DNA from: a virus
Virus genome (UHGV): UHGV-0081595
Direction: 5' to 3' (one strand)
Length of the DNA: 23,321 nt
In this document: positions 1 through 23,321 of the stretch, piece after piece
How positions within the stretch are numbered: the first letter of the stretch is position 1
How the letters are laid out: each line of letters starts with the position of its first letter
Notes under the pieces: generated by a model
What the model was told of the DNA's origin: nothing
Database searches by the model: none
What the model saw: only the letters and a program-made list of their open reading frames with translations
Made by a program: the position numbers and the translations under genes

Positions 1-444
1 TCATCTGGCCTGAACTGCCGGAGGCGTAGGCCATTCAATATCTGGAGCACTGGAAGTATCGACCAGTTCCAGTGCGTCCAGATAATCCAACCACAAATTA
101 TATTGCGCCAGTTCCTCACCTTTCAGACGACCAATAGCGGCTTTACCGGGCCATTGCTTACTGTTCATGTGTTCGTTGGCCTGATTAAGCAATAATTGTC
201 TTTCTGATTCTGCCTGTTGAATAAGTTCTTCATGTGATGGTTGAGGTATTTCAGCCCATGTGGGAAAACCATTTACCCCTGCAACCCGGATTTTCCCTTG
301 TGGCGGTTTCGCCATATATTTTACAGAAATGTTATCAGGAATATCTAATGCATCAGCGGGCCATGTTCCATTTACTTCATAAGTATTTTTTAAATTAACA
401 GCATAAAATGCATTTTCCGAAGGGGAATAAATATATTGATTCAT
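1..444 (-). CDS. G: tail fibre assembly protein (gpG-like chaperone)
   Basis: 147-aa ORF immediately downstream of the tail fibre gene; stop codon at the window edge (positions 1-3); AT-rich N-terminal half as expected for a fibre-tip-specific chaperone. Confidence 0.75.
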   Translation of the reverse strand: MNQYIYSPSENAFYAVNLKNTYEVNGTWPADALDIPDNISVKYMAKPPQGKIRVAGVNGFPTWAEIPQPSHEELIQQAESERQLLLNQANEHMNSKQWPGKAAIGRLKGEELAQYNLWLDYLDALELVDTSSAPDIEWPTPPAVQAR

Positions 445-445
445 A

Positions 446-1843
446 TTATCTTCCTATTGCAATAATCATAGTTCCATACAAACCATTTCCGGTTGATACT
501 TTTAAGGTTACTGATGTCCTTGTTGTCGTGTACCCCATAAGTTTAAAGGTCGGAGCAGCCGTTAATGTGCCATCAGACCATAAGGCACTAACAGCAAGTG
601 CACCTGAAGGAAATGCAATAGGGAAATTACCAGTAGTTCCGTTAGTGTCCGCCCCATAAACATTCATCGAAAACATTTGGACAATATGACCACTTGGTAA
701 CTGAAACCAGTTTTTGCCAGATGGGAATGCAGACATATCTGGTATCTGATTTTCCCCTGTTCCCACATTTCGTTTTGCCGCTTCTCCCAAACCAAGGTAT
801 GCGAGAAGACCAGCTACATCCTTTCCACTCAAATTAGTCAGCGTATTGTCCAGCGGTTGTTTACCTGCCAGCGCATTAAGCATTGTCGTGGCAAAGTTCG
901 GATCATTCCCCAGCGCCGCCGCCAGTTCGTTCAGTGTATCTAGGGCCGCAGGTGCAGAACCCACCATTCCTGCAATCGCCGATTTCACAAAAGCCGTAGT
1001 GGCAATCTGTGTATTGTTGACCGACTGCGCCGCCGTGGGGGCTGTTGGCGTTCCGGTGAGTGCCGGACTCGACAGCGGCGCTTTCAGTGCCAGCGCATTG
1101 TTAATGGTGGTACTGAATTTCGGATCATTGTTAATGGCTACGGCTATTTCTTTCAGCGTGTCCAGCGTGGCTGGCGCACCATTAATAAGAGCCGTCAGTG
1201 CCGCCTGAACAAATGCGGTGGTCGCAAGCTGCGTGGTATTATTCCCCGCCGCTGGCGTTGGCGCTTTGGGGGTTCCGGTAAACGTCGGACTTTCTTTGGG
1301 TGCATACTGTGAATGCGGGTCCGGTGCGGCAAGATGTTTTGCCATCAGGTCATCCACGTACACCTTCAGCTCCAGTGCCTTGTCATCCACATACTTGCGG
1401 GTTGCCAGCACTACAGCAGGGTCGATTTTCAGGGTGATATTGTCCGTACTGCTGGTAATCAGCACCATGCGCACGGTCTGGGTGCGCCCGCTGCCTTCAG
1501 CCAGTTGCGGCTTATAGCTTTCCGGGCAGTTGCCCACGGCAATCAATGCCCCGGACTCATCAAACAGGCCCACTTCACGTATCCACCAACCGCCCTCGTT
1601 TTCAGGGATCACCTGTTCAGCAATAATCTGGCTGCTGTTCTGCGGGTCGATATAAAGCATATTCAGCGCAGCCCGGCGTTTCTCATTTACCAGTGCCGTC
1701 TGCTTTGCGTCCGGCGTTGGCAATACTCCGCCGCCATCGCCCACCGCCATATGGGTAATTTTTAGCGGCACACCGAGCGCGGCGGCGCTGGCAAGTTTCG
1801 CCGCGCCAATATCCGTCAGCAGGGTATAAAATTTTGTGCTCAT
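446..1843 (-). CDS. H: tail fibre protein (gpH-like)
   Basis: 465 aa; N-terminus MSTKFYTLLTDIGAAKLA...MAVGDGGG is the conserved P2 gpH-type virion-anchoring domain; internal tandem fibre repeats; start overlaps the stop of gpI. Confidence 0.9.
   Translation of the reverse strand: MSTKFYTLLTDIGAAKLASAAALGVPLKITHMAVGDGGGVLPTPDAKQTALVNEKRRAALNMLYIDPQNSSQIIAEQVIPENEGGWWIREVGLFDESGALIAVGNCPESYKPQLAEGSGRTQTVRMVLITSSTDNITLKIDPAVVLATRKYVDDKALELKVYVDDLMAKHLAAPDPHSQYAPKESPTFTGTPKAPTPAAGNNTTQLATTAFVQAALTALINGAPATLDTLKEIAVAINNDPKFSTTINNALALKAPLSSPALTGTPTAPTAAQSVNNTQIATTAFVKSAIAGMVGSAPAALDTLNELAAALGNDPNFATTMLNALAGKQPLDNTLTNLSGKDVAGLLAYLGLGEAAKRNVGTGENQIPDMSAFPSGKNWFQLPSGHIVQMFSMNVYGADTNGTTGNFPIAFPSGALAVSALWSDGTLTAAPTFKLMGYTTTRTSVTLKVSTGNGLYGTMIIAIGR
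851..1285 (-). repeat. tandem duplication of a ~71-aa tail fibre repeat unit inside gene H
   Basis: Residues ~187-257 (TFTGTPKAPTPAAGNNTTQLATTAFVQAALTALINGAPATLDTLKEIAVAINNDPKFSTTINNALALKAPL) and ~261-331 (ALTGTPTAPTAAQSVNNTQIATTAFVKSAIAGMVGSAPAALDTLNELAAALGNDPNFATTMLNALAGKQPL) align along their length; the nucleotide similarity explains the plus-strand ORF artefacts at 846-1208 and 1218-1517. Confidence 0.8.
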
Positions 1844-2445
1844 GGATTCACTCTCATTGTGTCAATAACATGGACCGCCCCACCTTCATGCGCGGTGCCA
1901 CCGGAAATAATCGTTTCGTTGATATACGGATAGATCGTGATTTCTTCGCCAAGATAGCTGGCGGCTCCCACCCAATGCGGGCCGCTGGTCTGCAGATTGA
2001 TGGACATGCCGATCATGTGACGGCTACATGGTTTGGCATCACTTATCAGTCGCTCAAGTTCCAGATAGGTATCTTCAGTTATGCCCTGGTCCTGCACGCC
2101 GATATCCAGGCGAAACGTGCCCGGTGCCTCTCCGGTCTGCCACCACTCAATAATGCGGATCAGAAAGCCGAACGGCTCCACCACCCGCCGCACGGCACTG
2201 GTGGTCCCTTTATGCTGATGAATATAAAAAGCATCCTTCACCACCTGGCGCTTGACGCTTTCTGTCCAGCCCTCATCCCAGCGATCCACAGAGAACGCCC
2301 AGGCGAGATAAGGCAGGAAACTGACCGGACAGGTTGCCGGATTCCACAAGTCACGCAGCGGCACCTGCAGATCAGAAATCCCACTGCAGGTTTGCGCCAG
2401 TCGTCGCTCCAGTGAAGTTGAACCCGGTGGCAGCAGACTATTCAT
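1840..2445 (-). CDS. I: baseplate assembly protein gpI
   Basis: 201 aa; motifs RDLWNPATCP, LPYLAWAFSVDRWDE, GTFRLDIGV and DAKPCSRH match the P2 gpI family; overlaps J stop and H start (coupled). Confidence 0.9.
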   Translation of the reverse strand: MNSLLPPGSTSLERRLAQTCSGISDLQVPLRDLWNPATCPVSFLPYLAWAFSVDRWDEGWTESVKRQVVKDAFYIHQHKGTTSAVRRVVEPFGFLIRIIEWWQTGEAPGTFRLDIGVQDQGITEDTYLELERLISDAKPCSRHMIGMSINLQTSGPHWVGAASYLGEEITIYPYINETIISGGTAHEGGAVHVIDTMRVNP

Positions 2446-3346
2446 CCGTTCCTCCGTTGGTCACGCTCCACTGCGTACATGATGCCGCCTGCGTTTTGTT
2501 CAGGACCACATCCGCCAGAGGGGAAGCCAGCTCCACACGCTGCACACCCTCAACATGCAGGGCGGCAAAGATGGCGCTACGGCGAATATCCCGACCAAGA
2601 CGCGTCTGACTGGCGATGTACTTCTGCAGGCTGGCTTTTGCCGCTGCCATTACCGGCTCTGCTTCCGGTCCCGGATAAAGAAAAATGGTGGCTTCCACTC
2701 GGTACGGGATGATTTCTGCGCTGCGAACCGTCAGACGGTCAGCCACCGGGCGGACGTTCTCACTGTTCAGGGCGTTCTCCACCACATCCAGCAAGTCTTT
2801 TTCTGCAGTTCCGTCGCCTTCGCGGCTAAGGACAGTCAGCACCACCTCTGCAGGTGCCGGGCTGGTTGCACTGGCATCCGCCACCCGACCGTCGGCGCTT
2901 CGGGCATGAAATTCATAAGCGGCAGTTGGCCCCGCAACCGAAAGCCCTTCAAAGGCTGCAGGCACACGCAGGCGTAACGCTTCATCGCTTTCCATCACAG
3001 CCGCAACGGGCGGCACAGCGTCATTATCAGCAGGCGTCACCGTCAGGCGTTTCACGTTGTAGTTGGCAGCGAGCTGGTCAAGATCGCCGCCCATCGCGTA
3101 AGCCACCATCACCGCCTGCGCGGCTTCGTTAATGCGCTGGCGCAGAAGCAACTCACGGTAAGCGTTCTCCTGCAACAATTTGGTGACTGGTTCAGATTCC
3201 AGTTCCAGCGTGCGGATCACTGCTTCCTGCTCATCTTTCGGATGAAGCGCAACAAATTCGGCCTTGCGTTCGGCAAGCAACGTCTCAAAGTCCGGCACAT
3301 CGACAATCTGCGGCGCAGGCAACTGCGAAAGGTCAATCACTGCCAT
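2438..3346 (-). CDS. J: baseplate assembly protein gpJ
   Basis: Baseplate-J-like sequence beginning MAVIDLSQLPAPQIVDVPDFETLLAERKAEF; start placed at the internal ATG (3346) preceded by a GGAG SD, not the track's upstream start at 3385. Confidence 0.85.
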   Translation of the reverse strand: MAVIDLSQLPAPQIVDVPDFETLLAERKAEFVALHPKDEQEAVIRTLELESEPVTKLLQENAYRELLLRQRINEAAQAVMVAYAMGGDLDQLAANYNVKRLTVTPADNDAVPPVAAVMESDEALRLRVPAAFEGLSVAGPTAAYEFHARSADGRVADASATSPAPAEVVLTVLSREGDGTAEKDLLDVVENALNSENVRPVADRLTVRSAEIIPYRVEATIFLYPGPEAEPVMAAAKASLQKYIASQTRLGRDIRRSAIFAALHVEGVQRVELASPLADVVLNKTQAASCTQWSVTNGGTDE

Positions 3347-3692
3347 TCTCTGCTCCTGTTGATACGGAAAGGGAAACAGGCACACCGTTATTACGCCGCC
3401 CAGTCAGTCCCACCACCATTGAACCGTCAAAATTGCTGTTAATGGTGATGGAATCCAGCGTCAGCCGTGGCTCCCAGCGACTCAGCGCCACATACACTGC
3501 CGACATGACCTGCAGGCGTAACGCCGGATTTTGTGGCTGGTCTATCAGTGCCGACAGCAGGGAACCATATTCACGGCGAGCAATGCGGCTACCCTGCGGC
3601 GTCAGCAGAATGTCCCGCACCGACTGGCGCAGATGGTCAATATCAGTAATGGCTTTGCCGCTGGTATTGTTCATCCCGCTATAAAGCGTCAT
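3333..3692 (-). CDS. W: baseplate protein gpW (GPW/gp25 family)
   Basis: 119-aa ORF with the P2 gpW-like small baseplate wedge sequence; position between V and J; overlapping stop/start with neighbours. Confidence 0.85.
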   Translation of the reverse strand: MTLYSGMNNTSGKAITDIDHLRQSVRDILLTPQGSRIARREYGSLLSALIDQPQNPALRLQVMSAVYVALSRWEPRLTLDSITINSNFDGSMVVGLTGRRNNGVPVSLSVSTGAENGSD

Positions 3693-4267
3693 ACCGGGCC
3701 TCCGGTTGTATCGCCGCCTTTCAGGACGCCAGTATGCTGATGCGCATCAACCACGATCCCGTTAGAACTCATCGCTCCGCCGCCCTGGGTAACGCCACCA
3801 TTGATCACCACTTCGCTGTTAATGCGCGTGCGGTCAGCCTCCAGTACAAACTCACTGGTTTTCAGGGTGATGTTGTCAGCGGCCTCAATGACCATTGATT
3901 TGATGCCCCTGACATACCAGCGCCCGGTGGCGGGTTCGTATTCAAACCAGCCACCGTCAGGATGTTCTGTCACGCAGGCGTCCGCCGACGTCGACGGTGG
4001 TGCGAACTGATTCGAATAGACAGCGGGCAGCGCAAAGGCGGTCTCCAGATTGCCGCCCAGACTCAGCAGCACCACCTGCTCACCTTCCGATGGTTTCCAC
4101 CATGTGCGGGCATTACCCGCGCGCAGCGTCAGCCAGTTAATCCAGTTGGTTTCAAGGTCGCCCGTTTTCACCCGACAAAGCCAGTTTTCCCGGTCCACTT
4201 CGGTGACTACCCCAGTGCGGATCAGGTTGGTGATAAGGCGCATGATTTCGGTTAATTGTGCGTTCAT
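3689..4267 (-). CDS. V: baseplate spike/hub protein gpV
   Basis: 192 aa; N-terminus MNAQLTEIMRLITNLIRTGVVTEVD and C-terminal G-rich tip (GGDTTGGPV) resemble P2 gpV; first gene after a TGT-N12-ACA late-promoter element. Confidence 0.85.
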   Translation of the reverse strand: MNAQLTEIMRLITNLIRTGVVTEVDRENWLCRVKTGDLETNWINWLTLRAGNARTWWKPSEGEQVVLLSLGGNLETAFALPAVYSNQFAPPSTSADACVTEHPDGGWFEYEPATGRWYVRGIKSMVIEAADNITLKTSEFVLEADRTRINSEVVINGGVTQGGGAMSSNGIVVDAHQHTGVLKGGDTTGGPV

Positions 4268-4313
4268 AGGGAAAGGTTGCCATCAGGGGAAGAAAGGCGG
4301 CAGTGCTGCAACT

Positions 4314-4331
4314 TGTATCAGTGCTGATACA
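4314..4331 (-). promoter_or_regulatory. TGT-N12-ACA dyad, candidate Ogr/Delta-type late activator site upstream of V
   Basis: Sequence TGTATCAGTGCTGATACA lies in the S-V intergenic region, ~45 nt upstream of the V start codon; P2 late promoters carry this dyad near -55. Confidence 0.45.
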
Positions 4332-4335
4332 AAGA

Positions 4336-4782
4336 TCACCCCGCCAGCCATTGCAGAATCATGTCGCGAGTCATTGCCTCAACATCATCATTTACACCCA
4401 GCAGGCGGCGCTCTGCGTAACGGACCTCCGGTCCTTTGCGACTGACGCGATCACGCAGGCCGTAATGGTGAACACGGGCAATACGCTGCACCTTGCCTTC
4501 AAACTGTACGCTGGCAGAGTCGGCGCTGGCGGCAGTTTTCAGGTATTTTGTGGTGCGCAGCTTTGCAAACATCTGACGTTTGATGCGCCCCTTCTTGCTG
4601 CGTGCTGTTACCCTGCGCGGTTCATAACTGCTGCCATCTGGATTGCGCTGCATCCTGATATTCTGCTGCTGTGTCCGGCGCAGTTCCTGCGCCAGCTGGC
4701 GCATCATGCGGCTTCTTGCGACTGGTTCCAGATTCGCCAGTAAGGCACTAAGCCAGTCGTCCACCTTCTGCAGTTCAGCCAC
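4336..4782 (-). CDS. S: tail completion / virion morphogenesis protein gpS
   Basis: 148-aa basic protein at the gpS position (after R, before the V promoter); start overlaps the R stop. Confidence 0.8.
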   Translation of the reverse strand: MAELQKVDDWLSALLANLEPVARSRMMRQLAQELRRTQQQNIRMQRNPDGSSYEPRRVTARSKKGRIKRQMFAKLRTTKYLKTAASADSASVQFEGKVQRIARVHHYGLRDRVSRKGPEVRYAERRLLGVNDDVEAMTRDMILQWLAG

Positions 4783-5206
4783 GTTTCACCGTCCACATTT
4801 CTTCAGGTTCATCGGGTTCTGCTACAGCTTCAACGCTCGACACACTGCCGTCAGTGCTGACCAGCACACGTTCCGTCAGTTGCAGGTTAAGGCTGATATC
4901 ACAGACATCGTTGCGCAGAATATCCACCTCAAAGGTAAATAGTTTTTCCCGTAACGCCGGGTTATTGATGGCATCGGGCTGGTTATCCCGCAGCCACAGC
5001 AAAACCGGGGCCATCAGCAGATTCTGGTCGCCGCTGAAATCCTCAATCACCGCGTTCAGGGTGTAACGGTACTCCCACGACATGGAGCTGGCCCCCGTGG
5101 CAACCAGCGAACCGTTATCCACAAACAGATGCAGTTTGTCCGGGTTATTGCGGACATAAGGCACCGCTTTATTGAGGGCGTGGCGCAGGGATTGTGGTTT
5201 GTTCAC
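4775..5206 (-). CDS. R: tail completion protein gpR
   Basis: gpR-like sequence (VNKPQSLRHALNKAVPYVRNNPDKLHLFVDNGS...LWLRDNQPD); start placed at the GTG preceded by AGGAGCGAAACA, trimming 7 codons from the track ORF. Confidence 0.8.
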   Translation of the reverse strand: MNKPQSLRHALNKAVPYVRNNPDKLHLFVDNGSLVATGASSMSWEYRYTLNAVIEDFSGDQNLLMAPVLLWLRDNQPDAINNPALREKLFTFEVDILRNDVCDISLNLQLTERVLVSTDGSVSSVEAVAEPDEPEEMWTVKRG

Positions 5207-5459
5207 TGTTTCGCTCCTGACACGCAATAATCATGTCCACTTTGTCTGCACAGACCGCCCAGGCGGCCTCCGTTTCATCCAGCAACGCGTTCAGATCACC
5301 GTTAGTGCGCGGCGTTGCCTGATCCAGCCGACACGGCGTCACTCGCGGACAACCACTGACGGTAAGCTGTACCTCCGGTGAGTGCCGGACGTTCCCGCAG
5401 CCGGATAATGTCAGCAGGCAAAGGAGTATCAGCCCAGCGGCGTAAATCCTCGTTCTCAC
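5169..5459 (-). CDS. lysC: o-spanin (LysC/Rz1-like outer-membrane lipoprotein), embedded out of frame in lysB
   Basis: 96-aa ORF with signal peptide and lipobox LLTLSGC, Pro-rich C-terminus; nested in the +1 frame of the i-spanin gene and running into the start of R, as in P2 lysB/lysC. Confidence 0.6.
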   Translation of the reverse strand: MRTRIYAAGLILLCLLTLSGCGNVRHSPEVQLTVSGCPRVTPCRLDQATPRTNGDLNALLDETEAAWAVCADKVDMIIACQERNSEQTTIPAPRPQ

Positions 5460-5730
5460 GTTTCAGTTCCTCGATCCGGTGTTGTCGTTGTCTCAGCAGT
5501 GCGCTGGTCTGTTCTGCTTCGGCATAGAGCCGCGCCTGCTCCCGGTTATTGGTTTCAGTCAGAATGGACAGGCTGATAAGCTGGCTGTTGCTCTTTGCCA
5601 GTGCCTGGCTTTTGCTCTGCAGCTCGTCTGCCTGCGTGCTGATGGTCTGGCTGGCATCAGCCAGCCGCCACGTCTGCCAGCCCAGCGCCGCCAGTAATAA
5701 CGCCAGCACAACCAGCAGCAACCGGTTCAT
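5302..5730 (-). CDS. lysB: i-spanin (LysB/Rz-like)
   Basis: 142 aa; N-terminal TM segment (LLLVVLALLLAALGW) followed by a charged coiled-coil-like region; position after lysA/K. Confidence 0.75.
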   Translation of the reverse strand: MNRLLLVVLALLLAALGWQTWRLADASQTISTQADELQSKSQALAKSNSQLISLSILTETNNREQARLYAEAEQTSALLRQRQHRIEELKRENEDLRRWADTPLPADIIRLRERPALTGGTAYRQWLSASDAVSAGSGNAAH

Positions 5731-6104
5731 GCTGATACCTGTTGCGCAATCTGATTACGGGTCATCCAGAAGGCAATAACGGTCAGCAGATAAAAGACCA
5801 GGGTAATAGCCCACCCCGTCCAGGCGAGACTTACGACAATCAGCAATCGCATCACCCAGCTGATAAATACGTTTTCTTTTCGGGTAATGGTCTTCAGCAA
5901 AGATGCCCTCAACCCCTGCCAGAGCGGGCCATTCTTAATTAACGCAGCCAGTGCTACCGGAATTACCGCCCATGTCAGCAAACAGGCTACCCAAACGCCG
6001 GACGCTGCCAGTACCGGAAAGATCCCCTGCGGATACACCATTGCTGCGATTAACAGCGCCATCCATAACACCAGAAACAGTCCGCTGATTAATTTCTTTT
6101 CCAT
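5727..6104 (-). CDS. lysA: LysA-like multi-pass membrane protein (lysis timing/antiholin-like)
   Basis: Polytopic hydrophobic protein between endolysin and spanins; start placed at internal ATG (MEKKLISG) preceded by a GGGAG SD. Confidence 0.65.
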   Translation of the reverse strand: MEKKLISGLFLVLWMALLIAAMVYPQGIFPVLAASGVWVACLLTWAVIPVALAALIKNGPLWQGLRASLLKTITRKENVFISWVMRLLIVVSLAWTGWAITLVFYLLTVIAFWMTRNQIAQQVSA

Positions 6105-6105
6105 T

Positions 6106-6618
6106 TCAGTTTGCTCCCTGTAAACACCAGGCCATCTCCCGCGCACGGCGATTATCCAGCCCCTGATTAAACACACCTTTTACATAAACCCAGCGCGGCA
6201 ACTGTCGGCACGCATCCGCCCAGCGCCGCTGATTGAGCAATTTCACCAGCGTGGAACTACAGGCATTGCCCGTCCCCACGTTGAAGGCAAACGACACCGT
6301 AGCGTCATACACCTTCTGTGGTGGCTGTTGCTTCACACACCTTTCCAGTGCCCGCTCCACACGCAGCACGTTGGAGATCAGCCCTTCTGCTGCCTGTCGT
6401 TCCGTGATTGTTTTGCCGGGAATGACACCCGATGTATTACCAATGCCGTCGGTCCAGACACCCGCGCTGCACTGATACGGCTGCAGACGACAGCCTTCGT
6501 AATCGGCAATCAGTTTCAGTCCCTCCACGGAGGTGTGAAGCTGCTGAAAACCCGGCAGCGTGGCAGCAATAGCCAGCACGACCCCGACAAGGCAGCGTTT
6601 AACGATTGATGGATTCAT
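6106..6618 (-). CDS. K: endolysin, lysozyme with N-terminal signal-anchor-release (SAR) segment
   Basis: 170 aa; N-terminal hydrophobic stretch CLVGVVLAIAATL, then lysozyme motifs GVWTDGIGNT and FAFNVGTGNACSSTL resembling phage 21 R-type SAR endolysins. Confidence 0.85.
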   Translation of the reverse strand: MNPSIVKRCLVGVVLAIAATLPGFQQLHTSVEGLKLIADYEGCRLQPYQCSAGVWTDGIGNTSGVIPGKTITERQAAEGLISNVLRVERALERCVKQQPPQKVYDATVSFAFNVGTGNACSSTLVKLLNQRRWADACRQLPRWVYVKGVFNQGLDNRRAREMAWCLQGAN

Positions 6619-6814
6619 AGTCCTCCCGCGAGATCTGCCCGTCGCGCAGAAGCAGGTAGGCTTTGTGTTTGTAGTACCAGTTGATAGCCAGCATCAGCAC
6701 ACCAATCATCAGGCCGCCCAGCGTTGAGGCATCCTTGATGGACAAATCGCCCAGCCAGGCCAGCACAACGGCGATGCAGTAAGTGATAAAGGCGCTGATT
6801 CGCTCAAGCGTCAT
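6599..6814 (-). CDS. small two-TM holin (pinholin-like)
   Basis: 71 aa with two hydrophobic helices and a charged C-terminal tail; directly upstream of and overlapping the SAR endolysin gene. Confidence 0.7.
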   Translation of the reverse strand: MTLERISAFITYCIAVVLAWLGDLSIKDASTLGGLMIGVLMLAINWYYKHKAYLLLRDGQISREDYESINR

Positions 6815-6817
6815 AAT

Positions 6818-7021
6818 TCAGTCCCATAGCTGGACGGTCTGCGCGGTGGTGGTGGTCGGAATGTCCGGCAGCTCCACCTGCAGCCCGTGAGGTAAAAAGG
6901 GGCCATATTCGGCAAGCCCCGGATTTGCCTTCAGTACCTGCTCCGTGACACCCTGCGTGCGCCCGTAATGACGCCAGCAAAGCGCGTCCACCGTGTCATA
7001 CTGATGCGCACGCACTTTCAT
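6818..7021 (-). CDS. X: tail protein X
   Basis: 67-aa ORF at the P2 gpX position between L and the holin; sequence consistent with the small LysM-like gpX family. Confidence 0.8.
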   Translation of the reverse strand: MKVRAHQYDTVDALCWRHYGRTQGVTEQVLKANPGLAEYGPFLPHGLQVELPDIPTTTTAQTVQLWD

Positions 7022-7485
7022 CAGATAAGCTCCACTGTGCAGTGCGGCGCATCCTGCACCCGGCTGATGGCCCAGCGGGCGTCACGCCACAAATCACCGC
7101 TGGATTCCGCCAGTTCCTCGCCTCGCTTCACACCGGATGCCGTGGCGTCATAGTCCTGGTATCGTTCGTTGAGCATGGCGCGTGCCCAGCAGTAAACCGC
7201 GTTGAAATAGTGCTGAATGCGCTCACTTTTGCCGTCCAGCTGTTCCGCCGGAACCTCAGCCAGCGACACATACCCCAGCATCTGCTGACGTCTGCGAAAC
7301 TCATACAGCTCTGCGTTGACCTCCGAAATTGCCGACAGCGCAACCTGCTTTAAACGCGGCTGCGTCACCGTGCCGTCAGTGCGCATGACACTGCGAAACT
7401 CCGACAGGTCCACATCAGGCCAGAACGGCGTATTTCTGATGATTTCCGCCTGTTCCGGTGCCTGTTCTGGCGCAACAAACTTCAT
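7021..7485 (-). CDS. L: head completion/stabilisation protein gpL
   Basis: gpL-like sequence; start placed at internal ATG (MKFVAPEQ) preceded by a GGAGA SD, not the track's upstream start at 7548. Confidence 0.8.
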   Translation of the reverse strand: MKFVAPEQAPEQAEIIRNTPFWPDVDLSEFRSVMRTDGTVTQPRLKQVALSAISEVNAELYEFRRRQQMLGYVSLAEVPAEQLDGKSERIQHYFNAVYCWARAMLNERYQDYDATASGVKRGEELAESSGDLWRDARWAISRVQDAPHCTVELI

Positions 7486-7580
7486 GCTGCTTTCTCCTGA
7501 AATAGAGGGCGGTGGACGGGGTTTTGATGTGGCAGTGCCTTTCGCCACCCCGTGCCGCCCGTGCGCGGGGGCACGTTCTG

Positions 7581-8231
7581 TCAGCGGCTGTCATTGCGCA
7601 GTCTGCGCTCCAGCTGCTGTTTGTCTTTTTTCACGCCACAGCGGGGATCAAGCTGTAACGCATGGTTGAGATGATTAAGGGCGGAAGCCGGATTGCTTTC
7701 ACTCAGGACAGCGCCAATCGCTTTATGCAGACGCGCCCGTGACTGGTCCGGCATATCCAGACCGTCTGTCAGCTCCAGCGTCTGCAACAACAGATCGGCA
7801 TCAAAGCCGGTGGCGGCAAGCATTGCGCTCTGCGCGGCGTCTGCCATTTCCTCTGCCAGCACGGTCTGCACGTTGCGGTTACCCAGCGGCATCACCCAGC
7901 CATGACGCAGGGCATGACGCCCGATCTCCAGCGCCCCGGCATAATCTCCGGCATCAATGCGCCACAGCATCACGTACATCAGCACGTCATCCTGTTGAGC
8001 GCCTCCGGCAGCCAGGACACCCTCTGCCCAGGCGGCGTACTTCGGCAGCAGCTTCACCTTGATTTCCGCTTTTTTGACCGTGGACTGAACGCCCTTGAGA
8101 CGGCGGCGGTCTTCCGCCAGTTGCAGCAGCATCAGGTCATAGCCCGATGCGTGGCGAACACTGCCGCCCTCGCGGGCGGCCTGTTCAGCCTGAACGCGCA
8201 GGCGATGCTGCCGTGCGGGACTCAGGCTCAT
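7581..8231 (-). CDS. M: terminase endonuclease (small) subunit gpM
   Basis: 216 aa; strong resemblance to P2 gpM (LPKYAAWAEGVLAAGGAQQDDVLMYVMLWRIDAGDYAGALEIGRHAL..., ...LDPRCGVKKD...). Confidence 0.85.
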   Translation of the reverse strand: MSLSPARQHRLRVQAEQAAREGGSVRHASGYDLMLLQLAEDRRRLKGVQSTVKKAEIKVKLLPKYAAWAEGVLAAGGAQQDDVLMYVMLWRIDAGDYAGALEIGRHALRHGWVMPLGNRNVQTVLAEEMADAAQSAMLAATGFDADLLLQTLELTDGLDMPDQSRARLHKAIGAVLSESNPASALNHLNHALQLDPRCGVKKDKQQLERRLRNDSR

Positions 8232-8234
8232 GGA

Positions 8235-9293
8235 TTACGCTCCGGTTTCGGCTGCGGCGGCGCTGAAATCACCAATCTGGATGTTTTCCACCAGTGCGGC
8301 GCAGCGGTAGTCCTCAACCACATAGGCTTCATTAACGGATTCAAAGTTTTCAATCCGGTCACGTTTCGGGTTGTCGATAACTGAACGGCGGCGGGTGTCT
8401 TCCTGCCAGTAGATGGACAGGTTATCCAGACGGGTGATCAGCAGCGCATTCGGTGGGAAGAACGGCGCACGCACGGCCTGCAGGCCACCCATGCGTTTCT
8501 GGCTGATGATCATATCGGCAGCCAGTTTTTCACTGTTTTCCTGCTCTTTGTTGACCAGCGGGAAATACTTGTCAGACAACAGTTCACGACCGCAAATCAC
8601 CACCAGATCGTCATCGTCCTGGTAAACCACGTCGATAAGCTCATTGACGGCATCCATCACCACAGCGTCCAGGTTGGCATATTCGCCACCTTTCCCGACT
8701 TTCACCGCACCCGGAGTGGTTTCACCGCCCGTGGTGGTGCTGCCCATGACGTGATCCGGTGCATCCTCACGGATTTTCTGCAGCCAGCCTTTGTTCACAT
8801 CCTGCAGCAGCGGGTTTTCGCTACGGTTGGAGGTTTTCGCACGCTTCACGCCGTTAAAGCCGATCATGATGCGGTCCAGTGCCTGACGTTTCACGATGGC
8901 GTCACGGATGCGCACCTGGAAATCCTGAAACTTCGCCCACAGATCCAGCTTCGCGTAGGTCAGCACCGTGTCAAAGTTGGTCTGCTCGCATTTATATTCC
9001 ACATCGACCATCAGGGTCGGATCGACGGGTTCACGCTCTTTCGCGGTGGTGTCAGTGGTTCCGGCAATGGTGCTGCCAACACCCAGCCCCAGCAGCTGAC
9101 CGGACTGCTCAGTCACTGGCGTGACGTTAATCAGCGTCAGGAAAGCGGCGGACTGCTGGATCTGGTCCTCCAGAGTCTGCTGCACAGACGGCTCCACAGT
9201 GAATTTGCTGGACAGTTCTTCAACTGCCACACCGTTCAGACGCGCCAGCTGCTGCAGGTAAGCGTTAAAAGCAAAGCGGGTATTCTTCTTCAT
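8235..9293 (-). CDS. N: major capsid protein gpN
   Basis: 352 aa; near-colinear match to remembered P2 gpN (MKKNTRFAFNAYL..., FTVEPSVQQTL, GFNGVKRAKTSNRSENPLLQDV, VGKGGEYANLDAVVMDA, VVEDY...GDFS). Confidence 0.95.
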   Translation of the reverse strand: MKKNTRFAFNAYLQQLARLNGVAVEELSSKFTVEPSVQQTLEDQIQQSAAFLTLINVTPVTEQSGQLLGLGVGSTIAGTTDTTAKEREPVDPTLMVDVEYKCEQTNFDTVLTYAKLDLWAKFQDFQVRIRDAIVKRQALDRIMIGFNGVKRAKTSNRSENPLLQDVNKGWLQKIREDAPDHVMGSTTTGGETTPGAVKVGKGGEYANLDAVVMDAVNELIDVVYQDDDDLVVICGRELLSDKYFPLVNKEQENSEKLAADMIISQKRMGGLQAVRAPFFPPNALLITRLDNLSIYWQEDTRRRSVIDNPKRDRIENFESVNEAYVVEDYRCAALVENIQIGDFSAAAAETGA

Positions 9294-9309
9294 CGGGTTT
9301 TGTGCTCCA

Positions 9310-10143
9310 TCAGCAATTGGTCAGAGTGTCAGCGGGGGCGTTACCGCCTGTTGCACGCTGGCGGTAGTCCTGGCGGCTGTCTTCATGACTCAGCTTATTC
9401 ACCAGTTCGTTAAAGGCGGTCTGCTGTGCCTGCAGGGCAGTCTCCAGCTCAGACAGACGTTCTTCCTGCTCAGACAGGGATTTTTCGGTGCGTGCGCTCA
9501 GGTTCTGCTGCTCAGTGGCGACCAGCTCCACGGCCTTATGCACATCAGAGAACCGGGCGTCATCGGACTGCTCTTTTTTGGTAAACAGCGCCGTGACGCG
9601 GGCAAACAGGGACGGTTTGTCGTCCTGGACTTCTTCCAGTTCGATCACCGTTTCCTCTGCGGCGGTAAAGAGATTGGCGGGATTCTGCTTGCGGTTTGCC
9701 AGCGGGTTATGGGCTGCACTGGCGCTGAATGTCAGCATTTCAGTGCCCAGACTGGCAGGGTCATCAGTGGCAGCCAGGCCGACCAGGTAGGCTTTGCCCG
9801 TATCAGCAAACTTCGGGCTGACTTCCATAGAGGTGAATAATTTCTGGCCTTTTTTCACCAGTTCCACCAGTGATTCCGTTGGCTCAACGTCGGCATACAG
9901 CGCCATCTTGCCTGCCAGCGGACCTTCCGTGATTTCTTCAGCAAACAGCGCCGTCACCTTGCCGTAGCGGTTAAAGGTGCTGTCCGGCAGATAAGACTTG
10001 ATGTGCTCAAGGTTAATCAGCGCGGTGTACATCGTCGGGTCGTAGCTGGCTGCCATCTGTTCCAGCCATTCACGCTGGATTTCGCGTCCGTCGGTGGTGG
10101 CACCTTCCACCCCGATGCGAAAACGCTTTGCTTTCACTGTCAT
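9310..10143 (-). CDS. O: capsid scaffolding protein gpO
   Basis: 277-aa acidic, coiled-coil-rich protein immediately upstream of N, divergent from P. Confidence 0.9.
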   Translation of the reverse strand: MTVKAKRFRIGVEGATTDGREIQREWLEQMAASYDPTMYTALINLEHIKSYLPDSTFNRYGKVTALFAEEITEGPLAGKMALYADVEPTESLVELVKKGQKLFTSMEVSPKFADTGKAYLVGLAATDDPASLGTEMLTFSASAAHNPLANRKQNPANLFTAAEETVIELEEVQDDKPSLFARVTALFTKKEQSDDARFSDVHKAVELVATEQQNLSARTEKSLSEQEERLSELETALQAQQTAFNELVNKLSHEDSRQDYRQRATGGNAPADTLTNC

Positions 10144-10221
10144 GAGCTGTGCTCCGTTAGAAAAAACTTACTGGAGCCTTATGGTTGCGGTGATGGGGGC
10201 AGTGAAACAATGCGCGGTATT

Positions 10222-10239
10222 TGTACCGACAACCACACA
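10222..10239. promoter_or_regulatory. TGT-N12-ACA dyad, candidate Ogr/Delta-type late activator site in the divergent O/P promoter region
   Basis: Sequence TGTACCGACAACCACACA in the 142-bp O-P intergenic region; geometry fits the O promoter best but cannot be assigned from sequence alone. Confidence 0.45.
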
Positions 10240-10285
10240 AACCGCAGGCGGGGAAAGCCTTCATTCAAGGCTGTAGGTTTGTGCC

Positions 10286-12052
10286 ATGAACACCACACAG
10301 ACACCCGCAGATCTCGATCCCCGTCGGCAGGCCATGCTGCTGTACTTTCAGGGATACCGCGTAGCCCGCATTGCTGAAATGCTGGGCGAGAAAGTTGCAA
10401 CCGTTCACAGCTGGAAAAAACGCGACAAGTGGGGTGACTATGGGCCGCTGGATCAGATGCAGCTCACCACCGCCGCACGCTACTGCCAGCTCATCATGAA
10501 GGAGCACAAAGAAGGGAAAGATTTCAAAGAGATTGACCTGCTGGCGCGCCAGTCTGAGCGCCACGCGCGGATCGGCAAGTTTAACAATGGTGGCAACGAA
10601 GCCGACTTAAACCCTAACGTCGCCAACCGCAACAAAGGCCCGCGCCGTCAGCCGGAAAAGAATGTTTTCACCGATGAACAGATTGAGAAGCTGGAAGAAA
10701 TCTTCCATTCCTCCATGTTCAACTACCAGCGCCACTGGTGGGAAGCCGGAAAAACCAACCGCATCCGCAACCTGCTGAAGTCACGCCAGATCGGCGCGAC
10801 CTTTTACTTTTCCCGTGAAGCCCTGATTGACGCCCTGCTTACCGGACGTAACCAGATTTTCCTTTCTGCCAGTAAGGCACAGGCTCACGTCTTTAAGCAG
10901 TACATCATCGACTTCGCCAAAGAAGTCGAAGTGGAGCTGAAAGGCGATCCGATGGTGCTTCCTAACGGGGCCACACTGTATTTCCTCGGCACCAATGCCC
11001 GCACGGCCCAGAGTTATCACGGCAACCTGTATCTGGATGAATATTTCTGGATACCAAAATTCCAGGAGCTGCGCAAAGTGGCTTCCGGTATGGCTATTCA
11101 CAAAAAATGGCGACAAACCTATTTTTCCACGCCATCCAGTCTGACACACAGTGCTTATCCGTTCTGGTCCGGTGCGCTGTTCAACCGTGGGCGCAACAAA
11201 GCCGATAAGGTGGACATCGACCTGTCCCACAGCAATCTGGCCCCCGGCCTGCTGTGCGCAGACGGGCAATACCGCCAGATAGTCACCGTGGAAGATGCGG
11301 TGCGCGGCGGCTGTAACCTGTTCGACCTCGACCAGCTACGCATGGAGTACAGCCCGGACGAATACCAGAACCTGCTGATGTGCGAGTTTGTGGACGATCT
11401 CGCGTCCGTGTTTCCGCTCAGCGAGCTGCAGGCGTGCATGGTGGACAGTTGGGAAGTCTGGACCGACTTTCATGCACTGGCGCTGCGCCCGTTTGGCTGG
11501 CGCGAAGTGTGGATCGGTTATGACCCGGCAAAAGGCACGCAAAACGGCGACAGCGCCGGATGCGTGGTGGTGGCACCGCCAGCCGTGCCGGGTGGTAAGT
11601 TCCGCATTCTTGAGCGTCACCAGTGGCGCGGGATGGACTTCCGCGCCCAGGCTGACGCCATCAAAAAACTGACCGAACAGTACAACGTGACCTATATCGG
11701 TATCGACTCAACCGGCGTTGGTCACGGGGTTTACGAGAACGTGAAAGCGTTTTTTCCTGCCGTCCGGGAGTTTGTCTACAACCCCAACGTTAAAAACGCC
11801 CTGGTACTCAAGGCCTACGACATTATCAGCCACCGCCGTCTGGAGTTTGACGCCGGACACACCGACATAGCGCAGTCCTTTATGGCAATACGTCGCGCCA
11901 CCACCGCCAGTGGCAACCGCCCGACCTATGAAGCCAGCCGCAGCGAAGAAACCAGCCACGCCGATCTGGCCTGGGCAACGATGCACGCACTGTTTAACGA
12001 ACCGCTGCAGGGCGAATCCGCCAATACCAGCAATATTGTGGAGATTTTTTGA
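10286..12052 (+). CDS. P: terminase ATPase (large) subunit gpP
   Basis: 588 aa; N-terminus MNTTQTPADLDPRRQAMLLYFQGYRVARIAEMLG...VHSWKKRDKW matches the P2 gpP pattern; stop overlaps the Q start (ATGA). Confidence 0.95.
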   Translation: MNTTQTPADLDPRRQAMLLYFQGYRVARIAEMLGEKVATVHSWKKRDKWGDYGPLDQMQLTTAARYCQLIMKEHKEGKDFKEIDLLARQSERHARIGKFNNGGNEADLNPNVANRNKGPRRQPEKNVFTDEQIEKLEEIFHSSMFNYQRHWWEAGKTNRIRNLLKSRQIGATFYFSREALIDALLTGRNQIFLSASKAQAHVFKQYIIDFAKEVEVELKGDPMVLPNGATLYFLGTNARTAQSYHGNLYLDEYFWIPKFQELRKVASGMAIHKKWRQTYFSTPSSLTHSAYPFWSGALFNRGRNKADKVDIDLSHSNLAPGLLCADGQYRQIVTVEDAVRGGCNLFDLDQLRMEYSPDEYQNLLMCEFVDDLASVFPLSELQACMVDSWEVWTDFHALALRPFGWREVWIGYDPAKGTQNGDSAGCVVVAPPAVPGGKFRILERHQWRGMDFRAQADAIKKLTEQYNVTYIGIDSTGVGHGVYENVKAFFPAVREFVYNPNVKNALVLKAYDIISHRRLEFDAGHTDIAQSFMAIRRATTASGNRPTYEASRSEETSHADLAWATMHALFNEPLQGESANTSNIVEIF

Positions 12053-13089
12053 TGGGAAAGAGTAAGAAGAACCGCACTGCGGCGACGAAACAGATCCAGC
12101 TTAAAAGTCAAACTACAGCCGAAGCATTCAGCTTCGGCGATCCCGTTCCTGTTCTGGACCGCCGAGAACTGCTGGATTATGTGGAATGCGTACAGATGGA
12201 CCGCTGGTATGAGCCGCCCGTCAGCTTTGACGGACTGGCGCGCACCTTCCGCGCTGCCGTGCATCATAGTTCCCCGATTGCAGTAAAGTGCAACATTCTG
12301 ACCAGCACCTACATCCCTCACCCGCTGCTCAGCCAGCAGGCTTTTTCGCGTTTTGTGCAGGACTATCTGGTATTTGGTAACGCCTACCTGGAGAAACGCA
12401 CGAACCGCTTCGGTGAAGTTATCGCCCTTGAACCTGCCCTGGCAAAATACACCCGACGCGGGTTAGACCTGGATACCTACTGGTTTGTGCAATACGGTAT
12501 GACCACGCAGCCATATCAGTTCACGAAAGGCAGCATCTTTCATCTGATGGAACCGGACATCAACCAGGAGATCTACGGCCTGCCCGGTTATCTTTCTGCC
12601 ATTCCGTCAGCCCTGCTCAACGAGTCCGCCACGCTGTTCCGCCGAAAGTATTACATTAACGGCAGTCATGCTGGCTTCATCATGTACATGACCGATGCTG
12701 CGCAGAACCAGGAGGATGTGAACAACCTCCGCAACGCAATGAAAAGCGCCAAAGGTCCAGGCAACTTCCGCAACCTGTTTATGTACTCACCTAACGGCAA
12801 AAAGGATGGTCTTCAGATTATCCCGTTGTCAGAAGTCGCGGCAAAGGATGAATTTCTGAACATCAAGAACGTGAGCCGGGATGACATGATGGCGGCACAT
12901 CGTGTGCCGCCACAAATGATGGGGATTATGCCGAATAATGTTGGGGGGTTTGGGGATGTGGAGAAGGCAAGTAATGTATTTGTAAGGAATGAATTATTGC
13001 CACTACAGAAGCTAATAATGGAGCTTAACTGCTGGCTCGGCCACGAGATTATACGTTTTATCCCTTACAAGCTTGAAAAGGCAACTTAA
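12049..13089 (+). CDS. Q: portal (capsid vertex) protein gpQ
   Basis: 346 aa; near-colinear with remembered P2 gpQ (DYVECV...RWYEPPVSF.GLA...RAAVHHSSPI, LEPDINQE.YGLP.YLSA, NESATLFRRKYY.NG.HAG, RNEL.PLQ). Confidence 0.95.
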   Translation: MMGKSKKNRTAATKQIQLKSQTTAEAFSFGDPVPVLDRRELLDYVECVQMDRWYEPPVSFDGLARTFRAAVHHSSPIAVKCNILTSTYIPHPLLSQQAFSRFVQDYLVFGNAYLEKRTNRFGEVIALEPALAKYTRRGLDLDTYWFVQYGMTTQPYQFTKGSIFHLMEPDINQEIYGLPGYLSAIPSALLNESATLFRRKYYINGSHAGFIMYMTDAAQNQEDVNNLRNAMKSAKGPGNFRNLFMYSPNGKKDGLQIIPLSEVAAKDEFLNIKNVSRDDMMAAHRVPPQMMGIMPNNVGGFGDVEKASNVFVRNELLPLQKLIMELNCWLGHEIIRFIPYKLEKAT

Positions 13090-13173
13090 TAAAAATTCAG
13101 ATATTATAAACAAATCAATTAATAACCATATAAATAGAAAAGTCAATTGAGCGTAGCTCAACATATCGCCAGC

Positions 13174-13193
13174 AAGGCGGGCATACCCGCCTT
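13174..13193. terminator. GC-rich hairpin between convergent Q and the cargo operon; putative intrinsic terminator
   Basis: AAGGCGGG-CATA-CCCGCCTT (8-bp stem, 4-nt loop) followed by TATTAA on the plus strand; lies between the Q stop (13089) and the stop of the 234-aa cargo gene (13196). Confidence 0.45.
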
Positions 13194-13195
13194 TA

Positions 13196-13900
13196 TTAAC
13201 GAAATTCATCATTAGATAATTGCTGAATGAGGAAGTCGGAGTAAAAATCCAGATGATTAGAATCTGAATTAATAAAAGCGCTTTTTGAAAGCTCAACAAA
13301 AGAAGGTTCCCCGTAAATCAAACAATGCAACCTAACTTTATCTATATTATATTTTTTGTTAGTAAAAATACTTTCTAGCTCTAACAATGCATTTTTTGTG
13401 GAAGTTATCTCAACCGAGGCCTTGGAGTTCCCATTTAACACAACATTGCTAACTTTAATTTTATCAATATGTAATAGACTTATTGAATGCTGTAAACTTA
13501 GATAATTTATATACTCCTTTAAATTTAAGGTGATTGAACCAAATCCAACCCTATAATTGAAATCTACACTAAGTCTATCCGTCAATTTCTTTATAGATTT
13601 AGGGGGATTAAAAATAGCCAATAAAGAGAGATTTTTAGATACGGGCTTTAATGCAAATTTTATGGTTTCATACTCTAAAAAATCTTGTTCTATCTCATCT
13701 CCCGCGGGCGATACAATAACTTCTGTACGCAATGACTTTTCAACATAAGAAGCGGAAACTTCATGTTCAGTAAAATTCACAAAAGTATAACCATAACCTT
13801 TACTTTCATCATAAGAATTACGTTTAAAATAATCAATTAGTTCAGAGAAGGTTATTGATAACTTCACTCTGCTCCACTTAATTTTATCCAGTGTTTTCAT
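13196..13900 (-). CDS. hypothetical protein, third gene of the AT-rich cargo operon
   Basis: 234-aa ORF, 8 bp downstream of the preceding gene; AT-rich, Asn/Lys/Ile-biased; no motif or family I can recognise. Confidence 0.7.
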   Translation of the reverse strand: MKTLDKIKWSRVKLSITFSELIDYFKRNSYDESKGYGYTFVNFTEHEVSASYVEKSLRTEVIVSPAGDEIEQDFLEYETIKFALKPVSKNLSLLAIFNPPKSIKKLTDRLSVDFNYRVGFGSITLNLKEYINYLSLQHSISLLHIDKIKVSNVVLNGNSKASVEITSTKNALLELESIFTNKKYNIDKVRLHCLIYGEPSFVELSKSAFINSDSNHLDFYSDFLIQQLSNDEFR

Positions 13901-13908
13901 TTGTTATC

Positions 13909-14985
13909 TCACTCATACTCTTTATTAATATCCATTATAATTGAACGCGCCGTTTTTTCAATAAGTCTTTTAAAATGATATTCTTCATCATCCGGTAATT
14001 GGCTCGGATTTTTATTATATTCTCCGGCACCTTTATATTTCCTCACCCCTCTAGAAATATATGAAAAGCTCTTAAACTCTAAAGGATCACTAAACTGAGC
14101 TTCAAAATCATAAAGATCTGGAGTAGTAGATTTATCCTTTATTCTCCATCTTATTTTCCAAATATAAAACCCTCTATTATACAAAGAATTCAACTCTTCA
14201 GATTTAAGCACCCCCTCTCCTTTCAAAGATGCTTTGCTAATATGTATTCCTGTTTCAGAATCCCCATCTTCCTCCTCCATGACAGCAGGTTTAGGATGGT
14301 AGATATAAACATCCGTAACATCATCTAAAACATATCCATCCAACCCATTGATGAGCCGCTTAAAAAATTCTGTTCTTTTATCTGCGTCATCGATGTTCGC
14401 GAGGTTGATTTCTTCTGTATCTAAAGTCGTTGCTTCTATATCTTTTTCCTTTTGTATAACCTGTTCGATAATACTTAGTAGTTTTTTATTATAAATCTCA
14501 GCTTGTTCACTATCAGGCCTACGAATTGAAAAACCATCCGAAAGGGACTCGATTTCAAAAACAGCAGTTTTCTTCTCTACTTGGTTAAATTCACTTTTAC
14601 CAAAATTGGTTGATAAGTATGTAATGCTAATTTTAATAAAATCTTTATCACTGATTACATGACATATATCATCTTCGCTTTCCAGCTGATCTTTAAGCTT
14701 ATTAGCAGCCTTAACAAGTAGTGGCTTATCAATATTATTCTTAATAACTATAGCCGTAGATTTCTCTCGCCTTAAAAAACCTCCAAATATTCCAGAAATT
14801 TTCTGGTGCAAATAATAATCATGAGTGAGCTTTGAGAAATTTTTTGCTAGTTGCTTACGCTCAGTTTTTTTTGACACCAAAATTCCACGGGATAAAAACA
14901 ATTCCACCATATCATTATCAGTGACACGTGATTGGCATAAAGCCTCGTATAAAGCTTTGTCTGTAACACTGTGTATTTCACTCAT
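13909..14985 (-). CDS. hypothetical protein, second gene of the AT-rich cargo operon
   Basis: 358-aa ORF whose ATG overlaps the stop of the upstream gene (TAATG); acidic, Lys/Glu-rich; no recognisable catalytic motif, Walker box or TM segment. Confidence 0.7.
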   Translation of the reverse strand: MSEIHSVTDKALYEALCQSRVTDNDMVELFLSRGILVSKKTERKQLAKNFSKLTHDYYLHQKISGIFGGFLRREKSTAIVIKNNIDKPLLVKAANKLKDQLESEDDICHVISDKDFIKISITYLSTNFGKSEFNQVEKKTAVFEIESLSDGFSIRRPDSEQAEIYNKKLLSIIEQVIQKEKDIEATTLDTEEINLANIDDADKRTEFFKRLINGLDGYVLDDVTDVYIYHPKPAVMEEEDGDSETGIHISKASLKGEGVLKSEELNSLYNRGFYIWKIRWRIKDKSTTPDLYDFEAQFSDPLEFKSFSYISRGVRKYKGAGEYNKNPSQLPDDEEYHFKRLIEKTARSIIMDINKEYE

Positions 14986-16049
14986 TATTTAACATCCCAT
15001 GATCTTTCTTCTGTTAAATATTGCTCTCGAGATAGAGGCACAATATATAGCTCAATAGATAATAATTTTTCCTTCATAGATTCATCATATCCCCACTGAT
15101 ATGAAAATTTTTCTATAGCTTTTATAAAATTAGTCCGTATGTGCTCACTTTTATCAATACATGCTACTCTAATTCTAATATTATTTTTTGAGTTTAATAT
15201 CTGGTAGTTAGCTAGAGTATCTAATAAATAATTAAACTCTAAGTCTGTTTTACCGGAGCGGTTGTAATAAACAATAAACCCTTCAGGATAAACCAGCTCG
15301 TCCTCCTTTTTAGCTCTATTATATTCTATTACTGGACCATGTTTAATTATCATGTAGGGGGATGTTAGAGTTTCCACTGTAGCTGGAAGATATTCTTCTG
15401 CAGTCACAACCTTATGAAGTATTAATTGAGGATAATAGAACCCATAATCATCACGCGGGAATTTATTTTCCGCAATCATTTCGTTCATATCAGCAACAAC
15501 AGACATAAGATAACTAATAGTTCGTGGCTCAATTATATGTATTTGCTGATTTTCAGATACATTTACTCTGTCTAAATTAACTGCCGCAGGTCTTTTCCCT
15601 TTTTTGGGTTTAGGAGGATAAAAATAGTCATAGAAATTATGCTTATAGTCATTATCATGATTATATACAAAAAGTAACCCTCGTACTTCACTTTTAGACA
15701 TGGTTGTCTCATAGCGACTTTTCCATACCTGACTATTCTGCGCACAATGAATAGTTTTTGCTAAGGAATCTAAAGCATTTTCAACCATTTTAGAATTTAA
15801 AGACCCTTTTGAATAACTTTTCAAATCAGTATTTAGATAAACAATTTTATTTAAGTAAGGATCTTTATAATGAAAGACAATATCAACTGGATGTGTGTGG
15901 TCTTGCGTTTTTTCCGCTGGCTTGTGTAATTCTTGTTCAGTACACGGAAAATCATGATCGGTCGGACCGTGTTGCTTCCACTTAAATCTTTCCAATAGTT
16001 TATGGGACACCAGCTTCGCCAAGTCTTCACGAGGTCCGTTTTCTGCCAT
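14985..16049 (-). CDS. hypothetical protein, first gene of the AT-rich cargo operon; weak PD-(D/E)xK-like motif near the N-terminus
   Basis: 354-aa ORF with AGGAG SD ~9 nt upstream of the ATG; residues ~50-80 read HPVD-IVFHYKDPYLNKIVYLNT-DLK, compatible with a PD...(D/E)xK nuclease core; otherwise unassignable. Confidence 0.7.
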   Translation of the reverse strand: MAENGPREDLAKLVSHKLLERFKWKQHGPTDHDFPCTEQELHKPAEKTQDHTHPVDIVFHYKDPYLNKIVYLNTDLKSYSKGSLNSKMVENALDSLAKTIHCAQNSQVWKSRYETTMSKSEVRGLLFVYNHDNDYKHNFYDYFYPPKPKKGKRPAAVNLDRVNVSENQQIHIIEPRTISYLMSVVADMNEMIAENKFPRDDYGFYYPQLILHKVVTAEEYLPATVETLTSPYMIIKHGPVIEYNRAKKEDELVYPEGFIVYYNRSGKTDLEFNYLLDTLANYQILNSKNNIRIRVACIDKSEHIRTNFIKAIEKFSYQWGYDESMKEKLLSIELYIVPLSREQYLTEERSWDVK

Positions 16050-16128
16050 GATAAGATTCTCCTTTAGTTAACTAAGAATAATACTATTGAAAAATTCACA
16101 GATTCTCTAGCTTTTTAGTTAGCGCGCG

Positions 16129-16147
16129 CTCGTATCCCCGCCACGCC
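16129..16147 (-). other. putative cos site (cohesive-end sequence of the P2/186 type)
   Basis: Minus strand reads GGCGTGGCGGGGATACGAG followed by CGCGCGCT; as I recall, the P2 and 186 cohesive ends begin GGCGAGGCGGGGAAAGCAC / GGCGTGGCGGGGAAAGCAT and P2 continues TGCGCGCT. Not verified against a database. Confidence 0.55.
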
Positions 16148-16158
16148 TGCCCGCTTTA

Positions 16159-16263
16159 TGCAGTGGTTTTCATGCACCTGCATGACATGAGTAAAAGCCC
16201 GCCAGTTCTAGCAGGTCTCTGCAAAAACGATCCTCAATCGATCATGCGATTTCATGCAGCATA
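16159..16263. repeat. cluster of TCATGC(A) repeats adjacent to cos (possible terminase-binding or packaging-accessory repeats)
   Basis: TCATGCAC, TGCATGAC, TCATGCGA, TCATGCAG, TCATGCAC within ~105 bp next to the cos-like sequence, in a non-coding stretch. Confidence 0.4.
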
Positions 16264-16456
16264 GTCATGCACAGCCAAGGGAAGCGTAAATCCGTATCTG
16301 AATGACCGCTGAAAAGCGAATCATACGGGTTTACAAAGATGAAAGTCCGCTGTGAACGAGAAACGGACTATGATACTAACAAGAGAGCATCACTGTTAAT
16401 ATTTGAACAATTAATGCTCAGCTATTTATCTATTTTACAATCAGAAAGGACTTGTA

Positions 16457-16867
16457 ATGGTTACGGTTGATGAATTAAAGATGAAATATCCGGACGCGAA
16501 TGCCTGGCAAGTGGGCGACAGCCCTGAACTGGCTAACGAGCTTGCAGCACTTATCAAAAAAGGGATTAAAACGGCCTCCTGCGGCTCTTATGCCTCTTAC
16601 CAGAAGGAAGAGTTTGCCCCAAGGATTGGGAGCTATAACATCATCCTTAACGGCCAGGATGTACCTGTATGCGTGACCCGGCTGGTGTCGATGCGACTGG
16701 TGCGTTTTTGTGATGTTACTGCCGAGTTCGCTCGCAAGGAAGGTGAAGGCGATTTGAGTCTTGAATATTGGCAGAGAGAGCATCAACGATTTTTTACATG
16801 TGAAGGTTACTTTTCTGACGATATGGAGCTGATTATGGAAGAGTTTGAAGTTGTTGATGTTTTGTAA
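16457..16867 (+). CDS. ASCH-domain protein
   Basis: 136 aa; pattern WQVGDSPELANELAALIKKGIKTASCGSY...YNIILNGQDVPVCVTRLVSMRLVRFCDVTAEFARKEGEGDLSLEYWQREHQRFF matches the ASCH family signature (GxKTAT... / EGEGD-SL-YW); AAAGGA SD 6 nt upstream; only plus-strand gene between cos and A. Confidence 0.8.
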   Translation: MVTVDELKMKYPDANAWQVGDSPELANELAALIKKGIKTASCGSYASYQKEEFAPRIGSYNIILNGQDVPVCVTRLVSMRLVRFCDVTAEFARKEGEGDLSLEYWQREHQRFFTCEGYFSDDMELIMEEFEVVDVL

Positions 16868-17019
16868 TCCAACAACGTTTATGCATGTCAGATTAGAATA
16901 ACTGAGTACCGTTTTATCACGTGAAATTTGTATTAATGCCCGCCTCTGGCACAAAGCGAACGAGCACTTATCAAAATGCTCACCCACCTTACGCCTCGTT
17001 TCACTCGTTGCCCAAACTA

Positions 17020-17049
17020 GCCCCCATCAGAATGAATCCTCCTGGGGGC
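17020..17049 (-). terminator. hairpin downstream of the DinI-like gene; possible terminator
   Basis: GCCCCCA / TGGGGGC 7-bp GC stem with a large (~16-nt) loop, immediately after the DinI-like stop; weak U-tract, so low confidence. Confidence 0.3.
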
Positions 17050-17057
17050 AACGTTTC

Positions 17058-17291
17058 TTAATGCAGCCAGCTGTCGTCTTCCCACACCTTCTGCATAATT
17101 TTCATCACTTGTTTTCTTTCTTCATCCAGTTGCAGTCCGGTCAGTTCCACACCGTTAGAGCTACCTTTGCGGATACGAATTACCGTTTTGGGATACAGGG
17201 GGCGCAGATTGCGGTAAAGCTCGGATTCAAGGGCGTCCAAGATAGACTGGCTAATCTTCTGCTCTTTATCGATCATTATTTCAATGCGCAT
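17058..17291 (-). CDS. dinI: DinI-family protein (SOS-induced RecA modulator-like)
   Basis: MRIEIMIDKEQKISQSILDALESELYRNLRPLYPKTVIRIRKGSSNGVELTGLQLDEERKQVMKIMQKVWEDDSWL resembles E. coli DinI along its length; start at the ATG preceded by GAGGTGA; the track ORF extends 24 codons further upstream in frame. Confidence 0.8.
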   Translation of the reverse strand: MRIEIMIDKEQKISQSILDALESELYRNLRPLYPKTVIRIRKGSSNGVELTGLQLDEERKQVMKIMQKVWEDDSWLH

Positions 17292-17301
17292 AAAAGTCAC
17301 C

Positions 17302-17490
17302 TCAACTGATGACATCCATTGAGCGGTTGTATTCGTGGGTTCTGATTTTTGCCATGAGTTCATCTGTCAGTTCAGAAACCCACTGCAAAGCCAGCCCCTT
17401 CTCTTCATCACTACACTCACTAGCCGCTACAAGCTTAAGAAAAAAATCAATGCGCTGGAGCTTCAAAGACTCCAAAAAATAGTCCTGCAT
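17302..17490 (-). CDS. small hypothetical protein (62 aa) co-transcribed with the DinI-like gene; possible Tum-like SOS antirepressor component
   Basis: Internal ATG at 17490 preceded by a perfect AGGAGG SD; the longer track ORF (to 17592) would run through the LexA box and promoter; stop 11 nt before the DinI-like start. Confidence 0.55.
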   Translation of the reverse strand: MQDYFLESLKLQRIDFFLKLVAASECSDEEKGLALQWVSELTDELMAKIRTHEYNRSMDVIS

Positions 17491-17531
17491 TTTTCCTCCT
17501 ATGACACCACAAGCAATACTGTATACATAAC

Positions 17532-17551
17532 CACTGTTTATATTTACAGTA
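17532..17551. promoter_or_regulatory. LexA (SOS) box overlapping the promoter of the small-ORF/DinI-like operon
   Basis: CACTGTTTATATTTACAGTA: CTGT-N8-ACAG with an AT-rich spacer, close to the consensus TACTGTATATATATACAGTA; a perfect half-site TACTGTAT sits just upstream (17517-17524); TTTACA and TATA-type hexamers overlap on the minus strand. Confidence 0.65.
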
Positions 17552-17643
17552 TATAATAATCTTACTGATGTAAAACGTTTTTTTACGTTCATCAGCCTGA
17601 TATGCCTGGTATTATTAAGAGCACGAATTGTTAATCCGCGTAA

Positions 17644-20058
17644 TTAATACAGGTTCCGCCACTTATCATCTTCCCGCAAACGCTGGTTCCGATAGAAGAT
17701 ACGCAAGCCTGCTCCTGACGGAATACTGCCGCCGCGAAGGAGTAAATCGACCTCTTTCTCGCTACCATCAAATCCTCTGGACTTCAGTTCATAGACGAGC
17801 TGCTGACGCTGATACTCTGTAATTCGCTGTTTGTAGTCTTTACGTCGTTTCGGTTTAACCAGGCGTAATCTTGCTGCCAGTTCCCGGCGCTCTTTTTTGC
17901 TCATACTGTGCAGGTAATCGTGCAACTCCTTGTCATCCATGCGGGTGATATCCGTTCTGGTATCCCCATCAGCTGATTTGTCTTTCCCTTGTTGGTACAA
18001 ATTTTCAACAAGGGGACAGTTATTGCCACGAGTCCAAGGGGCGCAAGCGCCCTGGTCGGCTGCCGCCTCCTGAACGTCAACGGCTTTACGAACCATTTTC
18101 CACTTCACTGCATGAGTGCAGATCTTGCCCTCTGCAATGGGTGACCAGATGCCATAAATACGAATGCCGTGATCGCCATAGGCGGTCGGCTCTTCGTTGA
18201 TTTCATAAGCGGTTCTGATGAGGTGATATTTACGGGGAACCAGTACGCCGCCCTGCTTCATGATGTAGGTGGCAAAACAACCAGCATCAGCAGCAGCCAA
18301 GATGGCATCAAGGCGCGGGTTATCCAGTACCGGCGCACCTGCTTTTTTGTCCCCCTGTTGCCTTGCCGCCTGACCAGCCAGCAATCGCAGTTCACGGTAA
18401 GCCTGACGCCCCGGAATGCCAAAGAAGCGGAATTGCTGAACACGATGCAAAGACGCCCAGGCGTTCACGTATTCAGCGTTATCACGCAGAGATTTACCCG
18501 TTTCCTTGCTGATCTCGCCAGCCAGACCACGCCCGTCAATGTTCTTACTGATGTATTTCGCTATGTAGCTTGTCGGCGTTCCTTTGCGCGGGTTAATCAG
18601 CTCAGACTTAAAGCGCGGCCCCGTGTTATTGCCCAGCTCCTCGCGGTCTTCACGGATAGCAAACTTACGCAACAATGCAGTAATGGCGCGGCGGTCTTTT
18701 TTGCGCATGAAACACAACAGGTGCCAGTGAACTGTGCCGTCGTGATGCGGCTCAGCCACCCGCACGCCATACCAGCGCAACCCGGCTTTGTGCATCGCCT
18801 TACGAAATGCAGCAAACATACCGACCAGATAATCGCTGCTTTGTCTTACCGTCGCATTTGTCCAGGTCGGGTTGGGCCTGCCGTTATTTAGCGTGGAATG
18901 GAAACGTGACGGACAGGTGATGGTGTAGAAAACGGCGCAGTCACCGCGCATTTCCGCGATAAGCTCCAGACCTTTAACACAGGCCATCATCTCATTGCGG
19001 CGATGCGCAGGGTTGCTGCTGCTGGCGTTTACCACATCCTCCATGTCCAGCGTGTCGCCGTCTTCGTTCACCAGTTCATGAGAACGGAAAAACTCCAGCG
19101 ACTTACGGCGCTGCTCACGTTTATGCAACACGGCTTCATAGCTGACATAGGGAGATGCTTTTTTGCTGACAAGGCAGACAGCACGCAACTGCTCTTCCCG
19201 CCATTCGCAACGCATTTTCCATAATTTCCGGTACCACCAGTCGGCGCACAACATACGCGCCAGCGAACCCGGAATGAGTTCATAGGGCACGGGTTTACGG
19301 CGGTTTCTTTTCCGACGGAGTTGCTCAAACGCAGGCGGGATTACATCCAGACGCAGGGTTTCCGCTGCCACCCTTTCCCATGTATTGCGGATTTCTTCTG
19401 GCTTAACGTCATCGGTGGCATACAAATCGCCACAAGCGGCATCAAGGCACATACTCATATGCGCAGCTACCAGGGTGGACAGGCGTTTCACCTGATCCTG
19501 ACTCATTTCAGGCAGGATCAGCAGGCCGTCCAGCCCTTCATGGCTTGCCATAAAGCGAAAAGATGCAGATAGCTGACTGTCGCGTACATGCTCCAGTCGT
19601 TCCAGACATGGCTTAATCGTCTCACGTAAATAGCGGGAATAAGCCTTTGGCCTGCCAAGGCTGCTGAAGTATTCAATACGTTGCATCAGCGGCTTGCTGA
19701 TATGGGAAGGCTGGGCGTTGACGTCCGCCAGAATGACCATATCCGGATTAAAACGCTGCTGCTCATGCGCCAGCTTTGCCCGACTAATGAGCTTATCCTG
19801 TTCCATTTCGCGCTGGACAGGATCACGGGATTCATTAAAGAAATAACGCTCCCAGACCTGATCACTCAGCGCCTCACGGCGCAGCTGTTCCTGCTCGTTA
19901 TCGGCAGCGTACAGAGTGATCAGGTTTGAAAGCGTAGAAACCGGCGCAACTTCCACCGGGTCCAGATAAGGGTTAATGGCCTTTTTCGGGCTGTTCCATG
20001 AGAACGATGCGGCAGCTTCGTTAAAGCCGCAGCAGTTGTTCATATCGGCATGACTCAT
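17644..20058 (-). CDS. A: replication initiation endonuclease gpA (rolling-circle, HUH-type)
   Basis: 804 aa; [19 protein letters not shown] (HUH motif) and [12 protein letters not shown] (active-site Tyr motif) match P2 gpA; start overlaps the Dam stop (ATGA). Confidence 0.92.
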
Positions 20059-20912
20059 GCACGTACTCCGTACACGGCAGAACTATCCACGCCACGCGAA
20101 TAATCAAATCCCACCCAGCAGCGCGGCCCGGAAACAGCAATGATTTCTGTTGCTGATTTACCCTCGCCAGCTGCCACACCGATGCTGCGTTTTGCCTTGA
20201 TGTAGTGGTGAGTAAAATTGCGATACAGCGAACGGATCAGGGATGTGTCACTGTTAGAAACAATGACCGGATGTCCTTCTGATGACCGATGTTCAAGAAC
20301 AGATGCCAGGTGATACTGGTCATCTTCAGTGAAGCCGTCAGTGTGATAGCCGGAAAACGTACCGTCATACGGCGGATCGCAATACACCACATCCCCCACC
20401 TTCAACATCGCCAGCGTTTCATCAAAGCTGGCGCAGATAAACGTTGCCCGCTGGGCTTTCTCTGCAAATGCGCGAATTTCTTTTTCAGGGAAATACGGAT
20501 TTTTATAATTACCGTAGGGAATGTTGAAATGTCCGCTCTTGTTATAGCGACATAAACCACGGTAACCGTGACGATTGAGATACAGGAAATATACCGCTTT
20601 CATGAAATCAGTAATTTCAGTGGAGTAATTAAACTCCTGCCTTATGTTGTAATAAGCTACCTCCCTGTTTGCTTCCTCAAATAAAGCTCTGGCACGAGAT
20701 ATAAACGCCTCACAATCAGCAGCAACCTTTTTATAGAGGTTGATTAAATCAGGATTAATATCCGCAACAAGATAGCTGGGGTAATCCGTCTCCATCATCA
20801 CTGCACAGGAACCCGCGAAAGGTTCAACCAGTCGCGGGCCAGCAGGAAGATGCTTTTTCAGTTCGGACATTATGGCGGTTTTATTTCCTGCCCATTTCAG
20901 GATGGTGCTCAT
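20055..20912 (-). CDS. dam: Dam-family DNA N6-adenine methyltransferase (GATC-type orphan MTase)
   Basis: [29 protein letters not shown] and VVYCDPPY motifs align with E. coli Dam; start at the internal ATG ([11 protein letters not shown]) preceded by a GGAGGTG SD rather than the track start at 20972. Confidence 0.88.
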
Positions 20913-21136
20913 ACAGCACCTCCGTTGTAATGTTTGCCTTTCAGCTCTGCGATTTCCTGGCAGGTAATGCAAAGCTGCACTCCCGGAATGGCGCGGCGTC
21001 GTGCTGGCGGAATTGGCGCTTCACATTCAATACAAAGCACGCGAGACACGCCCGGTGTTTTGGCACGGGCAGCACGAATATGGCGCTGGCGTTCTTCTTC
21101 AACGCGCTGCTGTACGAGATCCATTGCATCAGCCAT
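20909..21136 (-). CDS. TraR/DksA-family C4 zinc-finger protein
   Basis: 75 aa with CIEC-x17-CITC four-cysteine finger and basic flanks; typical small early-region protein of P2-like phages. Confidence 0.75.
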   Translation of the reverse strand: MADAMDLVQQRVEEERQRHIRAARAKTPGVSRVLCIECEAPIPPARRRAIPGVQLCITCQEIAELKGKHYNGGAV

Positions 21137-21375
21137 TAGTGGATCTCCTGCGCTTCGTTCTGGATTGCTTCAGCAGTTACACGCAGTAGTTCTGCCGCTT
21201 CGACGTGGTTTAGCTGGCGGGATGTGATATGACACGCCAGGCTATCAAGGCGAGCTGCCATTGCTTCTGCCCTTGCCCGGCGTTCTTCCAGACGAGCCTC
21301 TGTCAGTAAAATATTAAGCCCTGCGTCATCCGGTCCGGTTTTAGTCGTGAGGGTTTCAATATTACGCATAATCAA
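21136..21375 (-). CDS. hypothetical early-region protein
   Basis: 79-aa ORF coupled (overlapping start/stop) to the TraR-like gene; no recognisable motif. Confidence 0.5.
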   Translation of the reverse strand: MIMRNIETLTTKTGPDDAGLNILLTEARLEERRARAEAMAARLDSLACHITSRQLNHVEAAELLRVTAEAIQNEAQEIH

Positions 21376-21436
21376 TTCTCCTGAATTTAGATAAAGGGAT
21401 GCCCGGCGGGTTTACGCCATTAATTTCATTAGTTGG

Positions 21437-21778
21437 TTAATTCGGCATGGTTAGCCGTCTGGGAAATAAGCTCACCACTGCACGAAAATGATTCATTGCT
21501 TTAATCAGCTCCCGCTTTTCGTCAGTGGTCAGCTCATTAATGCTGATGCTATGACGTTCAGCTGGAATTTTTGCCATAAAGAATATGGCAGCCAGTGCCC
21601 GTTTATTTTGTTCATTATTGATATCCCGTGGATCACGCATATCTTTAATAAACCGCTCAAGCTCTGACTCAATATTCAGGCCAAAAACTTTCGCCCTTAA
21701 CTCCGCAATGTGATTAAGTCCATTCAGGCGTTCACCGGGGCTTAATGGAACAGTTGCTGCAGCGCCATTAATTGCCAT
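21437..21778 (-). CDS. hypothetical early-region protein
   Basis: 113-aa ORF with a G-rich SD-like sequence upstream; no recognisable family. Confidence 0.5.
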   Translation of the reverse strand: MAINGAAATVPLSPGERLNGLNHIAELRAKVFGLNIESELERFIKDMRDPRDINNEQNKRALAAIFFMAKIPAERHSISINELTTDEKRELIKAMNHFRAVVSLFPRRLTMPN

Positions 21779-21800
21779 ACTTCATATCCCCCAAACGCAG

Positions 21801-22025
21801 CTATCGTTCTTTGTTCTTACGGTAACGCTCAAGAGGAGATACATTTTTTCGTATCGTCTCTTTAACCTGCTCTCCCCGTAAAAACGTCCCATCCTTTAAC
21901 GTGAAAAAGTAACTGCCATCGCCCGACAATGACGGATAGCAACAGAGCAAATCATCTTCAGGTACTGAATAACTCTCCCCTCTGTAACGAAACTGATAAA
22001 CCACTTCACTTTCTGCCGCATACAT
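21801..22025 (-). CDS. hypothetical small protein
   Basis: 74-aa ORF with GGAGAAAG SD ~8 nt upstream of its ATG; overlaps the 3' 130 nt of the neighbouring ORF in another frame. Confidence 0.5.
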   Translation of the reverse strand: MYAAESEVVYQFRYRGESYSVPEDDLLCCYPSLSGDGSYFFTLKDGTFLRGEQVKETIRKNVSPLERYRKNKER

Positions 22026-22192
22026 TTGGACTTTCTCCGTTTCCTCGTGGTCAATTCAGACAGCAATTCATCTTGTGAATGACATGGATGCCAGCGTTTT
22101 CCATCCTCACCCGTGATCCAGCCGTGACCGTAGTGCATTGCCGGACTTTGTTTTACCAGCAGCGATGCAAATGATGGTTCTTTCGTAAGCAT
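21896..22192 (-). CDS. hypothetical small protein (coding extent uncertain; 3' part may be an out-of-frame read-through)
   Basis: ATG at 22192 with GAGGTG SD; the N-terminal ~55 aa look protein-like, the C-terminal 40 aa are Cys/Arg-rich and overlap the next ORF. Confidence 0.35.
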   Translation of the reverse strand: MLTKEPSFASLLVKQSPAMHYGHGWITGEDGKRWHPCHSQDELLSELTTRKRRKSKCMRQKVKWFISFVTEGRVIQYLKMICSVAIRHCRAMAVTFSR

Positions 22193-22199
22193 AAGCACC

Positions 22200-22709
22200 T
22201 CACAGCAAACCGAATGAAGCACCAAGACCAGTCATGGTATCAACTGCACTCGCCATCGCAGGATTAGCCTGTAAACGGGCCTGCAATGAAACAGCAGCCA
22301 GCGCCATCAGTCGTGTAACAGAGTTAATGCTGCTGATCGCATCACGACGGCCTGCACTGGTTTTTACATCGCCAGAAACCGCACCTGCCGCGACACGTCC
22401 TATCTCTGCAGTTGCACTCATGACGTAATGCGGCAGTTTCTCTTTTGCTACCTCATTAATCGGTACACATGGCAGGCAGTGAATCTGTGCCAGAAAACCA
22501 TCTACCAGCGTTGAATCTTCAGTCAGATCGGTAAGCAACCAAATTTCTGGTGCGGTTAATAAATGAGGTTGAGCTGGGTTCAGTTTGTTCCGCAGAATCT
22601 GCACATTCATGCCTGCACGTTCTGCCAGTTGCACCAGATTGTGGCGCAGTGCGAATGCACGACAGGCTTCATCAAAATGTGGATGTTTGGAAACTTGGTA
22701 ATCAAACAT
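22200..22709 (-). CDS. cII: phage 186 CII-family transcriptional activator
   Basis: [20 protein letters not shown]...LNPAQPH...[27 protein letters not shown]...ASFGLL resembles 186 CII along its length; start at the ATG (M4 of the track ORF, whose first codon is TTG) with GGAG 9 nt upstream. Confidence 0.75.
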
Positions 22710-22773
22710 GGTTTTCAACTCCGAACTTATCGCAAAATCGAACTCAGCGTCTTATTGCGAAAATAGACGTCTA

Positions 22774-22977
22774 TTAAGCAGACAAAGCATCAACAGTCAG
22801 AGCAGCCAGGTTAATCATTACCTTTTCACGTTTTTTGTCTTTACGAAGACGATGACGAGGTAGTCGGCCATCAGCCAACATGTCGTTAATCGTATCAATA
22901 GAAAGGCCAGTCAGTTCGCTATAACGTTCGATTGTGACATGTGGTGTATTCAGAGTAATTGAAATGTTAGGTGTCAT
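22774..22977 (-). CDS. Apl/Cox-like small DNA-binding protein (excisionase / lytic-promoter regulator)
   Basis: 67-aa ORF, first gene of the leftward operon, divergent from the CI-like gene; HTH-like segment [22 protein letters not shown]. Confidence 0.6.
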
Positions 22978-23066
22978 AAGGCAACATTCCTTCTAGATAT
23001 GGCTTGTGGCGAGCCGTTGTTTGTCGTGATTAGTAGTGAAGGCTCCAAAAGAACACTTCTGGTTCA

Positions 23067-23095
23067 ACTTTAAGATCGCTTTTGGAATCTGTCAA
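23067..23095 (-). promoter_or_regulatory. sigma70-type promoter directed toward apl/cII (lytic promoter candidate)
   Basis: On the minus strand: TTGACA (perfect -35), 17-nt spacer, TAAAGT (-10), ~90 nt upstream of the Apl-like start; flanked by TTTGGA repeats. Confidence 0.5.
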
Positions 23096-23122
23096 CGAAT
23101 TTTGGATTTCTTTGGAGGACTT

Positions 23123-23321
23123 GTGGATTTCAATAGCGGCGGTAAGAAAGCCATAGAACGTTTAGTTGAAGCATATGGGTTCGGTACCCGTCAGGCTCTC
23201 TGTGATCATTTAGGTGTTTCTAAGAGCACCATGGCAACGCGCTATATGCGTGATATTTTTCCAGCAGATTGGGTAATCCAGTGCGCCCTTGAAACGGGCA
23301 CCTCGCTTAATTGGCTAACAA
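23123..23321 (+). CDS. cI: CI repressor, phage-186 type (5' part; truncated by the window edge)
   Basis: From a GTG preceded by GGAGGA, translation reads VDFNSGGKKAIERLVEAYGFGTRQALCDHLGVSKSTMATRYMRDIFPADWVIQCALETGTSLNWLT, matching the 186 CI-type N-terminal HTH domain; exact start uncertain. Confidence 0.7.
   Translation, partial: MDFNSGGKKAIERLVEAYGFGTRQALCDHLGVSKSTMATRYMRDIFPADWVIQCALETGTSLNWLT

Follow-up and report, generated by a model that had tools for sequence, protein, structure and literature searches.

A defence hotspot of P2-like phages has been defined in two studies (PMC9122126 and PMC13586616). In the first, Rousset et al. 2022 (Cell Host Microbe, PMC9122126) reported that the clone pFR109, carrying "hp + hp + hp" from E. 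coli E1114, protects E. coli, and that this protection concerns P1 only, one of eight phages. The system, named Rst_3HP in DefenseFinder and 3HP in PADLOC, has been on record since 2022 as "three genes with no clear predicted domain", and no mechanism for it was found in the literature searched. GAPS4 is composed of GAPS4a and GAPS4b (Mahata et al., bioRxiv 10.1101/2025.09.07.674715 and 10.1101/2023.03.28.534373). [quoted passage not shown] RdgC of E. coli (PDB 2OWL, 2OWY) is a recombination-associated, nucleoid-associated protein; it binds DNA non-specifically and inhibits RecA strand exchange. No link of 3HP to GAPS4, nor of either system to RdgC, was found in the literature searched.

The window analysed here is a stretch of 23,321 nucleotides of the virus genome UHGV-0081595, in which a block of three genes (Hp1, Hp2, and Hp3) with a G+C content of 33% is situated between a P2-type portal gene and a cos-like site (Table 1). 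The ORF calls reproduce exactly the tight minus-strand operon given in the preliminary description. The Hp1 stop and the Hp2 start overlap by 1 nt as TAATG, the Hp2 stop is separated from the Hp3 ATG by 8 nt (GATAACAA), and a Shine-Dalgarno sequence precedes the first gene; the three genes are translationally coupled. The AT-richness noticed earlier is reflected in a G+C fraction of 0.30-0.35 over positions 13001-16000 versus 0.50-0.60 for the structural genes to its left and 0.42-0.55 to its right. A G+C-rich hairpin is present, as had been noted, between the convergent stops of the portal gene and Hp3, and is a plausible bidirectional terminator. The terminator scan of the region returned four sites (1.8 expected), and this hairpin was not among them because it has no T-run. 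The promoter scan across the region returned 12 sites (15.1 expected), not above chance, with none flagged in the leader. Transmembrane segments are absent from all three proteins (maximal Kyte-Doolittle mean over 19 residues below 1.0), in line with the first reading.

Table 1. Features of the trio locus and its flanks (positions in the window)
Feature	Position	Strand	Remarks
Hp1	14985-16049	minus	354 aa; ORF call
Hp2	13909-14985	minus	358 aa; ORF call
Hp3	13196-13900	minus	234 aa; ORF call
Terminase P	10286-12052		flanking gene
Portal Q	12049-13089		flanking gene, PF04860; stop at 13089
GpA	17644-20058		flanking gene, PF05840
Leader and presumed promoter region of the trio operon	16050-16128	minus	read from sequence
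Shine-Dalgarno AAGGAG	16064-16059	minus	9 nt before Hp1 ATG; read from sequence
G+C-rich hairpin AAGGCGGG-CATA-CCCGCCTT	13174-13193	unassigned	8-bp stem, 4-nt loop; read from sequence
cos-like core CTCGTATCCCCGCCACGCC (minus strand GGCGTGGCGGGGATACGAG)	16129-16147	minus	about 80 bp upstream of Hp1

Each of the three proteins has its match among the PADLOC 3HP models: Hp1 matches PDLC03004 (E = 2.7e-62, residues 10-324 versus profile positions 11-304 of 333), Hp2 matches PDLC03005 (E = 1e-39, residues 5-348 versus 6-343 of 359), and Hp3 matches PDLC03006 (E = 3.1e-14, residues 5-189 versus 2-181 of 227). The genes are adjacent and co-oriented in the 3HP order Hp1-Hp2-Hp3, the trio is also matched by PHROG families 7059, 6531, and 5850, and the proteins are 37% (Hp1), 29% (Hp2), and 25% (Hp3) identical to those of pFR109, taken in the same order. 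The trio is therefore very probably a divergent member of 3HP that occupies the portal-cos slot of a P2/186-like prophage as exchangeable cargo. The preliminary description had cautioned that systems of three hypothetical proteins were already reported from P2 hotspots, and had named clear homology of all three proteins to a characterised system as grounds against novelty; such homology is what was found. Its wording "unassignable proteins" is correct in part only, since Hp1 is a GAPS4-type PD-(D/E)xK nuclease and Hp2 and Hp3 have a predicted RdgC-like fold. In the local Pfam-A copy (apparently without PF26115), Hp1 gave only sub-threshold noise (SAC9_GBDL, Prophage_tailD1), and Hp2 and Hp3 gave nothing; profile searches of PDB sequences were not significant for any of the three. 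The weak similarities of Hp3 to the TRAP1/Hsp90 N-domain (E = 0.12) and of Hp2 to neurofibromin (E = 0.46) did not recur in fold searches and were discarded as noise, as were single weak NCBIfam matches (an RNA polymerase sigma factor model, YabA, DS41_1_antiphage, and others). A restriction-modification-like reading was rejected for want of a methyltransferase in the operon, and a RexAB-like one for want of a membrane partner.

Hp1 is the presumed effector. Its N-terminal part of about 200 aa is a GAPS4a-type PD-(D/E)xK nuclease domain with the motif H53-P-x-D56 ... N73-T-D75-L-K77-S-Y, in which D56, D75, and K77 are invariant among 27 sequences of 36-83% identity; the weak PD-(D/E)xK-like pattern suspected earlier is thus a genuine motif. 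The NCBIfam model GapS4a (NF047933) matches the nuclease domain only (residues 15-211, 40.5 bits, E = 1.9e-10), far below its cut-off of 270 bits, so that Hp1 is a homologue and not a member; 22 of the 27 members of the Hp1 family match the same model. The conserved C-terminal domain of about 140 aa does not align to GapS4a. The cluster P0001, 100% identical to Hp1, carries PF26115 (PDDEXK_GAPS4), and the PGAP name of the protein is "PD-(D/E)XK nuclease domain-containing protein". By profile comparison, Hp1 is homologous to GAPS4a. Its active-site residues (H53-P-V-D56 ... D75-L-K77) are of the same PD-(D/E)xK core type as the GAPS4 HGxD...SxK and differ in identity, and D56 would be equivalent to the essential Asp of GAPS4a.

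In the predicted structures, Hp2 begins with a four-helix domain (residues ~7-67), after which comes an RdgC-like alpha/beta body, and Hp3 has the RdgC / Iml3 / CENP-L fold. Both closely match the same fold template. The GapS4b model (NF047934, cut-off 300 bits) does not match Hp2 alone; it matches 14 of 53 Hp2 orthologues, all below the curated cut-off and at no more than ~27 bits in the scans listing scores. As judged from profiles, the homology of Hp2 to GAPS4b extends along the whole protein. None of the Hp3 members match either GAPS4 model. With hhalign, no relation was found between the Hp2 and Hp3 profiles, nor of either to E. coli RdgC (probability below 1% for both), so paralogy of the two and membership in the RdgC family are not claimed from sequence; Pfam gave no RdgC match. 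Since sequence similarity is absent both between Hp2 and Hp3 and between either and RdgC, the fold could be convergent or used differently.

The complete trio, in the order Hp1-Hp2-Hp3, was found in 74 of 83 other loci from several phyla, and 79 of the 83 lack any P2-type Q, P, or A gene in their vicinity; the system is widespread among these bacterial phyla and lies for the most part outside P2-like phages. The three genes strictly co-occur, Hp3 never being missing from complete loci. They are real genes, since each has hundreds of homologues, and in the window their ORFs are intact with all conserved residues kept. A word-indexed search retrieved 250 and 278 homologues for Hp1 and Hp2 and only three for Hp3, the fastest-evolving member (median identity 23%, versus 42% for Hp1 and 34% for Hp2).

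The cos-like sequence reported upstream of Hp1 was located at that place and is collinear with the P2 cos region of the clones in Table S2 of Rousset et al.: the core with that of the pFD239 clone, while the flank is nearly identical in the pFR109 clone. A search for the P2 cos 19-mer with up to three mismatches gave no match; the site is of the 186 or another type, its location having been found by alignment to the cloned sequences. The core is the boundary of the portal-side and gpA-side cargo slots. The ~40-55 bp flanking it are conserved in 1212 of 5426 complete E. coli genomes, the trio block itself in only five. In a megablast search of 50,697 phage records, the sole match was the ~40-bp cos flank, so deposited phage genomes lack the block. 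In the Q-cos interval of related E. coli prophages, the cargo is instead a nucleotidyltransferase trio, an AIPR protein, or an ImmA/IrrE pair. The block lies between portal Q and gene A, adjoins cos, and is replaced in related prophages, and both its rarity and the alternative cargo bear out the view that it is foreign, swappable defence cargo of the portal-cos-gpA hotspot of a P2/186-like prophage.

For the mechanism, we put at about even the chances that 3HP is a three-component relative of GAPS4 acting as a DNase on a DNA clamp. Hp1 would be the PD-(D/E)xK DNase, with D56, D75, and K77 as catalytic residues. Through its RdgC-like body, Hp2 would contribute to a ring or horseshoe capable of binding DNA or threading onto it, and Hp1 would dock on the helical domain at the Hp2 N-terminus. 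Hp3 would pair with Hp2 in a small-plus-large heterodimer, like Iml3 with Chl4, closing or gating the ring; the presumed complex may encircle DNA. Since Hp3 evolves faster than its two partners, a role in setting specificity, or else as the point at which phage counter-measures are aimed, is probable. The clamp would be enabled to engage DNA by free ends or breaks that arise in infection, and once engaged it would license Hp1 to degrade DNA and abort the infection. Taken together, 3HP family membership with a clamp-mounted DNase is the best overall explanation, and one we hold to be rather probable. Several observations count against it: the validated pFR109 relative is only 25-37% identical and protects against one of eight phages, versus the broad activity of GAPS4; the scores are low (GapS4a 40 bits versus 270, GapS4b at most ~27 versus 300, with no GapS4b match for the Hp2 of this locus); and the GAPS4 ring, as published, does without a third protein.

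The latter point, together with the narrow spectrum, which suggests a specific trigger, also favours another role for Hp3 within the same family and with the same nuclease effector. Hp3 would then be a sensor or antitoxin-like regulator that binds a phage protein or plugs the Hp2 dimer interface, keeping Hp1-Hp2 inactive until infection, with a phage protein rather than DNA ends as the trigger. Its much faster evolution is typical of sensor or arms-race components, and the scarcity of its homologues in the word-indexed search fits as well. We nevertheless regard this as rather unlikely, since the predicted fold of Hp3 is that of DNA-binding ring or horseshoe subunits and of no known antitoxin or sensor, the gene is present in every complete locus, and the fact that Hp3 and Hp2 both fit one template closely speaks for a joint assembly. 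P1 must recircularise by recombination after its injection. As this is the sole phage restricted by the validated 3HP, the proteins might instead coat DNA in the manner of RdgC and antagonise RecA or phage recombinases, blocking recombination-dependent steps (P1 cyclisation, late replication), with only a secondary processing role for Hp1. The properties of RdgC described above would agree with such action; it is improbable given that the catalytic residues of Hp1 are invariant across phyla, which points to a central role of the nuclease, that a single catalytic Asp mutation abolishes GAPS4 defence, and that neither Hp2 nor Hp3 resembles RdgC in sequence. A cos-proximal packaging or replication accessory role in the phage life cycle, or non-functional AT-rich junk, has in its favour the position of the trio beside cos and the packaging genes, and is effectively refuted by its distribution: few E. 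coli genomes with the block versus many with the cos flank, other cargo in sister prophages, and most loci away from P2-type genes; moreover, the ORFs are intact and a homologue has demonstrated anti-phage activity. Least probable is the original proposal of a previously undescribed anti-phage system, which the local Pfam-A copy, NCBIfam cut-offs, and PDB sequence searches left open by giving no assignment, as did the RefSeq label "hypothetical" for two or three of the proteins, and which is overturned by the PADLOC models matching all three, the existing PHROG families, and homology to the validated system of Rousset et al. 2022.

The locus itself is expected, being a catalogued defence system in a catalogued P2 hotspot, and its value lies in what the follow-up adds. 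An orphan since 2022, 3HP gains a concrete, testable architecture of a PD-(D/E)xK effector and two predicted RdgC-fold subunits, and two separately named systems are linked by tying it to GAPS4, whose trigger and activity are known. More tentatively, and with somewhat less than even confidence, 3HP and GAPS4 may represent one superfamily of clamp-guided DNases, in which a PD-(D/E)xK nuclease sits on an RdgC-fold ring threading onto free DNA ends; the homodimeric GAPS4b ring would be replaced in 3HP by an asymmetric Hp2-Hp3 heterodimer resembling Iml3-Chl4, and the rapidly evolving Hp3 would gate the closing of the ring and determine which of the invading DNAs come under attack. If this is true, the RdgC fold would be, together with lambda RexA, a DNA-sensing module used repeatedly in bacterial and prophage immunity.

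Compared with known systems, the trio is closest to pFR109 3HP, having the same gene order, similar sizes (354/358/234 aa versus 333/359/227 aa), and the same cos flank in the P2 portal-cos-gpA hotspot. It differs in its position on the portal side of cos, whereas the E1114 genes are on the gpA side, since on the portal side no more than ~215 nt lie between cos and the start of the clone; moreover, the proteins are only 25-37% identical, and the anti-P1 activity is that of pFR109. With GAPS4, it shares the Hp1 nuclease domain, the relation of Hp2 to GAPS4b, and, in prediction, an RdgC-like ring-subunit fold with an N-terminal helical domain, comparable to the GAPS4b ring and its docking helical domain. 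Scores below both family cut-offs place the trio outside GAPS4, as a homologue; instead of a two-gene or fused architecture, 3HP has Hp3 as an obligatory third gene to which nothing in GAPS4 corresponds, an H-P-x-D...D-x-K motif instead of H-G-x-D...S-x-K, and a known spectrum that is narrow (P1) instead of broad. RdgC has no detectable sequence similarity to Hp2 or Hp3 and is a homodimer without a partner nuclease, encoded by a chromosomal housekeeping gene. Iml3-Chl4 / CENP-L-CENP-N is a eukaryotic kinetochore heterodimer without a nuclease, and the analogy is one of architecture only. Lambda RexA, of RexAB phage exclusion, is likewise encoded by a prophage and acts in exclusion; it has an RdgC-like fold of two domains and binds DNA non-specifically. 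After RexA, 3HP would be a second instance in which phage exclusion involves the RdgC fold.

The three products of the AT-rich block, Hp1, Hp2 and Hp3, were matched in gene order by the '3HP' models of the PADLOC library (E values of 2.7e-62, 1e-39 and 3e-14, respectively); PHROGs families also exist for all three proteins, with the function given there as unknown. The 3HP system (Rst_3HP in DefenseFinder) was introduced by Rousset et al. 2022 (PMC9122126), with plasmid pFR109 carrying the genes of E. coli E1114 (sequences in their Table S2A). In BLASTP, the window proteins shared with those of pFR109 37% identity over 333 aa for Hp1 (E 4e-64), 29% over 346 aa for Hp2 (E 5e-42), and 25% over 190 aa for Hp3 (E 6e-17), and the two trios were collinear with an identical gene order. 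The PADLOC matches and the collinear homology to pFR109 therefore indicate that the window trio is a divergent member of a phenotypically validated family; judged by all sequence and architecture criteria, the locus is assigned as a new divergent 3HP member. An undescribed system, as proposed in the preliminary description, is not supported, since the PADLOC models and the validated homologues cover all three proteins. As a discovery the locus is unremarkable, since it would be labelled by standard defence-finder tools. No mechanistic study of Rst_3HP was found, and the Rst_3HP papers in the literature search were all surveys.

The observations made earlier on the operon were confirmed in every detail. 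The three minus-strand ORFs occupy exactly the positions claimed (Table), with a TAATG overlap of the Hp1 stop and Hp2 start, 8 nt between the Hp2 stop and the Hp3 ATG, and an AAGGAG Shine-Dalgarno sequence 9 nt ahead of the Hp1 ATG; no TM-like segments were found in Hp1, Hp2, or Hp3. The GC content is 0.30-0.35 within the block (13001-16000), below that of the left-hand structural genes (0.50-0.60) and of the right-hand side (0.42-0.55). The operon converges with the genes for terminase P and portal Q, and the hairpin and the cos-like sequence were found where they had been described. The cos-like core aligns collinearly with the P2 cos region, and it is near-identical to the cos flank in the Table S2 clones of Rousset et al. 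AT-rich mobile-element cargo is reported as immunity loci silenced by H-NS in a 2026 preprint (10.64898/2026.09.05.749240), and the window block 13001-16000, with 30-35% GC, is cargo of the same AT-rich kind.

Features of the 3HP locus and its surroundings in the window
Feature	Position	Strand	Remarks
Portal gene Q	12049-13089		Pfam portal family match
G+C-rich hairpin	13174-13193		8 bp; between Q and Hp3
Hp3 ORF	13196-13900	-	234 aa
Hp2 ORF	13909-14985	-	358 aa
Hp1 ORF	14985-16049	-	354 aa
cos-like core	16129-16147		minus-strand sequence GGCGTGGCGGGGATACGAG; ~80 bp upstream of Hp1
ASCH-domain gene	16457-16867	+	PF04266, E 1.4e-22; cos-to-gpA slot
DinI-like (PF06183) and small hypothetical protein	17058-17363 and 17302-17592	both -	
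Replication gene A	17644-20058		

The suggested placement as hotspot defence cargo held, the block lying in the portal-cos slot, which is occupied by other cargo in sister prophages. Of 5426 complete E. coli genomes, only 5 contained the exact block (99.8-100% identity) and 1212 contained the cos-side junction (~40-55 bp); the block was not found in deposited phage genomes. In E. coli 23CRST009, the same block is found in a P2/186-like prophage, with the portal gene on one side and cos on the other. At this position, sister prophages contain a nucleotidyltransferase-domain trio, an ImmA/IrrE pair, or, in E. coli E423 (L086, 4157-8154), an AIPR-family gene. The cos-gpA slot of L086 holds a DarTG-like pair, consisting of DarT and a macro-domain protein, together with an IS5 remnant, so that defence-type cargo occupies both slots of one phage. 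The L086 prophage itself appears to have undergone rearrangement, its portal and tail genes being truncated.

This Q-to-A hotspot has been described by Rousset et al. (PMC9122126) and in PMC13586616. The portal-side end of the pFR109 clone is only ~215 nt away from cos; the validated E1114 trio must therefore be located on the gpA side of the cos flank, whereas the window trio lies on the portal side of the same flank (window 16125-16230); the hotspot therefore has two slots. The ASCH-domain gene of the window is absent from the 23CRST009 prophage, which has the same 3HP block, and thus the slots flanking cos vary independently. A DinI-like gene and a small hypothetical one also occupy this place beside gpA in the four related prophages examined. 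Within the longest window ORF, the DinI-like domain covers residues 38-100, which makes an internal true start probable.

When an Hp1 alignment was used to scan species-representative genomes, 80 loci were obtained, spread over Gamma-, Beta-, Alpha-, and Deltaproteobacteria, Cyanobacteria, Verrucomicrobia, and Bacteroidota. Trio completeness was estimated by iterative HMM searches on six-frame ORFs of 83 loci: Hp1, Hp2, and Hp3 were in order, co-oriented, and overlapping or abutting in 74, and each of the nine incomplete loci reaches a contig end before the trio completes. Genes P, Q, or A of the P2 type were nearby in only 4 of the 83 loci, and independent look-ups in Vibrio and Ideonella revealed the same trio beside integrase or ICE-type genes. 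Occurring together across loci with varied neighbours, the trio is an obligate three-gene unit moving among many kinds of mobile elements. Frameshifts or stops split or truncate Hp2 in one incomplete locus (L024:1670-2773) and in two scored as complete (L057:1389-3301 and L076:8996-10109), which are probably decaying copies. In Erwinia aeris (L011, 3827-13476), P2-type portal and gpA genes again flank the trio, but its orientation is reversed (co-directional with Q), which suggests that it entered this hotspot independently. Three short MAG contigs labelled Lactobacillales, Bacillota, and Paceibacterota (L024, L035, and L044) encode Hp1 42-43% identical to that of the window, a value equal to that of many proteobacterial loci; they are probably mis-binned and provide no evidence for 3HP in those phyla. 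Median identities to the window proteins were 42% (Hp1), 34% (Hp2), and 23% (Hp3), and this order of conservation was kept in 70 of 71 genomes (loci L004-L083). Hp3 homologues numbered 3 by a word-indexed search versus 330 clusters by exhaustive HMMER.

The alignment of 27 Hp1 sequences, including the validated pFR109 protein, showed invariant H53-P54-x-D56 and N73-T-D75-L-K77-S-Y, with additional invariant residues in the C-terminal domain; the PD-(D/E)xK-like pattern pointed out previously is thus a canonical core. Hp1 is annotated by PGAP as a PD-(D/E)XK nuclease, and Pfam PF26115 'PDDEXK_GAPS4' is assigned to the cluster identical to Hp1 and to every homologue among the matches listed. The NCBIfam model of GapS4a, the nuclease of the two-gene system GAPS4, matches Hp1 residues 15-211 (E 1.9e-10) and 22 of the 27 family members. 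The AlphaFold2 model of Hp2 is confident (pLDDT 86, pTM 0.75) and comprises a four-helix N-terminal domain followed by an alpha/beta body. The model of the ring protein GapS4b did not match window Hp2 alone and matched 14 of 53 diverse Hp2 orthologues (best E 2.4e-9); residues 14-314 of pFR109 Hp2 align to positions 8-329 of the 355 in the profile, so the homology is full-length. Hp3 was modelled with very high confidence (pLDDT 96.6, pTM 0.89), and Foldseek independently retrieved the two crystal structures of RdgC, a DNA-binding ring protein of E. coli (E 1e-5 and 2e-5, probability 1.0, TM 0.52), followed in rank by Iml3 and CENP-L. Hp3 members had zero matches to both GAPS4 models, and no sequence similarity was found between Hp2 and Hp3 or between either protein and RdgC.

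GAPS4 forms a 2:2 complex in which the helical globular domain of GAPS4b is the docking site of GAPS4a; defence is lost when one Asp of the PD-(D/E)xK motif is mutated, and DNA breaks or linear DNA are the trigger (bioRxiv 10.1101/2025.09.07.674715). Alongside the homologies, motif, folds, and obligate co-occurrence observed here, the best-supported model for 3HP is a clamp-DNase. In the complex we infer, Hp1 would be the DNase effector and Hp2 a GAPS4b-like scaffold docking it through the N-terminal helical domain; the RdgC-like body of Hp2 would form part of a DNA-encircling ring, completed or gated by Hp3 as the heterodimer partner. DNA ends or breaks arising in infection may be the trigger, their engagement licensing DNA degradation with abortive-type immunity as the presumed outcome. 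The main rival explanation retains the Hp1 effector, but Hp3 would be no ring partner and would act as a fast-evolving sensor or inhibitor, in line with its rapid divergence and the narrow spectrum (P1) of the validated system; however, both the fold and the constant presence of Hp3 favour a structural role. The two roles of Hp3 are not mutually exclusive.

By sequence, the window locus does not belong to the RdgC family, and it is no member of GAPS4 either, with scores far below the curated cut-offs. The kinship of 3HP with GAPS4 and the RdgC folds were not stated in the papers searched, 3HP and RdgC are both absent from the text of the GAPS4 preprint, and a search for RdgC with anti-phage activity yielded only RexA work and unrelated papers. 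A heterodimeric RdgC-like clamp that guides a nuclease might unite 3HP, GAPS4, and the RexA fold, although we hold this idea only tentatively. The window locus is a moderately interesting lead to the mechanism of the orphan system 3HP. Hp2 and Hp3 have a fold in common with RdgC, whereas their sequences show no similarity to it. 3HP is homologous to GAPS4 and probably works similarly, but its third gene is obligatory and the active-site residues of the window locus differ from those of GAPS4; 3HP is a three-component GAPS4 relative built on two RdgC-fold proteins.

Follow-up and report, generated by a model that had tools for sequence, protein, structure and literature searches.

A predicted PD-(D/E)xK nuclease related to GAPS4a in the three-gene Rst_3HP locus of a P2-like prophage

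Three adjacent, co-directional genes were found on the minus strand, between positions 16049 and 13196, of the window (the whole 23,321-nucleotide stretch of virus genome UHGV-0081595 that was analysed). The first encodes Hp1 (14985-16049, minus strand), a 354-aa predicted PD-(D/E)xK nuclease effector from a sister family of GAPS4a. It is followed by Hp2 (13909-14985, minus strand; 358 aa), which has an RdgC-like predicted fold, may bind or sense DNA as a ring and is the probable counterpart of GAPS4b, and by Hp3 (13196-13900, minus strand; 234 aa), a fast-evolving third subunit in which neither a recognisable domain nor a GAPS4 counterpart was found. The genes are tightly packed: the stop codon of Hp1 and the ATG of Hp2 overlap by 1 nt (TAATG) and Hp3 starts 8 nt past the stop of Hp2. 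A terminator-like hairpin picked up by a consensus scan (13146-13162, minus strand), 34 nt past the Hp3 stop, is a candidate for the end of the operon. Promoter-like sites within the cargo were no commoner than in shuffled sequence and therefore no promoter is claimed. The three PADLOC models for the Rst_3HP system match here in the same order and orientation (Hp1 2.7e-62, Hp2 1e-39, Hp3 3e-14), making the locus a member of that system. All three proteins also match PHROG families of unknown function, with Hp1 assigned to PHROG 7059 (1e-126) and Hp3 to PHROG 5850. When genomes were scanned, taking one per species, the order Hp1-Hp2-Hp3 on a single strand was seen at 74 of 80 loci, the other six being truncated by contig ends or frameshifted. 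Of 5426 complete E. coli genomes, 5 carry the cassette itself at an identity of at least 99%.

The flanks of the cassette are of P2 type, with terminase and portal genes upstream and a DinI-like gene, a GPA replication protein and a Dam methylase downstream. Rst_3HP occupies this same site in P2-like prophages, with the portal gene on one side and the cos/replication region on the other. At 30-35%, the GC content of the cargo (region 13000-16250) is lower than the 50-60% of the phage backbone, which is consistent with recent horizontal acquisition. An idea taken from a preprint is that such AT-rich cargo could be silenced by H-NS. A 19-mer at 16129-16147, whose reverse complement is GGCGTGGCGGGGATACGAG, is unique in the window and resembles the cohesive end (cos) of P2/186-type phages. 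Many P2-like phages and prophages share ~90% identity over approximately 150 bp around it (conserved stretch 16119-16273), and the 3HP operon starts only ~80 bp from this cos-like site. The explanation of the locus as a whole, namely that the 354-aa protein is Hp1 of Rst_3HP, carried as low-GC cargo in a variable hotspot of a P2-like prophage, and is the PD-(D/E)xK nuclease effector of the system, is one in which we have good confidence.

From the model names and the description we infer that Rst_3HP (3HP for '3 hypothetical proteins'), the name used by detection tools, is the three-gene P2-hotspot system of Rousset et al. (2022, PMC9122126), which was described as having 'no clear predicted domain' and as protecting against P1. 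P1 was the sole phage blocked by 3HP in the published panel (Rousset et al. 2022, PMC9122126), and a 2024 survey keeps Rst_3HP as unclassifiable. Rst_3HP is an experimentally validated defence system, and naming its putative effector opens it to concrete and cheap experiments. A precomputed Pfam match to PF26115 is recorded for an identical protein (P0001) and for all 120 homologues, and UniRef names these proteins 'GAPS4 PD-(D/E)XK nuclease domain-containing protein'. In two of the five E. coli genomes above the RefSeq product is 'PD-(D/E)XK nuclease domain-containing protein'. With Pfam and RefSeq already carrying the call, the nuclease assignment is not a discovery of this work. The literature searched contained no nuclease call for 3HP, no explicit link between 3HP and GAPS4, no RdgC-like fold for Hp2 and no description of 3HP as a GAPS4 system extended by a rapidly evolving third subunit.

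The first-pass annotation of this DNA, made from the sequence alone, had proposed a possible PD-(D/E)xK core in the N-terminal part of the 354-aa protein. Residues 51-81 of Hp1 read HTHPVDIVFHYKDPYLNKIVYLNTDLKSYSK. The segment H53-K77 (15819-15893, minus strand) contains H53-P54-V55-D56 as motif II and D75-L76-K77 as motif III, and the codons of H53 to K77 run from 15893 to 15819 exactly. The motif sequence and its coordinates were thus as annotated, but the first acidic residue was misnumbered: given as D55, it is D56, position 55 being a valine. D56 (codon 15882-15884, minus strand) is the predicted metal-binding aspartate and the counterpart of D59 in GAPS4a. D75-L76-K77 (codons 15819-15827, minus strand) is the predicted (D/E)xK motif, lying in strand 3, and is the counterpart of S79-V80-K81.

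A motif this short could be fortuitous in a protein rich in lysine and aspartate, as the same annotation had warned, in which case Hp1 would be unrelated to nucleases. The frequency of the motif was measured in 5000 composition-preserving shuffles of Hp1. The loose pattern D-x(10-30)-[DE]-x-K, which occurs four times in Hp1, was present in 96% of the shuffles. A version containing P-x-D was found in 36% and one demanding hydrophobic strands in 17%. With the bare pattern in 17-96% of shuffled sequences the motif is not beyond chance, and the caution was justified. A local Pfam-A scan of Hp1, Hp2 and Hp3 also returned no meaningful match, and hence no nuclease match for Hp1, from a copy that possibly lacks PF26115. 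What counts the motif as non-random is its conservation across Hp1 homologues. A search of 5.8 billion proteins gave 250 relatives, and the 118 close, full-length homologues show no variation at H53, P54, D56, D75, L76, K77 or S78. When 1.84 billion cluster representatives were searched exhaustively with a profile, 501 clusters were recovered. For 140 of these 50%-identity clusters the representatives, whose identity to the query is 25-45%, were aligned, and H53, D56, K77 and C102 are the sole invariant columns of the whole of Hp1. Position 75 is D in 139 of these 140 representatives and E in the remaining one.

Structure prediction points the same way. An AlphaFold2 model of Hp1 built from 85 sequences (pLDDT 90.4, pTM 0.88) has, in its N-terminal half, a helix at residues 5-20, strands at 25-27, 57-63 and 68-79, a helix at 86-105 and a strand at 120-130, which is the alpha-beta-beta-beta-alpha-beta core that, with its central mixed sheet, characterises the PD-(D/E)xK superfamily. 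In this superfamily the textbook sites of motifs II and III are the start of strand 2 and strand 3, respectively. In the Hp1 model D56 stands immediately ahead of strand 2 (57-63) and D75-x-K77 lies within strand 3 (68-79). The check by structure prediction that had been suggested for the annotation thus returned a restriction-endonuclease-type core in the N-terminal half, with motifs II and III at their canonical places. From the secondary-structure positions and from homology, D56, D75 and K77 would be expected to cluster in space, and the predicted active site is made up of these three residues, probably joined by H53 and E3. The core belongs to an N-terminal nuclease domain (15471-16049, minus strand; residues ~1-193). 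It is followed by a C-terminal domain (14985-15470, minus strand; residues ~194-354), also found in GAPS4a, for which no structural match covering residues ~194-354 was found and which may be a docking domain.

A Foldseek search with the Hp1 model was in agreement, though less strongly, giving Hachiman HamA at a probability of 0.95, with every E-value above 0.001. PDB sequence searches with Hp1, Hp2 and Hp3, singly and as profiles, gave no match under an E-value of 0.4. Both HamA and SduA of Shedu are PD-(D/E)xK effectors activated by DNA ends or aberrant DNA, but neither has a sequence-level relationship to Hp1. The partner proteins also differ: HamA is paired with the helicase HamB, SduA has no partner, and here the partners are the RdgC-like Hp2 and Hp3.

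Hp1 is related in sequence to GAPS4a, one of the two proteins of the GAPS4 system (Mahata et al. 2024 and 2025). The sequences of GAPS4a and GAPS4b used here are those of Mahata et al. 2025 (bioRxiv 10.1101/2025.09.07.674715). An hhalign profile comparison that set seven GAPS4a sequences against the Hp1 family gave a probability of 98.1% (E 7.9e-14) over 256 columns, spanning Hp1 residues 1-296, and the homology extends over the whole protein, both domains included. In the profile alignment E3 of Hp1 pairs with E4 of GAPS4a, W24 with W26, C36 with C37, H53-P-x-D56 with H56-G-x-D59, D75-L-K77 with S79-V-K81 and C102 with C109. Invariant positions common to both are E3/E4, W24/W26, C36/C37, H53/H56, D56/D59, K77/K81 and C102/C109. 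The aspartate of motif II matters in GAPS4a, where defence is lost on its replacement by alanine (D59A, or D49A in the E. coli homologue; Mahata 2025, bioRxiv 10.1101/2025.09.07.674715). The motif of Hp1 is the canonical H-P-x-D ... D-x-K, whereas that of GAPS4a is a non-canonical H-G-x-D ... S-x-K, which is absent from the Hp1 family. The NCBIfam model GapS4a (NF047933) hits Hp1 with 40.5 bits (E 1.9e-10), far short of its curated cut-off of 270 bits. Across the Hp1 family 73 of the 140 representatives match this model, the best at E 3.4e-14 and none reported above the cut-off. Membership of Hp1 in GAPS4a itself was considered and is ruled out by the score far short of the cut-off, the different motif III and the different operon. 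Hp1 is a sister family of GAPS4a that has the canonical acid of motif III where GAPS4a has a serine.

No other kind of effector is as common in bacterial immunity as the PD-(D/E)xK type. That Hp1 has this fold and is the catalytic effector of the system we regard as highly probable. The AlphaFold2 model, the conservation, the fold comparison and the GAPS4a alignment all contradict a fortuitous motif in a protein unrelated to nucleases, a reading to which almost no weight is now given. Residue conservation, AlphaFold2 topology and homology to GAPS4a thus bear out the core that had been proposed from the bare sequence.

Two cysteines, C36 and C102 (with H42 and H53; codons within 15744-15944, minus strand), are conserved in the Hp1 family and, as C37 and C109, in GAPS4a. 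Judging from the sequences, C36, H42, H53 and C102 could form a candidate structural metal site beside the active site. C36, H42 and C102 might also join H131 in a Zn site.

The similarity to GAPS4 continues into the gene downstream, since Hp2 and GAPS4b are of similar length, show weak collinear similarity and share a ring-type fold, which in Hp2 is a predicted one. The model of Hp2 has an RdgC-type fold. RdgC, lambda RexA and Iml3-Chl4 belong together by fold, as non-specific DNA binders shaped like a ring or a horseshoe, but Hp2 has no sequence match to RdgC: it gave no match in Pfam, the RdgC family included, and its profile matched no PDB sequence. Only one of 81 Hp2 homologues matches NCBIfam GapS4b (1.1e-5). 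When Hp2 was aligned with GAPS4b by hhalign as a single sequence, the match was confined to the N-terminal 41 residues (E 0.015). Against four GAPS4b sequences the probability was 19.5%, and a broader Hp2 alignment gave a collinear match with a probability of ~22%. Full-length collinear alignments of Hp2 with GAPS4b had E-values of 2e-4 to 1e-3. The link between Hp2 and GAPS4b is, by sequence comparison, no more than suggestive. The published complex is an a2b2 heterotetramer of GAPS4a and GAPS4b whose ring is built from the two GAPS4b subunits (Mahata et al. 2025), and the RdgC-like fold predicted for Hp2 fits this arrangement.

Not every restriction-endonuclease fold cuts DNA. Some CdiA-CT toxins of the PD-(D/E)xK type are RNases or tRNases, and the fact that some PD-(D/E)xK proteins cleave RNA counts against a firm DNA substrate for Hp1. 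Hp1 could accordingly have the fold and yet be no DNase, acting as an RNase or tRNase or as a non-catalytic DNA-binding module. However, the homologous GAPS4 system degrades DNA in vivo and the partner Hp2 resembles a protein that encircles dsDNA. Moreover, the D...D-x-K triad is kept family-wide, including the aspartate at position 75, and this argues against a non-catalytic role. Such a reading is therefore considered very unlikely.

The third gene sets 3HP apart, for Hp3 is obligatory in 3HP whereas GAPS4 consists of two genes (a and b, separate or fused). Three GAPS4 loci were inspected, one on an IMG/VR viral contig and two on plasmids of Pantoea alfalfae and Ewingella americana (L082, 3001-5025; L083, 1567-3643; L084, 1585-3658). 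Each contains just two overlapping genes, and a Hp3-like third gene is absent from all three, with only unrelated genes or no sizeable ORF downstream. The GAPS4a alignment varied too much to serve for scanning by pattern, and no further GAPS4 loci were obtained with a Klebsiella-type query against viral contigs or an Aeromonas-type query against metagenomes. Hp3 itself had no match in Pfam or the PDB or in profile comparisons with Hp1, Hp2 and GAPS4b. The Hp3 family was built from the 80 genome loci (L002-L081), a word-indexed homologue search having given only three relatives. A Pfam scan of 57 of its members returned scattered noise only, and the alignment has no invariant column, a loose DPFG ... 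PPRS pattern being all that recurs. Median identity to the proteins of the window, taken over the 74 complete loci, is 42.6% for Hp1, 37.1% for Hp2 and 22.7% for Hp3, and at each of these loci Hp3 diverges most. On the grounds that it has no GAPS4 counterpart and evolves fastest, Hp3 may be a regulator or specificity factor, a proposal that we rate as evenly balanced between right and wrong. The corollary drawn in the first-pass annotation, that the two other proteins would be sensors or regulators if the first were the nuclease, agrees for its part with the DNA-binding fold modelled for Hp2.

These features of Hp3 could also be read as those of an antitoxin, and this is the main rival reading. 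A constitutively competent nuclease made of Hp1, with Hp2, would be held in check by Hp3 until a phage protein or host shut-off freed it, and DNA ends would not be sensed at all. The fast evolution of Hp3 at every complete locus is what would be expected of a direct arms-race partner, and its lack of a GAPS4 counterpart and its position as last gene of a tightly packed operon fit as well. A published spectrum limited to P1 would likewise suit a specific trigger. However, at 234 aa Hp3 is large and bears no similarity to known antitoxins, the two-gene GAPS4 is tolerated without any such inhibitor, and the RdgC-like fold of Hp2 points to DNA sensing. We consider a toxin-antitoxin-like arrangement unlikely.

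The reading preferred here follows GAPS4, which responds to DNA breaks or linear DNA by degrading the DNA of phage and host alike (Mahata et al. 2025). By analogy we infer catalysis, a DNA substrate, complex formation, the trigger and a role of Hp3 for 3HP. By homology to GAPS4, two RdgC-like Hp2 subunits would encircle DNA as a ring or horseshoe, and Hp1 would dock on this dimer. DNA ends, DNA breaks or aberrant phage DNA would activate the Hp1-Hp2 complex, which would then degrade DNA non-selectively. The infecting phage would be stopped in this way, and the cell might be lost as well. Hp3 would modulate the complex, either as a brake on the nuclease or as a sensor of a phage factor, that is, a specificity subunit. 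That 3HP works in this GAPS4-like manner, triggered by DNA ends or breaks, is plausible but somewhat short of an even chance. The published spectrum is broad for GAPS4 but restricted to P1 for 3HP, and this, together with the obligatory third gene, means that the trigger of 3HP may differ from that of GAPS4.

A more specific proposal is that 3HP is a three-component derivative of the DNA-break-sensing DNase GAPS4 in which Hp3 gates the complex of RdgC-like ring and nuclease. We offer it tentatively, and as it stands it is doubtful. If true, one possibility is that gating by Hp3 lets a phage with a linear, cos-ended genome carry a nuclease triggered by DNA ends without destroying itself. Alternatively, Hp3 would re-target the system to particular phages such as P1. 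In either case there would be a new regulatory layer on a sentinel of DNA integrity, and a first role as immune sensor for a protein of the RdgC fold. The link between 3HP, GAPS4 and RdgC suggests a wider family of DNA-integrity-sensing nucleases built on an RdgC-like ring, in two- and three-gene forms.

A few observations concern other genes. DS-36 always co-occurs with Rst_3HP in Erwinia. It comes from another screen (DefensePredictor), whose paper draws no link to this locus, and it was set aside as a candidate. Within the window, a D12-class Dam methyltransferase (20055-20972, minus strand), next to the replication gene A on its upstream side, and a DksA/TraR-type zinc-finger protein (20909-21136, minus strand) are ordinary accessory genes of the P2 family. 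On the other side of the cos-like site from the operon lies a gene for a 136-aa ASCH-domain protein (16457-16867, plus strand; Pfam 1.4e-22). The equivalent position in other E. coli prophages holds a gene annotated 'restriction endonuclease', and so the position of the ASCH gene looks like a second variable cargo slot.

What the first reader, a model, noticed from the sequence alone, without database searches (positions are those of the whole stretch)
16113..16280. cos-like sequence with flanking TCATGC repeats; cargo sits on the Q side of cos where P2 has almost nothing
Seen in sequence: the minus strand at 16147-16129 reads GGCGTGGCGGGGATACGAG followed by CGCGCGCT, close to my recollection of the P2/186 cohesive ends (GGCGAGGCGGGGAAAGCAC-TGCGCGCT / GGCGTGGCGGGGAAAGCAT). 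On the A-proximal side, five TCATGC-type motifs occur within ~105 bp. If this is cos, the three-gene operon is inserted between cos and the portal gene, an interval that in P2 is, as I recall, only ~0.15 kb, while the ASCH gene occupies the classical tin/old side. Both flanks of cos would then carry cargo. In the packaged linear genome the operon would be at the extreme left end, among the first DNA to enter the cell, though it is transcribed away from cos.
Basis: partly seen in the sequence, partly recalled or inferred. Interest (0 to 1): 0.5.

Follow-up and report, generated by a model that had tools for sequence, protein, structure and literature searches.

The report
P2-family cos site between cargo bays
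This is the ordinary DNA-packaging (cos) site of a P2/186/Fels-2-type prophage, and carrying accessory defence genes on both sides of it, including the portal-gene side, is common in this phage group and already described.

Summary
The minus strand at 16147-16129 reads GGCGTGGCGGGGATACGAG, followed by CGCGCGCT. That is 15/19 identical to the 186 cohesive end, 14/19 to P2, and 19/19 to the cos annotated in Salmonella phage SEN8. Five TCATGC motifs lie in 16170-16270.

The site sits in a sharply bounded conserved block of about 152 bp (window 16122-16272). The block lies downstream of the portal gene in about 60 species-level relatives, and its architecture is shared with P2, 186 and satellite P4.

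The three-gene operon (13196-16049) does lie between cos and the portal gene. It is a diverged homologue of the validated "hp+hp+hp" (3HP) anti-phage system. The ASCH gene is on the old/tin side.

None of this is unusual:
- 51 of 60 relatives carry more than 300 bp between portal and cos (median 1.7 kb).
- The cos-to-Q interval was proposed as an insertion hotspot in 1996 and 1999.
- The whole gpA-gpQ region is the published P2 defence hotspot.

That terminase binds the repeats is plausible but untested. The claim that this DNA enters the cell first could not be checked. Verdict: real, correctly read, already known, low interest.

The parts
16129..16147 (-). 19-nt cohesive-end sequence GGCGTGGCGGGGATACGAG. 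It is the predicted 5' overhang. The left end of the packaged genome would start at 16147 and run towards Q.
   Evidence: Read directly. 15/19 identical to 186 cos, 14/19 to P2 cosL, 19/19 to the SEN8 annotated cos. The SEN8 record ends exactly at the base equivalent to 16148.
16121..16128 (-). Left flank CGCGCGCT. This is the last conserved bases on the Q side. Homology among relatives stops after position +26 (window 16122).
   Evidence: Column conservation is 0.97 at +21..+25 and falls to 0.53 and then about 0.35 beyond. The flank is also present in P2 (TGCGCGCT), 186 and P4.
16148..16272 (-). Right arm of cos (125 bp, old/tin side). In P2-map orientation it holds three direct GCATG(A) repeats, two GATC sites, an inverted repeat or hairpin followed by a T-run, the palindrome TCATGCA-nn-TGCATGA followed by AAAACC, and AAGCGGGCA next to the nick.
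   Evidence: Alignment of 40 species-level loci. Conservation is 0.75-1.0 across -125..-1 and 0.4-0.5 beyond -126. P2, 186 and P4 share the same layout.
16242..16270 (-). Distal cluster of three direct repeats. They read TCATGC on the + strand (16242, 16252, 16265) and GCATGA on the minus strand, spaced 10 and 13 bp apart.
   Evidence: The columns are at least 90% conserved in 40 loci. Equivalent TGCAT(G/T) triplets occur in P2, 186 and P4.
16170..16185 (.). Proximal palindrome TCATGCA cc TGCATGA, 23-38 bp from the nick.
   Evidence: the repeat finder I12. 98% of cells are paired with no compensatory changes, so it is conserved as sequence rather than as structure.
16198..16215 (-). Stem-loop CCTGCTAG-AAC-TGGCGGG followed by CTTTT, between the distal and proximal repeats. 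It looks like a terminator for transcription approaching cos from the gpA side.
   Evidence: Terminator-like hit. 5 of 8 pairs show changes on both sides, for example GCCCACCAATATTGGTGGGC in L036. Support is modest.
13196..16049 (-). Q-side cargo, a three-gene operon: Hp1 14985-16049, Hp2 13909-14985, Hp3 13196-13900. It is transcribed away from cos towards the end of Q and has 32.8% GC.
   Evidence: PADLOC Hp1/Hp2/Hp3 at E = 2.7e-62, 1e-39 and 3e-14. 37/29/25% identical, over most of each protein's length and in the same order, to pFR109 'hp + hp + hp' of Rousset 2022 Table S2A. GC content.
12049..13089 (+). Portal gene (P2 Q / 186 W homologue), the conserved boundary of the Q-side bay.
   Evidence: Pfam Phage_portal. 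Homologues found in 80 genomes.
16457..16867 (+). A-side (old/tin-side) cargo: an ASCH-domain gene, also transcribed away from cos.
   Evidence: Pfam ASCH, E = 1.4e-22. The same gene occupies the same position in E. coli MB06022.
17058..20058 (-). DinI-like gene (17058-17363), a small ORF (17302-17592) and replication gene A (17644-20058). Together they form the conserved boundary of the A-side bay.
   Evidence: Pfam DinI and Phage_GPA.
7581..8231 (-). Small terminase subunit gpM, the presumed reader of the cos repeats.
   Evidence: Pfam Phage_term_smal, E = 2.6e-40.
10286..12052 (+). Large terminase subunit gpP, the presumed nuclease that makes the staggered nicks.
   Evidence: Pfam Terminase_6N, Terminase_6C and Terminase_5.

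Best explanation
Window 16122-16272 is the functional-type cos (cohesive end) site of a P2/186/Fels-2-like (Peduoviridae) prophage.

By analogy with P2, the phage's own terminase (gpM small subunit, gpP large subunit) would recognise the asymmetric site. Nearly all the recognition sequence, 125 bp, lies on the right-end (gpA/old-tin) side. That arm contains three phased GCATG repeats, an inverted repeat, and a TCATGCA-nn-TGCATGA palindrome. Only 8 bp beyond the overhang are conserved on the Q side. gpP would nick the two strands 19 nt apart, giving the 5' overhang GGCGTGGCGGGGATACGAG.

Because the required sequence ends so abruptly on both sides, cos acts as a fixed anchor between two insertion-tolerant bays, portal-to-cos and cos-to-DinI/gpA. 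The two bays are filled independently with low-GC accessory cassettes. Here the cassettes are a diverged 3HP anti-phage operon on the Q side and an ASCH gene on the A side. Both are transcribed away from cos.

What is shown: sequence homology, the conservation boundaries, the mosaicism, and the identity of the cargo. What is inferred: cleavage positions, terminase binding to the repeats, and expression of the cargo.
For: Core identity. The 19-mer is identical to the annotated SEN8 cos, and the SEN8 linear record breaks at exactly the same junction. It is 15/19 identical to 186 and 14/19 to P2. A 55-bp stretch taken here around the nick (the proximal TGCAT repeat through the left-flank GCGCGC) is 42-44/55 identical to P2, P4 and 186.

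Context. The site lies between Q and A, with gpM, gpP, N, O and L present in the window.

Conservation. The block is found downstream of the portal gene in about 60 species-level genomes. Its edges are sharp at -125 and +26.

Shared architecture. The layout is shared with satellite P4, whose only homology to P2 is cos (Rousset 2022).

Mosaicism. E. coli FREC5 (L005) matches the window on the Q side and in proximal cos. E. coli MB06022 (L007) matches the cos block and the A side.

Flank diversity. About 120 IMG/VR contigs with an exact 25-nt core carry 87 Q-flank classes and 54 A-flank classes.

Cargo. PADLOC hits and BLASTP to pFR109 identify the operon. Its GC content is 32.8% against 51-56% for phage core genes.
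Against: - There is no experimental end-mapping for this exact 19-mer. The SEN8 cos was assigned during annotation and is labelled 'putative' in the record.
- Nothing here shows that this prophage is inducible or packaging-competent.
- No binding data for gpM were found, so the role of the repeats is inferred only from conservation.
- The internal hairpin has only modest covariation support.
Confidence: 0.9

Rival explanations
1. The GCATG/TCATGC repeats and the palindrome are transcriptional control elements, that is, operators or promoter elements for the divergent cargo or early genes, rather than terminase recognition sites. On this view cos function needs only the core around the nicks.
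For: cos lies in a 407-bp divergent intergenic region between the 3HP operon and ASCH. The palindrome has the form of a dimeric regulator site. A promoter-like site is predicted nearby at 16399-16370.
Against: The repeats are conserved at fixed distances from the nick whatever cargo lies on either side. They are also kept in satellite P4, which shares only cos with P2. Conservation stops precisely at the outermost repeat. No promoter-like hexamer pair was detected within 16148-16272.
Confidence: 0.07
2. The site is a relic cos in a defective prophage. It is conserved by descent but no longer cut or used.
For: The window covers only 23 kb, and no evidence of induction or of virions is available here.
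Against: The core is identical to that of SEN8, a phage isolated from a Salmonella strain and sequenced. All five packaging and head genes next to the site are full-length with strong Pfam matches. The block shows no decay relative to 40 relatives.
Confidence: 0.05
3. Placing the operon on the Q side is adaptive because that end is injected first, giving the defence system a head start on entry.
For: In 48 of 51 relatives with Q-side cargo, the largest ORF starts near cos and reads away from it. If the right-arm repeats act like lambda cosB, which lies on the first-packaged end, the Q end would be packaged last and injected first. That step is inference from lambda.
Against: The homologous validated system in E. 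coli E1114 sits on the opposite (A) side of cos, so position is not tied to function. The polarity of P2 packaging and ejection could not be retrieved from the held literature. Defence genes of a temperate phage mainly act from the prophage, where the position of the ends is irrelevant. Even for lambda, last-in-first-out ejection has been questioned (PMC10287942).
Confidence: 0.1

Closest known systems
cos of Salmonella phage SEN8 and other Fels-2-type phages (Felsduovirus; related blocks in Fels-2, RE-2010, SopEPhi)
   Same: The 19-mer GGCGTGGCGGGGATACGAG is identical, and so are the left flank CGCGCGC and the right flank ...AAAGCGGGCA. The distal GCATG repeats, the hairpin and the proximal palindrome are the same. 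SEN8 also has two genes between cos and the portal gene, and DinI plus gpA on the other side.
   Different: The cargo differs: SEN8 has a hypothetical gene plus an HNH endonuclease on the Q side and a DNA-binding protein on the A side. The SEN8 cos was itself assigned during annotation rather than by end mapping.
cos of coliphages P2, 186 and satellite P4 (Ziermann & Calendar 1990, the reference for the '55-bp core', as cited in PMC5694545 and PMC9122126)
   Same: All have a 19-nt overhang starting GGCG(A/T)GGCGGGGA, the (T/C)GCGCGC left flank and the TGCAT(T/G)AAAACC...AAGCGGGC(A/G) right flank. All carry three distal TGCAT(G/T) repeats about 95-125 bp from the nick. All lie between the portal gene and the non-essential region next to gpA.
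   Different: The last six overhang bases differ (ATACGAG against AAAGCAC or AAAGCAT). P2 and 186 have only 186-195 bp, including a terminator, between cos and the portal gene, against 3058 bp here. P2 lacks the obvious internal hairpin.
Cargo insertion between cos and the portal gene: retrons Ec67/Ec86 in 186-related prophages (Dodd & Egan 1996), ctx in phiCTX (Nakayama 1999), ORF1-4 of phiRSY1 (PMC5694545)
   Same: Foreign genes replace the short interval between cosL and the gpQ homologue. [quoted passage not shown] In E. coli E7-1N7 the retron-Ec67-family gene lies exactly in this bay, at 1720-3660 between the portal stop at 1678 and cos at 3737.
   Different: The cargo here is a 3HP-type defence operon. 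The 1996 and 1999 papers themselves could not be read; only their titles and citing text were available.
P2 defence hotspot between gpA and gpQ (Rousset et al. 2022; NAR 2026 gkag898), including the validated 'hp + hp + hp' (3HP) system
   Same: The same locus is described as 'cos-proximal'. The paper reports 18,150 E. coli loci and 1,650 gene arrangements. The window operon is homologous to the validated three-gene system that protects against P1.
   Different: Those surveys delimit the hotspot by gpA and gpQ and do not separate the two sides of cos. In the validated E1114 example the system is on the A side, whereas here it is on the Q side. The proteins are only 25-37% identical.

Membership tests
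P2-family (Peduoviridae) cos site | 19-nt cohesive-end core of the type GGCG(A/T)GGCGGGGA... | tested here: met
   Minus strand 16147-16129. 15/19 identical to 186, 14/19 to P2, 19/19 to SEN8.
P2-family (Peduoviridae) cos site | Conserved core flanks shared by P2 and P4, corresponding to the '55-bp core': TGCAT-AAAACC...AAGCGGGC on one side and GCGCGC on the other | tested here: met
   A 55-bp stretch taken here around the nick is 42/55 identical to P2, 43/55 to P4 and 44/55 to 186. For comparison, P2 against 186 is 48/55.
P2-family (Peduoviridae) cos site | Position between the portal gene (Q) and the non-essential region next to replication gene A, with cognate gpM/gpP terminase genes in the genome | tested here: met
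   Pfam assignments of Q, P, M, O, N, L and A. The order is the same as in P2 and 186.
P2-family (Peduoviridae) cos site | Cleavage by terminase to give 19-nt 5' protruding ends in virion DNA | not testable with these tools
   This needs virion DNA. The only indirect support is that the SEN8 record is opened at this junction.
P2-family (Peduoviridae) cos site | Sufficiency of the site for packaging or transduction (cosmid assay) | not testable with these tools
   The comparative 'deletion analysis' gives sharp conservation limits at -125 and +26, but that is inference only.
3HP (hp+hp+hp) anti-phage system of Rousset et al. 2022 | Three co-oriented genes homologous to Hp1, Hp2 and Hp3, in that order | tested here: met
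   PADLOC PDLC03004/5/6 at E = 2.7e-62, 1e-39 and 3e-14. BLASTP to the pFR109 proteins gives 37%, 29% and 25% identity at E = 4e-64, 5e-42 and 6e-17.
3HP (hp+hp+hp) anti-phage system of Rousset et al. 2022 | Protection against phage infection (P1 in the original test) | not testable with these tools
   Activity was shown only for the E1114 version. This version is 25-37% identical to it.
P2 cos-proximal defence hotspot (gpA-gpQ) | Variable, low-GC accessory genes between conserved gpQ and gpA that differ between otherwise related prophages | tested here: met

The most novel reading that the evidence does not exclude
The published gpA-gpQ hotspot of P2-like phages may really be two separate, independently assorting cargo bays split by a strongly asymmetric cos, with 125 bp required on the gpA side and only 8 bp beyond the overhang on the Q side. 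In Fels-2-type lineages the portal-side bay appears to be the more used and more diverse of the two. Its cargo is almost always transcribed away from cos. The two bays seem to share one packaging budget, since their sizes are negatively correlated. If the Q end is also the first-ejected end, Q-side defence genes could be expressed before circularisation.
Probability: 0.3. Interest if true: 0.35.

Novelty: already known. Interest (0 to 1): 0.15.

Why it matters
Little new biology follows. The result places cos exactly in this prophage, which is useful for annotation, for predicting the ends of the packaged genome, and for splitting the published gpA-gpQ defence hotspot into its two halves. The comparative data give a cheap in-silico estimate of the minimal cos, -125 to +26. 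That estimate could guide P2/P4 cosmid and transducing-particle design. The data also show that the portal-side bay deserves separate treatment in surveys of phage-borne defence systems.

Tried and rejected
- Rfam scan of 13000-17100 at E <= 1 gave no RNA family, so the cos hairpins are not a known RNA.
- The sigma-70 scan found no promoter-like site inside the cos block. Overall counts were not above the shuffled expectation, so no promoter claim is made for the 3HP operon.
- I looked for physical-end evidence in IMG/VR by scanning for the exact core. In the 80 rows listed, none of the matches lies at the very end of a locus, so the scan gave no information about physical ends. The loci were used instead for flank diversity.
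- I tried to establish P2 packaging and ejection polarity and the experimentally defined minimal cos from the literature. Dodd & Egan 1996, Odegrip 2006 and Christie & Calendar 2016 are not held, and Ziermann & Calendar 1990 and Chattoraj & Inman 1974 appeared only as citations. Citing papers did not state the polarity.
- Searching Rousset's supplements by RefSeq protein accessions and by the N-terminus of Hp1 found nothing. The system was found by reading Table S2A.
- The idea that this is a satellite (P4-like) cos was rejected, because the window carries the full P2-type head and terminase module.

Full report
**1. The observation**

The sequence is as described. On the minus strand, 16147-16129 reads GGCGTGGCGGGGATACGAG and is followed by CGCGCGCT at 16128-16121.

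- P2 (AF063097) starts GGCGAGGCGGGGAAAGCAC TGCGCGCT. Positions 1-19 are annotated cosL.
- Phage 186 (U32222) starts GGCGTGGCGGGGAAAGCAT TGCGCGCC, annotated cos.

The window 19-mer matches 186 at 15/19 and P2 at 14/19.

The TCATGC motif occurs 21 times in the 23.3-kb window, which is no more than shuffles give. Five of those copies, however, fall within 16170-16270. The expected count for a 128-bp interval is 0.115, so the Poisson P is about 1.5e-7. The repeat finder recovers the repeat family and a perfect palindrome, TCATGCA-cc-TGCATGA, at 16170-16185.

One small correction: the P2 Q stop codon is at 187, so the cos-to-Q interval in P2 is 186 bp, and it is 195 bp in 186.

**2. What it is**

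The window is part of a P2/186-like prophage.

| Gene | Coordinates (strand) | Basis |
|---|---|---|
| L, M (small terminase), N, O | 7021-10143 (-) | Pfam |
| P (large terminase) | 10286-12052 (+) | Pfam |
| Q (portal) | 12049-13089 (+) | Pfam |
| Three-gene operon | 13196-16049 (-) | ORFs, PADLOC |
| Candidate cos | 16122-16272 | this report |
| ASCH gene | 16457-16867 (+) | Pfam |
| DinI-like gene | 17058-17363 (-) | Pfam |
| Replication gene A | 17644-20058 (-) | Pfam |

The window is 99% identical over the shared parts to prophages in E. coli chromosomes.

blastn against phage records finds only a block of about 150 bp (window about 16121-16272). It is 86-91% identical in 91-93 P2-like phages of Escherichia, Salmonella, Klebsiella and Yersinia, including Fels-2, SopEPhi and RE2010, with E-values down to 3e-54.

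The record of Salmonella phage SEN8 (Felsduovirus) begins with the identical 19-mer plus CGCGCGC, annotated 'putative cos site'. It ends with ...TGCATGAAAACCACTACAGAAAGCGGGCA. The record is therefore opened at exactly the junction equivalent to window 16148|16147. The genome announcement gives cos as ggcgtggcggggatacgag, identified during annotation.

**3. Anatomy from comparison**

I fetched 80 loci encoding portal homologues, one genome per species. The cos block lies downstream of the portal gene in about 60 of them.

Displays anchored on the nick, and a 40-sequence alignment, show the following fixed layout in P2-map orientation.
- Three direct GCATG(A) repeats at about -125 to -95.
- Two GATC sites.
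- An inverted repeat, GCCCGCCAG-n-CTGGCGGGC, followed by TTTT.
- The palindrome TCATGCA-nn-TGCATGA followed by AAAACC, at about -38 to -17.
- AAGCGGGCA, then the nick.
- The 19-nt overhang sequence.
- CGCGCGC.

Conservation has sharp edges. It runs at 0.75-1.0 across -125..+25. It drops to 0.4-0.5 beyond -126, to 0.53 in +26..+30, and to about 0.35-0.48 further out.

P2, 186 and satellite P4 share this plan. Each has three distal TGCAT(G/T) repeats and a proximal TGCATTAAAACC. A 55-bp stretch taken here around the nick is 42-44/55 identical to them. According to Rousset et al., cos is the only region homologous between P4 and P2. Retention of the repeats in P4 therefore argues that they belong to the packaging signal.

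The palindrome is conserved as sequence, with no compensatory changes. The internal stem shows some compensatory changes, in 5 of 8 pairs. That fits a structural element such as a terminator shielding cos from transcription coming from the gpA side. I regard this last point as tentative.

**4. The cargo on the Q side**

The operon has 32.8% GC, against 51-56% for the phage core genes. Its proteins hit the PADLOC models Hp1, Hp2 and Hp3. They are 37%, 29% and 25% identical, over most of each protein's length and in the same order, to the three proteins of pFR109 'hp + hp + hp'. That is the three-gene system from the P2 hotspot that Rousset et al. showed to protect against P1.

In the E1114 source of that system, the cloned fragment starts about 250 bp on the Q side, crosses cos, and continues on the gpA side. 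The validated system therefore sits in the other bay. The same system family can occupy either flank.

**5. How unusual Q-side cargo is**

It is not unusual.

In 60 species-level loci, the distance from the portal stop to cos ranges from 167 to 3518 bp, with a median of 1686 bp.
- Only 9 loci have the P2-like minimum of less than 300 bp.
- 44 loci have at least 1 kb.
- In 48 of the 51 loci with more than 300 bp, the largest ORF reads from cos towards the portal gene, as here.
- Both bays are filled in 26 of 54 loci, the Q bay only in 20, and the A bay only in 7.

In E. coli the retron-Ec67-family gene and a HIRAN cassette sit in this same bay.

Among about 120 IMG/VR contigs with an exact 25-nt core, there are 87 Q-flank classes against 54 A-flank classes, and 112 distinct combinations.

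The window itself is a mosaic.
- E. coli FREC5 (L005) is identical on the Q side and in proximal cos, but diverges in the distal part of the block and beyond.
- E. coli MB06022 (L007) is unrelated on the Q side, but near-identical (one mismatch) from CGCGCGC through the cos block into the A side.

**6. Literature**

[quoted passage not shown] It also cites Nakayama 1999, for ctx lying between cos and the gpQ equivalent in phiCTX.
- Rousset et al. 2022 define the whole gpA-gpQ 'cos-proximal' region as a defence hotspot, with 18,150 E. coli loci and 1,650 arrangements. They speculate that cohesive ends promote exchange.
- A 2026 NAR study confirms the hotspot across 8,165 P2-like prophages.

Neither survey separates the two sides of cos. 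That separation is the only modest addition made here.

**7. Mechanism**

Most likely, gpM recognises the right-arm repeats and gpP nicks 19 nt apart. The ends re-anneal after injection. The abrupt limits of the required sequence create two insertion-tolerant bays, which are exchanged by recombination using cos and the flanking core genes as homology.

Homology, the conservation boundaries, the mosaicism and the cargo identity are shown. Binding, cleavage and cargo expression are inferred.

I could not obtain that from the held papers. The E1114 counter-example, and the fact that prophage defence acts from the integrated state, make an adaptive reading weak.

**8. Verdict**

The feature is the ordinary cos of a known phage group, and the cargo arrangement has been described in the literature. 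Novelty: already known. Interest: low.

Noticed in passing
54 related loci among L008-L073 (table); window 13089-17647: The sizes of the two cargo bays (portal stop to cos, and cos to gpA) are negatively correlated across 54 species-level loci, with Spearman rho = -0.48 and p = 2e-4. This is consistent with a shared packaging-capacity budget. The test is not corrected for phylogeny.
   Followed up: partly
window 13060-13089, and the same position in L005-L063: The last seven or so codons of the portal gene differ with the adjacent cargo. For example, the window ends ...PYKLEKAT*, while loci without Q-side cargo end ...KRND*. The portal-side boundary of the cargo bay therefore lies inside the 3' end of Q, and the portal C-terminal tail tolerates replacement.
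   Followed up: partly
window 16228-16243: Two GATC (Dam) sites, CGATC-n6-CGATC, lie inside the cos right arm and are at least 90% conserved in 40 relatives. The prophage encodes its own D12-class adenine methyltransferase at 20055-20972. A link between methylation state and packaging was not examined.
   Followed up: no
window 16286-16334: A 12-nt inverted repeat, GTAAATCCGTAT...ATACGGGTTTAC (92% complementary, 25-nt spacer containing a smaller CGCT-TTTC-AGCG hairpin), lies just outside the cos block on the A side. It is shared with E. coli loci L006 and L007. No Rfam match was found. Its function is unknown.
   Followed up: partly
window 13146-13197: Two hairpins lie between the convergent portal gene and Hp3. 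GTTGAGC-TAC-GCTCAAT plus a T-rich tail on the minus strand (13162-13146) was found by the scan. GGCGGG-CATA-CCCGCC followed by TTTATT on the plus strand (13176-13197) was read from the sequence. They are probable terminators for the 3HP operon and the P-Q operon respectively.
   Followed up: no
L033 10993-14001 (Erwiniaceae bacterium CAU 1747); L027, L040, L048, L058, L061: L033 has ORFs of 358, 354 and 233 aa in the Q-side bay, the same sizes as the window operon. Five other genera share a different three-ORF set of about 279, 268 and 223 aa in that bay. Neither set was checked by protein comparison or characterised.
   Followed up: no
window 12900-17700 against E. coli complete genomes: No complete E. 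coli genome in the collection carries this exact combination. Five genomes have the 3HP bay with a different A side, and others have ASCH with a different Q side. The window thus appears to be a recombinant pairing of two cassettes that each occur elsewhere.
   Followed up: partly

Follow-up and report, generated by a model that had tools for sequence, protein, structure and literature searches.

Phage 186 encodes Tum, a protein of 146 aa, in its p95 SOS operon, behind a LexA-repressed promoter that lies 3′ of gene A. The antirepressor action of Tum is recorded in the annotation of the 186 genome record and is attributed to Shearwin 1998 as cited in PMC3121763. The second half of 186 Tum has been described as DinI-like, and in Fels-2 and PSP3 tum occurs in two halves, with the antirepressor activity of PSP3 located in the upstream gene (Lemire et al. 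2011; PMC3121763). The single 186 protein is equivalent to TumA plus TumB, and 186 additionally makes the DinI-like part alone from an internal GTG start. The PSP3 record likens tumA (60 aa) to the 5′ end and tumB (77 aa) to the 3′ end of 186 tum, and refers to UV induction of the prophage. In Fels-2, the two genes are annotated as STM2728 (hypothetical) and STM2726.1 (“DinI family, similar to TumB of PsP3”).

Functional evidence is available for DuoHS, a P2-like prophage of E. coli HS, where either an in-frame deletion of “tum” or a lexA(Ind-) host abolishes mitomycin C-induced lysis and virion formation (PMC12055606). According to the supplement of that study, the gene deleted as “tum” is ECHS_RS04495 (PMC12055606), which the E. 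coli HS record shows as a 189-nt gene directly upstream of the DinI-like ECHS_RS04500. A related logic is found in the dinI-gfoA/gftA loci of Gifsy-1/2/3, which are likewise LexA-controlled operons of a small antirepressor and a DinI homologue, and in which the repressor is inactivated by binding, without cleavage (PMC3121763). Three features set these operons apart from the locus described below: dinI precedes the antirepressor gene, they reside in lambdoid phages, and neither their antirepressors nor their repressors are related by family to those found here (PMC3121763).

We analyzed a 23,321-nt stretch of viral DNA (UHGV virus genome UHGV-0081595; hereafter, the window), in which a LexA-controlled small ORF followed by a DinI-like gene had been predicted to form an SOS-induction (tum-like) module, possibly as a split gene. 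With a probability of about 0.9, the locus is the operon through which a P2-like prophage of the Fels-2/186 type is induced by the SOS response, in its two-gene tumA/tumB form. The module is already known, and its logic has been worked out for 186, Fels-2, PSP3, and DuoHS; the present analysis may add only two points, namely that the double operator is colicin-like and that TumA and CI do not co-vary on a fine scale.

Organization of the locus

The module is encoded on the minus strand and, as predicted, is located just downstream of A, beginning directly 3′ of the A gene stop codon. Homologues of this A gene are labeled “replication endonuclease / P2 gpA-like” at the equivalent site in Fels-2 and E. 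coli HS. The stop codon is followed by a hairpin, an AT-rich control region, an AGGAGG sequence, a 62-aa ORF, a 10-nt gap with GAGGTG, and a 77-aa ORF (Table 1). Both ORFs and their individual Shine-Dalgarno sequences are thus present as described in the original prediction; the spacing between the ORFs, however, is 10 nt and not 11 nt. The reading frame of the DinI-like ORF was also correctly recognized as open upstream of its start codon, overlapping the 3′ end of the small ORF in another frame, but it extends over 25 codons instead of 24, the latter being the distance to an in-frame ATG.

Table 1 Features of the SOS-induction module and its surroundings (window coordinates)
Feature	Coordinates	Strand	Basis or remark
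A-type replication endonuclease gene, 804 aa	17644..20058	minus	ORF; ends at 17644
Hairpin between A stop codon and tum promoter	17564..17596	minus	RNA fold, -12.0 kcal/mol
Putative -35 hexamer TTTACA of the SOS promoter	17569..17574	minus	Equivalent of 186 p95
Putative -10 hexamer TACTGT	17546..17551	minus	Coincides with left end of LexA box 1
LexA box 1, TACTGTAAATATAAACAGTG, strong	17532..17551	minus	Consensus match and weight matrix
LexA box 2, CAGTGGTTATGTATACAGTA, weaker	17517..17536	minus	Weight matrix, 15.7 bits
Shine-Dalgarno AGGAGG of the small ORF	17495..17500	minus	Sequence inspection
tumA-like gene, 62 aa, putative antirepressor, PHROG 698	17302..17490	minus	ATG 17490, TGA 17302-17304
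Shine-Dalgarno GAGGTG of tumB	17298..17303	minus	Sequence inspection; overlaps tumA stop codon
tumB-like gene, 77 aa, DinI family	17058..17291	minus	ATG 17291, TAA 17058-17060

The position of the tumB Shine-Dalgarno sequence over the tumA stop codon makes translational coupling of the two genes possible. The hairpin behind the A gene overlaps the -35 hexamer, is also found in Fels-2 and E. coli HS, and may serve as a terminator of the early transcript. A second, weak hairpin predicted by folding at 17296-17313 takes in the tumB Shine-Dalgarno sequence; since it is not visibly conserved in relatives, it was dropped as a regulatory element.

The module is nearly identical to those of Fels-2 and DuoHS

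At the DNA level, the module is 97.8% identical to Fels-2 over ~600 bp and 96.7% identical to the E. coli HS prophage DuoHS, whose TumA and TumB match those of the window in 61/62 and 76/77 residues, respectively. All three share the double LexA operator, the 10-nt gap, the 77-aa DinI-like gene, the place after A, and the 62-aa gene, whose product in both phages matches that of the window at 61/62 residues; each protein differs by one amino-acid change. Fels-2 deviates from the window in two further respects. Its module is followed downstream by STM2726, a homologue of 186 orf97, where the window carries other cargo, and the N-terminal 66 residues of its CI are only 67% identical to those of the window CI. 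In line with the first difference, tblastn searches of the window with 186 Orf97 and Fels-2 STM2726 gave no match.

Given this degree of identity to DuoHS, in the DNA as well as in the 62-aa gene required for induction (PMC12055606), the function proposed for the module is one that experiments have already established in a nearly identical copy, and its prediction as an SOS-induction module is well founded. The module is therefore an ordinary one, near-identical to a module shown experimentally to trigger prophage induction. The DuoHS deletion could in principle also lower the translation of tumB, so that this experiment alone does not separate the contribution of tumA from that of tumB.

Profile searches relate the small ORF to the antirepressor part of Tum

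The 62-aa ORF matches phrog_698 at 3.6e-38 and no Pfam or NCBIfam family. A BLASTP comparison with 186 Tum and PSP3 TumA revealed no similarity, so the relationship to Tum rests on profiles. When an alignment of 35 diverse members drawn from 86 relatives was used as an hhalign query, it matched residues 4-46 of 186 Tum with a probability of 95.2% (E 2.6e-8), while the result against PSP3 TumA alone was weak (P 0.004). Cross-matches were also found between PHROG families: the N-terminus of 186 Tum matches phrog_698 at 5.9e-6, and the window ORF matches phrog_8554 at 2.4e-8 and phrog_1993, the family of PSP3 TumA, at 2.2e-3. From these profile and PHROG matches, we classify the small ORF as a TumA-type protein, homologous to the half of Tum that acts as antirepressor, in keeping with the earlier description of the module as tum-like. 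The family assignments nevertheless differ: the antirepressor part of 186 Tum belongs to PHROG 1993 / 37919, and PSP3 TumA to the 186-type phrog_1993, instead of 698 as here.

The 86 relatives were obtained from 1.84 billion representatives and are nearly all small stand-alone proteins. Among the 86 representative matches, no protein carried, behind a TumA-like N-terminus, further sequence long enough for a DinI domain, and the best 120 close homologues of TumA contained no DinI domain. The protein is strongly conserved across Enterobacterales. Its AlphaFold model is a two-helix hairpin (helices 2-23 and 28-61; pLDDT 89.4), for which a Foldseek search against the PDB returned only generic helical hairpins with E > 1; a sequence-profile search of the PDB with TumA gave no match.

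A natural two-cistron arrangement

In 186, both parts of Tum are fused in one polypeptide. In the window, they are encoded by two cistrons in different frames, with a stop codon and a gap of 10 nt in between, which places the module in the tumA/tumB type. PSP3 shares this two-gene architecture and has a TumB closely similar to window-type TumB proteins, but its tumA and tumB are in one frame, with a stop codon and 3 nt between them.

The two-cistron form is widespread, being found in dozens of phages (>50 phage records) and in 21/40 species representatives. Its junction varies considerably: in six phages compared individually, the gap between tumA and tumB was 10, 10, 11, 11, 12, and 3 nt, the frame offset 1, 1, 2, 2, 0, and 0, and the open stretch upstream of tumB 25, 25, 14, 14, 4, and 1 codons. 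Across the survey of 40 representatives, the gap ranged from 8 to 13 nt, and offsets of 0, 1, and 2 occurred in 6, 6, and 9 loci. Because its length varies between 1 and 25 codons among relatives, we regard the upstream open stretch of tumB as incidental. Comparison of the window with SopEPhi yielded 18 synonymous vs 7 non-synonymous codon differences in one ORF and 19 vs 10 in the other; this excess of synonymous differences indicates purifying selection on both.

These data bear on two alternative readings of the junction. The fusion of both parts in one 186 protein of 146 aa, together with a 25-codon open stretch that precedes tumB in its frame and runs into the end of the small ORF, could suggest that a recent frameshift or an assembly error has disrupted one tum gene, leaving a pseudogene or an artifact. 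Such an event would not be expected to recur in >50 phage records and 21/40 species representatives with each ORF preceded by a Shine-Dalgarno sequence, nor to leave gaps of 3-13 nt in all three frame offsets, upstream open stretches of anything from 1 to 25 codons in six relatives, and a synonymous excess in both ORFs. The fused form is likewise missing from all 86 representative matches, and the near-identical DuoHS module works. The comparative data effectively refute this reading, whose probability we regard as negligible. The overlap of the tumB frame with the 3′ end of tumA would also fit a programmed ribosomal frameshift near the tumA stop codon, by which a fused TumA-TumB like 186 Tum is made beside the separate products, and 186 does obtain a fused and a stand-alone DinI-like product from one gene. 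The relative frame, however, changes even among close relatives, as the offsets above show, in-frame stop codons lie 1-14 codons 5′ of tumB in several of them, and the junction has no evident conserved slippery site; we therefore rejected this reading on comparative grounds as very improbable.

The two-ORF form is thus the natural tumA/tumB arrangement, described before for PSP3 and Fels-2, and not the result of a frameshift. Of the earlier notion of a split gene, the evolutionary sense holds, in which PSP3 and Fels-2 have been described as split, whereas the suspected frameshift or sequencing error at ~17291-17363 does not.

The operator resembles those of colicin genes

The near-consensus LexA box noted in the original prediction stands up well. 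Box 1 (CACTGTTTATATTTACAGTA) departs from the 20-nt consensus at 3 positions; among 100 dinucleotide-shuffled versions of the window, none had an equally good match. A rough weight matrix derived from 25 E. coli LexA sites gives box 1 a score of 23.7 bits, compared with a maximum of 18.7 bits in 200 whole-window shuffles. The element beside it had been taken for a half-site; it is indeed there, but it is a second 20-mer LexA box, whose score falls inside the range of the weight-matrix training sites. The two 20-mers are offset by 15 nt, and their 16-nt cores have one base in common.

A LexA box of >=14 bits precedes the homologous gene in 40/40 species representatives, and a box pair with the 15-nt offset is present in 21/40. 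Fels-2, SopEPhi, a Klebsiella Gegevirus, and a Yersinia phage carry the pair with the identical offset in diverged flanks. The phages 186, in which orf97 follows tum, and PSP3 as well as ESSI-2-type phages have a single LexA box, unlike the window.

A blastn search of plasmids with the 41-nt operator matched 331 records, including many small mobilizable plasmids; in the 2 plasmid records examined, the operator lies directly 5′ of the colicin Y gene and the cloacin gene. Identity to the colicin Y and cloacin operators is ~90% over 37-39 nt, and box 2 with its flank equals the colicin Y operator over 22 nt without differences. As geometry and sequence agree so closely with the elements 5′ of these genes, including the one-base overlap of the 16-nt cores, we assign the operator to the colicin-type double-box class. 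Colicin operators are bound by two LexA dimers, and their basal expression is undetectable (PMC2994835). By analogy, the two-box operator in the window would provide tighter repression and a later induction or a higher threshold. The systems differ in what is controlled, a toxin on the plasmids and a prophage antirepressor here. They also seem to differ in promoter geometry, with the -10 hexamer apparently inside box 1 in the window and both boxes probably just downstream of the -10 on Col plasmids.

A strict sigma-70 scan of the region found no promoter. TTTACA-N17-TACTGT in the window nonetheless parallels the annotated p95 promoter of 186, TTCACA-N18-TACTGT, whose -10 is recorded as TACTGT inside the LexA site. 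Both hexamers recur in Fels-2, SopEPhi, Klebsiella phi4.1, and Yersinia MLG42 despite differing spacer sequences; an alternative -10, TATACT at 17548-17553, would have a 15-nt spacer. By analogy with 186, we infer that this is the SOS promoter and the equivalent of p95. The predicted overlap of the LexA box with promoter-like hexamers accordingly finds support in the TACTGT within box 1 and in the p95 parallel, but not in the strict scan.

TumB is a facultative partner of TumA

The 77-aa ORF covers the entire Pfam DinI profile (PF06183; positions 1-63/63, E 1.3e-22, 80.4 bits vs a gathering cut-off of 24.2) and aligns end to end with E. coli DinI (PDB 1GHH, residues 1-75, E 3.6e-6). It is 41% identical to residues 71-145 of 186 Tum, which, in agreement with PMC3121763, bears out the earlier, tentative statement that Tum has a DinI-like portion. 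With 42 bits, TumB does not reach the cut-off of 111 for NCBIfam PRK10597, the equivalog of chromosomal DinI, and is consequently a phage DinI-like paralogue and not host DinI. Its family membership suggests that it may bind RecA filaments.

In the 40-locus survey, which was built from a close alignment and is biased towards near relatives, 19/40 species representatives with a LexA-boxed tumA had no detectable tumB, and ESSI-2-type phages show the same combination. With LexA-boxed tumA so often found without a detectable tumB, we consider tumA the constant element and tumB a facultative accessory.

This distribution also helps to weigh a different assignment of roles, in which the small ORF is not an antirepressor but has an unrelated role, and induction proceeds via the DinI-like protein or another LexA-controlled function. 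Several observations would be compatible with this: the small ORF belongs to no Pfam or NCBIfam family, has no pairwise similarity to 186 Tum, and goes by odd source names, some databases listing it as “levan regulatory protein”; its deletion in DuoHS might moreover be polar on tumB. Its profile homology to the N-terminal part of Tum argues against it, as do the 19/40 representatives and ESSI-2-type phages with a LexA-boxed tumA lacking a detectable tumB, the reported location of the PSP3 antirepressor activity in the upstream gene, and the finding that the Gifsy DinI homologues are dispensable for induction (PMC3121763). We therefore judge this assignment unlikely and retain TumA as the putative antirepressor.

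Proposed mechanism of induction

In the lysogen, LexA would occupy the two overlapping boxes, covering the -10 region and the transcript start, and keep the operon shut. Upon DNA damage, active RecA would stimulate the self-cleavage of LexA, and the operon would be transcribed. TumA would then inactivate CI as an antirepressor, without cleavage, in the manner of the N-terminal part of 186 Tum; as proposed by analogy to 186, it would do so by binding CI and blocking its attachment to the operator. Loss of active CI would release the lytic promoter and allow expression of Apl, CII, and the replication genes. TumB, as a co-transcribed and optional accessory, would probably act on RecA filaments and thereby tune the SOS signal.

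Identical TumA proteins accompany divergent CI repressors

TumA proteins 100% identical to that of the window are found in 813R9, 4LV2017, ST437-OXA245phi4.2, Cartapus, and Kp4846-2. The CI proteins of these phages share, in pairwise comparison, only 61-80% identity in the first 66 residues and 28-46% in the C-terminal part. In a set of eight CIs, which adds Fels-2 (TumA 98%) and carriers of an 84%-identical TumA, the values were 56-80% for the N-terminal and 23-54% for the C-terminal part, with the exception of one pair with identical N-terminal regions. On a coarse scale, TumA type and CI clade do correspond: phages with window-type TumA have CI N-terminal regions 67-79% identical to that of the window, and those with the 186 and PSP3 types have regions of 40-48% identity.

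The occurrence of identical TumA proteins with strongly differing CIs is not predicted by a simple one-to-one pairing of antirepressor and repressor. Because one and the same TumA accompanies such divergent CIs, TumA may recognize a conserved surface of the N-terminal helix-turn-helix DNA-binding domain of CI. A tentative extension, which we hold to be possible though rather doubtful as a whole, would see TumA as a pan-immunity antirepressor that forms, jointly with the double LexA operator, a portable high-threshold cassette. If this were true, TumA could act in trans to induce heteroimmune prophages of the Fels-2-like kind residing in the same cell, and the colicin-type double operator would permit the lethal switch only when DNA damage is severe or prolonged.

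Phage context and distribution

The window is a 186-type P2-like prophage. The CI/Apl/CII context named in the original prediction was recovered, with a CII that matches Pfam CP76 at 3.4e-42, an Apl-like ORF, and the N-terminus of a 186-family CI; 186 is likewise a phage of the CI/Apl/CII type. A Dam-like methylase gene is located upstream of A. As judged from its sequence, the module marks the prophage as presumably DNA-damage-inducible, unlike P2 itself, and such a prophage would therefore be inducible by SOS-inducing antibiotics. This predicted inducibility matters for the spread of the phage and of the defense cargo that adjoins the module. The interval between tumB and the portal gene contains an ASCH-domain gene and a three-gene operon matching the PADLOC models Hp1-Hp3. 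Part of the stretch 13090-17660 was matched in 1279/5426 complete E. coli genomes, and with matches in roughly a quarter of these genomes, the switch is a common one.

Divergent CI repressors beside conserved TumA

The CI genes of phages encoding a TumA of the window type (L053-L060) were compared with window positions 23106-23321, which hold the N-terminus of the immunity repressor CI, the presumed TumA target. Across phages with identical or near-identical TumA, the N-terminal 66 aa of the CIs were 56-80% identical and the rest of the protein 23-54%; the exception to the N-terminal divergence was one pair, in which these regions were identical. In the phage collection, nothing matched the window CI N-terminus at an identity of at least 80%. 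This divergence hints that TumA acts across immunity groups. Many distant TumA-family members (P0146, P0157, P0162, P0178, P0182, P0183, P0185, and P0192) carry a glycine-rich conserved tail with L/F-Q as the last residues (e.g., KNPQNGGESGRGALQ). The window TumA lacks this tail, which might mark the protein for degradation or mediate an interaction.

Operator and surroundings of the tum module

The operator at 17517-17553 has nearly the same sequence as the colicin Y and cloacin operators of Col plasmids (Table). This likeness might stem from common descent, i.e., a mobile operator cassette, or from convergence under LexA constraints. The two hairpins flanking the module may act in termination or form the ends of transcripts; no T run follows the compound one. 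Similarity to the related phage Fels-2 ends at position 17060. In Fels-2, the Dam-like methylase gene (STM2730) has the same placement relative to the A gene.

Features around the tum module and their Col plasmid counterparts
Feature	Position	Strand	Remarks
Colicin Y operator (L009)	2501-2537		Counterpart of window 17517-17553
Cloacin operator (L010)	61-99		Counterpart of window 17517-17553
Hairpin, A stop codon to tum promoter	17564-17596	(-)	-12 kcal/mol; overlaps -35 hexamer
Compound G+C-rich hairpin	17014-17056	(-)	-20.4 kcal/mol; directly 3' of tumB
D12-class Dam-like adenine methylase gene	20055-20972	(-)	Immediately upstream of and overlapping A gene
Variable cargo	13196-16049	(-)	Between tumB and portal gene
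Variable cargo	16457-16867	(+)	Between tumB and portal gene

The variable cargo comprises a three-gene operon (354, 358, and 234 aa) and, in the opposite orientation, an ASCH-domain gene, whereas 186 and Fels-2 carry an orf97-like gene at this place. A Pfam search of the three operon proteins gave no match; they match the PADLOC defence models Hp1, Hp2, and Hp3 (2.7e-62, 1e-39, and 3.1e-14, respectively). The operon probably corresponds to the P2-hotspot system named '3HP'.
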